From: Gekko japonicus
Lineage: Eukaryota
DNA: 64,000 nt
Direction: 5' to 3'
Assembly (NCBI RefSeq): GCF_001447785.1
Contig: NW_015164198.1
Location: 202,828 to 266,827 of the forward strand
The notes beneath the pieces are model-generated. The model had not been told where the DNA came from and made no database searches. It saw only the letters and a list, made by a program, of their open reading frames with translations. Below are positions 1 to 64,000 of this stretch, in pieces. Every line of letters begins with the position of its first letter. Position 1 is the first letter of the stretch. Both the position numbers and the translations under genes were made by a program.

Positions 1-260
1 CGGTAAGGGCAAACAAGATAAAGGGATTTGAACCAGGTACAGGACCAATGGGGCACTTTCCCGCTGGCGGGTGAAAGGAAACGGTTACGCGCTCATTCCC
101 TGAGAACCAAGCTATCTCCAGACATAATACAGGTGCAGTTCCCAGGCTCTAAAAGCAACAAGCTGGCAGTAAAGCATACTCCCCCAATACATCCTCCAGT
201 TGTTTGGCTTAGGCATTACAGCAGAGTAAAATACAGGCGTACAGGCGGGGGGGGGGGGGG

Positions 261-1192
261 TGATGGAATCAATATATTTGAAGGATAAGAAACAAGGGTT
301 TAATAATAAATTAACTGAACTGGAAGAAATTGTTTTAACAGCAGAAAATAAAGTGATAAAGAAAATATACAAGGTTTTATTGGATGACATGATGGTGGAT
401 GAAATAGTGAAAAAATATATGATTGTATGGGCCCAGAATATAAGCTATAATATTAATTTAGAAGAGTGGGAGCAGATTTGGCTGAAGAAAGAAAATTAAC
501 TAATGCTGTGTCATATAAAGAGAACATGTATAAGATGTTTTATAGATGGTATATTACACCAGATAGATTAGCTAATCAAAATAGTAACTGCTCTGATAAA
601 TGCTGGAAATGTAAAAATAAGATTGGCTCTTTTTATCACATGTGGTGGCTATGTGATGTTACAAAGAGGTATTGGAGATGGATTCATGAGATAATGGAAA
701 AAATAACAAGAACTAATATCCCGTTTACTCCAGAGATACTGTTATTGAATATATTTCCGAAAGACTTTGAGAAAGCAGATAGGTATTTGATAGTTCATGT
801 CGACAGCTGCAAGGATAGTATATGCCAAATATTGGAAAATAAGAGAAATACCAACAAAACAAGAGTACATGAGTAAACTATTTGAAACAGCGGAAAATGA
901 CAAACTGACACTTGAGATGAGAGCCGGCACAGAATGGACTTTTCAAAAAACTTGGAAGAGATTCTATGATTGGTATAATGTAAACACAACTGATAGATAA
1001 ATGTAGTAATTTGAGAATGCAGAAAAGATAAGTTTAGTAAAACAGATAATGAATTTAGAAATTTAATAAGCAGAAGAAGTGATAAAAGTCTCTTGTTATA
1101 TGTTGTTGGGGGTAGTTGGGTGTTGTTTGTATGTATGTCTAGTATATAATGAAAAAAATAATAAAAAGTGTACCCTCGGGTACTTAAAAAAA
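261..1192 (+). mobile_element. L1/Tx1-clade LINE, 3' end of ORF2 (frameshifted) plus 3' UTR and A-tail
   Basis: ORFs 260-499, 466-876 and 797-1000 join into an ORF2 C-terminus: YKMFYRWYITPDRL...CWKC...FYHMWWLC (CCHC knuckle)...AARIVYAKYWK...FQKTWKRF. AATAAA at ~1159 and A-rich tail at ~1186-1192. Confidence 0.9.
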
Positions 1193-2898
1193 GAAGAAGA
1201 AGGCAGGAACGAACAGTAAAATTCCCAAAATCTTTCTCTCTACATAGACCAGGGATCACTCCTCTTCCAAGAGCTATTTCTTTTTTCACTGGGCAGGGAT
1301 TACTTCTCTTAATGAAAAGCATTTTCCCTTTTCAGCTTGAAGGGGGATACTCATTGATCCACGGACTCCTTCTGCCCCTTTCCCAGTCCACAGTCAATGC
1401 TAAACTCTCTTCTTCAACTTTCAGTTCCCAACTGTCATTTCTTAACTGATGCTCTCCACAGAATTCCATTTGAACAGCCTGTCACTCAAAGGTTCTTGAA
1501 CTCCGTGAAGCATTAACCCTTGACAGTTCATCACAGTGGGCATCCCCATTACTCAGGCAATCAAACCTTGCTACACTCTGCTGGCAGTTTTCTTCCTCCA
1601 AGAGATGACCAAAATATTCAATAAAGAGGTCACCAAGAGGAATGCATTATCATTAACATTGGAATTAAATATTTGCCATTGAATATTGCTAAAATATTAG
1701 TCCCCTTACATGAAAGAATATAGTATCTCAATGACTGAAATGATATAAGCCAGAATTATTTCCAAAATGGGGATGTGAGATGGAAAATTCATTTTTTTTT
1801 ACAGGTAGTATTAGGTCTATCAGCTAGGGTGTTGCTTTAAAAAAAGATTTTGAGAAGCAACCATTGTTGGCAGAACTAGAAGGAAAATGGAATGTCATGA
1901 AATATCCTGTAGTACTGCTCAATAATTAATACTCTTGGAACAAGATGATAGTGGCAATAAAAAGACTTGAGGCCGTTTCAGCTGGATGTTACCCATAATG
2001 ATTACTCTCTAGAGAGAAGAATAAATGAAAGCGGCATGTTTTTCTTGGACTGGGGCACACTCCTTCAGTATGGGTTGCAGATTGCCCATTTCTCAGTTGT
2101 TCCTCCAAATGAACAGCTAAAATTCCCCTGTTGTTGAGAATTGCCCAAAGCAAATGAGAAATCTTTACTGTTGCCATTTTCCTTGCATATAGTGCTAAAA
2201 ACAAGCTGTTGCATTCTCCTTGCCTGTGATGGGAGGAATGGTTAAGCTCTAGAGTATGTGATTGTCCTCTGGAGAACTCTATTCTTAGAAGAACTTCATC
2301 CTGATGCAAGTTCGCTCTGGCTGCAGTTCAGGGATTTAACTGCTAGCAACTTTCAAAGTGTTCTTCCCTTCTCGCTTTTAGCCCATCTCCAAAAATGTTC
2401 TGTGTCAGCAGCAGAAGACCAGGAGAGACAGGCCTTCCTTACATGGCAAACAGCTCCAGTGGCTTGTTCAAACTCAGGAACAGCCACAATTCTTATTCAC
2501 ATGACCCCTGGGGTGACGCTGTAATGAACTGGTACATGTATTTGGGCACATTAATATTAACATCCCAAACATGATAGTTACTGGGGAACAATAAGAGCAG
2601 TGGCAAGAGCATGAATGGGGAGAATTCAGACAAAAATAACTCACCCATAAAATGATGCCATGGGAGATTAAAATGTGAAACAGACAAACTTAACACTATG
2701 CTGCCCCAAGTTTCAGTTCTCTGCTGCTGATCCACAGAACTCAATGGGCACTTCGATTTATTTCTATTATCATTATGACTGTGGTTTCCTATATCCAAGA
2801 TCAGAACTGGTATTCATCCAGAATTGCCGTTTTGAATTTCATAATGAATTTTGGAGTTCCAAACTACTGTCATTTCTCAAGTGTAACTGAAGCATTCA

Positions 2899-3291
2899 GG
2901 GGGTCCCCAGGGGGAAGCCCTGCCCCCAACACCCACACCACCCCTCTCTTTCCCTTTAAGTGTGTGGAACCCGTGTTTCCTCCCAAGCCTGTGTTTTCTC
3001 CCAAGCCCGATCTCCACTTGAGATCAGGCTTGCAAGGAAATGCCAGCTTTGTGCTCTTAAAAGGGAAACGCGGCTGCTCTTAAAGGGGAAATGCCGGCTC
3101 CTGCATTTGAAAGGGAAACACCAGCTCCTTTAAGTGCAGGGAACTGCTGTTTCTGGAGATCTGACTCGCGGGCGGGAGGGGGGCGGGCGGATATCCCCAA
3201 CGTGATGTCATCACATCGGGGATGCCCCTCCCCCTCCAGGAACGCCCCCAAAGTCCCCCGCTGGTGGTGGAAAATGGACTTGGCAACCCTA
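2899..3291. mobile_element. Non-autonomous hAT-like element (TAGGGTTGCC-terminus family), left end lost
   Basis: GC-rich block ending TGGCAACCCTA (3281-3291), the same terminus as the TSD-flanked copy at 26889-27288. Confidence 0.6.
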
Positions 3292-5386
3292 CATTCATAC
3301 AAGAAGCTTCCATTGCTCCTTGGGAGGGGGGGAGGTAGATCCTTCAGATCAGTTCCACTAATGATGGCATATTCATCAACATATTCATCTGGTGCATGGA
3401 ACTTTTTCCTGATGTGATGGACATGATTTTTGCATCAGGGAAGAGTCCTCTTCTAGTAGAACAGGTCGTCGGGAGCCGTGCCAGGGGCTGGCATGGTGTT
3501 TTCCTTAGGAAAGTTCTCAAAATGCAAAGTGGCATAAAAGTGAGGAATGAAATGGAGAATTGTAGCAACCCAACTTATAGTAAATCAGTTGTACAACCAA
3601 TTGTGGTAAACTGACGTTTCGGTCCACTTTATGAATCAAATTTGTCTTCTCTGTTCTTGAAAACTACTTTCATGTGGATTCAGCTATGCAGTTATACTTA
3701 CCCCTTAAGAATAGACAAACCTATGTTTTTATAAAAGGAAATACATTTTTTAAACAATTGTTATGCCTCTCCCTGCATTTTATGGCACATTACCTCACTT
3801 TAAGACAATTTATGTAGTATGTTTCAGACTATAAAGTGATGCAACGCATCACGGAATGAAGTTGGAACGGTAAATCAATGATATTTTGTAGTTTCCAAAC
3901 AGATGTTCTTTTTTTTTTTAAAGCATGAAGTTGAGATTCATTTTTTCCACCACAAGTGGCACACCTGGTTCTAAATTATTCTGTTATCAGAAGGTATGTG
4001 TGTGTATGGGTGCACATATATCTGAGCTATCAGTTCGGAAGAGAATGAAAGGGAGTTTTGAACCAACGGCAGTAAATCAAACAGCACACATAATTCTTTA
4101 TTAAAATTGGACAGCAAATACAGAGCCAAACTTAAAACCTAATGAAGACAAACTCGTAAGTATAGTTGATAGGCTTTAAATAATGGCCTTGCACTACATC
4201 ATTAAGCAGAGTTTGGCTGGAACATCATTATATATGATTTAAAACATTGATTCAATATGGCCCGAAGAACTGATGGGCCTTATCTCAGGATTTTGTTTCC
4301 TGTGCCACGAAAACAAAAAACGTTAGCTTTAGGGGTATTTTTTTTATTTATTTCTGGCCCTTGCCAATTGCCAGAGAAAAGAAACCCAATGTGACAGAAA
4401 GCAGTCCTTTTACGATTCTCATTCACTTTTCTCCCATCTCTGGTTAAATGTTGTTCACATCATCCAGATATGATTTTGTTGCCTCCAAAGTGGCAGTGTT
4501 GTTGACTTTCACGTCCTCATGTTATACACAAGAGTGGGCATCCGCTGCTGAGCTCCGCAGACAGCAAAAAAAGAGGTCTGCCTGCCAAGCTGCTAATCAA
4601 CTCAGTTCAACAACTGATATTAGTTAGGGAACTAGTGGATTAGAACCGCGTATTTGCAAAATGTCAGATGTGTTTGCTCTGTGATGGCAAGAGCTACAAA
4701 TGAGAAAGATGAAACATCAATTTGTGTCCTGAGGGGGGAGGGAAGCAGATAATCCAGTCAACAATTTGCGTTAGAAGCAAATGGCCTAATATAATAATGT
4801 TGACGTGGGAAGAATAAATCTGACAAAGATAAAAGGTCAACTTCACCGGTATTGCTACAACTGCTGTCGCAGACACGCTTACTCAAGACTAAGGCTGATG
4901 GAAGTTAGCAGGGCTTACTTATAAGTAAAGTGGAAAGCTGTGACTTTTTCTGCATAATGGTGTAGGCATTTTCTCTGCTTTGTTCCTCCTTTTAAGGGAT
5001 GTCCTTCCCCTATTGTATTCTATATAGCTCGTGTTTTAGGGATGTTCTTTTCTCTTTGAAACAAGAGAATTATAATGGCCACTATCATTACAATAATCTG
5101 TCACATTTTTATCAGTCAGAGAGAGGCATACTTATAAATGAGTTAGCTGTTTAAGTTGATTAACTAGTATCTCACCCTCTGATCATCAGTTTCTAGTGAT
5201 TTCTAAGTTAATGAAGGGCTATTTTATATTCCAGATGGTCATCTTCCGCTTTTGGATGTTTTCCTGCATCTCCTGCTTCCCCCTCACATCTCTACCTTAA
5301 AAAGAGCTTTAGAAGGCACTTAACCATTTCCCAAGCAGTCCAGGAGCAGGGCTACGTAGTTTGGTTTCCTTTGGAGGACAAAGCAC

Positions 5387-5593
5387 CAGGGGTCATTTGG
5401 GGGGGACGCGGGGGGACGCCATCCCCCCGGTGAGGTGCAGGAGGGCGGGACCTGGAGCTCCCTGCTGGTGCCCGCTGGAGGTCGCCGCCGGCTGTGGGGA
5501 GGACACACTTCCAGTGATGTCAGGGGGTGTGGCATATGCTAATGAGTTAAGCTAATGAGTCCCCCTAGCTCTTTTTCTACGAAATGACCCCTG
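5387..5593 (+). mobile_element. hAT MITE, family A (CAGGGGTCATTT TIR), internally deleted copy
   Basis: TIR CAGGGGTCATTT...AAATGACCCCTG; 8-bp TSD CAAAGCAC at 5379-5386 and 5594-5601. Confidence 0.92.
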
Positions 5594-6049
5594 CAAAGCA
5601 CTAAAGACATATACTGTCTTTGTAGTGTTTGTTTCATTTACAAAGCCATAAGCAGAGCACAGATGGAAACAAAGGGGTCCTCCCTGAAGGGAGGCAAATC
5701 CACCATACCACATTATATTCCCGAAAAAGAGGGATCCAGACACCCAAGATGGTTCAGTTTTAGCCAACTCACAATGTGCTCACTCAGTTTTCTTCCTCCA
5801 TTCCTCCCTTCCCATCTCTTAGCATTATTTTTTCCAGTCAACAAGTTCTCTCAGCTGGAGGGTTGTGCCTTCTCCAAGCTCCAAAGCCCTATCAGAAGAC
5901 TATTTCCATCCTGACAATTAGTAATGATTGTTATAACTTCCAGACATTTTAAAGCACAGTAACATTCTGTATTAACTTCCATGACTTCACTGTATGCCAC
6001 TCTAGGAAAACTCATATGTGAAGACTCATTCAAAGTATCCCAGTGGCAA

Positions 6050-6220
6050 GCCCAATCTCATCAGATCTCAGAAACTAAGCAAGGCCAACCCTGGCAGGTA
6101 CTTGGATGGGAGACCTCCAAGGAATACCAGGGTCGGGACTCTCTGAAATATCCAAGCCAAACTAAGGGTCACCAGAAGTCAAACCATGACTTCCAGGCAC
6201 ACACACACACACACACACAC
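6050..6220 (+). mobile_element. 5S rRNA-derived SINE with BovB-like tail and (CA)n end
   Basis: GCCCAATCTCATCAGATCTCAGAAACTAAGCAAGG...GTACTTGGATGGGAGACC...GGAATACCAGGGT aligns by eye to 5S rRNA boxes A/IE/C, followed by GGGTCACCAGAAGTC and (CA)n. Confidence 0.75.
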
Positions 6221-6280
6221 TTTAAAAAAGTATTCCTATAGTAATCCCACAACAGTATTTTCCTCTATTGCTTGACACAG

Positions 6281-6465
6281 GCTGCGGTCACACGGAGCAT
6301 CAGGTACGCTAGAGAGATGGAAGATAGGCGGATTTTCCGGGCGCGATCTCACCGCCACATCTGGGAAGCATAGAGCTCCCGTGGTGAACCCGAGGCTTCC
6401 CGCCAAAGATACGCAGTTAAAAACTAGTACCTCGGAGGTACTAGTTTCCGGTAACCGCGGGGCAG
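6281..6465 (+). mobile_element. Harbinger-like MITE fragment related to 7761-8201, abutting a solo LTR
   Basis: Starts GGCTGCGGTCACACG and shares GGGCGCGATC...ACATCTGGGAAGC with the 7761 copy. Internal palindrome AAACTAGTACCTC-G-GAGGTACTAGTTT at 6421-6447. Confidence 0.55.
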
Positions 6466-6470
6466 GCACT

Positions 6471-6927
6471 TGTCAGGTCCAAAAGCAAACAATGTAGTAC
6501 ACACTTATAAGAAGGTTTTACTTTATTGAAGCCATGGAGCACTTGAACAGAAGCACTGTTCAGAATAACGTTAGCTCAGTGAGCTGGGAAGGTTAAAGCA
6601 AGTTCATAATTACTACAGCCAATAAACATGGTTCCCCCGCGCGCCTAGCAAGCGTTTTGCGCACCCAAACCCTTGGGAAAGCAACTGCTACTTTATTATC
6701 AATAAAATACGTTTCTCACAGTTTCTACTAATTAAAGACAAAGCAAAGCTCTTGCTCTCTTCCACCTGTGATCTTGGATAGATAACATTATAGCAAAGCA
6801 TGGCTGGCGTAGAATGCAGAGTTACTAGGGGAATATGCGCATGACAAGTTGAGCGCATCGATGGAGGGGGGAATACAGAGAGAGAGGATCATAGAGACAA
6901 GAATAAACATTTGGCAGCTTGCTGACA
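6471..6927. mobile_element. Solo LTR
   Basis: TGTCAG...CTGACA termini; 5-bp TSD GCACT at 6466-6470 and 6928-6932; AATAAA motifs on both strands. Confidence 0.8.
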
Positions 6928-7185
6928 GCACTTCCTGTTGGCAAGGGCACCCATTACCCTCTTTCTTTAGTATCTCACTGAAATTAAGAGTGTGGTCCTC
7001 CAAGCACATCACTACATGAATCACTGTGTAGAGTTGCCATTGAGGCTGGTATGTTTCTTTTTTGAAAAGGTCATTTTTCTAAAAGAAAAATACAAATCTC
7101 GTGCCTTCTAACTATTGATTACTCTGTGCCTCTAGTCTTGGACCAGCGTAGCTATTTTACAGGAAGAACTGATTTACTGAGTTAT

Positions 7186-7371
7186 AGAGTTGCCAACCTC
7201 CAAGTAGTGCCTGGAGATCTCATGAAACTACAACCATTCCCCTGGAGAAAATGGAGGCTCAGTTCTATAGAATTATAGCTGGTTGAGGTCCCTTCCTTTC
7301 CCAAACCCCACCTTCTCCAGACTTCACCCCCAAATAGCCAGGAATTTTCCAACCCGGAGTTGTCGACCCAA
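7186..7371. mobile_element. Degenerate TAGGGTTGCC-family hAT-like MITE
   Basis: TAGAGTTGCCAACCTCC start; internal similarity (reverse orientation) to 20894-21111. Confidence 0.55.
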
Positions 7372-7760
7372 CTGATTTACCAGTTTGGTAGAAAAAGGAA
7401 AAAATTCCTAATATGTGTGGACCAGTTTAGTGAAGGAAGAGAGGAAACTGGTAGACATTTGGAAGGATTGAATGAAACCCTCGAAAGCTCTCAAAAATGA
7501 GGAATAACATCTGCTATCACATAGCTCATGTGAGAAGAACTGATTAGTTAAAATGTGCTTGTAGGAGGCTTTTCAAGTAGGAATGAAACACAGATCTAAA
7601 TCAGCAGGGCATCATTTTTCCCCCAAGCAAAGCTCATGCACAAAATTATCTGAAACTAATCTGAAGTTGTTTTGTTCCTGAAGTCACGTACTTAGCACAT
7701 CGACCACAGTCTTTCTCTTTTACTCTCGGTGTCATTCAAGGCCCATTTTTGGTTAATAAT

Positions 7761-8201
7761 GGCCCCGGTCACATGAGAGGTTTTGGGCCGGGAGAGGGAT
7801 GGATTGGGGGTGCAGCAAACGGGCGCGATCCCACTGCAACATCTGGGAAGCGTTGCGCACCCGTCCTCGATCCGGCCCTTCCGCCCAAAACACCGCAGCA
7901 AAAATAAACCACCTACCGAGGTGATTCTTCCGGCAATTCCGCATCAAGGCCGGCTGTGGGATCGCTGGCGCGTCCTTCCGCCGGTGCATCCCCGGCTCCT
8001 GGCTGAACTGCGCATGCTCACACATGCTCACACATGCTCACACATGCGCAGTTCGGCAGCCTCCCCCTCCCGACCGTGGCTTCCTCCCCAGCATCTGATC
8101 GTGCCAGGGGGCAACGGCGCCGCGGCTCAGAGGATCTATTTTGGTGCGGCTCTGATTAGCCACACTTCGCCTGTTTTTTATTCTGCCGTGTGGCAGGGAC
8201 C
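7761..8201 (+). mobile_element. PIF/Harbinger-like MITE, family B
   Basis: Imperfect TIR GGCCCCGGTCACA...TGTGGCAGGGACC; 3-bp TSD AAT; CpG-rich; inverted homolog at 20339-20784; 10-bp unit CATGCTCACA repeated at ~8013-8046. Confidence 0.82.
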
Positions 8202-8962
8202 AATCTTGGCTGAATGACCTCTCAGATGTACTTACGCTGCAAAAAGTACAAGAGCGTGTCCACTGTCTGCCGCTTCCTCAAATTTTTATCAACAGTGTGC
8301 TGAAAGCATAGTTGGAGTATATTAGACTTACCTTGTTGTACACTGTGGTGGACAACCTCCTGCCACCATGCTCTGGCCCTCGTTTTCATGAAATAGAACA
8401 ATGGAAGCTCAAATGGAGGGAATGGAAAGCATTGCACAACACTCTAGGAGTAACCCCAGTCTCCATGGGGTTTGCCATAGGGGGATTCTTAGAGTATCAC
8501 GTGACACCATTTCCCCCAGCCCTGCCCCTCAATTGACCCCATCTCAAAATGCTCCTGGCTGGCAAACCCTAGAAGAATATAAATAATGGTGAGAAAGAGG
8601 TCCCTGAGAAATCCCCCAAGCACTTTGACTGGGGTTCACATCCTAATATATATTTGATGTTGAGCTGGTGGAGTAACATTTGCACCCAAATTTACATACA
8701 TCAGGACTTAACATAAACTGTTGCAAACAGGAACATTAGCTTGGCTGTCAAAACCAGGGGGGGGGGGCAGAATGAATGGATGAAACTCATAAAATATAAT
8801 TCCATGGAATGCAGACTGTGGACAATTCTGAAATGGAGCACTTCCCAGAGACCAATGGGTTATGCCTTAAAGACTTTCACATTGATAGCCGTCTTCAAAG
8901 TATTTGGGGAGCTGTGCAGGAGGGCCCAATTTGGGTATGCAGACTATGAATAGATTGAAAAC

Positions 8963-9433
8963 CAGAGGTGATTTCGGGGGGGGGGGATCGCAGGGGATCG
9001 CAGTTCCCCCGGGTGAGGTACAGGGGCAGGGCACATGACGAAGCCCCGCCCCCTGCTTCTGGCCGCCCCGCTTCCGGCCCTCATTCAGCCAGGAGGAGGC
9101 AGGAGAAGAGGGAGGGTAAGTTGCTTCCTCCCTGCCTCTCCCCACCCCTGCCTGCCTGGGGCCAGGGAGGGCCTTCACAGGGCTTCCTTGCACTCCCGCC
9201 GGCCTTGCAGGTCCACCGCTGGGCCCCTCATGGGGCTTGGCAGTGGAGCTGCAAGGCCGGTGACGGCGGCCGGAACCATTGGGGGCGGGTGTGTGTGGCC
9301 TTATGACACACTTCCGGTGATGTCAGGGGGTGTAGCCTTATGACACACTTCCGGTGATGTCAGGGGGTGTGGCATATGCTAATGAGTTATGCTAATGAGT
9401 CCCCCTAGCTCTTTTTGTACGAAACAACCCCTG
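8963..9433 (+). mobile_element. hAT MITE, family A (longest copy)
   Basis: TIR CAGAGGTGATTTC...GAAACAACCCCTG; 8-bp TSD TTGAAAAC at 8955-8962 and 9434-9441; internal 37-bp tandem duplication at ~9299-9372. Confidence 0.92.
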
Positions 9434-9581
9434 TTGAAAACCTTTATGCCTTGGCATGTGCCACAGATACTAGAGATGCACTCAAGCCTCTAGAGTGTAG
9501 TACACCATATAGGTGTCTAGTACACCCCAACATGAAAGTGAAACTCAAGCTAGGTTGATACAGAACCTAAAATAGTTCATT

Positions 9582-9688
9582 CAGGTGGGTAGCCATGTTG
9601 GTCTGAAGTAGCAGGACCAATTTCGAGTCCAGTGGCACCTTTAAGACCAACAAAATTGGCCAATGGACTCAAACTTTATTCTGCTACC
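9582..9688. mobile_element. Penelope-like terminal-repeat remnant in fold-back arrangement
   Basis: GGGTAGCCATGTTGGTCTG...GAGTCCAGTGGCACCTTTAAGACCAAC; 9608-9636 is an imperfect inverted repeat of 9659-9687; reverse-complement homolog of 17470-17547. Confidence 0.6.
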
Positions 9689-11169
9689 ATAGTTCAGTGA
9701 CTCCTGGCCCTATCATATTGCAGCAAATCAAGCACAGCCAGGCATCAAATTTACTACCAGTAGAAATCCTAAGCAAAATGTTGGTTGTGCTTGAAATAAT
9801 GATTAATGGTGCTATTCTAATGGTCCTACCCTAAACAAACTTAGATCCTTCTGAGGGCGTAACGTCTCTTAGGATGGCACTGTAAATAAATCTCATCGCT
9901 TCTTGAACAGGGAGCAAATATTGACTTACAGGATTCCAAAGATATTACTCTACTTTTTATAGGAAGAGCAAAGAACAAAGCTTAAGAAGGATGAATGTTC
10001 TTTAATTGGTGGAAGGTTTTGGCATATTCATTGATCCTAGGAAGTGTTACAATTGTCATGATCAAATGCCACAGTATTTCACGTGCACATCAACTTTACA
10101 AGCCTAGACTAAATAACTTGTAAACATTATTCTTTGTAATTTATATTCAGCTTGACTGTGTGACTATTCCATAAGGTGGAGTAAAAATGCTGCACTTTCC
10201 ACCATGTGATTAATGTCAGTGCAGAACACCTAAAAAGCCGTTTATCACTAGTCATTCCTTGACACCAGATAAAGCCTGTTTGTCTAGAAGTGTTCTCAAA
10301 TATACTTGTATAAACAGTTTGTAATACATAAAGAACGGTCTTCAGCATAAGTCTGAAAGCAGAATGTATGCTTTATTCATCAGATGAGAAATACTGTATT
10401 TTCCCAAGAGAGCATGACTGTATAATTTATTTTATTTACATGAGGATGACTCTATAGCGTCAAACGTCAAGGTTCAATGGGGAAAAGCAAGGGTAGCAGG
10501 GAAAGCTTTCAACAGAGATTGCAGATGTTCTGGTTTAATGCAATGTAGCCTTCTAAAAGGACAAAAAATATTCAGTGGGCCTTACGTAATCCTGGCAGCG
10601 GCTCATTCAAATAAATGTGGTGTAACAACAAGGGATCCATCTGACACCAAGCAATGATAAAGACCAAAAAACTGTAATTTGGAGAAAAATACTGAAAAAA
10701 AGAAAAAATAAGACTCCACTGTAAACATGTTTTACACATTTAGAAGCCATAAAAATGTGCTAGGATTTATAGGAATCCTGTGGTTCTTACACAAGTAAAA
10801 GTAAATGGGGGACAATACATTGTAAGTTCTCCCGTACTGACTCCATACTATTAGTATCATTGCCGTTACTTGCCATTACAAAGGGAAAGACAGTGAGAAA
10901 AGGGAAGGAGAGAGAGACTACTAAAGGTAACAGGAGAATATATGTGAATGGCAACACAAATATTCCAGTTCTAAATTTATTTATTTTTAAATTATCCACT
11001 ATAAACTATAATATATAGGAATGGAATCCAGGACTGAGCAATCCCACAGACCAATCAAGGAACAGAATAGGTAAAACCCACTCATCTGTGTGCAAATTAA
11101 TGATTTGGTGCTTTAAAGGGGGAATGGTAAGCAACAGCAAGGATGACTTTATGGAGGATGGGAATGGCA

Positions 11170-14050
11170 AATCACCTCTGCTTTTCACTTGCCTTGTAAG
11201 CTCCTTTGTAATGGTCTTTGTAAATTCTTCCTTAATAACGTCCCTAGTTTCAACTGTAGTTTTTTTGGCTCATGTCCACTTTAACTTAGCAATACAAATC
11301 TGTTCTTTACATGGTCTTTAAACTCCTCAGGAATGTTGCTTCAATTATGAAGCAACTATAAATGCTTTGGAGTTTTTCTTCAGCTAATTCAGCTAATTTT
11401 CAATATTAAAATTCATGGTTTGTACAACAATTGGCTCCTGGTCCTGTTTTAGCAGAGAGAATGGATCTTCATCATCTTCTGCTTCCAATTATGTAATGTT
11501 TTTGATTTTGATATTGGCCATCCAGTGGTGTCCACGTATAGAATCAGCTGTTTGGTTGCCTAAAACATATTTGCAATGAACAAATTGTTGTCTTCACAAA
11601 ATTCTGTGAGTCGCTCTCCTGCTTCATGTCACACTTGTACCCCAAATCTTTCTACCTTTGGTTCCAGTCACCTATGATTATCAGCACATCTTGTTTATGA
11701 TTATCAGCACATCTTGTTTAGGTGTGTGATCAATTTCTTCCTAGACTCTTCCATAAAAGCTTCCAATTTCTTCCTCATCAGCATAAGTAGTTGGGGCATA
11801 AATTAGAATGACAGTTATACTGATAGACTTTCCATGAAGTCTGATTGCTATTAATCCGTCAAACTTTGCATTATAGCCCCTGACTGCCTGTTATACATCT
11901 CACCTCACTGTTAGCACAACTCCATATTTTCTGTGTTTGTCGTTCTCCAAGTAAGACACTCTGTAATTTTCTGACTGGAAATGACCTGATCCAATCCCAT
12001 TTAGTTTGCTCACTCCCAGGATTGCAATGTTTAAACGTTCAATTTCTTGTTTTATGATTTTGACCTTACCTTGATACATACTTCTCATGCTCTGTGTTTC
12101 TATTACATGCGTCTAAAAGCTTTGGACTTTCCTTTGCATCCATTCACGCCAACAATGGAACATCCTTTTGGCTTTAGTCCAGTTACATCAATAAGAATAG
12201 CACTATTTGTCCTTGTCCTTGTCCTCAGATCTTCCCCAGTAATAGTAAATGGAGATCTCACCAAAAGATACCCATAGAAAAGGGAACAAGACAAGGATGC
12301 CCACTTTCACCACTGTTATTTATATTTGGGATGGAGACATTGAATGATATAGTAAAAGACTCTAGAGAAGTCAAGGGTTTAAAAATCAAAGAAGAACAAT
12401 TTAAGTTACAAGCATTTGCTGACGATTTAGTATACATTCTGGAAAACCCAATGCTATCAGTAAAAAATCTACTAACATTGATAAGGGAGTATGGAGCAGT
12501 AAGATAAGATAAGGCTTAAGATAAATATCAATAAAACTAAATTAGTGACAAAAAACTGTACCAAAGAAGACATAAAAGAACTACAAGAGAACACAAATAC
12601 AGAGATAGTAAAAAAGTCAAATACTTAGGCATTAACATTACTAATAACAATAATAGCTTATATGAAAATAACTATAAGGTCATGATGGAGGAGATTAAAA
12701 AAGACTTACAAAAATGGCAAGATTTACAAGCATCTCTTATGGGCAGAATCTCCACTATAAAAATGAATGTACTTCCACGCATATTATTTCTAGCACAGTG
12801 CATCCCAATTTTGAAAAACAGTAAGTTTTTTAAAGAATTAAACAAGCTGGTAAGAAAATTTATCTGGCAAGGAAAAGAGCACGAATAAAATTGAAATTCT
12901 TAAGAGAGAAAAAAACCCAGAGGCGGTCTTAGCTTGCCAGATTGGAACTTGTATTACCAGGCTGCGGCCTTGGGGTGGATAAGAGAATGGGTGCTACTGG
13001 AAGACAGAAGATTATTAAAATTAGAAGGCTATGATCTACACATGGGCTGGCATGCCTATGTGTGGTACGACAAGGATAAAATACAGAAAAGCTTCTCTAA
13101 TCATATAATAAGAGATCCATTAATGAAAATATGGAGAAAATTAAAAGACAGATACTATAAGAAAATTCCAAAGTGGGTATCACCGTTAGAGGCCTTTATA
13201 ATGCCAACTTTAATAACAGAGAACAAAAAGATAACATATAAAAGATATTACAGGGAGAGACCTACCAATTGCACGGGAAAATTTCCTATTAAATATCACA
13301 CCTGAAGGATTTAAATATAATGAAATATGTAATTTTATCTATAATTACAATGTCAAGAATACTTGTTGCAAAGAACTGGAAGACAGATAGAATACCGAGT
13401 AAGGAAGACTTGATTAGTATACTTTTTGAAGTAATTGAAATGGATAAATTGAATATGTATTTGGTGGGAAAAACAGAGGAAAAGTTTAAGCAGAAATGGC
13501 AAAAAGCCATTAAATGGTATGAAGAAACTTTGTAATGTTAACCCCTAACTGTTAGAAAATAAGATATAAATGTATGTTGTTGAAAACTGAAGATCTTCCC
13601 CAGTAGCTGCTTGAGTGCTATCCAATGTGGAGGTTCCATCTTCCAGCACTATATCTTTTTTTCATTTTGGATTGTCTCATCATAGAGTTTCTGAGGTAAG
13701 AGTTGGTCAGAATTAGTTTACCATTGCCTTCTTCTGCTCAGTACTAACCAGGGTTAGTGTCACTGCCATTGTCTATGAAAGATCCTCCGTCAGTGTCACC
13801 TTTCACTACTGCTGCTGCATAATAGCTACACTTCAAGAATTCCTCTGACCCATCACCATTGGAACTGTGTGTACTCTTCTGCTGATGTGGCCATTGTTCC
13901 CCTAAGGGGGTGGATGCATCTTAGTCTGGTGTCTCAGCTGTAGCCATTCCACCTTGAGTGACTCTGCTAGGAGTTTAGACCCTTTATGGTATTGCTCTCA
14001 CTGACACACACAACCCCCCTCGCCACATTAAGGTGACATACATAGTATGT
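11170..14050 (-). mobile_element. Old RTE/BovB-clade LINE: 5' UTR and APE endonuclease region, split by an L1 insertion at 12242-13590
   Basis: ORF 11900-12088 (MRSMYQGKVKIIKQEIERLNIAILGVSKL..G.GHF) is a typical RTE APE N-terminus. Downstream degenerate IYAPT and IIIGDWN motifs; the sequence resumes beyond the 15-bp TSD. Confidence 0.8.
12242..13590 (+). mobile_element. 5'-truncated, internally deleted L1/Tx1-clade LINE (RT through ORF2 C-terminus)
   Basis: GTRQGCPLSPLLF, AFADD, KYLGI, GRISTIKMNVLPRILFL, LPDWNLYYQAA motifs; 15-bp TSD AGATCTTCCCCAGTA at 12227-12241 and 13591-13605. Confidence 0.93.
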
Positions 14051-14807
14051 GATATGAAATAAACAGGCTTGCCCTTGTCAAATGGGAATGTTTGAGGCAG
14101 TTGATCACATGATATGACACTGTCCCTACTATAATGATATACGTTCCCAATATGGCTGAGTCTTCAAATGACTGACCCCCCCTCTACTGTGAAATGTGTG
14201 CAATAATTCTGAATTGTGTGAATATAATGGCACACATAAGTCTTTTTTGTTGGTCTTAGTATTGTATGTGGTAGCTTGATTTTTTTTTAATTAATACTTT
14301 CCAAGCTGATCATGTATCAACATAAACTGGATGAAAATGATATGAAATATACCCTGGAGAGTCGCTGCCAGTCAGAGTAGGAAGTAATGACCTTGATGGA
14401 CCAATGGTTGGACTTGGTTTTATTTTGCTTCATCTTGATGCCTATCCTGAGTCTTACCCTGTGGCCAAAAATCAATTGAACGACACCTTTATTATCTTTC
14501 ACATTCTTTCTGCCTCTTATGGATCTCTGTGGTACTATTAAAATTTTCACCTCCCTATCACCAAGGCTTTTACAAAAACATTTGCCAGTAGTCTAAGCTA
14601 GCAAATAAATGGACACAAGAGCTCAATAGCTATTTTAGTGCAGAAGAGGATCATGAAATGTTCAGAAAGAAGCTTAAGCAATTGGCTTCAGTCCCTATTA
14701 TCTCAGCGCATACAGGCTCCATGTTATGGATCTGTGCTCTATTTTCATGGGAATATTGTACTTGGAGAGGAATATTGTAAAAGGCAAAAAGTAACAACAT
14801 GTGAATA

Positions 14808-15068
14808 ATTAGATAAGCATATGGAGCAGAGGTTCATCAGTGGCTGTTAGCCACAAGGTATAGATAGGGGCTCTCGGGCAAGTGATGCTCTGTCTTCTTG
14901 GTGCTTGGGGGGGGGGGTCAACAGTGGGAGGGCTCCTAATGTCCTGGCCCCACTGGTGGACCTCCTGATGGCACTGGTATTTCTGGCCACTGTGTGACAC
15001 AGAGTGTTGGACTGGATGGGCCTTTGGCCTGATCCAACATTGGCGTCTCTTATGTTCTTATGTTCTTA
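14808..15068 (+). mobile_element. CR1 LINE 3' UTR fragment
   Basis: Near-identical to 28893-29136; ends in a (CTTATGTT)n tail. Confidence 0.85.
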
Positions 15069-17419
15069 ACTGTGGCTAGCTATTATACTTACATCAATAT
15101 GTTCAGCGAAGAGATTGCTCTGGTACTAGTATTGTTCAAGTTTGAGTTTGGAAAGACTTTGGGAAGATTTTCAGATGGCCTTGACGTGAAAAGAGCAAGA
15201 GGCCTGTGAAGGTCTGTTCAGAATCCTACACAAGTCTATTCATTGGGGCATAGTCCCAATGAAGTGTTCTTACATGGCACTCTGTGTTTTCATAGGAAGG
15301 AGTTTTCTTTAACTTCTGAACTATAAGCAGGAGTTAGAGATATATAATCAAGGGACATGGCATTTTCATAACCCAGGTGTTGTGGTAAACCTGGGAGTGT
15401 GAGTTTCATAAACTTTATCAGTTTCATAAAAAGAGTTGCACGTCTGCCCGTGTGGAGTTGAATATTTTAATTCCAGAATGGAAGCGCTATAATCCACATG
15501 TCTACATAGTTCTCCTTAGCAAACAGGGAAGTATAAACGCACTTTATGGTAGGATATTTGATTGCCTATGTTAGTGACATCTTTATGTAATCATTGTTCT
15601 TATTGCATCCAAGGAACCAAATTGTGTTCCTGTTTTTATAAACAGAAAGGCACTGTGATCATATAAAGCTCCTTAGCCTTAGACATTTACAAAATTTCCT
15701 TTCAGGGTGCCTCAGATACAATAAGTAGATCTTTCTGTTCTGACCTTACGGATATTCAGAAAAGATCACACAACAAGGTTACCCATAACTCAGCCAAATA
15801 CAAGCTACTTTCCACATGTTAAAACACGAATGCTTCTGCTTCTACTTCTACTTCTGCTATTGTTATTGTTTTTTTAGAATATAATGCATGAAGAAGAAAC
15901 CTGTGGATCTTTGTATCTGTGGAATTCATACATCTTTCCACAGAGGAGATGAGTATTTCTCCGTTGTCCATCACTTCAGAAATCCAAAAAGCAAAAACAA
16001 GTGTGAGTAGGGATGCATTGGTACTACTCAGTTCAAGCAAAAATGCCAGACAATGTCAGAAGTTGAGCAAAGGCTTTATTGAAACTTTAAACTGAAGTGG
16101 TAGAAATTAACTTCCTAATTTCTTATTAGTGCAAGGCATTTCTTCAGTGGATTCTGTGGTTTAAAAGTAAGTTTGGTACCATCACCACACTGTTATTATT
16201 TTTTGCCAGCCCACCATACAGTTTCCAAAAGATGTTGTTCATCAGTATCATTCCCCCAATAATGATGATACTCAAAACTGAGACAAGTCCTACACCAGAC
16301 CTGGATTGTTTGGTTTGGTAAACAACTCTTCCATCTCCGGAAGCCTGGGGGAGCTTGCTGATCTAATTCAGTTGAAAAACCTGTAGCCCACAGTAATCCT
16401 GCTGCCCACCCATTGTCTAGGGCCTAAGTAACCTAAACCAGGCTTGTTTAGCTATACAAAGACCCACAGACAAGAGCAGCATGAAACAGGCTAAAAAGAG
16501 AACATCTCTGAGCCAATTTGGAAATTCTTGCTAAGCCCTGAGGTGATCAGTTAGTCCCACATGGCTCTGTAGGGAGGGAGGGAGGGAAGGTTAGTTGGCT
16601 CCAGCAATGTTGATAAGCAGACACTGCGGAGGCTATTATACCTCCATTTGCCAGGTTTTGATTGACCGAATACATCCCTATCAACAGGGCTAAGACATTT
16701 ATTGGCATTTTGTTTTTGTTCTGTTGGTGGCAGAAATATGCAAGAAGTCAGCTGATTGTTATACGTTATCATCATAACAAAAGGAAGATCCACTTTCGGA
16801 TGTGCAAGTTATAAAAAATAGCAACTGATTTTCCAAAACTAGAACAATAAGCATCAATCTGGTATTTGTTTTTCTGCAAAATTAATCTGTAAAGTGAGCA
16901 CAACCAGCAGACAGTTTAAAAGAATTCATTTGAACTTGAATCAAAATTCAAGTCGAATGAGCAAATGTGCAGAATGGAAGGATCTCACCTTAACAGGATC
17001 TGATTTTTTTAAAAAAGGCAATGGACCTTTTCCAATATGTCACATGCGGGGGAAATGGGAAATTTGGGGGAGCACTGAAAACAACTTCTATGCTTATTTT
17101 TCTTTTGAATTAAGTAAAAAAAAATGGGGAGGGGATTTTACTCATGTTGTTATGACAAATAAATTTTCATTTTTCAAAATTCACTTCTACATATAGCCGT
17201 TGTTGTTGCTTACTTTCATTTCCCCCCATTTCGGAAGAGGAATTTCTCATTAATTTTGCTTTGCTTTTTCTTTGTAGTGTTCTATGCACCCTTTTGTAAA
17301 TTTAGCCCTTGCAGGATTTTTTTGATTTTGCAGTTACACACCATAGGGTGATGGTCAAGCATCAGGAAAGGAAAGTTTGAGGAGAGATTCTCTGCCTCTG
17401 AGCATCAGCAAAGTAAAGT

Positions 17420-17547
17420 TCTGAAGAAGTGAGCTGTGACTCTTGAAAACTCATACCCTACTACAAATGTTGTTAGTCTTTAAGGTACTTCTAGACTCTT
17501 ATCCTTTTCTACTGCTACAGACAGACTCACATGGCTACCCATCCTGA
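17420..17547 (+). mobile_element. Penelope-like terminal repeat with decayed hammerhead-ribozyme core
   Basis: CTGAAGA-AGTGAG-CTGTGA-CTCTT-GAAA, followed by GTTAGTCTTTAAGGT...ACATGGCTACCCA. Confidence 0.6.
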
Positions 17548-17748
17548 AACTTTTCTTTGAATTTCCCTTTTGATCTAAAGGGAGTTGATTCAAAAACAAA
17601 CTCCAAATTCCTAAAAGGAGGAAAAGAAATCAGTGGTTGGATTTCAAAGAAAAAATAGAGAAAGACAAATTATGAGAATTTCTCATCAATGCTAGATTTT
17701 ATTCAAAATTTGTAGCATTAACATTTTTATATACACAAGTCTACAGCA

Positions 17749-18074
17749 CAGGGGTCATTTCGTAGAAAATGAGCTAGGGGAACTCATTAGCATATGCCAC
17801 ACCCCCTGACATCAGGGGCCCGGCGGTGGACCTGCAAGGCCGGTGGGAGTGCGAGGAAGCCCCACCAAGGCCCTGCCTGGCCCCAGGCAGGCAGGGGTGG
17901 GGAGTGGCGGGGAGGAAGCAATTTACCCTCCCTCTTCTCCTGCCTCCTCCTGGCTGAATGAGGGCTGGAAGCGGGGTGGCTGGAAGCAGGGGGCAGGGCT
18001 TCATCGTGTGCCCCGCCCCCTCACCTCACCCGGGGGAACTGCGATCCCCCGCGTTCCCCCCGAAATGACCTCTG
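17749..18074 (-). mobile_element. hAT MITE, family A
   Basis: TIRs CAGGGGTCATTTCG...CGAAATGACCTCTG; 8-bp TSD CTACAGCA at 17741-17748 and 18075-18082; reverse complement of 8963-9433 with a deletion. Confidence 0.92.
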
Positions 18075-18769
18075 CTACAGCATAATATAATGACAAGCAG
18101 GGGGACCCAGAAGGATTTGTAGGAGGCATCTTATTTACGTCTATATTCCCTCCCCCATGATTTCTTTTTCTGGCAGCACTCATAGCCTCTCAACGTTTGC
18201 TGCTCCCTTCTGTTCTTCCTACCCAACAGCCAGTCCACATTTATCTGCTTCCCTCCTGGCAGCCTCTCCCCAAGAAAAATCGGGCCCACTTGCATGGCGG
18301 CTGTTGGGTCAAGCTGGGTGGTGTGGGTAATGAGTTTCCAGTGTCATTCCTGGGCCTGCCCCTGGTGAGACCTCCTTCATCAGGGAACATAACAGAGGAT
18401 GGCTGACCCTTTCCATGGCTTCCAAGTCCACCCAATCTCAGCAATATTATTATGGTTGTCTAACAGCTTCCAAAATAGCATCTGAGAGCTCAGTAAATAT
18501 TGTTTTCTTAAAGCTACAGATGGTGTCTATTATTTTTTTTGGGGGGGGGGGGGTTTATCCCCAGGGCTTTTTTTAAAAAAAGATTTCAGATCCCCCCCCC
18601 CCAAACTGGGACTTCCTTCAGGTTTGCAGAACAATTCCCCCATCCATTTATCCCTAGTTCCATTTTCTGGTTCTATTATTGCACACTATAGGGCCAAGTT
18701 TAGAATTAGAGATGTGATATTCTGTTTATATCTTATCTTTTTGTTCAAGAAGAACAGCTGAGTTGGCTA

Positions 18770-18953
18770 ACAATTATAACACACTCCAATGGAGGTGTAC
18801 CGTATTGTCAAGGGTTGGTTCCAGGGATCGCATTAACGTTGTGCTGAAAGTCTCCACTGGTTACCCATCTATTTCCAGGCACAATTCAAAGTGCTGTTTT
18901 TTAACCTTTAAGGCTCTAAATGTACTAGAGGGGCCGTCTCCTACTATCCCGCC
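18770..18953 (+). mobile_element. Old L2 LINE ORF2 C-terminal fragment (host of the LTR at 18954)
   Basis: Degenerate LHWLP...FK..LTFKALN motif; appears to continue after 19461. Confidence 0.6.
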
Positions 18954-19461
18954 TGTTAAGTCGGCTACTTAACAAGAGTCAGAGAGTGATTTCAGCCAGT
19001 GATTCAGCTTTAATGAGCAACACTTAACACAACCAGAACAGAACAACCAGAACAACCTTTGCATTGCAGCTGAGCTCCTTTTAAACTCTCCCGGGCTAAT
19101 GTAGCCACGCCCTACTGTACATATCAACCAATAGGATTGTAAAGATAAAGTCCAATCACAGACGTTCCCTCTCAGGGAACTGGGTGTTAGGTGATTGGTC
19201 GGCTCTTCCTGGGCTGCCAATAGGAATTGAGGAATTAGGATCCTTGCCCAGGACGAAGCTTTGCATGGTGTTCCAATGAGTGAGTTCACATACAGTTTAC
19301 ATTGAATCCCTCTCAGGGAACTGGATGTTAGGTGATTGGTCGGCTCTTCCTGGGCTACCAATAGGAATTGAGGAATTAGGATCCTTGCGCAGGACGAAGC
19401 TTTGCATGGTGTTCCAATGAGTGAGTTCACATACAGTTTACATTGAATTGAATACACCACA
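18954..19461 (-). mobile_element. Probable solo LTR with a 141-bp internal tandem duplication
   Basis: TG...CA termini; degenerate flanks CCGCC/CTGCT; several CCAAT boxes; minus-strand TTTAAAA and ATTAAA; repeat units 19166-19306 and 19307-19447. Confidence 0.65.
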
Positions 19462-20338
19462 CTGCTTGCCAAGATCTGCCTCTCAACTCTTGCTCTTACT
19501 TTTGTTTGGCTTCCTGCTCCAGGTCCAAATCAAAGTGCTCCCTGGAGCAAAGAATGGGATGACTAGGATTTTTTTTCTTCTCCCCTCAGTACTCCTTCTT
19601 TCAAAGAAGGCTGGCAAACATACTGCAAAGGGATACAGAAGAAGCAGCGGGCAGTGGAATTATGCTGGGATTTGGCCTCAGTGAGTGCCCCACCAAACCT
19701 ATCCTGGATGTTGGCGCTGGAAGAGTTACAAGTGGTTTCCATTCTTTCTACTCTGAGCTCATAAGCCCCAGTGGGCTTGTACAATGCACAGGTTTCTGCA
19801 GACGTACATATGTGAGTTCCACTTCCATCATTAAATTATGAAAATGAAGAGATACAGACATGTATAGAGGAGCCATATGAAGGAGTTGCCATATCATCTT
19901 TTTCAGCAGTTTGAGCAAGAAATGATATAATTTTCTCTCTGATTTGGACTCATGAATATAGTCTCATCATGCAAGAAATTAAATTATGATGGAGTTACCT
20001 TAAATTATATTATATTAGGAATGGTCAAACAAGCAGGGGTGGTGCTACAAGACTGACAGTAGATAGCATACTGTTTTCTACTTACACTGCAAACGGGGGG
20101 GGGAGAGATGGTCTATACAGGGCTGCATCCACACATTGTTGGATACTGCACTATTCACGCATTATTTTTTTCTCTGTGGACAAGATAGTCCAGGAGGCGA
20201 AGAGTTACTATTGTGCATCAGCAGCACAATATCCAATGCAGTCCAGAAAAGTTAAGATTGCCACCGTACAGCACCACCCTAATCAGTTACTCCACTTTTA
20301 GCAAGTTGGTTTCAACTGACTTAGACTTAAGTAACTCT

Positions 20339-20784
20339 GGTCCCTGCCACATGGCAGAAAAACAACGGGCAAAGTGCGGCTAATCAGAGCTGCACAAAAT
20401 AGAGACGCCGCCGCGGTGGGATCCCTCGGATCCCCTGAGCCGCGGCGCCGTTGCTCCCCGGCACAATCAGATGCCGGGGAGGAAGCCATGGTCGGGAGGG
20501 GTAGGCTGCCGAACTGCACATGTGTGAGAATGCGCAGTTCAGCCAGGAGCCGGGGATGCGCCGGCGGAAGGACGCGCTGGCGATCCCACGGCCGGCCTTG
20601 ATGCGGCCTTGCCGGAAGAACCACCTTGGTAGGTGGTTTATTTTTGCTGTGGAGTTTGGGGCGGAAGGGCCGGATCGGGGACGGGTGCGCAATGCTTCCC
20701 AGATGTTGCGGTGGGATCGCGCCCGTTTGCTGCGCCCCCGATCCGTCCCTCTCCCGGCCCAAAACCTCTCGTGTGACCGGGGCC
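20339..20784 (-). mobile_element. PIF/Harbinger-like MITE, family B
   Basis: GGTCCCTGCCACA...TGTGACCGGGGCC; 3-bp TSD TCT at 20336-20338 and 20785-20787; reverse complement of 7761-8201. Confidence 0.85.
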
Positions 20785-20893
20785 TCTGTTACTCAGCTGT
20801 TACTTTAGCACAAGTCCATGCTGAGAAATATCTCCTCTTTGCATATATTATATTGGATGTCTCAGAGAAAGAAGAAAACTCTGGAGTCATGTG

Positions 20894-21111
20894 TAGGGTT
20901 GCCAGCTTCGAGTTGGGAAATACCTGGAGATTTTGGGGTGGAGCCTGAGGAGGGTGGGGTTTGGGGAGGTGGACAGGAGGGGAAGGACTTCAGTGGGGTA
21001 TCAAGCCATAGAATTCATCAGCCATTTTTTCCAGGTGAACTTGTCTCTGGCACCTAGAGTTCAGTTGTAATAGCAGGAGACTTCCAACCACCACCTGGAG
21101 GCTGGCAACTC
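20894..21111. mobile_element. TAGGGTTGCC-family hAT-like MITE
   Basis: TAGGGTTGCCAGC...GCTGGCAACTCT termini. Confidence 0.65.
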
Positions 21112-24100
21112 TTTGTGTATGGAATCTAATACGTTAGTGGCAAAGTATTCTCGAGACTTCTGACAGTGATTGAAGCTTACAACAAACATAGTACAGTTTA
21201 TAAATGGGTACCCTCCAGAGTTTTAGGGGCTGTTTGCGCTGATGGCCTGTTTTGAGATTTTTGCACGGCTCCTTTGATACCTTCAGGTTGTTTCCTTCAA
21301 GTTAAACAAAAAACCCAACAACATTTAATTGAGTTGTGCTCATCCACTTAAACCCACATACACCAAAAAGACAATTTACATCTGCTACGTTTATTGGATT
21401 TGTCTGGGAAATTAATTCATCTGGGGATGTATAGGAGAAAGAAGGAAAGAACCTGCCTGAAAAGAATTAACTGTTAACTTCAGTTCAGTACTATTCCATC
21501 AGTAGATTTTGAGAACTACGGGTTTCTTCCACTTCCCAATTTTGCAATCAGGTGCTAACATCTTCTTTATTACTTCCAGTTTCCCTTGCCACCATGAGCT
21601 TTTAAGAAATCCCCTTTCTCTTCCCCCCAACCCTCCCTCCCTTGCCTCTAAAAAAACATCACTAACATTGGATTGTTAGTTAAAAACAGTAAATGGGCAA
21701 TAATGGCAGTTCTTCCTTTTAATTCAAAAACAGTTAGTTAAGTGCCTTCCAATCAGCTTTAATGAGTTTCTTGTGAGCATCTTCCAATATTATTACAACA
21801 TTAAAATGATATCACTTTAGGTAGCGGCAGTCCCACAGGGGTGATACAATGTTTTGCTTAACTATTATTGAGAATACAAGCAATACTAGAGTCACTGAGC
21901 TTTGGGAACACACCATTTTTATTCCATTTTGTTTGTTTTTCCTCCCCCCTGCCCCCCCGAGAGATGCACTCCAACTATATTTTCCAGTACCTAAGTAAAA
22001 CTGATCACCATTCAGTCAATTGCCCTATGTAGGGTAGGCTTTGAGTTCTTGACATTGCCATCTTAAGGTGTTAGTTACACACTTCTCATTCAGCTGAAGT
22101 CAATGGGTTTAGAAGTGTGCAGCTCTGCTTAGAATAGCACTGTATGTAACTGGGAATGGATCTTTTTCATTATAATTTTTTCAAACAATTTATTGGTTTT
22201 CCCTTGCTTACTTCAGCTTAATAATGCTTGAGATGAGGGTGCGCATCAGGCTTGTATTGTCTACCTTTTCTTTCCTATATTTTCTATTTCTCTTTACCTG
22301 TGTTATATTTATAAAGCAACTCTGAATCTCTGATTAGTAATACATGGCTTTATTCTAGCTGATCCTTCTTCAGTTAAGGACCAAACATGAACTTTATACA
22401 GTAATCCTGAGTATGGAATATGGTTGGATCATATCCTGATCACCAGTCACAATCAGGCGGCTGGTTTTTAAATGACCTGTTTGACTTGCTCATAATTTAA
22501 CTGCAGCTGGTGAGGAGGTTGCTGTACTTTTCTCCAATGTGGCACAGTACAGTACAATTGACTTTCATGTTAGCACACTGTAATGCTGTATGATAGAGGT
22601 TATTGTGGTGGACCACTTTTTAAACAGCCAAAACAAAGAGTTAAACCAACTGTCAAGCAGACAAACTGCTGGCAAATCCATGCCGTGTACATATATATAG
22701 CAAAAGTTAGACCATAGCATTGGCTGCCGATTTGTTTGGATCAGGAGGGTTGGGGTTTTTTTTTTACACATATGCAGTTTTGCAAACCTTGAAAGTTGAT
22801 GTTTCTCCCCTCACTTCTGAATTTCATGTCTTAAAAAAGAAGTAAAAACTTTTTTAAAAAACTGAACTACTCAGCACATTTAGAAGCCCCCCCCCACCCA
22901 GAAGGAAAAAGAATGTTCTGAAAGCAAGCACACCCTGATCACTCTGGACAAAATAATAATAATAATCTTCTTTATGATCCCTGTGATGGAAGACAAACTA
23001 TTCCAGAAAAGTCTTTCTTTGCACTTTCTGCTGGGAGTCAACTCTGTCATTAGTAGGACTGCCCTGACTGACTGTCTTCACATACTCAAGCGACTAAACA
23101 TGAGCAAGCTCTTTCTTAAGAACATAAATGTATTGTGCTGGATCTGACTGTACTGCCTCAGCAGGATATATAGCAAGTATTACAGCAGGAAAATAAGTCA
23201 TTTATCTTTAAAATAATGCATGATGGGAATCGTAGTTCATTAGCCCCTTGGGTCAGAGGCATTGGTTATGCATAGGTTCCTTTCAGGGTAGCTAGGAAGC
23301 CCACCAAACTTTTATTAGCCTTTATTTCATTCTTTGTTAGAAAATCACTAATGGCAAGGAGATGTACAGGTTCCAGGGGTGGCCTGCCAGTTGGCATCAT
23401 GGCAGAAAACACACGGTCTGAGGCCATGTGTTTGCTGGGCTATACCCACTGGAAGACAATGCAGACCAATGGGCGGCCCTGTAGGCTGGTCTCAGATGAG
23501 AACAATAGATTACCTGGCCCAATGATGAGTCCCAGGGATGTGTGGCATCAGGATGGGCTTCCAGAAAGGCAGGGTCTGGATTTAACAATAGAATCCAAGT
23601 GTTGGATGACTGTACTGGGAGTGTCCATTGTGGAACAATAGCGTGGTCTGGCATTTCCCCTAGTGCCAGATAAAAGGAGTGATGTTTCTTAATGTGTGGC
23701 AGGGTGAACCTGAATGGCTGACCATTCACTAGACATAAAGAGTTAATGTTTACCTTGATAGGTCTGGCATAGGTGTAAGAATGCAGATATTTTAGACAAA
23801 TATATGGAGACAGGATTACACCAAAGATACTTCCTGACATGGGTGTAACAGGAGAGGGGGGTGGAAATATGCAACACACTTCATTCATGACAACAGCACA
23901 GACCGGAGGCTTTTTGTCTCTGCCTGCCTGTACATTTGACAGTCAGCAGACTAGCCATTTGGTTAGCAGATGATGCCTAAGGCAAGGGCAGAGACTTGCC
24001 CATTCTTAGTCCTTTTTGGACTAAGCCGACAGGAGAGAAGAGTGGGAGGGGGGATTGCTTGCATGGGGAATGCTTAGCAGTGCAGCCAGCCTGAAGAATT

Positions 24101-26888
24101 CTTTGGCCTGAGTTTTCTTAGCCAAGATGTGGTTCACCTAGCCTCAAAGCAAAAAGACACTGTTTAAACCAAGCCTGGCTTCATAGGGCACTGCTTGTGG
24201 AGGTTCAGAGGTTGTTTTGAGGTCTCTCTCTCTTGGGAAAGACCACCCCAGGTTCAGTGTTAAGAATGCTGGCAACATCCACCCCAATTGCCACTTATCC
24301 CAAGTTGGTTTTATAAAGTGTTTTATCATATCATTGTGTTCCGCTTGCATTGGTGAGTTCCTTCTGTGGATGAAGCCCTCTGCTGAAGCAAAATGCTGTT
24401 GCACCAGCTACTAGAGTGTCTTGTATCAGCAGAGGGCTTGTTGCATCAAAGGAATGCACCATTGCCAGTGCAATACCATAGTAGGATCCAGCTCAGGAAG
24501 TTCTTTGAATAACCTTAGTCTTAAGTGCCACATATGGATAATATTGTTAATTACAAACTTGTAAAAACAGCCTTATAACCTTTGGGAGATTGGTTAAAAT
24601 ATCACATATATATTCCACACCCAAGAGGATCCACTTATCCACATGTGCAGGACATTTAAGTACAAATATTGCAATTCAAATTATAAAAGTTATCACAGAA
24701 TCTGTACAATCAAGAGTACACATAGAGGCATTGTTATAAATGATCCTTCATCATCCATTCAGACATTTACTGCTGATTATCACCCATCTGTTTACCTCCA
24801 TAATTAATGAGTTAACCTCTTCTGATAAGACTCTGGACCATGTACTTTTTTGAAACTTTTAAAAAACCATTTAAGGTTTTTCTTAAATGGATTTCAAATG
24901 GTTACAATGAGTAAATTACAATAGTGGACAGTTGGATTTTGATCTGTTTTAAATTCTATGGAACATAAAACATTATGGATTATGAGGTTATTAATTAGAA
25001 AGAACCAAGGCTATGCAACATACATGCATGGCATAAAAAGCCTGTCCATACTTTAGGATAGCTATGAGATAATATGCATGCCTAGGACAGAAGCTTTGGT
25101 TTCTGAATATCTTGAATATTTTTTAAAAAGGGAGCTCAAAGATAATCTTAGCAGAGGCCAGGTGTTGTTTTTTAAGTACCTCTGTGGAAAAGTCCCCATT
25201 TCCGATGCCACCTAATTTGTGACAGGGGAGATGCCCAGAATGTAAGAAAAACATGAGAGTTTTAGACTATAAATCAGTGGAGGAAAGAGGATGGAGAAAA
25301 GATGAGAGAAGGAGGGAAAGTAGATTAACCCAAAGAAGAGTTGTTGCAGGCAGTATTTTTCATTCTCTCTGTCTGATTCAAAATCAGTTCAAATGAAATA
25401 CTGGGATTTCAGTTACATTTGTTCCGCTGATGTAAATGGTCCCCAGAAGATTTTCAATCCAACCACTTCAGCTTAACTGTTTTAGGGGTTGGAACGTTTG
25501 CTGCTTAACAGAACTGACAAAAGGTTCATTGACTTTAAATAAGGTCTCCCATGGATCACTGACTCAACAAGCCTTTCTTTAAGAGGCAGGCTTTCCCTGG
25601 CTTCAGAAGGAGTCTGGTTTTGATGCACGGCAAGCAAGTGGTTGACCAGCCACGGTGGCACAAGAAGACGTCCCAGCTGTAACATACAAAAAGCACACAT
25701 TGAGCTAATAGAACCTTAAGGGAAGGTGGTTTCAATAAAGAATTCTCTTTATACTAGAGGCATTACTTAAGATTTATGTCCTGTAGACCATGATGACAAC
25801 TCAATAATGATTGCTCCAGACCCTTATAGTAATAAGATTTAATATTGCAATGTTTCCAGAAATGTGCTTTTTGAAATATTATGAGTCAGAAAATGCTCTT
25901 CTGAAGCTGAACCTCATCAACAGATTTTATGGGTTTGAATTCAAAGAATTATAGAGCATGCTTTTTGAAATGGAGGGGGAGACTCTACCTGAGCAAATTA
26001 GTTAAATACTCCTTATTTACGACAGAGTGTAAGTTAGAATGCAATATATCTTTTTTTTTTGGAAGGGGGAGAACCTTTTCAAATTTACATTTTTGGACTA
26101 AAGTTGAACCATTTTCAGTTGTGTATTGCAGTGGTCTGTGAAGTTTCACACTGGAGTTTGCAGAGTATGTTTAAAACAGTAGAAATCTGGCAAAGCTAGT
26201 TCTGGAATTCTAGACTATTCTAATTAGTAGGGGGTTTGCTTCAACAGAGGCAAGGGGTTTTTTTTCTTTAAAAAAAGCCCAAATGGGAACTGAGTGTCAC
26301 TCAAGAGTGGAGTGGAATCACTTACTAATGGATAGTATTTAACTGTTTCAGTTGTTTTTTAAACTATGCATTCTAGGGTTTTTACCTTTTTATTGTTTCC
26401 ACCTGCCTTGGGTTCTGTGTCCTAAATAAATAAAAACCCTAAAGAAATAAAATGCTCTAAATGAATAAAACAATCTGTGAATAATTTTATTTAATAGCAC
26501 TGTGCTTCCACCTTCCACCTTCAGCATTCCCTGGTAAGTGCTCAAGCCAGCCAAAAAAGAATTGCATTGGATCAAGGTCCTAGCTTCAAGGGAGTGGAAA
26601 AAAAGAGGGATATTTTTTCCAGGTGTAGCAATGGAGACAGCTTCCACCTTGCCAGTGTACAATATACATGGCCCTCAGTTCCTTGGATGTAGGGTGGGAT
26701 ACAAATTTGTTAAACAAATGAATTTAAAAACACAGAGAGTAGTAGACAGTACACAGAGGAAAGTGCTAAGGATGTCCTTAGTGCTATTAGAGCAGGATGT
26801 GAAGAAGGATTCTGAGCTGGTATTATTTGATGATTGTGGATGTGTCAATTTAGTGTTATTATTCTCTGTACCTTGCATGTATACACAC

Positions 26889-27288
26889 TGGGGTTGCCAG
26901 CCCCCAGGTCCCAGTGGGGGATTCCCTGGTTTTGGGGGCTTCTCTCCACCACAGACCAGCTGGCCATCAGGGGAAACCCCACCCCAAAACAGGGAAGTCA
27001 CCATGTGACCTCCCTGATTTGATGATGCCAGCTGGAAGTGATGTCATCTTGTAGGGGACATCGCGTGGGGGAGATGCTTTGGTTTTTGGGCAAACTCTAT
27101 GGTTGAAGCCCAATTTTACCATGGAGTTTGCCCCCAAACCAGAGCATCCTCCACATCACATCCCTAATGCAATGATGTCACTTCCAGGTGCCATCATTGC
27201 ATCAGGGACATTGTGCAACATCCCTGCCCATCCTTGGAACACCCCCTGAATCCCCCCACTGGAGCAGTAAGGGGACCTGGCAACCCTA
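26889..27288. mobile_element. hAT MITE (TAGGGTTGCC family)
   Basis: TGGGGTTGCCAG...CTGGCAACCCTA; 8-bp TSD ATACACAC at 26881-26888 and 27289-27296; internally semi-palindromic. Confidence 0.85.
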
Positions 27289-27711
27289 ATACACACAGAC
27301 ATGCACACTTTAAGTTGGATTCTGTGCCAGTTTTCCTTTGTTCTCTTGTTCTCTGCATACTTAGAAATAGAAGAAGTGGTTCTTTTTCTGTAAAAAGGGT
27401 CAGTGAGTCTTCCATCTTAAGAGCTTTCTTGCACTTACCTCTGACTAAACATGCTTAGGATAACCCTCTGATAGTACAACCCTAAGAACACTTTCCTAGG
27501 ACTAAGATCCATTAAATACAGGGTTCATTTCTATAGTTTCTAACTAGGACTTGAATGATTTCATTTGGTTTCAAGGAAGAAGTTGGGAAGTAAAATTTGT
27601 AAGTCCTTCAGTATTTGCCTTACTAACTGTGCAATCCTATGGAGAATTACCCCAGTATCCTCTCAGGACTCGAACCATTAAGATAACAACAATTGCCAGT
27701 AGGTTGCAACC

Positions 27712-27855
27712 AATCCCCTCAAGGGATTTTCAAGGCAAGAGATGAGCAAAGTTGGCTTGCCATTTTCTTCCTCAGCATAGCACCCCTGATCTCCTGTCTA
27801 ACCATGCTTAACTTCCAAGCTCTGATGACCTCGGGCTAGTCTGAGCTATGCAGGC
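27712..27855 (-). mobile_element. Degenerate 5S-derived SINE fragment
   Basis: TGCTTAACTTCCAAGCTCTGATGACCTCGGGC resembles the reverse complement of the 5S box A region. Confidence 0.5.
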
Positions 27856-28609
27856 TGCTTCCACCATTAGATTACAAATTTTAAAATGATTACTGACCTA
27901 GCAGGGGTTTGAAGGGACCCAGAAAAATGTCATTTTGCTTGCTTTGACAAAGTTATCACATCATTTATATCCCCATTTTTAAAAGGTTTTAAAAAAAATA
28001 TTTGAAATATCGTTCACATTTTGTTAGGGAAATGAAGCACCATTCCAGGGCAATGCCACCAGGGGATTTTACTTACTTAAATACAGTAAATTGAATCCCT
28101 GTGATCATTTCTGTACATTGTTTTTCACTGGTTCCACCTTTCCCAAAACAGGCCTGAGCCTGACTTCTCCCTCTCACAATCCATGGTGGTCCCCAGGCAT
28201 AGCAGTTGAGGTGGCATTTTGAACACATTTTGTTCTCTAGTGACAGAACTCTTTTCATCAGCAATTCCATCCCATGCAGAGATAACCCATACCAGAAATT
28301 CACATTTTCAAACTGGAAACAGTAGCTTTTCAAAATTCAATAACATCCCTAGAAAGACGCAGTCTCCAAAGTCTTTCAAAGCACACTGGGTCAGCCAGTG
28401 TTGTGAACCAGATAAGATTCCAAACCACTTTCAAAGACACTGTCTTCAATGTCTGGTGAGAAGGGATGAAGGCCTATGAAGGAAGGGGAAGACAGAAGAA
28501 CATTAACCTAATAGAAGCTGGCACAACTTGCGATCTACCTACCAAGTATAGTTACCTGGAACTCAATAATTGAAACATTATTAGAATATTTTTAATACAG
28601 CTTGGATCC

Positions 28610-29136
28610 TATGAAGAATGGTTAAAGCACTAAGGGCTCTTTAGCTTGGAGAAACGATGACTGAGGGTTGACATGATTGAGGTTTATAAGACAATGCATG
28701 GGATAGAGCAGGTAGAGAAAGCGGTACTTTTCTCCCTTTCTCACAATACAAGAACTAATGGGCACTCAATGAAATTGCTGAGCAGTCGGGTTAGGACGGA
28801 TAAAGGGAAGTACTTCTTCACCCAAAGAGTGATTAACACATGGAATTCACTGCTACAGGAAGTGGTGGTGGCTACAAGCATGGACGGCTTCATAAGCATA
28901 TGGAGCAGAGGTCCATCAGTGGCTATTAGCCACAAGGTATAGATAGGGGTTCTGGGGCAAGTGATGCTCTGTCTTCTTGGTGCTTGGGGGGGTCAACAGT
29001 GGGAGGGCTTCTAATGTCCTGGCCCCACTGCTGGACCTCCTGATGGCACTGGTATTTCTGGCCACCGTGTGATACAGAGTGTTGGACTGGATGGGCCTTT
29101 GGCCTGATCCAACATTGGCGTCTCTTATGTTCTTAT
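28610..29136 (+). mobile_element. CR1 LINE 3' end (ORF2 C-terminus, 3' UTR, tail)
   Basis: ORF 28673: DMIEVYK...TRTNGHSMKL...KYFFTQRVINTWNSL; (CTTATGTT)n tail; possible TSD GATCC. Confidence 0.9.
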
Positions 29137-29278
29137 GATCCAACAGCACTTTCATTTCTATGACTTTTTCATCTCCCCCTCCCATGGCAGCCCCAAATGC
29201 CTCCTGAAATGCTGATTCTAGGGGACAAGGGATCCCAGGGGCAGCTTTCAGAGCATTTAGGGGTCAGTAGCAGAAGGA

Positions 29279-30258
29279 CAATATACAAAGTGACAATATA
29301 CATCCTTGTCGTACTCCTTTTCCTATGATTGGTTTAGCATAGGAAAAGGAAGTACGACAAGGATGTATATTGTCACCTTGCTTATTTAATATATATGCAG
29401 AGTACATCATGTGAAACGCTGGCCTGGATGAATCACAAGCGGGAATTAAGATTGCTGGGGAAAAGATCAACAACCTCAGATATGCAGACAATACCACTCT
29501 AATGGCAGAAAGTGAAGAGGACCTAAAGAGCCTTTTGCTCAGGGTAAAAGAGGAGAGCGCAAAAGTGGGCTTGAAGCTCAACATAAAAAAAAAACTAAGA
29601 TCATGGCATCCGGCCCCATCACTCCTTGGCAAATAGAAGGGGAAGTCGTGGAAGTAGTGACAGACTTCACGTTCCTGGGATCCCAGATCACAGCAGACTG
29701 TGACAGCAGCCATGAAATTAAAAGATGCTTGCTCCTTGGGGGGAAAGGGATGGCGAACCTAAACAGCATGATAAAAATTAGAGACATTACCCTGCCAACA
29801 AAAGTCCTCATGGTCAAAGCAATGGTATTCCCAGTAGTCATATATGGCTGTGAGAGTTGGACTATAAGGAAGGCCGAGCGCCGAATAATAGATTCTTTTG
29901 AACTATGGTGCTGGAGAAGACTCTTGAGAGTCCCCTGGACTGCAAGGAGATCAAATCAGTCAATCCTAAAAGAAATCAACCCTGACTGTTCCCTGGAAGG
30001 CCAGATAATGAAACTGAAGCTCAAATACTTTGGCCACCAAATGAGAAGGGAGCACTCACTGGAGAAGACCCTGATGCTGGGAAAGATTGAAGGTCAAAGA
30101 AGACGGGGACGGCAAAGGATGAGATGGTTAGTGTCATCGATGCAACGAACATGAAACTGAGCAAACTTCAGAGGACGGCAGGACACAAGAAGGCCTGGCA
30201 TGATCTGGTCCATGGGGTCGCAAAGAGTCGGACTCGACTGTGCGACTGAACAACAACA
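29279..30258 (+). mobile_element. BovB (RTE) LINE, 5'-truncated, with 5' fold-back
   Basis: RQGCILSPCLFNIYAE, NNLRYADN, YGCESWTIRKAERRIIDSFELWCWRRLLRVPW; ACTGAACAACAACA tail; TSD AGCAGAAGGA at 29269-29278 and 30259-30268. Confidence 0.95.
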
Positions 30259-30894
30259 AGCAGAAGGAGGGAGGCATGACAAATCACACTCTGCTAAAAG
30301 AAACCAGTGAGTATTTTCAATAGTTTCCAAACAACTTTTAGGTTTAACAGCAGTTTGTCTCAGAAGAGACAAAGCAGGCACTTTTGCACTTCATGCTTCA
30401 TAGGTGGATCTTTATCCACCCAGAGAAATGCTCCATGTATCCAAGCCATGCAACCGTCTATTTCTTTCTGAATACTAAGATACTGTACAACTAATATTCA
30501 AGTAAGCATAAATAATATCTGTTAAAAACTGAAGAACAGAAGATGTAAATTTAAAAGGCCTTCCAAAATAATAATATTTTCATACGATACTGCAAGGGGA
30601 ATCTAAAGAAGGAACCATTCACAGTGCAGGGGGGAGTGAGTTCTACCAAGTGGGAGCAGCTGCCAATAAATCCTTCAAGTGGGTTCTTCAACCATATTTT
30701 TCTAACAGGGAGCTCCTGCAATGAGTCTTCATTGTCTCAGAGCAAGAGTTGGTATGTACAGAATTAATTAATTAATGTATGACATTGTGTGTGGAATAGC
30801 CAGGAGATCCCGGAAGGGATTGTTTGGCTGCCAAAGCTGTAGATCTTTTTTGGCACCACTAGGTGGTGAGCTATGCTTATTTTTAGGCTGAGAG

Positions 30895-31000
30895 TGCCGT
30901 GACTTGCCTAAGGTCACCCAGCTAGCTTCAAGTGGGGAATCAAACCCAGTTCTCCAGATTCAAGTCTGCTGCTCTTAACCACTATACCAAACTGGCTCTC
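30895..31000 (-). mobile_element. tRNA-derived SINE head fragment (same family as 33389-33661)
   Basis: Reverse complement reads GAGAGCCAGTTTGGTATAGTGGTTAAG (A box)...GGGTTTGATTCCCC (B box). Confidence 0.7.
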
Positions 31001-31004
31001 ATGG

Positions 31005-31210
31005 TATGTACATAAGCAGGTTGTCAAGTATCTTAAACCTAAGTTATTTAGGGCTTTAAAGGTTAAAACCAGCACTAGCCCCATAAACACACTGGGACAG
31101 CCCATGTTGTGAACCAGTTGAAGATTCCAAACTATCTTAAAGACAGCCCCATGTACAGAACATTCCAATAGCCCAATCTAGATGTTTCCAAGGCATGTGT
31201 GACTGTGGCC
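31005..31210 (-). mobile_element. Old L2 ORF2 C-terminal fragment
   Basis: RLGYWNVLYMGL..K....LQLVHN and VLVLTFKALNNLGLRYL motifs (ORF 30914-31168 and neighbouring frame). Confidence 0.65.
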
Positions 31211-31240
31211 CTTGAAGTATACCTTTTCTACAAAAGGCTT

Positions 31241-31431
31241 TTGTTGTTCAGTCGCACAGTTGAGTCCGACTCTTCACGACCCCATGGACCAGCTCCCGCC
31301 AGGCCTTCCGGTCTTCCGCCGTCCTCTGAAGTGTGCTCAATTTCATGTTCGTTGCATCTATGACACTGTCTAACCATCCCATCCTTTGCTGTCCCCGTCT
31401 TCTTTGACCTTCAATCTTTCCCAGCATTAGG
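31241..31431 (-). mobile_element. BovB 3' end fragment
   Basis: LMLGKIEGQRRRGQQRMGWLDSV...; reverse complement of ~30070-30258 including the (CAA)n tail. Confidence 0.9.
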
Positions 31432-31704
31432 GCTACAACTGTAGAAAGATAGTTGGGAAAATGCACTCCTAGCTACTACTGTCACGTCACCTCAGCATCC
31501 AAGGTCAATAAGACATCCAAAAGCACACAGAACCTGAGAGCTTGCTCCTTCAGGAGAGGAATAGTACAGGATAGCTGAATACCTATTCCTGGATCAGACT
31601 TACACCTGAGCCTCATCAGTTCTGTTTTTATCTGAACTAAACTTCTGGTTGTTCACCTTCATCCCATCCGGTACAGCCTCCAGACAGAATTGATTGACAA
31701 TAAG

Positions 31705-31995
31705 TTCCAGGCAGACAAAAGCGAGTTCTCCACACAAGAATGCATAATTAACTTATGGAATTCAGTACAATAAGATAATGTGGCGGTCAGTAGTCTAAAT
31801 GGCTCTTTAAAAGTATTAGACACATTCAAAGAGGATATGCTTCTCCAAAGCAATGACCCATGAATGTCAATTTCAGCATCCCTCTGCATACCAGATGCTG
31901 GACACAAACAATGGGGAATGGAACAATGCCTTAATGCCCTGGTTGTGTGCTTCCTGGAGGAAAACAGGATGCTGGATGAGGTGGACCCAGTCTGA
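31705..31995 (+). mobile_element. Old CR1 3' fragment
   Basis: FQADKSEFSTQ..INLWNS motif, and a CTGGATGAGGTGGACCCAGTCTGATT 3' UTR remnant. Confidence 0.55.
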
Positions 31996-32626
31996 TTCCT
32001 TAGGCTTTTTTTTTCTTTTGTTCTCCTCCTTATTTAAAAGAGGAAAACGAACAAAGGAAAACAAATTTCAAAGGCAATATTCTTTGTACATGAAGTGATA
32101 TTCTGTCCTAAGAATGAAAACAGATTTTTGCACACAATACTTCTAGGTTGCTCAGTCAAATTTTATTCGGTTTGCAGCCAAGTTTTCTGGTGTGCAGATT
32201 TGCAATGAAAATTCTCTAATTGTAGTTTGTGAAATGCGCATGGCCAGCTAGCACATAAACAAACATTCTGCTCAGGTTCTGAATGAAAACAGATTTCAGG
32301 AGAGAGACAGGGTTTTTTTTCCTTCCAAAACAAAGGTTTATTTATTTTAGGTCTACTGTCAATCAGGACTCAAAAGCAGGGCTTAACTGGCTTAAAATTC
32401 CTTCTTGACTCCTGGTGAGCAGCGTGAAGAGGAAATAAGATCAAGTGTCCAGGTGAGAAGGAGGGTGGCCATGTCCTATAGTGTAGCTTTTTCCTTCCGC
32501 TGCACCACTGAACTAAATATACAGAGCCATATGTTCCTGCTGTCTCTGTTTATGAGAGACAGTCCCCATTTTCTTGCACCATTTCCCCATTTTTTGGCAA
32601 TTGTCCCTGGTAAATGAATGTCCATA

Positions 32627-32629
<3 letters not shown>

Positions 32630-32677
<48 letters not shown>
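32630..32677. repeat. (CT)n microsatellite
   Basis: Seen directly. Confidence 0.95.
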
Positions 32678-32681
<4 letters not shown>

Positions 32682-33388
32682 GAATGAGAGAGAAATAGGA
32701 TGCCTTTCTGAAAATTATACTGGGGTGTGTGTTTTGCTGGTAAAAGAAGGTGTGGGTTTTTTTCTTTCTCCCCCGGCTCTACAGAAGTTTTGTCTCTGCA
32801 TGGGGCTAAATACATCTTACTGCATGGTAAGTCCACACACTTGAATTTAATGTCAGTAAAGCACTTTCCTTCCCATAAGCCTCGTAACTCCCTATTCAGA
32901 TAATGAATGTTGTGTTGTAGCTATTCTGGAACAAATACAACCAGATCTACTGTGACATTATCATTTTAAGTAAAATAAAATCAAAAACCTAACCCTGTAG
33001 GTTAGCTTTTGAAACACTCTGTTTCAAAAGCTGATGAAGTGCAGATTACAGCAGAGTAAGTGCACAAAAGGAGAGGAATGTCTTGTGAAAGATGGGGCAC
33101 TCCTTGATATGAGAAAAGGAATGCTGGGAAAACATCCCTGTTTCACCTGATATATTGGAGATGCAGAAAAGCACACGGTACTTATATAATTTAGTTTATT
33201 GCAGAAGCATAAATCTAAATTGCATCTGTGAAATTCTTCTAATCAATTAGTATGTTCTAAACTGCTAAATGGATGGACCAAAATGTAAATCCACAAACCA
33301 AAGAACTACATGTCCAGAAATGCCGTGTCCCGGGACCCCTGTTCCCCATTGCCACTTAACAGGCAAGTGGGGGGCGGGGCAGTGAAGG

Positions 33389-33661
33389 AAGAAGAAGAGG
33401 AGATTGGATTTATACCCTGCCCTTCACTCAAAGTCTCAGAGTGGTTTACAAACTCCTTCTCCTTCCCCTCCCCACAACAGACATCCTGTGAGGTAGGTGG
33501 GGCTGAGAGAGCTCTGAGAGAACTGCTCGTTCAAGAACAGCTCTGACAGAACTATGACTTGCCCAAGGTCATCCAGCAGCTGCAAGTGGAGGAGTGGGGA
33601 ATCAAACCTGGTTCTCCCAGATTAGAGTCCATGCACTGAACCACTACACCAACTGGCTCTC
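33389..33661 (-). mobile_element. Full-length tRNA-derived SINE with LINE-derived tail (Squam3-like)
   Basis: Reverse complement starts GAGAGCCAGTTGGTGTAGTGGTTCAG...CAGGTTTGATTCCCC (Pol III A/B boxes) and ends GGGTATAAATCCAATC with a (CTT)n-like tail. Confidence 0.8.
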
Positions 33662-34192
33662 TGAAGGGGGCTCCTTGGTGTCTCAGGACTTGTCACTTCC
33701 GGTAAACTTCTGCCCCAACTCAATAGTAGGGTTTTGGGTGAGTCCTAGAGCATCACCCTGGCCCAATGAGGCCACATCTTTTTTTTTGTCCAAAGTGACC
33801 TCATACTTCCTGAAAAAGAGACGCTCAGAAGAATGCAGAGATATGCATCAGGAGAGGAGTGGGTGGGGGGGTCTCTTGTAAAAGGAGATCATATGCCACA
33901 GGGAGCTCATTTGGTACATTCTGCCCTTTCTGCATTCTTCATTTCTTCCATTCCATTGTCTCTAGTCCTCCTGGGCAGCTAAGGTGACCCACTTCTGATT
34001 CCTTGCCTGAGATTAGCATGAGCAGCCGACTAAAAAAATGACAACCCTGCCCAACCTTGTCTTGTACATTTAACAGCAGCCTAGCATGCAGAAATATGCA
34101 CATAAAAATAAGAATGATCACCTGCTAATATGATAGGAATAGTGTCGACAACCCCTCCTGTGGCACCCCCAACGCCAGTAGCAGATATGGAT

Positions 34193-34396
34193 ACATGAAG
34201 CCACCTTATACTGAATCGGACCATTGGTCCATCAAAGTCAATTTCGTTTACTGAAACTGGCAGTGGCTCTCAGGGGTCTCAAACAGAAGTTTTTCATGTC
34301 ACCTACTGCCTGGTCCTTTTAACTGGAGATGCTGGGGATTGAACTTGGGAGCTTCTGCATGCCAAGCAGAGGTTCTACCACGGAGCTACAGCCCTT
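34193..34396 (-). mobile_element. tRNA-derived SINE
   Basis: Reverse complement: GGGCTGTAGCTCCGTGGTAGAAC (A box)...AAGTTCAATCCCCAGC (B box)...GATGGACCAATGGTCCGATTCAGTATAAGG; homolog at 51860-52035. Confidence 0.8.
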
Positions 34397-35759
34397 CCGT
34401 ACTTCTTATCTCCACAATTTGTCCCTCACCCACACAAGGCATGTTCTGCTGACGCCACTCAGGGAACTTGTGCTACCATCAAATGAGAAGCTGAAGGTTT
34501 CACCAGGGGATGTGAGCAATAAGATGTCCATAGCAATTCTGATCCCCTGATTATGCACATCCGCCATGTGTGACACTGCAGATACATAGGCATGAGAGAT
34601 TTCCTTTTGGATCCCCTTAGACATTCGTTACGTTCAAACATTACAGCCATGTGTACCAGGAGCCCAGCAATAGAAGCATGCAGTGCCATGATGCTCCTGA
34701 TATGTGCAGTTGCCATTTCTTGTGAATTGGATGTGGTGTGGATTTTTGGTGTGCCTACAGCTTTGGTGCTATGGTATCAAATCTCCATCGATGTAGAAAA
34801 ATCCATGCATTGCCATATTCACATGAAACGGTGACAGCACATATTGAGAGCACCATGAGCAGCATGCATTCTCAGTGGTGGGCTTCTGATATGCCTGGAT
34901 GTAATGTCCAAAAGGGATTCTTCTTTTACCAGGCAACTCACAAAGGCAGAAGCATTTTGAGCGGTGTTGAGGCAGCTGCATTTGTGTTGCAGAGAGAATA
35001 CCAAAGGGGGACCTTAGATTGCTTTGCCTAACATCCATGCAGCTTTGTAGAGCCCTGTTTTAGTCAGTTTGATAAGGTAGCTGGGAAAGATTGCCCCCTT
35101 ATATTTGTTCACACATCTAATGAGTTCCTCAGAGTGCAGACACCCACTTTCACAGGTTCCTCTCTTAGAGTTCAAGACAATCAAAGCCAGCTGCACAAAT
35201 GTTTGAGGAAAAGGTGAACAAAATCAGAGGGGGGGTTGAAAGGGGAACAGAGAGAAAGAGAGAACTCAGAACAAGATGAGATCAAACACTGTTTAAAATT
35301 CTAAGACAAGTTCCTGCATATTTCCCCCCCATTCCTTTGTGTAGTTATTCTTTCAGTATATCATGGGCCAAAACAGGAGTCTGGTTCTTATATACATTTT
35401 AAAATACATATATACATATCTCACACAAAGAACATTTCTCAGTGTGTGTGACATATTTCTTCCAGAAAGACTATTCATGGTAGTTAGTCACACTTTAAAA
35501 ATCAATTTTATTAATATCATATTTAAAGCTGTTCACATTTACCCCTGTTGACTTCCATTGTTTTTCTTGCATTTGATCTTTATTTTTAAAATATGCTTCC
35601 CATTAACATGGAACACAGCCCTGTGTATTCAGAGACTTCTCAATTCCCCCCCCGCCCATTTTCCTCTGGAAACGCCACTTCACACACAACTTTGCTCACT
35701 CACGGACCACACTCCTGCCTTTGATAAGACTGCCACAGAATAAATACACGTTGTGAAAA

Positions 35760-36164
35760 CGGGTCATTTCATAGAAAAAGAGGTGCAGGAGCTCATTAGC
35801 ATAACTCATTAGCATAACTTATTTGCATATGCCACACACCCCGACATCACTGGAAGTGTGTCAGAAGGCAACACCCACTGCTCAAGCTCCACTGGACTGT
35901 TTTGGATTGCTAGTTATTGGGGGAACGTGCAGATCTGTCCTCACAGAGGAGGGAGAGCTTGTACCTGAATAAAACTTGGTCTTAAAGGTGCCACTGGACT
36001 GTTTTGGGCCGGGGGGGGGGGGGCTCTGCAACTTACCTGGCTGCTTCTTGCTCTGACTGAGGGCTGCTGGGAGCAGGGGGTGGGGCTTGCTGCATGTGCC
36101 CACCCCCTGGGCTCTTTACTGCCGGAGCTCCGCTCCTGTGCGCTCCTGCAGGAAATGACCCCTG
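35760..36164 (-). mobile_element. hAT MITE related to family A, with a different interior
   Basis: GGGTCATTTC...GAAATGACCCCTG; imperfect TSD TGTGAAAA/TGTGAAAC; shares the CTCATTAGCATAA repeats. Confidence 0.8.
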
Positions 36165-38197
36165 TGTGAAACAGGGATCAAATTGAGCATTCAGTGGGAA
36201 AGCTCCACCACCAAATTCGTGAGCTCATCAAGAGTGGCATTGGTCAACTATAAACCAAGTTTCCCAGTTAGCCTTTGGAGCTATGGGATTGATGGTGAGT
36301 GGGAGGGAGAAAATGAACCCCCAGACTGCTGGAAATAATGCACTGAAAAGACACAATACTTGGTTTCTTCCAAACTGCAAGGAAGGTTGTGTTAAAAGAG
36401 CTGGCTGATCATTATTTCACAATCTGGGTAACACAGAAATATCTCTTTGTTTGGCCTGTTCTCATGACACAATATTAGCCTTGGGGTATATCGTCCTATG
36501 TGACTGATCCTTGCCCAGTCAGCCATTTGGTAAATGAACAGCAATCAAGAAAGTGAGTTGTGGTTCCTGGAATGGGAAATTTTAGTAAGCTGGTGTTGGG
36601 CATGGTGACCACACATCCGTTTACAGAGAAGCAAACAGAAGGAAGGAAGAAGCAGTGGCCCTTTCTGCACTCTCCTTTTAATCCATGTTCACCACGGTGT
36701 CCTCAAAGCAATTCTGCACTAAAATTGAGTTCAGCCTTCTTTTTATTCTGGGGTCCCCCCCCCCATTCTGCATTACATTACCTCCCTGTTTCAGCCTGCT
36801 GTTGCCCAGGGTTATTTGGATGCTGTTTTGCTGTGGACTTAAATTGCCTTGACTCAAACACTGAGAAAATCCAGAGTGGCAGGCAAATGTGGAAAGGACC
36901 AAGAACTTTCCCCGGTCCCTATTCCTCATGTGGTTGCTGCTGGTCATTGGTCATAGCTTTGTTACTGTTGTTAGGGAATCTTACAAAATTGTACAGTACA
37001 CTACAACTTTACTGTTGACTTCTCTCTGTTCTTCCAGGGAAGTGTGCCACTATGTTTTTCCCCCTACAGACTTAGAGGCACGTAGAAGGAAAATGTTTAC
37101 CTAGAACTTAACATTTCAAAATGTCTTTGATAGGATTCTGTGTTCTATCCTTTCTTCAGGCTTCACCAGAGCTTGGCCCCCCTTTCTCAAATTACACTGA
37201 CAGCAGCCTTTTGGGCACATGTCTTTTGTTCATCAACATGGTAAAATAGGGAACACACCAACTAAACACAAACCCTGGCCAAATGTTTTCCTTATAAAAA
37301 GGAAAGATTGCTTGATTTAATGTGATGCTACAGTGTACGGAATCAATCAAGCAACTGTTTAATGGTTTCCAAATACTATGAATGGTTCTAAGGAAGTGCT
37401 GATTATGGTTGCAGTCCTCTGTGTAACTTATTTCAGAATAAGTCTCCCTAAATTCCGCAGAATTCAGTTGTACCAGGGTTGTGAGACCTTGAGGCTCCAG
37501 TGGTGGGCATGGGTAGAAATTGCCTCACTGTGATGTCACAACATCATTTCTAGGTGGGGAAAAATAAAAACAGTTGACATTACTGTGTCAAGATGAATGC
37601 TCTAGGAATCATAGCCATCCATATGGTTTGACCATAGAGATCCAGGGGATTCCTAGAGCATCACCACAACATTGTGGTATCACTGCCAGTTTTTCAGCTG
37701 GAAATGACGAGGCATTGCACAATACTGTCCCCCCCCCATTTCCCCCTACTGCTCATTTGAGCAGCAACAGGGACCAAGGAGAATCAGTGGGAGCCCTTCC
37801 ACCTGAAGCAGGTAAGGGGCATCCAAATCCTTAAATGAAAACACAAGACAGCCATATTTGGATTAAACTGGGTTTAAAAGGCTAATCAATATCATTACAT
37901 GTTCACTGCTCTGACTTCATTGATTTGAAATTGTGTAATCCACCTAGAGTGTGAAAGACAGTTTATTGATGAAGTTAAATAAATAAATAAATAAATGTGG
38001 ATTTCTACATGGATCTTCTTTTAAAAGTGTGTGGCTGGTTTAACACCCCCCCCCCACATTTCAGCCAGGAAAGAAAGGGATTTGTCCACAGGGTGGGAAG
38101 AATCCTAGGGTAAAACATGGTTGCACTTACCTGTAACTGATGTTCGAGTGTCTTCTGTGCTGGCACACATGGGACTGCCTGAAGGCAGGCCTGCCAC

Positions 38198-38587
38198 CAG
38201 GGCCGGCCCGAGGTTTTTTTGCACCCTAGGCGGGGCTACCTTCTGGCACCCCCCGTGCACCCAATTATGGGGTTGCCAACCTCCAGGCAGAGCCTGGAGA
38301 GAAGGAAGTCCTACTTCTCTCCCCCTTTAGGCGAGCAAGGAGGCAGCGGCGAGGTTTCCGGGAACCCAAACCAAAACACCCCACATTTGGATTTACAAAA
38401 GCTGACCCCGGACGGAGGGGGAAGGCGAGGCAGCCTTGTGCTCCTCTTTCGCGCGCCCCCATGCCACATGGCTGGGAGCAGCAATAGCACGTGGGCTTTT
38501 GGCGGGGGGAGGCACAATTCGGCACCCCATCCAGGGCCCGGCACTTTAGGCGAATGCCTAGTTCGCCTAGTGGGTGAGCCGGCCATG
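38198..38587. mobile_element. hAT MITE nested in the DIRS right ITR
   Basis: TIR CAGGGCCGGC...GCCGGCCATG; 8-bp TSD CCTGCCAC at 38190-38197 and 38588-38595; the left ITR has a single empty site. Confidence 0.92.
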
Positions 38588-38792
38588 CCTGCCACGGAAG
38601 AACATTCCAAGAGCTTCCTCAATCTTCTAGAGCACTGAGTCCCCCTCCCCTCGCAGAGAAATTGCGAAAGGTTTCTCTTTCCCGCCCATTTGGTCATGTG
38701 ACGAGGGGAGGGGGAGGCACCTCTCTCTCTCAGTCCTAACCTGCCGCCGTGGAGAAGTAGAATTATCGTCCACAGCGGGGAAGGAGGGAGGG

Positions 38793-38888
38793 ATGTGTGC
38801 CAGCACAGAAGACACTTGATGAACAACAGTTATAGGTAAGTGCAACCATGTTTTCATCATCGTGTCTTCTGTGCAGTCCCACATGGGA
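38793..38888. repeat. DIRS internal complementary region (ICR)
   Basis: 38793-38854 is the reverse complement of 38112-38170, and 38853-38888 is the reverse complement of 42663-42698. Confidence 0.92.
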
Positions 38889-38929
38889 GTTTAGCAAGCT
38901 ACACATGACACGGAGGCATTTGTGGTCGA

Positions 38930-39030
38930 AACCGTTCTTTTAAGTAACGATTGTAACACTGCAGTACCCATAGCCTCCTGTTGAGAATCAACATCAAATG
39001 CATAATGTTTTATGAACATCAGAGGTGACA
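38930..39030 (-). pseudogene. DIRS tyrosine recombinase, C-terminal remnant only
   Basis: SPLMFIKHYAFDVDSQQEAMGTAVLQSLL resembles the F..HY end of DIRS YR; the rest of the domain is absent. Confidence 0.7.
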
Positions 39031-39100
39031 ATCCTGGTACCCTTGGTAGAGGGCAAAGCTTGTGCTGGGCTAGGGATAGTAGCAACGGGAACCCGGGGTG

Positions 39101-40389
39101 TCAAGGCCATAGCGGGGCTATTAAAATGCACTTGGTTCCATCCTGGACTAACTTTGTTAGTACCCCAGGCAATAGGGGAAAGGGTGGGAAGGCGTAGAAC
39201 AGGTTGCCTGACCATCTCGGGAGAAAGCCCTCTCCTAGACAGGTCCCCTGTCTTTGTGACCTTGTGCAGAACAGCGGGCACCTGGTGTTTGCGGTTGACG
39301 CAAAAAGATCTATGTCTGGGAACCCCCATGCTTGAAATATCGGGTCCAGGTATCTGAGAGGGATGGACCACTCGTGGGCCCTTAGTACCCTTCTGCTCAA
39401 TATATCCGCTAGGGTATCTTGGCGACCCGGGACATGTATGGCTATCAGGTGAAGGGCGTATCTCACTGCTCTGAGTTCGAGTCTATTGATATGAAATTCA
39501 GTTTCATGACAGGACCACTGACCACTCAATTGTCTAGTTTCACAGTGTGTTCCCCATCCTTACAATGACGTGTCTGTGAAGACCTGCATGTCGGGTAGTA
39601 TGGGCCCTATGACAAATTGCAATCCTGTATCCACCAATCAAGTGAATTCAGGATTGGTCGTGGGATGGACAAGAACCTCCGTTGGGAGTCTGACTCAGAG
39701 GTGTAATTTCTTATAAACCAGTTTTGTAATGGCCTCATGCGTAGCCCGGCATAAATGACCGTGGCTGTCGTGGATGCCATCAGGCCTAGCAGCCTTTGTA
39801 TGTGCAAAGCTGTCTGACACCGTTTGCAAAGAATGGCCCTGGTTCTCTCCGTGGGTAAAGAAAAAACGTTCTATGAGCTACTGGGTCTAACCTTGCCCCT
39901 ATGAACAGTATAGACTGAGCAGGTGTGAGTTTAGATTTCGAGAAGTTAATGACAATACTCCACCATTGTAGAGTTTGCAGTGTGAATTGAATCTGCTCTA
40001 GGAGTAACTGCTTGGACTCAGATACCAGCAACCAATCATCCAAATATGCGTATATCGCACATCCGTGAAGTGAAAAGTAAGCCACTATTCAATCCTCTCA
40101 AATCCAAGATGGGTCTAAGACCACCCTTCTTCTTCTTAATCAAGAAGCAATTAGAATAAACACCACAGTTCCCCTCATCATTAGGGACTACCTCTAGAAC
40201 ACCTTTAGGCAAGAGTGTCTGAATCTCCATGTTCAAAGCATCATCTTGTCTAAGTGAGGTGAGAATCTCAAATGACACAGGCGGGCTATATTTAAACTCA
40301 AGAAAATAACCAACTTTTATTATTTTCAAAAACCAAGTATCTGAACCTATCATAGACCAACTGTGGTGAAGAGAGGGGGAATTTCTCAT
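39101..40389 (-). pseudogene. DIRS pol: RT, RNase H and Dam-like methyltransferase, with frameshifts, stops and deletions
   Basis: RT: FLIKKKKGGLRPILDLRGLN and AYLDDWLL. RNase H: FTDTS.*GWG, HINRLELRAV, HVPGRQDTLADILSR. MT: DIDLFAS...YAFPPFPLL...ILIAPLWP. Confidence 0.92.
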
Positions 40390-42379
40390 TGAGAATCCCT
40401 AGAACGGGAGAAACCTCCTCCAGGGGAGCGAGAATGCATACCACGCTGCCTAGGCTGTTGACGTTTAGACAGGTACGGTTGCTGAAAGGCGCCTCTGAAA
40501 GGTTGAGAGGCAGTAGTTGAAAAGCGGTAGCCCTTCCCCGTATTAGGGAGTTGGAAGTGCCTAGGAAAATACCCTGGCTTTGAAGGCTGTTGTTGTGAGG
40601 TTAATCCCAGCGATCTGGCAGTGAATTTTGTCTTTCTAACTTTCTCTAGTACCTCGTCAGTTGACTCGCTAAAGAGGAGCTTGCCCTCGAAAGGCAGATC
40701 CTCGACACGAGCTCTCGTGTCTGGGGGTAGGGCAGAAGTTTGCAGCCATGAATGTCTGCAGAGAACTATGGCCGAAGAATTTACTTTGCTGGCTGCATCC
40801 GCAGAATGTCTAGCTGCATTGAGTTCCTGCCTGGCTAAACGAGCGCCCTCGGCTTGTACCTGTTTGGCTTGATCTCTCTTATCGTCAGCCAAGGCATTTA
40901 AAAATGGGGTCAACTGTTCCCATAACATAACCTGATATCTGGACACGATAGCTTTAAAGTTAGCTATTCTCAGGGTCAGCACTCCGGAGGTATAAATTTT
41001 TCTCCCTAAAACATCTAGCTTCCTACCTTCCTTGTCTAAAGGGGAGGATTTTGGGCCACCCGTCTGTTTAGATGGAATCACCTCAGCCACTATTGGGCTG
41101 AGGATGGTGGTATAAAAAGAAGGCATCATCCTTCGTGATTTTGTAGAGGTTTTCTACCTTCCTAGCAGAACCCGTGACTAAAGCCGGTCTTGCCCAGTTA
41201 TTACGGGTAATTTCCCTAATGCCCTTTACCAAGGGAATAGCCACTGGCCCTGAATCATTGGAGTATAAAATTCCTAAGACTGGATCCTCCTCCAAAGGTT
41301 TGGGGGAGACATAATCAATCTTAAGGGCCTTAACCATACGAAGGAGTTGTTCGGAATAAACCCGCAAGTCCTGTGTAGGAGATATCGGAGTGGGATCGCC
41401 CACGGTATCATCTGGAGATGGAAGACAGGTATGCTCTGAGTCTGAGTTAGTCTCGATGTCAGAGGCCTGTTTAGAATGTAGCAGCTCTGGCTGCAAAGCA
41501 TCGTCCTGTCTCTCTGGGGAACTTGGACGCGTGGTGGACCGAGACCTAGCTCGACCTGTGGCGTGGCTTAGGGCACAAAGATTGTGCGACGTAGGAGGAG
41601 TACGGTACCAAGGTGGCAAAAACCATGGGGGAGCATGTTCCCAATCAGGAGGATAACCCCCTGAAGTGGCCTCTCCTCTCCTGCTGCCGGAAGAGCAAGA
41701 CCTGGAGGATTTGCAAGACGACTGAAGGCTGATGACGTCAGGCTTTGGTCCTGAAGGTGAATCTGGGGAGCGTGTATGACGCCAACGGAACTCTTCTGGG
41801 CTCGACGTCGAAGAGCGTTGACGTCGAGAGCTCAGAGATCGACATTGAATCGACCGCGAACGCCTTGACGTTGATGCGGTTGGAGGAGAGGTCTGACGGT
41901 TCGTCGACGTTGAGGCGGCATCAACGTTGATCGCCTTTGCCACTGCGGATACTGACGGCTCCGACGACGGACGCAACGGCGTAGACGGCGTGATTGCCCT
42001 TGTGCTTTTCGTAGGCACTTTTGGGGACTTAGTCTTGCCCGTTTTTGCCTTTTTCGAAGGCGGCTGGGCTGAAACGGATTTCCTCCGATCTTTCCCTGCC
42101 GAGCTTTGCTTCAGCTTGTGGGATTTAATAGGACTCTTAGAAGAGTCATTCACAAGTCCTGAGGGAGAGGGAGTGCTGGGTCCGACCGACAAAGCTTGCT
42201 CCCAAAGGGCCGCTTTATGTCTCAGTGCCCTGTCTTTTTTTATTTCTAGGGGTTAACATACCACAAATCTCACAGGAGCTGTTATTGTGGCCTTCTCCCA
42301 GGCACAGGAGGCACTTGAGGTGATCATCTGTGGTAGCCATTTTCATTCCACAAGCTTGACATTTTTTGAACAAAGCCAT
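40386..42379 (-). pseudogene. DIRS gag-like ORF1 (N-terminal Cys/His finger, Ser/Arg-rich linker, LAP2alpha-like C-domain), 2 frameshifts
   Basis: ATG at 42379 gives MALFKKCQACGMKMATTDDHLKCLLCLGEGHNNSSCEIC; continues in ORFs 41083-42192 and 40386-41129 (DKEGRKLDVLGRK...RHSWL...DLPFEGKLLF). Confidence 0.85.
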
Positions 42380-42711
42380 GGAACTCCAAACGTTTAAGGT
42401 AAGTTTTCTGAGGAAAATCAGCTTTTGTTTTAAATCCTTTACACTGAGGTAAGTAGCTGTAGCTCTGGAGACGTCCTTCCTTCACGGCAGCAAAAAAAGG
42501 ACTGAGAGAGAGAGGTGCCTCCCCCTCACCTCGTCACGTGACCAAATGGGCGGGAAAGAGAAACCTTTCGCAATTTCTCTGTGAGGGGAGGGGGACTCAA
42601 TGCTCTAGAAGATTGAGGAAGCTCTTGGAATGTTCTTCCGCGGCAGGCCTGCCTTCAGGCAGTCCCATGTGGGACTGCACAGAAGACACGATGATGAAGA
42701 CTGTGTTTAAT

Positions 42712-43036
42712 GGTTTCCCTTGCTCAAAAGCCAGTCGAATCTGACTCTAGGGGGTGGTGCTCATTTCTGTTTCCAAGCCAAAGAGCCAGTACCGTCTGAA
42801 CACTGCTCCGTGGTCCTGTGGCTGGCATTACTAAATGCCGAGGTGCATGGAATGCTGTTACCTTCCCTCTGAAGCACTACCTATTTATCTATTTGCAATT
42901 TCTTGCTTTCGAGCTGCCAGACTGGCAAGAGCTGGGGCCAGAGACAGGAGCTCACTCCATCACGCGACACTCGGGTCTTGAACTGAAGGTCTGCAGCTCA
43001 GCTCAGCGTCTTAACCTCTAAGCCAACACAGCCCCC
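42712..43036 (-). mobile_element. Sauria-type SINE (Squam1-like), degenerate
   Basis: CCAGTCGAATCTGACTCTAGGGGGTGGTGCTCATTTC...TGTTACCTTCCC...TACCTATTTATCTA...GCTTTCGAGCTGC matches the Sauria SINE layout in reverse. Confidence 0.8.
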
Positions 43037-43430
43037 AGACTGATTACACAAGGTAAAACAGCCTACTTGGGCTTCAATTGACTACATTCAGCATCATCAT
43101 AAATTTACCTCAACACTGTAAGGTCTGCTGAGTATTTCTGTCTGCTCTCAGCCTTTAAAGAGAACTGTGCTTCTTATCTGGGTTTTGAGAGATACTTTGG
43201 ACTTTGCTGCCCTTTATTTCCCACATGAGATGAATCTCCATTTTTTACTTCCTCTTCCCAGGATGCAAGTGCTAAAATTGGACACCAGCAGCAATTCAAA
43301 AGGAAAAACCCACATCGCTTAATCACAAATAATGCTAACAAGAACTGTGGTCTAAAGACGAGAACCTGAAAAACCTTTTCCCCCTCCCTGGTTGTTTTTT
43401 TTTTTTTTTTGGGGGGGGGTGACATCTAAC

Positions 43431-43495
43431 CTGATGAGGAGATCTGGTGAGCTCAGAAACTTGCACAATGTTTTGCATCACTTTGGTTAGTCCTA
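43431..43495 (+). mobile_element. Penelope-like remnant with decayed hammerhead core
   Basis: CTGATGAG-GAG-ATCTGGTGAG-CTC-AGAAACTTGCAC...TTGGTTAGTCCTAATA. Confidence 0.45.
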
Positions 43496-43787
43496 ATAAT
43501 ACTTCTTGTTGTTATCATTTTGCAAATAGCCTGCATCCTTTAGTGCCTCAGGGTACTCACCAGTTAACACCAGCTGTGTGGAACAGTCTGCATTCCATGT
43601 TGTACATCACACTGAGCACTGTTCCTACAGGGGAGGGTGGTTTAAAATCCAATTTCAGAAATAAATAAATAATATTACTGCCGTCCCTACTTTTGGCCTA
43701 ACCAGTCACAATATCTTATCTATAAACATCACCACACAAGAACAATGTGAAGCAAGCAAAAAATGGTCCCCTACTTAGGGTTGTGAG

Positions 43788-44045
43788 TAGGGCTGCCAAG
43801 CCGCGGCGGGGGATCAGCACGTCTTCACAGGATCCCTGCTGCGGGGAACAGCGATACACGTTGCACCGCCATCGCCAGGATGTGACGCTATGCATCGCTC
43901 TGGCAACGGGGCTGTTTGGAGTCCCGTTGCCAGAGTGACGTATAGCGTCACATCCTGGCGACGGCGGTGCAATGTGTATCGTTGTCCCCCGTGGCAGGGA
44001 TCCTGTGAAGACGTGCAGATCCTCTGCCGTGGCTTGGCAGCCCTA
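43788..44045. mobile_element. Fully palindromic 258-bp hAT MITE
   Basis: TAGGGCTGCCAAGCC...GGCTTGGCAGCCCTA; the arms pair along their whole length around a short loop at ~43913-43920; 8-bp TSD GTTGTGAG at 43780-43787 and 44046-44053. Confidence 0.93.
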
Positions 44046-44086
44046 GTTGTGAGTACCCCCCCGCCTCTGTCAAGGGGGCCTTAAGT

Positions 44087-44445
44087 GTTGCCATCTCCAG
44101 GTTGGGAAATGCCTGGAGATTTGGGGTGGAGCCGGGGGGTGGACAGAGACCTCACTGGGGCACAATGTCGTAGAGCAGGGGTGGCTAAACTTGCTTAATG
44201 TAACAGCCACACAGAATAAATGTCAGATGTTTGAGTGCCGCAAGACATGAACAAATATCACACACAGATTTTTATTGAAAAATATGCAGATTTGCTTTCT
44301 ATTAACATTAAATTAGACTGTGTGAAAGAGCCGCACTCCTGAAGTGCAATTTGACCACCCCTGTCATAAAGTCTACCCTCTAAAGAATCTGTTTTCTCCA
44401 GGAGAACTGATCTCTGTTGTCTGGAGATGAGCTGTAATTCTGAGC
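44087..44445. mobile_element. TAGGGTTGCC-family MITE remnant interrupted by 44176-44363
   Basis: GTTGCCATCTCCAGGTTGGGAAATGCCTGGAGATTTGGGGTGGAGCC... similar to 20894-21111. Confidence 0.6.
44176..44363. mobile_element. hAT MITE (CAGGGGTGG TIR)
   Basis: CAGGGGTGGCTAAACTTGC...GCAATTTGACCACCCCTG; degenerate 8-bp TSD TCGTAGAG/TCATAAAG. Confidence 0.75.
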
Positions 44446-46886
44446 CAACTGTAGGATGCCAAACAGCCCTACTCAGCCCCTGAAGGTCACCACTTAAGTA
44501 TATGTTGCCCCAGGATGAGGGTGGGTGGGTCAGTAGCACACAGCAAATCAGCAAGCTGGAGCTCATTTTAAGGCACACTATCTAACCTTCCTATTGGCTG
44601 GCCCTAGTTGGAGCACTGCCGATAGCCTTTCATGTCACAGCAGAACAGAGGAGCTGGCACAACAGCATCCATGACTTCAATAGGTATGGATGAATTTCTG
44701 ATTAAAATGCACAGGAGTGGGCTGCATGACAATTACTGTCTCTTGCAAAATTTATCGAGCCGTCTAGTCAGCTGACAGGTAGGAGTTTAAAAGTGAATGC
44801 TACACAATGGACAAGAATGTTTTCACTATACAAAAGGACAGTCTGGAAAGCATAACCTTTTGACAGGGTGCAGGTTCAAGAGGAACATTTTCATAATTAA
44901 GATGGCTGCCCTGTTGCATACGCGATAGGTATATTTCCATAGCTGATATGAAATTCATTTTCTTCTTGCCACTCCACATGACACGACCCTTTGTTTGCTT
45001 AATGCATTAAGAGATCAATTTTGCAATCTATTTAAAACTGATCTTTCTTCACCACACCTAATCTTGTTTATATTACCTCTGTCAAAAACTGCAGCTTTTC
45101 TATGAAAATAAAAATCCTTTCCATCCTCTTTTGCCCTTTTACTGAGTAATCACTTATAACTTCTTGAGCAATATTATTATTTTCAATGTATTCAGTTCAG
45201 ATTAGGTACCGTTTCTCACCTTGTCTCTACAGACAAGTTTCTTATCAGAACTATGTTTGAATATGTGTTTGCTTTGGAGCTACTGCAAAAATTATTGCAC
45301 TGATTCTAAGTATATGGATTTCAGAAGCAGGTCCAAGTTAGTAGACTTAAGCCTACATGTCCAATCAGTCAGATCACATAGATGCAGAATAAATCAAAGG
45401 ATACACTTTCATAAGGCATCACAGATTAGAGTCAATTCCATTTTAAAAGTTAGAACTTCCTCCTGTTAGTTTGTCTTCTTTTGTAACTATCTGATTAGAA
45501 AAAATCCTTTTTCAATAGTTTGAGGAGGAAATCATCCATCATTATTAGAAATTATGGCTTGGATCCCATGACACCCTTCCACCAAGTTTTCCTCCAACAG
45601 AGGACTTCCTTCAATAAAGAAATACTTTTCTGACAGAGAAAGCCTTTCTCCACTAGAAAAAAACTCCATTGGAGAGGTTCTCTATCAAACAAAGATTTAA
45701 TTTTCTGAATAATACAATAACAGTAGGCAAAGCTAATATTTAGGAAAGGGTATGGTCATTAAGATTTTGTGAACCTTTAGGATGAAGGCGATAAACCATG
45801 AGGAGGAATGAGATTGTCTTGCAATGCAATGACACAATAAGTAAAATCTGTGCTTGGAATAAAGTAAACCTGCAGGATTCAATTTGTGACAGTATTGTCT
45901 AGTGTCAGCTTTAGATATTTTCACACCTGAAGTGAAAAACAACTGGAGCTCTCTCTCTTTCTTTTTTCTTTTTGGAATGGCAGATGGAGAGGCAGGAAAG
46001 TGATACCTGCTCTTGAAAGTGTTGCCCAAAGCAACTGTTTTATGTTATCTCCTAGAACTGGCCCTCAGTATGCTAGTTCCCACAGGGGAAGCAAATGCTA
46101 CAAGAGTCCCACTGTGTATGTGTTTTGATCCGCCTTCATGCCAGTGATGAAAAAATATTACATTAGGCCATCTGAATCGCAGAAGGGTTGTGATGACTGG
46201 GTGACTAGCATCTGTAATGCACACTGAAGTCAAGATGGAAGGAGCTTGATAGGAGTAAACAGAATGGTCATTATTTCATGTGCAGAAACCGATTACTCAT
46301 CCTAAGTGCATGCATATTGTATCAGTCAAGCAATCTGGTAATCAAAGAGTTTTTGAGCTGGAAAGGTTTGAAATGCATCTCTTCACATAATACAACCTCC
46401 TGAGCTTGTAATTTGTTCGCAAACATTTATGCATTATTCAGAGGTTTTTAATAATTTCGCCTGGCAACACATAAGTGTTTGTGTCAAGTAGAAAACTCTT
46501 CAAGATACAGGAAACAAGCCTGGTCCAAATTTCTGTTCTCCTAGGAATAGCAATTACAGGAATGCTTACTGTTTATCTCTCATGGATTTCAGTAGCAGTT
46601 TGCATATCACAGATCTGCACATATTTCTCCGATAATCTCTGAGGAAATGGCAAAAGGCAACTGCATCGCTCCAGTTTTCAGAGCAAAATTACCAAACAAA
46701 ACATCACTGTTGATGTAGGCTATAAACGATTCCGCCATTTTGTAGAGGCAGAGCTTGTCTGCCAGGATCTCAAGGTGATACTGCAGGAGGGTTGGGTCTA
46801 AGTGATGTAAGTCCATCTCCACTAGTATTGGACAGCCAAGGACGATATAGGAAGGGAGGGACTGTGGCTCAGTGGTAGAGTATCTG

Positions 46887-47330
46887 TGTTCTGGGTCAGC
46901 CAAGGCTCAGTGAGAGTGAGGACTCCTCAGGAGCCCCATGTAGCCAGTTTTGAGTCAGCACTCAGCAGAAGCCGGCAAGCAGGAAGGAGAGCTGCAAACT
47001 TGTCAGGATTCACAGTCAACAGCTGGTGCAGAACCATGAAACCTTTTAGCCCTGATTCAACAGGTGAAACTCAGTTGATCATTTCCAGCCTTACAGTATC
47101 ACCCACAACCTAAGAGCACTTCAGCCTGAAGCCAGCTCTTAGAGTAGTTGCAGGATTACTCCTGAGCAGCTGGCTCGAAGCATGACCCTTAAGCATATGG
47201 CTATAAAAACCAGCCAAGGGAGGCTGTTATTTGTGGAAGCAACAAGTCAATATCCTTCTGATTCAGTGGCCACCACATTGGATCTTGCTTCTACCCTGTG
47301 ACACTTTGGACCACTTCCTGACTCTGCCTG
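46887..47330 (+). mobile_element. Possible LTR fragment following a tRNA-SINE head (46855-46886)
   Basis: TG start right after a truncated SINE A box; TATA-like CTATAAAAA at 47201; no clean 3' end or TSD found. Confidence 0.4.
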
Positions 47331-47339
47331 TCACTTTTC

Positions 47340-48875
47340 CAATCAAATTTATTGGAGAAATGGTCACCCTTCCTAGATTATGCAATGGAATCTGAATCAC
47401 CTATACTAGCTATTTCTTTTTTTTTTTTGTCTTTTAAATTTTTTTTATTTTCTAATCTGCAGAACTACAGGGTCAGGGTAATGGAACAACCTAAAATAAA
47501 GAGTAACAATGATCCAAAATACAGACATATAAAGTTATTGATATGTCTCTGTTATCTTAGTAGTAGAACATGAAGATTACTAATGCAAAAATGTCAAGCA
47601 AGCAATCACAGTCTCTTTAACTAAGGTGTAAATATCATAAAGTTAAAGTTATGAATTAAAAATAAACAACAGGCTAGCAGAGTTAATCTATTTTGCAATT
47701 TCCTTTCCTCTTGTCAAAGTCCAAATAAATTTTTAGTTCTGCTTCAGGGTCAGAGAGTTTTGCCAGACTCTTTGAGATGGTATCACAGCCTTCCCCATCT
47801 TTCTCTTCTTATTATTCTGTGTCTTTGTTCTCCTCCACTTTCTCAGGTCCATCTTCCACTTTCTGTTGTTGCTTCAGGAACATCCACTTTATTTCTTTCT
47901 CGCCAAAATTTCTGTGAGTCCCTTTTGCAACGTATCCAGCTTGACGTTAAGGTTGGTCATCTGGTCCAGTAGATGGCGCACAGCTACAGCAGTCAGATTG
48001 GGAAAGTCTGTGGTTACTTCCGGTCTGGTGACGGGCAATGCTGTGCTGGCAGTTCGTATTATAAGTTTCGCTTTCAACGCCATTTTTTCTGCTCACTGCG
48101 TCATTGTTTATATAAGAGGAAAGTTTAAAAGTTCTCCGTAAGTCTGGAATTTATCACTTTCTTGCTGGTCCACTGCACACTTCATCATAATCCGCTTCCT
48201 TCGAGCCGCCCTTTCAGCCTCCCGCTTTAAACTCAGACATTTCGGGATCGGGCATTCCCCTCTCCCTTCTGCTTGTTTGGGGCTTTGGGGCAGCTTTACT
48301 AGTAACGATTTATCAATTGTTTGCTGGATTATGGCTTCACTCATATTTGTACTTGCGTTCACTTGGTATATAGAGAGAATCGTTTCTCGGGATCCTTATA
48401 CGCTCTGTCCAGTGTGTGCCTCTTGGTGCCATGCTGGCTCCATGTCGCGGGGGCCTATCGGGGCAAAAAGGTCCCTCAATCCTTTGGCTTCTGCCTTGGG
48501 AGAGGCACCTCTCATGCCCCAGGCTGAGACCCCCCTACAAGGGGTCTGGGGGGTCCAAGATCAACTCGGACCCCCCCATTGGCATGTTTGCAAGGCGTTC
48601 ACATCAGAGCTGTGATGGAGCACACCCGTTCTGTGAGTCGCCGAAACCGGAAGTCTCCTATACTAGCTATTCCTAATCAATATAAATGTATAGCATTATT
48701 TTAATAATTTTATATACTGAATTTAAGAATGAAAAACTTCTATAGATTTTATTATTACCAATGTTTACATTTTAAGGTGTGCTTTGTTAATATTGTGAAT
48801 TTTGTATTGTGAATCTTGATACATCTTTTTGTATTGTATTGCATTGGAAAACTTAAAACAGGGTTTTTTTAAAAA
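47340..48875 (+). mobile_element. Extreme 3' end of an L1/Tx1 LINE (47340-47414 plus 48672-48875), split by the 47415-48656 insertion
   Basis: KFIGEM/LEKWSPFLDY resembles the ORF2 terminal W.PF..Y motif; an AT-rich 3' UTR continues after the TSD. Confidence 0.6.
47415..48656 (-). mobile_element. Full-span ORF2-less L1-like retroelement (5' UTR, ORF1-like remnant, 3' UTR, A-tail)
   Basis: 15-bp TSD CCTATACTAGCTATT at 47400-47414 and 48657-48671. Starts GACTTCCGGTTTCGGCG with a CpG-rich 5' UTR. Heptad-like ORF 47889-48083, then FLKQQ plus an acidic tail in another frame; poly(A) at 47415-47429. Confidence 0.8.
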
Positions 48876-49191
48876 GTATGAAACTTCCCACACCGCACTG
48901 TAGTGGCAATTTGTGGAAGACGACTGTAGTTTTGAGGAGATAGTAGTGAGCCACAGATTTCTCCATTTGGGCCCAAAGATGTCTGTTAGACCTTAGAGAG
49001 TTACTGGCACTGAAGCTACTCTCTCTAAAAATATATATCTGTTCACCTTTCTTTCACTAATGCACATGGAGAGGAGTTGTTTAGATGTTAGTCTCATGTA
49101 CCTGGCACTGGACTGTGGAGACTTCAGGAATTCTTTGTACCAGACACTTGTACCACTTATGTTTATCAGTTGACATTGGAATGTTTCAAAA

Positions 49192-49850
49192 GTTTATTAC
49201 GGTCATAAGACCAGCCACAATAGGTACAGATAAAAGAGCAATTTATAAGTTTTAAAATGGATAAATACACAAAAAGTAAGAACATGTGTGTATATATCAA
49301 ACTAGTAAAAAACACACTCACTTCATTAATTTATTTCCCAGCAACTGACATTTCCTTTTTCAAGTGATACCACTTTCTGAGTGCTATCACACAGAATTTT
49401 GCTACTGCGTATGAAATAGTTCTCTGGCTATCATCTAATAGATATATCCAAAGGGTTTCAGGGCTAAAATCTATATAATACTGTAGTGGTTTGAATCTAC
49501 AGAGTAATGGGATAATTAATTGTAACCTTTCTTCTTGATAAAATTTGCAGTGCAAAAATATATGTGTGACAGATTCAACCACTTTATTTGAACAGGGACA
49601 GCAATGCTGCTGCAAGGGCAGGTGGGAGCATCTCTCATACAAAACTGCAGAAGGAAATGTGTCAAACTGTGCTCTAGAGAAGACCCATCTGCATCTTTTG
49701 TTTGTAATATCCGAAAGATATGGGGATGCAGTGTAGCTCAGTCCTTTTCTTAGGCTTTTATAATTTGAAGGAAGCATTACTTCATCATTTTGGAACTCTA
49801 TATGAATTAGTCTTTGGGTGAATGTATAACTTTCTTCCAAGGCCAGGTAT
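49192..49850 (-). mobile_element. RTE-X-like LINE 3' end
   Basis: YLSDITNKRCRWVFSRAQFDTFPSAVL...CPC...ESVTHIFLHCKFYQEER (CCHC-like knuckle); 3' end GCTGGTCTTATGACCGTAATAAA. Confidence 0.75.
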
Positions 49851-50535
49851 AGGGATGACATGCATGCACACACACAGCTAATAGTCAAAGAGTTACATCC
49901 CCCCCAAAAAAACATCGACTCAGGCTCAACTGCGGAGCAGCACTGAGCACACCAGCCAACATCTGGAGTCTGCCTGCTGTGATTTGGGGTTCCTACAGCT
50001 CTATTGTATTCTCTGTTAATTCCTGTACTTTGTTGATATCTCGCTATTATAAAGGTTTCAATAAAACCTTTTCCCTTCACCATTGGTGTGCTTATTGTCC
50101 TCAAATCTCTTGGGGGGGGAATCCCTCTTGGCAAAACACCCGTAAAATGAACAATTTTTCCTCCTCGTTACTGTGATTGTAGAGGGGAGTGGGCAGCAGT
50201 ACAGAGGGATGATTTTCACCCACTCAAAGTGATGTGGCTTTGTGACATAGCCATGCAACTAAAATTAGTTATTTCCTTATGGTGTAATCTCATCAGACTG
50301 TTTACATAATCCTTTATTGTCTGGCTTGATTTAGCAAATAGACCACTATTCTTTTTGTAGTTTGAATGGTGCCAATTGCTGCTGATTGGGGATAGATGCC
50401 ATGGTTAACAAGAAGACAAATGACATTCTCTCACACACACAAATAGGAAGAGATTTTGTGAAACTTTTCTACCTCATCTCCTCTTCCTTACCCCACTTTT
50501 TGTGGGCGGGGATTTACCACAGCTTCTCTTATAAT

Positions 50536-50881
50536 TAGGGATGAACCACAAAGCAAAATTCATCATGATTTTTGTCCTGTTCATGGTTCGCAAACTTCCA
50601 CATACTTTTAAAGCAGTTTGTGGCAGTTTGTTGCAGCTCGTGTCTACAGCAGAAAGCAGGGGTTTAAAGGGACTCCAAGTCCCTGTATACCCTTGTTTTC
50701 TGTTCTATGCGAAAGCTGCAAAAACTGCTGACTGTAGTCCCTTTCAGTGGGGTTTCTGGGGGCCACAAACCAAGAACCATTGCAGTTCACAAACAAACCT
50801 CCCAGTTCAGTCTGTTTTGTGGTTCAGACATAAACTACGAACTAATACAAACCTCTTTTTTCCAGTTTGTGCCCATCCCTA
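50536..50881. mobile_element. hAT MITE (TAGGGATG TIR)
   Basis: TAGGGATG...CATCCCTA; 8-bp TSD CTTATAAT/GTTATAAT. Confidence 0.8.
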
Positions 50882-51859
50882 GTTATAATAAAATGAGAAA
50901 ATTTGAGGGAAAAGGTGAAGATTTTTGTGTTGGTGAGTCACTGGAATGGGGAATATGATGTCTAATTCCTACATACTTACCTTCAGTGGTCAATTCTAAC
51001 CCTTTTAAATAGAAGTACGCAACCCACAGTCATGGTCTTACCACTCAGGTTTTGTCCTGACAACATGAAAAAGTCACTGACATACAGGGGGAGCAGGTTT
51101 GAGTTTGGTAGAATCTGTAAGACAGCTGTCACGGTGTTTGCGCACTGTAAAGAGGAGGTCAAAGACCTTGTATGGTCTTAATAAACAGAACCAACTGACT
51201 TCATATGTATTTTGGCACTAATATGTGCCCTATGGCATCATTTCCTGAGGTTTAGTACAATATTAATAATAAAAAAGGCTATTCCAGATTACATCGAAAT
51301 CAGCATGGGGGGGGCATGCTTTCTGCTCAAACAGAAAATATTAAATTCAGTGGAATAAGGTACAGCTGCTGATAGCTTTGCTTTGAAATGGCCGAATGCA
51401 CACAAATCCTCACTTTGAGTTGAGGTTTGCTTCTTTTTTCCCCCTTCTTCTACTTTTCTCATTAGGTTGTTTGAAAGAAGAGAAACCATGGCTGGGGTTG
51501 GGAAACAGAGGAAAAAAAGACCTGATCAGGTTCAGGAGCTCAATAAAGCACATGCCAGCAATAAATCCTGGTTTAGCCTTTGGCTTTTAAACACCCTGAA
51601 TTCATTACCTTTATTTGTCCAACCACTCTTAAGATGTTGTGACAACAAATTAGGCTCGGATTTAAATTAGAGGAAAAAATCACAGGGCAATTGGCATTCT
51701 CACATCAGGTCTTTCCTTTCTGTCATAAGAATGACTGGCTGTGGTACAAGTCTTGCAACTTGCCCATCAGAACTTTAATTCCTGTTTCCTATCCCTATGT
51801 TTGTATTAGTTTTATCAGTAGTAATAAGTGATGTAATGTTTAAAAATGCAAACAACAGT

Positions 51860-52035
51860 TATGCCTCAATGGTAGAGTAACTGCATGGAGTAGCACCCAG
51901 GTTCAATTCCAGGCATAAGCAGTTAAAAGGATCAGGTGAAAGACTTCCATCAGAGTCCCTGGATGCCACCGCTGGTCAGAGTAGACAATACTGATAGACA
52001 ATAGTCTGACTCAGTATAAAAGAACATCATGTATT
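51860..52035 (+). mobile_element. tRNA-derived SINE, degenerate
   Basis: CTCAATGGTAGAG...CCAGGTTCAATTCC...GTCAGAGTAGACAATACTGA...TCTGACTCAGTATAA. Confidence 0.7.
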
Positions 52036-53544
52036 CATTTAAATCATCAATTTATATCTACCTTGACCCGTCTTGTATTACAATCCATTGGGAGCTCAAT
52101 AATTCTTCTGATTCACTACCTCAGTCTGCAAAGACAGGATGTTTCTCAAGTGTCTGGATGACCAAACACATATTGGAGGAGCTGCCTTGGGCTTGGAGGT
52201 TCACAACTTGTAGAAGGCCCCCTCCAAGGAGAAGTATTTGAAAAAGATTAATTAACACATTGATTCTTCCCTATATCTTCAGAACAAACCCACCCCTTCC
52301 CCTGTCATAAAACCAAGTAATACATTTCAGGAAAAGGAAAAGGAAAATCTCTGAGATCTTTTTCTCTCTGAAAAAAGGAGCAGTATTGGATGTTTAGCAA
52401 TGTTTGATAAATGAACAAAACAGTAGTAATAAATTGTGTTTGCTTTGAGTGTTCAGATAACTGAATTATTTCTAAATGTTGCAAACAGGTTCCTTGTGTA
52501 TGGCTACTTTTCACGATCCTCTCTAGGGGAATGATCTATGGTCCACTGCTCTTTGTGCCACTAAAATTTTATTAGTCCACTCCATATTGGCAAACTCATT
52601 GACACAGAGGGTCATGTCACAAAACGAGAAGATTAAAAATTGCCCTTTGTCTGTCTTCTTAGTATGTAGTGATGCAGAGTTCCACACTGGGGGAGAGTAG
52701 ATAATTTCAAAGGAATCCAATGAAAATGAGATAAGCAGAGTAGGCACTACATTATTTGAGTTGAAGGAGTGATGCTGCCAATGCCCTCAACCAAAGATCA
52801 TTGGTGCATACTTCCTGAGGAGGCAACTGGAATAATGATGTGATGTTGTGGTTAAAGTGGTAGACTAGGACCAGAAATACCTAGGCTCAAAATTCCACTT
52901 TTCCATGAAGACTCTGGGTAACTTTAGACATTTATGGCTAAGTCGTACATTTCTGAAAACTTCATGGTACTTTGGGGGTTTTTTTTTAAGAAGGACCTCT
53001 TCCAGTTCCCTACTCCCATTGCAGATCCCCATTTTCCCCTCTGTGCAAAAAGTGAGATGTGCTCCCAGGAACAAAATTAAGGGAGTCAATATATATTACA
53101 CTAAGGAAAGCCCCTGAATAGTTGTATATACCCCTTTCTCTTAATAAAACCCAACTCACAGGATTTTTGTGAGGATAAAACAGCGGATAACCAAGTTTTC
53201 TGCCATTAACTAGTGTTACATACCGCAAGGTGGAGCCTAGAATTTTGGCAACCCTACTGTGAACTCCTCATTAAAATGAAAGGACTTTTTTTAAAAAATG
53301 CTAAATAATATATTGCAGCCTCATTGTCCAGTCAGTTAATGGAGCTAGTATTAGTAACTGCGCTGATGTGAGTAACATGCATACTGGATGGGGGATCTAT
53401 TAGCATTGGCCTCCCCTAGTGCACTTCCATCTTATATTGTTTCTTAGTCATCTGTCCACCTCCTGCTGTATTAGTTACCATCTACTGTGCATGTATGTGG
53501 AGCTGACTAGGAAAAGTGGCATTAAATGGCACCATAAATGATAT

Positions 53545-53695
53545 TATACTTAAATTTTAACAATTATTAATATTATGTTTAATTATGTTAATGTATTGTG
53601 TTTTATCATATTGTTGTAATTCACCCTGAGCCTTGCACTGCAGGGGCAGGTGGGCTAGAATTCAAATAAAATAAAATCAATCAATCAATAAATGC
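53545..53695 (+). mobile_element. L2-type 3' tail
   Basis: TTGTAATTCACCCTGAGCC...GGGCAGGTGGGCTAGAATTCAAATAAAATAAA. Confidence 0.55.
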
Positions 53696-54657
53696 ATAAA
53701 ACAACAGGACCCCAAAGCAGGTCCTTTCTCTATGCATGAACACTGCAGACACCATTTTTTCAATGGACAGCCAATTCCAGAGTCTGCGGCAGTAGTGATT
53801 AAAGAGACGGGCACCAAAATCACACAGAACTAAAGACTCCCTTTCCTCTCAAGACCCCCCCCCCCCCCCACAACCCCCCCCCCCCCCGTGTGTTCCTCCC
53901 TTGCAAGGAACTGATTGGAAGGAAGGATGCCATTGCCTGGGAAACCAGTGGAATCAAAGAACATGCTACATTCCCTCTCTGTAGCTTCTCTGGAAAGGTA
54001 ATAAACTGGGAGTGCTATACTGCACCTCTCCCCTGCCATCCAATTGGTAGGAATGATACTTGCCATTGCCTGGGAAAGGAAGTGGAATTATCACATGCAC
54101 ATGATCCTGCTGGCTTGGTAAGCACCCAAACTTGAAAACAACATGGATTTTGGGAGAGGATAGTTTCATTTCCTAATACTGTTCCAGAAAACCACTGTAA
54201 CTACCTCCATCAGTGATTTTCATGTATCTTTTTGGCTCCAGAATTCTGTTTTACACACCCCTAGTAGCAACCCTACCTGATCTCTAGACATCTTGAGTCT
54301 TTATGAAGCTGCAATGATTCTCCAGGGGACTGCAGATAAGAGGTGGTATTCTGTTTTAGGCTGGAGGAAGTTTTTCCAAGCTAAGAGGTTCATCCAGATC
54401 TACTGAAGTCAAAGGACATTTCCTTCTCCTGGAGAAAGACTTCAAACATTGCTTCCTGGAATGGTAGGATACAGGCCAATATAATAAATAACTGATCATG
54501 AAGTGGTAACAGTTGGTGAAAGTGGCTATCTTCATGCTTGCTACCAATCTATATATCTACTTCTCAAAATGGCCACATCTATGGATACTTAAATCTGGAG
54601 ACTGGAGCCATAAACAGACAAAAGATATCTTTCTATAAACCTGAGAATAGCCCCAAG

Positions 54658-54851
54658 CAGTGTTCCCTCTAAGATGAGTTAGTGTGAGCTAGCTCACCAT
54701 TTCTTAGCCTCCTGCTCACACATTTTTGTCTTCGCTCAGGAAGGATGGCTCCAGAGCCAACTGATTTATGCAGTAGTCAAATCGCTTGCTCACAACTTTA
54801 ATGCCAGTAGCTCACAAAGTAGAATTTTTGCTCGGGTTAGAGGGAGCATTG
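54658..54851. mobile_element. hAT MITE (CAGTGTTCCCTCTAA TIR)
   Basis: CAGTGTTCCCTCTAA...TTAGAGGGAGCATTG; 8-bp TSD GCCCCAAG at 54650-54657 and 54852-54859. Confidence 0.9.
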
Positions 54852-55719
54852 GCCCCAAGTTTTCGGAAAAATCTGAAATCTTTTTAAAACTGTCCAAAAC
54901 TTGTACTTTTAAGAAGCAAATACTCTCTTCAGTGGCCATTGTGTTGGTTGTTAAGCAACCACAACACTATAGCCAGCCTTCAAGCTTTGGTTTATTAGCA
55001 AAAGGTGGGGGGCAGGACCCATTCCAGGCCTGTTCTGGCCTTTAAGGGAAAGGAAAGCAGAAATAGTGGGGAAGGTCCCTTGCTTATTTATTCTGTTAAA
55101 AATTTCAAAGTGTTCTGATGCTTTTCTACATAGTTTAATAGTCTCCAGTGTTTTTAGTTTGCCATGGATAAGGATTCTCTGTGTTCTCTGTTTAAATTAA
55201 CCAAGGAGACTTAAGAAGCACTGTGCTGCAGTTAAAAGTACAGGCCACAGAAATTTCTGTCTAAAATTACCATGGGAATTGTGGCAGAATGGGCCTGCTC
55301 TGGCCTGCAGGCCATCTCACCCTGCCCTCCAAGGTTATCCCAACACCTGAAGAGGCTTTTCTTTCTCTCTCAAGTAGCCCACCACCACTTTGCAGGAATT
55401 GCCCACTGAGAAGGTCATGACTCCCAGCTTCCCTTCCAAGTCCTGCAGCATTGCCTCTGTGCCTCCTGTTGCCCAGTGCCTCATCACCACAGCAATGGTT
55501 TACTGCCTTGGAGGAATAGCCACTGACCACCTGTTGACATTTTTCCTGGTGGTCCTTTTAAAATAGTGTGTCTGGGATGGTGGAGGCCTATGTGGTATGG
55601 AGAACCACTACCAGCATCCAGAATTATAAAGTATTTATTAAAGAGAAAATGTTTACAAGCATACTTTCAGCACAGCACCAGATTGAGCAAGGGATTCAAA
55701 AGAAATGGGCAAAGTACAT

Positions 55720-55722
<3 letters not shown>

Positions 55723-55750
<28 letters not shown>
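55723..55750. repeat. (CT)n microsatellite
   Basis: Seen directly. Confidence 0.9.
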
Positions 55751-55753
<3 letters not shown>

Positions 55754-56752
55754 CTGTCAGTTGTTGGAATATAGGATAGGCTCCTTAGTTTAGGATGTTA
55801 TAGATCTCTACAGAGTTACCATTACCTTGAACATGGTCAAAATGGCTGCCTCCTCAGTTAAGAGTTCTGTCTACTCTCATAGACTCCACACCAATCAAAG
55901 AGACCTTCCTCCTTGCTTTCCTGAATTTTATCACCTCTCTTTTCCCCATCCACTGACCAGGTCAGGCCAGGTCAGACAAGTGTTCCCCAGACCTCCTTCC
56001 TGGAGATTATTCCTAGAGCCTTTCTAGTATAAAGTCTTCCAAATCTCTGTTCTCTGCTTGGAGAAGGGGGAGAGCTTGACCCACCCATTATCTCCCCTAC
56101 TAGATCTATTAGCATTTGTATGAAGGTGGGCTGAGGAACGTCTGGAAAGCAATTGAACTGATATCCCTCCTTCCTGCCTGTTCCTTGCCCGAAAGGGGAA
56201 AAACAAAACTTTTAAAACTCAGAGCAAGGGTTTTGCTCATTTCAAACCTCCAAAGAAAAATACATTTCTTCACAACAATCATGAATAGCACAGTACAGGG
56301 GGTTTATTCTTGTTAGGTGGGAAAAGAGAACATAATATACTTTATATTATGGCAATTAACTCCACAGTTCACCATTGTGTAGTGTGGTTTAATTAAAAAA
56401 ATAAACAAGAAAACTATACACTGTATCAAAAGCAACCTAATTGGAATCAATCTATAAACTAAATTGCCCCCAAAGTTGGAAAGTTCCAGCCATTTTCATA
56501 CTTAGAGGGCATGAAAAAAAGTATATTATAGAGGGAAAAATTAATTAAAAGTGAAACATTTCACTGAGCTCAGCGGCCAACCTCTAAAGCTAATAACATT
56601 GTGCCCCAGGCAACTTTGTAAAAATTATTTGTGTGTTTAACCAGCATCTCTTCTATTATCTCTGATTTGTGACAAACCAATCTTTCAGCATTTGCCTGCT
56701 TCCCTCAATGATCATACCTCCCATTGACACCCACAATTTGGAAGTATGTTCT

Positions 56753-56809
<57 letters not shown>
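56753..56809. repeat. Compound (TG)n(AG)n microsatellite
   Basis: Seen directly. Confidence 0.9.
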
Positions 56810-56814
<5 letters not shown>

Positions 56815-56903
56815 CATTACATTGTATTGGTGACACTCAATATAAACAAGTCATTCACTCAATAGTAGTGAGCAGAAGCAATTCTAACCATCACAAATAG
56901 ATG

Positions 56904-57033
56904 NNNNNNNNNNNNNNNNNNNNNNNNNNNNNNNNNNNNNNNNNNNNNNNNNNNNNNNNNNNNNNNNNNNNNNNNNNNNNNNNNNNNNNNNNNNNNNNNN
57001 NNNNNNNNNNNNNNNNNNNNNNNNNNNNNNNNN
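56904..57033. other. Assembly gap (130 N)
   Basis: Run of N. Confidence 1.
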
Positions 57034-58180
57034 ATGAATATATATGTTCATTAGCATGCTTCCCAGAGCACTTCACAAATTGTCTTGTAAGGAATACTAT
57101 TCTGGTTCATTTTATTATCACTGAGAAGGGATTACTGATCAGTTTTAATGACAGTTGGAAGCCAAAGAAGATGACAGTACTAGAAGCAAAGTACTGTATT
57201 ATGCTTAGAGGACTGTGAGCAGTGTGGGACAGTAAACAATCTAGATTCAAGTCATTGATGAATGAGAACAAATTCTAACTCGATTGCTGACAGAACAAGG
57301 AACAAAATGATGATGTCTGAACAAAGGAACAGAGGCAGGAGGGATCCTTTGTCCCATATGTGAAGCAGGTGGTTTTAAGCAGGTTGAATGCTGGGCTGGT
57401 CAAAACCCATATACCTTTGGGTGACCATCCAATGGGGAAGTGTACAATTCTCCTCCTTACTACAACCCTTGTCCCACTTGGCTTTTGTCCATGCATGTTT
57501 CATGATTGGTTTATTTAAAATACTTACGTACCCACTTTTCTGTTGAGCATCTCCGGCTCCAATGCTGCACAGCCTTTTTGGGTGATCAGAGACTCCTCCA
57601 ACTATTTTCATTTCAGAAAAGCAGATGTTTGCCAATTGAACTCACTTTGCTAGCAAAGTCCACTTAACTATCAAATCAAACACTTCACCAGATCACTTCA
57701 ATGATTTGCTTGCAGTTCAAAATGAGGAGCACTTTGAGTAGTTTTGTGTCTGACCAGTAACAGCTTTAAACATATTGGCTGGCAGAGTAGCCCCTGTTGG
57801 TTCATGCTCATAATTTACTGGCCGGATTGGATTATGCATGCTCCACTCTTACCACTGGGCAGCTCATGTACTTCTCCGGGTACCCTCCACCCAATATTAA
57901 GCACTTTTTAGTCTTTACAGTTAACCTGTGTATAACTCTTCATAGAAGAGAAAAAGAGCAGGGTGCAGTAGATAATATCCTATAACTTACAACAACTATG
58001 TTTAGTTTGAAGTGCTGTCTGTTAAAAGATGCTGTCATCCTACCCCCCCTCCCTATTATTACAAAAATCTTTACTGAGCTCTGTCACCACCCATCTATCC
58101 ACCAACAGGGGCACATATAATACAACTCACAATGCCCTTTCTGCTTTTTTTTCTGAAAGAAGATCCGGGATTGCATTTTT

Positions 58181-59843
58181 ATTTTTTTAAAGCCCCCGGA
58201 GGGGATTTTTTATTGATTTTTTTATAACTACAAAAAACTACAACAGAAAAAGGGGAGGGGGAATACTACACATACGGGAGAAAGTAAAATACCCACTACT
58301 ATCTAAAAACCCAAGAAAGGAGATCCTCCAACTAGCTTTGATACATCAAGTCTTCTCATCGTTGTTCCTTTTATAAACTGAGTCAAACATTTAAAACCTT
58401 TTACCCTTAGAGTTTACATTTAACTGTCTAGTAACAGTACCCCCAATCATCCCCAAGAACCAAAGTTCTCAAAGGTACAATTCAGAGTCCTTCAGCCTTT
58501 ACTACTTCTTTTCCCTTCTCTTCCGCAACTTGTAGGGACTTTTCGGGGCTGCTGCTCCCTGCTCAGACAGAGAGTCCTCGCCAGAAGAACCAGTTTCCAG
58601 CTCGCCACTGGACCTACTGTCCTCTTCCTTTTTCTCGTCCTCTGACCTTCCCAGCTGTTCCTTTAGGAATTCTTGAGCTTTCAGAACAGTCTCCCCTGCT
58701 TTCAGGGGTGTTGCAGCCACCGCTTTCAGGATAGCATCCCTGACGTGCCTCTTCGAGAATCTTACTACAATTTCCCCAGGCAGATTATTTTTCTTTATAT
58801 ATCCTGAATATGACCTGTAAGCCACATCCATGTTGTTGAGTAGCGATTCTGCCTTCATTTCTGTTACTGGGGCTAGTAGCTCACTCATCAGTTCTTTAAG
58901 ATTCTCTCCTCTGTTCTCTGGCACACTCTGGAAACGCAGGACCATGTTAGCCTTATCCATTTGAACTTGCAGCATTTGATCTTCCAAGGAAGTTTGTTTC
59001 TTTTCCAACTTTTGCACTTTCTTCTTCACTTTCTGCATTGCTGTGGCCACTTCCTTTACTTTCTCAGCATCCTGCTTCATTATTTGGATCAAGTCAGTTA
59101 TTTGCGTTTGTTGTGCAGTAATACTTTGTGTTACCATGGACATCTGTTCTTTGAAGTTATTCAGCTGTTCCAGTAGAGGGCACATGTAGTCAGCTACAGC
59201 CTTTGCCGTCTCACTGGTCGTTTCCGGCTTTGGGCTCTCCGGTTTTGTTTTCAAAAGTCTTTCTTTGTCCCTCTTCCCCACCATCTTTTTTCATTTGTTT
59301 ACTTTCGCAAAAAATTTTAAAGTCTCTGAATGTGTGCTTGACCGCTTGGCCTCACTTGGGTAAGTACTTCTAGACAGTTTATATCGCATTTCCTCCCGCT
59401 CCCCCCCTCAATCGCTCAAAAATTCATGCACATGGGAGGCATCCCTCCCTCACTCGCTTTTTTCCCGTTCCATCAGGTAGGGTGGGGAGCTACCTTTCCT
59501 CTTTAAACGCTATGAAACTGACTCACATTCATAATCGGTCATTCGACCTCACTTTCATTTCTTTTCTGCCGCATGATCTCCTTCACTCGGCCCGGTCAGT
59601 GTTGCTAAGCCCATTCGGTCTCTCGGCATGGAGAACCGCCGAAACGAAGAGGTGCCTCAATTCTCAGGCATTCTGCCCTCGAAGAGGCAGCCTCTTGAGA
59701 GTTCCCTGGCCAGGGTCCCTTCACCGGGACCCTGGGGGGGGGGTTCGCAAACCTGCGCACTCCCTTCTTCGGCCAGAGCGCAGCCTCACCCCCAGGAGGT
59801 CCGAGAGGTGTGACTGCTAGTGCGCCGCCATAAACCGGAAGTC
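58181..59843 (-). mobile_element. Full-length ORF1-only (half-L1/HAL1-like) retroelement, ~1.66 kb
   Basis: TSD CGGGATTGCATTTTT at 58166-58180 and 59844-59858. Starts GACTTCCGGTTTATGGCGGCG; ~560-bp CpG-rich 5' UTR; ORF1; ~320-bp 3' UTR with AATAAA and an A-tail; no ORF2. Confidence 0.88.
58502..59284 (-). CDS. L1 ORF1p-like protein (coiled coil + RRM, CTD apparently deleted, acidic/basic tail), 260 aa, open
   Basis: Heptad region followed by VLRFQSVPE..GENL, DVAYR, LPGEIVVRFSKRHVRDAIL, equivalent to L1 ORF1 RRM motifs (NLRIIGIPE / AHR / PRHIIVKF). Confidence 0.85.
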   Translation of the reverse strand: MVGKRDKERLLKTKPESPKPETTSETAKAVADYMCPLLEQLNNFKEQMSMVTQSITAQQTQITDLIQIMKQDAEKVKEVATAMQKVKKKVQKLEKKQTSLEDQMLQVQMDKANMVLRFQSVPENRGENLKELMSELLAPVTEMKAESLLNNMDVAYRSYSGYIKKNNLPGEIVVRFSKRHVRDAILKAVAATPLKAGETVLKAQEFLKEQLGRSEDEKKEEDSRSSGELETGSSGEDSLSEQGAAAPKSPYKLRKRREKK

Positions 59844-60615
59844 CGGGATTGCATTTTTGTTGTTGTTATAGGGAGTTGTTGTTGTTCTTATTCTGTCTGC
59901 ATTTTCAGTTTTGCCCTCTGAAGTAAAAAAAAAAGCAGATACATATCAATTATTAAATAAAAGATTAAGTCTAAATAAGTAGCTTAGTTCACATTTATGC
60001 CAGACCGTGCTTATGCTTGCTCTTTGCTCGAATACCTGAAGCAGGCGAATTGGAATTGTTTAATCTTAAGCAGTTATTACCTTATTTCAAAGATATATTC
60101 CATAATGAGCTTAATTAAACAAAGACAGCCCAGGAATGGAAAAGATTAGGATTATCTCATTAAGGGATGCATTATTTCTAATGAGATTTACACAACTATT
60201 TGTCTTATTTTATCAAGCCAGTGTATTATTCCTCTCTCTCTTAGCCCTCCTGCAGTGAGACATATCTATACCTCCAAGAGATAGCACAACCCATTTTAGC
60301 ACAAAGAAATAAACACAGAGGCAAATGTTTCGGTTGAAAAATTTCTCATCAGTTTTCAATAAAGCCAAGGCTAGTATATCTAGATAACCCCTTTCTAGGG
60401 TTCCCACCCCCCTTTTTTAAAAAAAAAGGAAAGAAAGAAAAGACTTATTTACAAACCTTTAGGCACAGGAGCTATTCCATTAAGGTGAATGATTTTCTTT
60501 AAGGTAAACTATACATTAGTCTAAATGGGAAATATCCCTGTTTTGTGCATCGTAACTGTTACAGCTTATTTGAAAGAGACTGGTTGTATTTATGAGCTGG
60601 GAAACAGACTATTGG

Positions 60616-60693
60616 ATCTCTGTTTTTTCCTTCCTTTTCATACTATGTTTGCATTGTATGCTGGTCTTAAGACCATAATAATAAAACTAAACT
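60616..60693 (+). mobile_element. Very short 3' end of an RTE-X-like LINE
   Basis: GTATGCTGGTCTTAAGACCATAATAATAAA plus ACTAA repeats, the same end as 49192-49216; 13-bp TSD AACAGACTATTGG at 60603-60615 and 60694-60706. Confidence 0.8.
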
Positions 60694-60885
60694 AACAGAC
60701 TATTGGTTAGCTAAATCTCTTAGAATGTATGGTCCAAACTTCTGTATGTTTTACACATGGTGTAGCATGACCACTTCCCATGTGCATGTAGAAGCTCCAG
60801 AGTGACCACAAGCCTTTGTGATCAGTCCAGTTGGGTTGCATAGAAGTGGCTAACTAATGCATAGTCTTCTATGTACAGGTCCCTA

Positions 60886-61321
60886 TTCATAGAATCATAG
60901 AGTTGGAAGGGATCTCCAGGGTCATCTAGTCCAGCCCCCTGCACAAGGCAGGAAATTCACAAATACCTCCCCCTCCACACACCAGTGACCTCTGTTCCAT
61001 GCCCAGAAAATGACAACAAAACCTCCAGGATCTCCAGCCAAACTGGCCTGGAGAAAAATTGCTTCCTGACCTCAAAGTGGCAATCAGCATTTTCCTGGGC
61101 ATGTAAGAAAGGGCCACAAGAACTAAGCACTGATGCAACCCTTCCTGCCCTCCCTCTCATGATCTGCCTAGGTTCACAGGATCAGCATTGCTGTCTGATG
61201 CCCATCTAGTCTCTGTATGAAATCTCCAAAGAAGGAGAGCCCACCACCTCCCAAGGAATCCTGTTCCACTGAGGAACTGCTCTGTCAGGAAGTTCTTCCC
61301 AATGTTTAGCCGAAAATTCTT
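60886..61321 (-). mobile_element. CR1 LINE 3' end (second subfamily)
   Basis: TCATAGAATCATAGAGTTGGAAGGGATCTCCAGGGTCATCTAGTCC is a CR1 (ATTCTATG)n tail in reverse; the upstream part encodes FRLNIGKNFLT...QWNR.PWEVV. Confidence 0.9.
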
Positions 61322-62199
61322 CACAATGAAGTTTCACTTGTGAGCTAAGACTTACTCCCACAACTTAGCTCATGTAAAAAGCTGGATCCAACCAGTTTTT
61401 CCTCTGATGAAAAAAGGAAGACAGGATTCTCTTGGATCACTGAAAAGGTTATATTTTGGATCATGGGAACTGTATGGCCAAAGGCCGAATGGAAAGTGGG
61501 CTAGAAGGGAATTAGCTGAGATTAAGCAAAACAGCTGGCTGGATCCAACCCAACTCTTACACACTCTGGCTGTGTATGAACTAGGACAATGTTTGGTAGA
61601 TATCTATCATTTCTTGTTAATTATGTTTGCTCTTATAAATCCATTTTAGATGTTATTGTTTTACTTATTTGAAATATTCTCTTTTGGTAAACATGTAAAG
61701 CAATTTCCTGCACAAATCTTTAGTTGTCCAGAAGTAAATCATTCTCCTCTTGCCCAATAGTTGTTTACACCAAGTCCTGGATCTTTCTTATGATCCACTG
61801 TGAATTTTTGATAAGTTCACTTGCATGGATATGCATACAATACACATTTATATGCATTATCTTATATGTATTTGATCTTTGTTGCAATCTTTATTTCCCT
61901 AATGATCATATGCATCCAAGGGTACCCAGTACTTTCCCTCCTTCCCACTCAAGAGACATCTATAAAAATGGGCAAAATAATTAAAAAATATATGTAAAAT
62001 ATTACTATCCCAGTTTATCTCCATAGACTTGGCGGCTAATAAACTACAGCAAGTTGCAAAGCCACCAAAACAGCACAATCGTCCATAAACAAGATAAAGC
62101 ACACAGGTTAAAAACACAGCCAGATCTGTCAAAACAATTTACCATCCACCAAATGTAAATGTAATTAAAACTTGTTACATACCTACTTAAATGTATCAA

Positions 62200-62390
62200 A
62201 TGATTATATTCCAGTAGACTGGGTCTATCTCAGAGAAGGCTGGCAAATGGACAATGGTAGGAAAGGGTATCCCCATGAGAAGGCTGTCTGAGGAACACAA
62301 CTGGGAGATGCAGTTGAATAAGTGTGAGGGCCCCAGGTCATTAAGTGATTCTGAGTTACTAATCAGTCCACCCCACTCCATTTTTTAAGA
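62200..62390 (-). mobile_element. Old L2 fragment
   Basis: SLNDLGPSHL...AFSEIDPVYWN motif. Confidence 0.5.
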
Positions 62391-62452
62391 AGTCTTACCA
62401 TTGTTATTCATGTAAGTCCATGTTATCATAGTTATTTTGCACATGTACATTT

Positions 62453-62769
62453 ATATATATATATAAAGGTTTTATTGACTCCTAAAAAGGAGAGGTATTT
62501 CGCTTAAAATAGAAAAATTGGGAGGGTATATAGTGGGAGAAAGAAAAAGCTGAGTGATATATTAACTGGTAAATTAAACTGTTAATAATGTCCAATTATT
62601 CTTCTTAGGCTTCTTCTGTGAGCAGTCAAAGTTCTTTTTTCAGTCCAGTTATAGGTATTATCTACGTTAGTATGTTAGTAATGTTCCTTTGAATTTCTGT
62701 TAAAAAGCTTCTTTCGGGCGCCTTCAGAACCGCTTCTGTGCGTGCTGGTTTCTTTTTCACTTCCGTTGG
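62453..62769 (-). mobile_element. 5'-truncated retroelement with (TA)n tail, possibly the 3' end of an ORF1-only element
   Basis: 14-bp TSD GCACATGTACATTT at 62439-62452 and 62770-62783; AATAAA before the tail; short charged reading frame NGSEKETSTHRSGSEGARKKLF...* before the UTR. Confidence 0.7.
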
Positions 62770-63107
62770 GCACATGTACATTTTCACTCAGCCTTATGTG
62801 AGGCATAGTTCATCTCATTTAAAGACTCGGCCCAACCATCCAAGACCCTGGGCAAAAACAGTTTCCCCTACTGTGAAGAGACTAAAGTCCCTGCAAGTCA
62901 AGTCAACAAAACACCATCACAGCTACCATGCAGTTGCAAAAATGTCTGAAGTGGTTGATGGGCATGCAAGAAGATCAGATGTTTGGCTCACAAGTATGAT
63001 TATGACTACTGAACAAGTCATGGTCAACTATCAAATATGTTTGCCATAGAAGAGTGTTCGACTGTCCTCGACCAGAGCTAGGGAGATCTGGGCCTTACAG
63101 GATTTGA

Positions 63108-63155
63108 TTCCTTCCTTCCTTCCTTCCTTCCTTCCTTCCTTCCTTCCTTCCTTCC
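63108..63155. repeat. (TTCC)n microsatellite
   Basis: Seen directly. Confidence 0.95.
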
Positions 63156-63645
63156 AGAACAGAGTGCTAAATGCCCAGTTTGTTTAACTAAGTGAAGTAT
63201 CAGATGTTACAAACAATACTGATTTCCTCTTTTTCCAAAAATAATAATAAGAAAAACCTAATTTTTTGTCAATTTGATGCATAGATAACAATTTAAACTT
63301 TTTATAGGAAATTATAAAAAACATGTTTTTTGTTCCATTTGCCATATGCATATCCATGTTTGTCCAGCTAATGGATTTGCATCTGACTCATATTATAAAG
63401 AAGCATAACAAAGTCCTATTATATCTGTTAGAAATACTGTGAACAGCTAACTACATGAATTTCATACTTCTGGTAATAAGAGAGAAGAAAAATGAAAGGG
63501 AGGGGGGGGATCACTTCTTATGGAGACCACAGAGAGTCACTATTCAACACATAGAGCATAAAACAGGGTTTTTTCCAGTAAAGAGAATCCTTTCAGGTGC
63601 CAATGTTATTACGTAACAGGGGAGGAAGCAGAGAAACATAGTACT

Positions 63646-63974
63646 GAAGCTGTACATGCATCAGCCCCAGGTCCATTCGAGCATCTATAGGATCATGTTG
63701 ACAGTCTGCCTAGGGGAGGTCACACCGAACAAGGTAATTGAGGCTAGTATTTCTCTCTCCTGCAATTGCCGAGGCAGTATCCTTATTGTCTCTTATTATC
63801 TCTTCAAACTGGGATTTCTGCCAGCACTTCAACTTTACAGCTGTTAAACTGTTTAGAAAGTTGAAGGTTGTTGTTAGCAATTGCTAAGAAATCCTGATAG
63901 TAGCGAAAAAAAAATAAAAATCCACGGAGCCGTACCTTTAGCGTCTTTATCGGGCGTCGGCCAAACCGGAAGTC
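63646..63974 (-). mobile_element. L1-like 5' end fragment (GACTTCCGGTT start)
   Basis: CCAAACCGGAAGTC at 63961-63974 with a CpG-rich downstream segment; possible 7-bp TSD TAGTACT at 63639-63645 and 63975-63981. Confidence 0.5.
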
Positions 63975-64000
63975 TAGTACTATCTTCAAATGCATACCAC

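Follow-up and report, generated by a model that had tools for sequence, protein, structure and literature searches.

HAL1 elements are ORF1-only derivatives of L1 that arose independently several times in mammals (PMC5753468, PMC5786205, PMC8535693). They are listed among the bipartite non-autonomous LINEs, in which internal deletion has left an autonomous LINE with its 5′ and 3′ parts alone (Kojima 2018, PMC5786205). The ORF1-present members named in that account are HeT-A, HAL1, and Ag-Sponge, whose proteins are thought to multimerize with those of the helper; ORF-absent types are listed there for no groups other than RTE, Ingi, Vingi, and R2 (PMC5786205). No report of a squamate HAL1 or other ORF1-only L1 parasite was found in the literature surveyed by listing, and a prior Repbase or Dfam entry is possible.

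Here we analyze a 1.66-kb retroelement, element A, located on the minus strand (59843 to 58181) of a 64,000-nucleotide stretch of the Gekko japonicus genome (the whole stretch is hereafter called the window). The original prediction, made from the DNA letters, depicted it as a complete and relatively young ORF1-only element of a HAL1-like family that supplies its own RNA chaperone.

Boundaries and coding content of element A

Element A is flanked by an exact 17-bp direct repeat (Table 1). Among random junction pairs used as a control, a repeat of 17 bp was seen in 0 of 2,000 and one of 14 bp in 1 of 2,000. The 15-bp target site duplication (TSD) originally proposed is an equally valid reading, because the final 2 bases of the repeat overlap the GACTTCC start of the element. 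The lizard clade-1 terminus reads GACTTCCGGTG-N8-ATGGCG, and both motifs are found in element A with a shorter spacer between them; the zebrafish GGACTTCCGGTT start fits too. At the opposite end, the A-tail that had been described is present but comprises merely 7 A plus one T ahead of five A that belong to the TSD. The nick reconstructed from these ends is 5′-TTTTT/GT-3′. The canonical L1 endonuclease site is TTTT/AA; the insertion site, originally said to end in a T-run, is T-rich but does not reproduce the canonical motif. TSD, tail, and T-rich site together uphold the view that element A, represented by a single copy in the window, is a retrotransposed insertion.

Table 1. Coordinates of element A, its parts, and the related element B in the window
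Feature	Position	Strand	Description	Basis
5′ TSD copy	59842..59858	.	17 bp, exact; 15 bp if element A begins GACTTCC (59843)	repeat and chance test
L1 5′ terminus	59826..59844	-	GACTTCCGG, closely followed by YY1-like ATGGCG	lizard clade-1/zebrafish terminal consensus given in PMC5381506
Leader	59285..59843	-	559 nt, CpG-rich; 15 ATGs ahead of ORF1, no uORF longer than 32 codons; stable fold in first 144 nt (z -2.3)	
L1 ORF1 without C-terminal domain (CTD)	58502..59284	-	open, 260 codons	
Coiled coil	58949..59215	-	aa 24 to 112; RhxxhE absent	AF2 model; motif scan
RRM	58691..58948	-	aa 113 to 198 (to 206 in model)	AF2 model and fold match
In-frame junction	58679..58693	-	54 residues gone (last RRM strand and CTD body); breakpoint ambiguous	
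Retained C-terminal segment	58505..58690	-	final helix of the CTD, then an acidic stretch and a basic tip; homology with P0001 C-terminus	
3′ UTR	58215..58501	-	36% GC; tracts rich in C or in T; ORF2 remnant not detected	
3′ end	58181..58214	-	AATAAA, short G/C hairpin, 7-A tail	
3′ TSD copy	58164..58180	.	exact repeat	
Element B	47415..48655	-	1.24-kb ORF2-less L1 derivative; 5′ terminus as in A; 10 kb from element A	

The leader is CpG-rich, as had been stated for the 5′ UTR: its 559 nt contain 28 CpG, with an observed/expected ratio of 0.73 versus 0.28 across the window, and we infer that it carries an internal Pol II promoter. The number of upstream ATGs exceeds that in shuffled sequences (15 versus 8.6 ± 2.1), and the first 400 nt alone hold 10 of them, compared with 1 to 3, counted by eye, in eight Anolis clade-1 consensuses. 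There are 12 upstream ATGs, which is the chance level, in the leader of element B (see below); since this second leader is ATG-rich as well, the feature may be a trait of the clade. An ORF on the opposite strand of the leader (59512-59820, 102 aa) was discarded, being at chance level (112 of 1,000 shuffles) and having no Pfam match.

The predicted 260-aa L1-ORF1-like coding sequence proved to be a single open ORF homologous to squamate L1 ORF1. An exhaustive phmmer search returned 188 relatives at E ≤ 0.001; among the best 150 of these the closest is P0001, with 40% identity. Protein searches found none more than about 40% identical to the ORF, word-indexed homologue searches gave nothing at near or shorter lengths, an alignment search returned 4 distant proteins, and the exact ORF protein is absent from the protein collection searched. 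Of 29 relatives looked up, 14 are named, and each of the 14 comes from a squamate (monitor, gecko, agamid, and snakes). In a tree that includes 76 of the 95 rows, the ORF clusters with P0001 and P0002 (support 99/95).

Detection by protein profiles, which had been proposed as a check, worked in part: a Pfam scan of the ORF gave weak coiled-coil matches only, with no match to Transposase_22, whereas a family profile of 17 sequences matched human ORF1p (2ykp) with an E value of 2e-13. A single-sequence PDB search with the ORF gave no match. The AF2 model (mean pLDDT, 85) finds its best fold matches in human ORF1p, including the RRM structure 2w7a (Z 11.1, rmsd 2.8, 92 residues aligned). The ORF is therefore a squamate L1 ORF1, and both the L1 origin and the squamate host anticipated for the element stand on these relatives, profile, and fold matches. 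In the 41 relatives that were scanned, Transposase_22 was recognized at E ≤ 0.01 in 14, six of which exceed the curated cut-off, and an endonuclease domain continues from ORF1 in four gene models. As side observations, this Pfam family is a poor detector of the squamate L1 ORF1 clade, and P0008, P0009, P0010, P0043, P0118, and P0145 are squamate L1 ORF1s misnamed in databases (for instance, myosin-6-like, apolipoprotein A-IV-like).

Downstream of the ORF lie 321 nt including the tail, with AATAAA at 58214-58209, in agreement with the 3′ UTR of about 320 bp and the polyadenylation signal initially reported. On the sense strand of this region no ORF2 remnant was detected at E ≤ 1; the same queries recovered the ORF2-bearing 3′ end at 690-1010, used as a positive control, with E values of 1e-8 to 1e-13. 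This confirms the reported absence of endonuclease and RT sequence and supports the non-autonomy of element A and its need for ORF2p in trans. Lizard clade-1 3′ UTRs measure 194 to 570 nt and contain C/T tracts, and clade-2 inter-ORF spacers measure 270 to 384 nt with 40 to 50% GC, according to the consensus descriptions in PMC5381506. Judged by length, GC content, and tracts, the 3′ region of element A fits a clade-1 3′ UTR better than a clade-2 spacer.

The 3′ end of the element also resembles that of an ORF2-bearing L1 fragment at 1-1192 in having AATAAA, a hairpin, and seven A. The likeness is gone once the last 45 nt are removed (13/200), and the hairpin of element A is not significant on its own (22/200). 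The fragment itself is a 5′-truncated L1 (about 300-1192, plus strand) with an ORF2 C-terminus (weak zf-RVT match), AATAAA, a GC hairpin, and a 7-A tail. All four of the L1-like 3′ ends that were folded form a small hairpin beside AATAAA, with a short stem and a loop of 4 nt (~58189-58208, 1170-1183, 47447-47460, and 62481-62492); the structure is significant among the four only at the ORF2-bearing end near 1170, and a role as recognition signal is at most a lead.

The C-terminal domain of ORF1

In an element described as complete in the original prediction, the ORF is open yet lacks 54 residues of the CTD region. The missing block follows the RRM and was recognized by comparison with 16 relatives, P0001 among them. 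When the query was left out of the profile, the match ran over positions 36 to 205 and picked up again at 261. Both anchors that bracket the block are spanned by 65 of 151 relatives, with an inter-anchor length of 84 residues in 57 of the 65 and of 30 residues, by hand count, in the query. The last 62 residues of the ORF align with P0001 beyond the CTD body with a score of 86 (shuffles, 30.8 ± 5.8; 0 of 2,000) and are unmatched against the CTD body itself (310 of 2,000 shuffles). Because they match P0001 past the body and not the body, the gap corresponds to an internal, in-frame deletion of 54 residues rather than to a divergent tail. Its exact breakpoint is ambiguous owing to VLK-like words on both sides in the relatives.

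Among the 151 relatives, 74 extend as far as the end of the CTD and 64 are fragments that stop near the match; inspection by eye did not show the junction in any of the remaining 13. P0035 was considered as a sharer and rejected, since its 34-residue gap differs. The AF2 model rests on alignment A3, in which residues 199 to 229 were set on the start of the relatives' CTD; no gap was opened there, so the last strand and helix of the model do not constitute independent evidence.

Aligned by profile, the human ARREW and YPAKLS motifs fall within the missing block, which includes the equivalents of human R261/R262. Human ORF1p mutated at RR261-262 or YPAKLS282-287 is lost from RNPs, and retrotransposition is severely cut, in the experiments reported in PMC2951350; RNA binding by ORF1p has been proposed to occur via the cleft between RRM and CTD, as put forward in PMC6428221. 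With CTD residues needed for RNA binding and RNP formation in the human protein deleted, and 15 ATGs upstream in the leader, it is doubtful by this analogy that the clipped ORF1 would work as a normal self-sufficient RNA chaperone, which counts against the self-supplied chaperone envisaged earlier.

Element B and other repeats in the window

A search of the window for the 5′ motif returned three starts: element A, 48655, and 63974. The one at 48655 belongs to element B, which has AATAAA at 47449, a 12-A tail, and a 15-bp TSD of its own (47400-47414 / 48657-48671) at an insertion site that is not T-run-like. Its 572-nt leader is collinear with that of element A (278 of 542 columns identical, 51%; z 9.9, 0 of 200 shuffles) and folds strongly over the first 146 nt (z -3.1). 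The coding region tentatively contains a decayed ORF1 N-terminus and coiled coil (best, weakly supported match E 0.001, to P0002); the ORF1 profile gave no match to it, and ORF2 was not found in element B. A 78-codon upstream ORF in the element B leader was dismissed as being at chance level (127 of 1,000) and not conserved in element A. An own TSD, a collinear leader, and the lack of ORF2 in element B indicate that L1 derivatives lacking ORF2 are a recurrent feature of this genome. Between A and B the 3′ regions hardly match (z 2.5, 2/200), so the two may be independent one-offs.

The third GACTTCCGGTTT start, at 63974 (minus strand), opens a stretch that extends to about 62470, with a pyrimidine-rich segment, a hairpin, and AATAAA (62476) ~1.5 kb downstream. 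This element C, perhaps an older and short derivative of L1 or a set of unrelated pieces, was not retained in support of recurrence, as no TSD longer than 8 bp was seen and the ORF1 profile did not match. An Rfam scan of positions 45000-64000 gave no match.

The window holds further repeats. A decayed L1 ORF2 fragment (RT end to C-terminus) lies at about 12300-13560 (plus strand), with an apparent internal gap and no visible tail. Two adjoining RT C-terminal fragments in opposite orientations, without a Pfam match, occupy 29267-30151 and are presumably RTE/BovB-like. At about 39000-42250 (minus strand), overlapping frames with weak LAP2alpha and Dam matches and RT-like text form what we take to be a decayed DIRS-type retrotransposon, and a 278-residue open frame with a zf-RVT-like end (E 0.002) at 49334-50167 (minus strand) is the 3′ part of another LINE. 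Dispersed repeat pairs, 82 to 96% identical, are located at 7761-8202 / 20338-20784, 14813-15065 / 28892-29140, 8963-9232 / 17810-18074, and 38584-38737 / 42498-42651, the last of which is inverted and flanks the DIRS-like region. A 141-bp unit is tandemly duplicated with 97% identity at 19166-19448, and a 130-N assembly gap at 56904-57033 adjoins TG/GA microsatellites.

Origin of element A and comparison with known systems

In a neutral decay simulation of the element A frame with assumed rates, the probability that the frame stays open falls from 0.43 to 0.19 and 0.015 as divergence rises from 1% to 2% and 5% (0.34 at 5% if indels are left out). An open frame being improbable under neutral decay, the copy is either young or selected; exact TSD, high CpG, and open frame all accord with the youth originally assigned to it. 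A young or selected copy leaves little time for two clean deletions after insertion; the losses would thus predate or accompany it. Element B is a second, likewise indirect, argument that they came first.

Our preferred reading, to which we attach about even confidence, is that element A is a recent full-length copy from an ORF2-less, HAL1-like non-autonomous squamate L1 lineage in which ORF1 has eroded. We counted against it that a single copy is seen in the window, that protein searches gave neither a close relative nor a sharer of the junction, that the 3′ regions of A and B hardly match, that the ORF1 remnant of B is weakly supported, and that a junction has a one-in-three chance of being in frame anyway. 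Transcription of a source copy would have started at the internal L1 promoter, with polyadenylation at the AATAAA that this copy carries. As the TSD, the tail, and the lack of ORF2 suggest, the ORF2p of an autonomous L1 would then have taken the RNA in trans and nicked a T-rich site, and target-primed reverse transcription of the 1.66 kb, aided by the short length, would have run to completion and left the TSD. Packaging was most likely provided by helper ORF1p, or was unnecessary. On the simplest view the clipped ORF1 would be a passenger heading for loss; alternatively, by analogy, it might serve as a putative coiled-coil handle joining helper ORF1p oligomers.

The main rival is a one-off dead-end insertion, in which the RNA of an autonomous L1 lost both CTD and ORF2 through splicing, RT template jumps, or premature polyadenylation and was inserted once by helper ORF2p. 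The single copy is as this account would have it, and the repeated VLK words near the junction could supply microhomology. Spliced insertions of L1 exist in humans and are generally dead ends (as characterized in PMC5860796), and premature polyadenylation can in principle give 3′-truncated, ORF1-only insertions (a route considered in PMC4859970). The event would require two separate internal losses at once with no ORF2 remnant, and element B independently has the same architecture. Although the length of 321 nt is near the 270 to 384 nt of clade-2 spacers, a 3′ region of 36% GC with C/T tracts is clade-1 3′ UTR-like and not like a clade-2 spacer of 40 to 50% GC. On this evidence we consider a dead-end insertion rather unlikely, if worth serious attention.

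A more speculative and, in our estimate, improbable scenario is that a squamate half-L1 lineage shed the CTD under selection, with the protein becoming an adaptor for helper ORF1p or a mobile dominant-negative poison of L1 RNPs, and with A (coiled coil and RRM) and B (a coiled-coil remnant alone) as graded steps from HAL1-like elements toward protein-free bipartite parasites. The coiled coil, RRM, and basic tail would then have been kept, and the adaptor, assembling together with helper ORF1p, would bring its own short RNA to ORF2p.

That element A represents a HAL1-like family with an intact, functional ORF1p, the CTD deletion being private to this copy, was the model first advanced. ORF1-only L1 families did arise several times in mammals, as recounted in PMC5753468, and the ORF is open with coiled coil and RRM apparently intact. 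The model demands an in-frame deletion of 162 nt during or soon after a recent insertion. Element B has lost still more of ORF1, and the leader carries 15 ATGs against 8.6 ± 2.1 in shuffles, with 10 in its first 400 nt against 1 to 3 in Anolis clade 1. We regard this model as quite improbable. Insertion of a full-length L1 followed by genomic deletion of ORF2 and CTD would account for both termini and a TSD like those of a full-length L1, but it is very unlikely given the two clean deletions needed, the lack of any ORF2 remnant, and the little time allowed by a TSD without mismatches, a high CpG content, and a frame that is still open. An assembly artefact, with a young repeat collapsed and non-adjacent L1 parts joined, is similarly remote: the assembly is gapped ~1.1 kb away (130 N at 56904-57033), but neither junction has a long repeat, frame and TSD are preserved, and the layout is repeated in element B.

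Were the CTD-less ORF family-wide and kept open, the lineage favored here would amount to a deletion experiment performed by nature on the contribution of ORF1p to a non-autonomous element. The issue, which is the same for HAL1 and HeT-A-like elements, is the chaperoning of its own RNA versus mere docking onto a helper. A family would also offer material for asking which 3′-end features are recognized by reptile L1 ORF2p. Should element A exist as one copy alone, it would be a neat but unremarkable defective L1 insertion.

To our knowledge, known HAL1s keep the CTD. Element A resembles them in its L1-clade origin, its L1 5′ end, a single ORF1 with no ORF2, a poly(A) end with TSD, and dependence on L1 in trans. 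It differs in residing in a squamate, in the squamate type of its ORF1, in the deletion of the CTD, and in having been seen as one copy. Because a complete ORF1p (coiled coil, RRM, and CTD) is lacking, we call it HAL1-like rather than a member of HAL1.

With Anolis L1 clade 1, in the description of Boissinot and Sookdeo (2016, PMC5381506), element A shares the CpG-rich 5′ end, the AATAAA and tail, the C/T-tract 3′ UTR, and a coiled coil without RhxxhE, and its GACTTCCGG...ATGGCG start is similar. The dimensions given there are larger for both leader (792 to 1,465 nt versus 559 in element A) and ORF1 (1,026 to 1,101 nt versus 783). Element A also differs in its many upstream ATGs, its shortened terminal-motif spacer, and the lack of ORF2; neither the 0.8- to 1.5-kb leader nor the ORF2 abutting or overlapping ORF1 of autonomous clade-1 elements is found.

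SpIREs, as presented by Larson et al. (2018, PMC5860796), are likewise L1 insertions that carry internal deletions, show the hallmarks of L1, and have a defective ORF1p. They lose the 5′ UTR, or 5′ UTR and ORF1, and keep ORF2, whereas element A keeps the leader and has no ORF2. In the assays of Sokolowski et al. (2017, PMC5605252), truncated versions of human ORF1p entered heterocomplexes and acted in trans to suppress L1. Those truncations are nonsense alleles in full-length L1, in contrast to the internal in-frame deletion of the ORF2-less element A, which is known from sequence. Among the bipartite LINEs, elements A and B sit between the ORF1-present and the ORF1-absent types.
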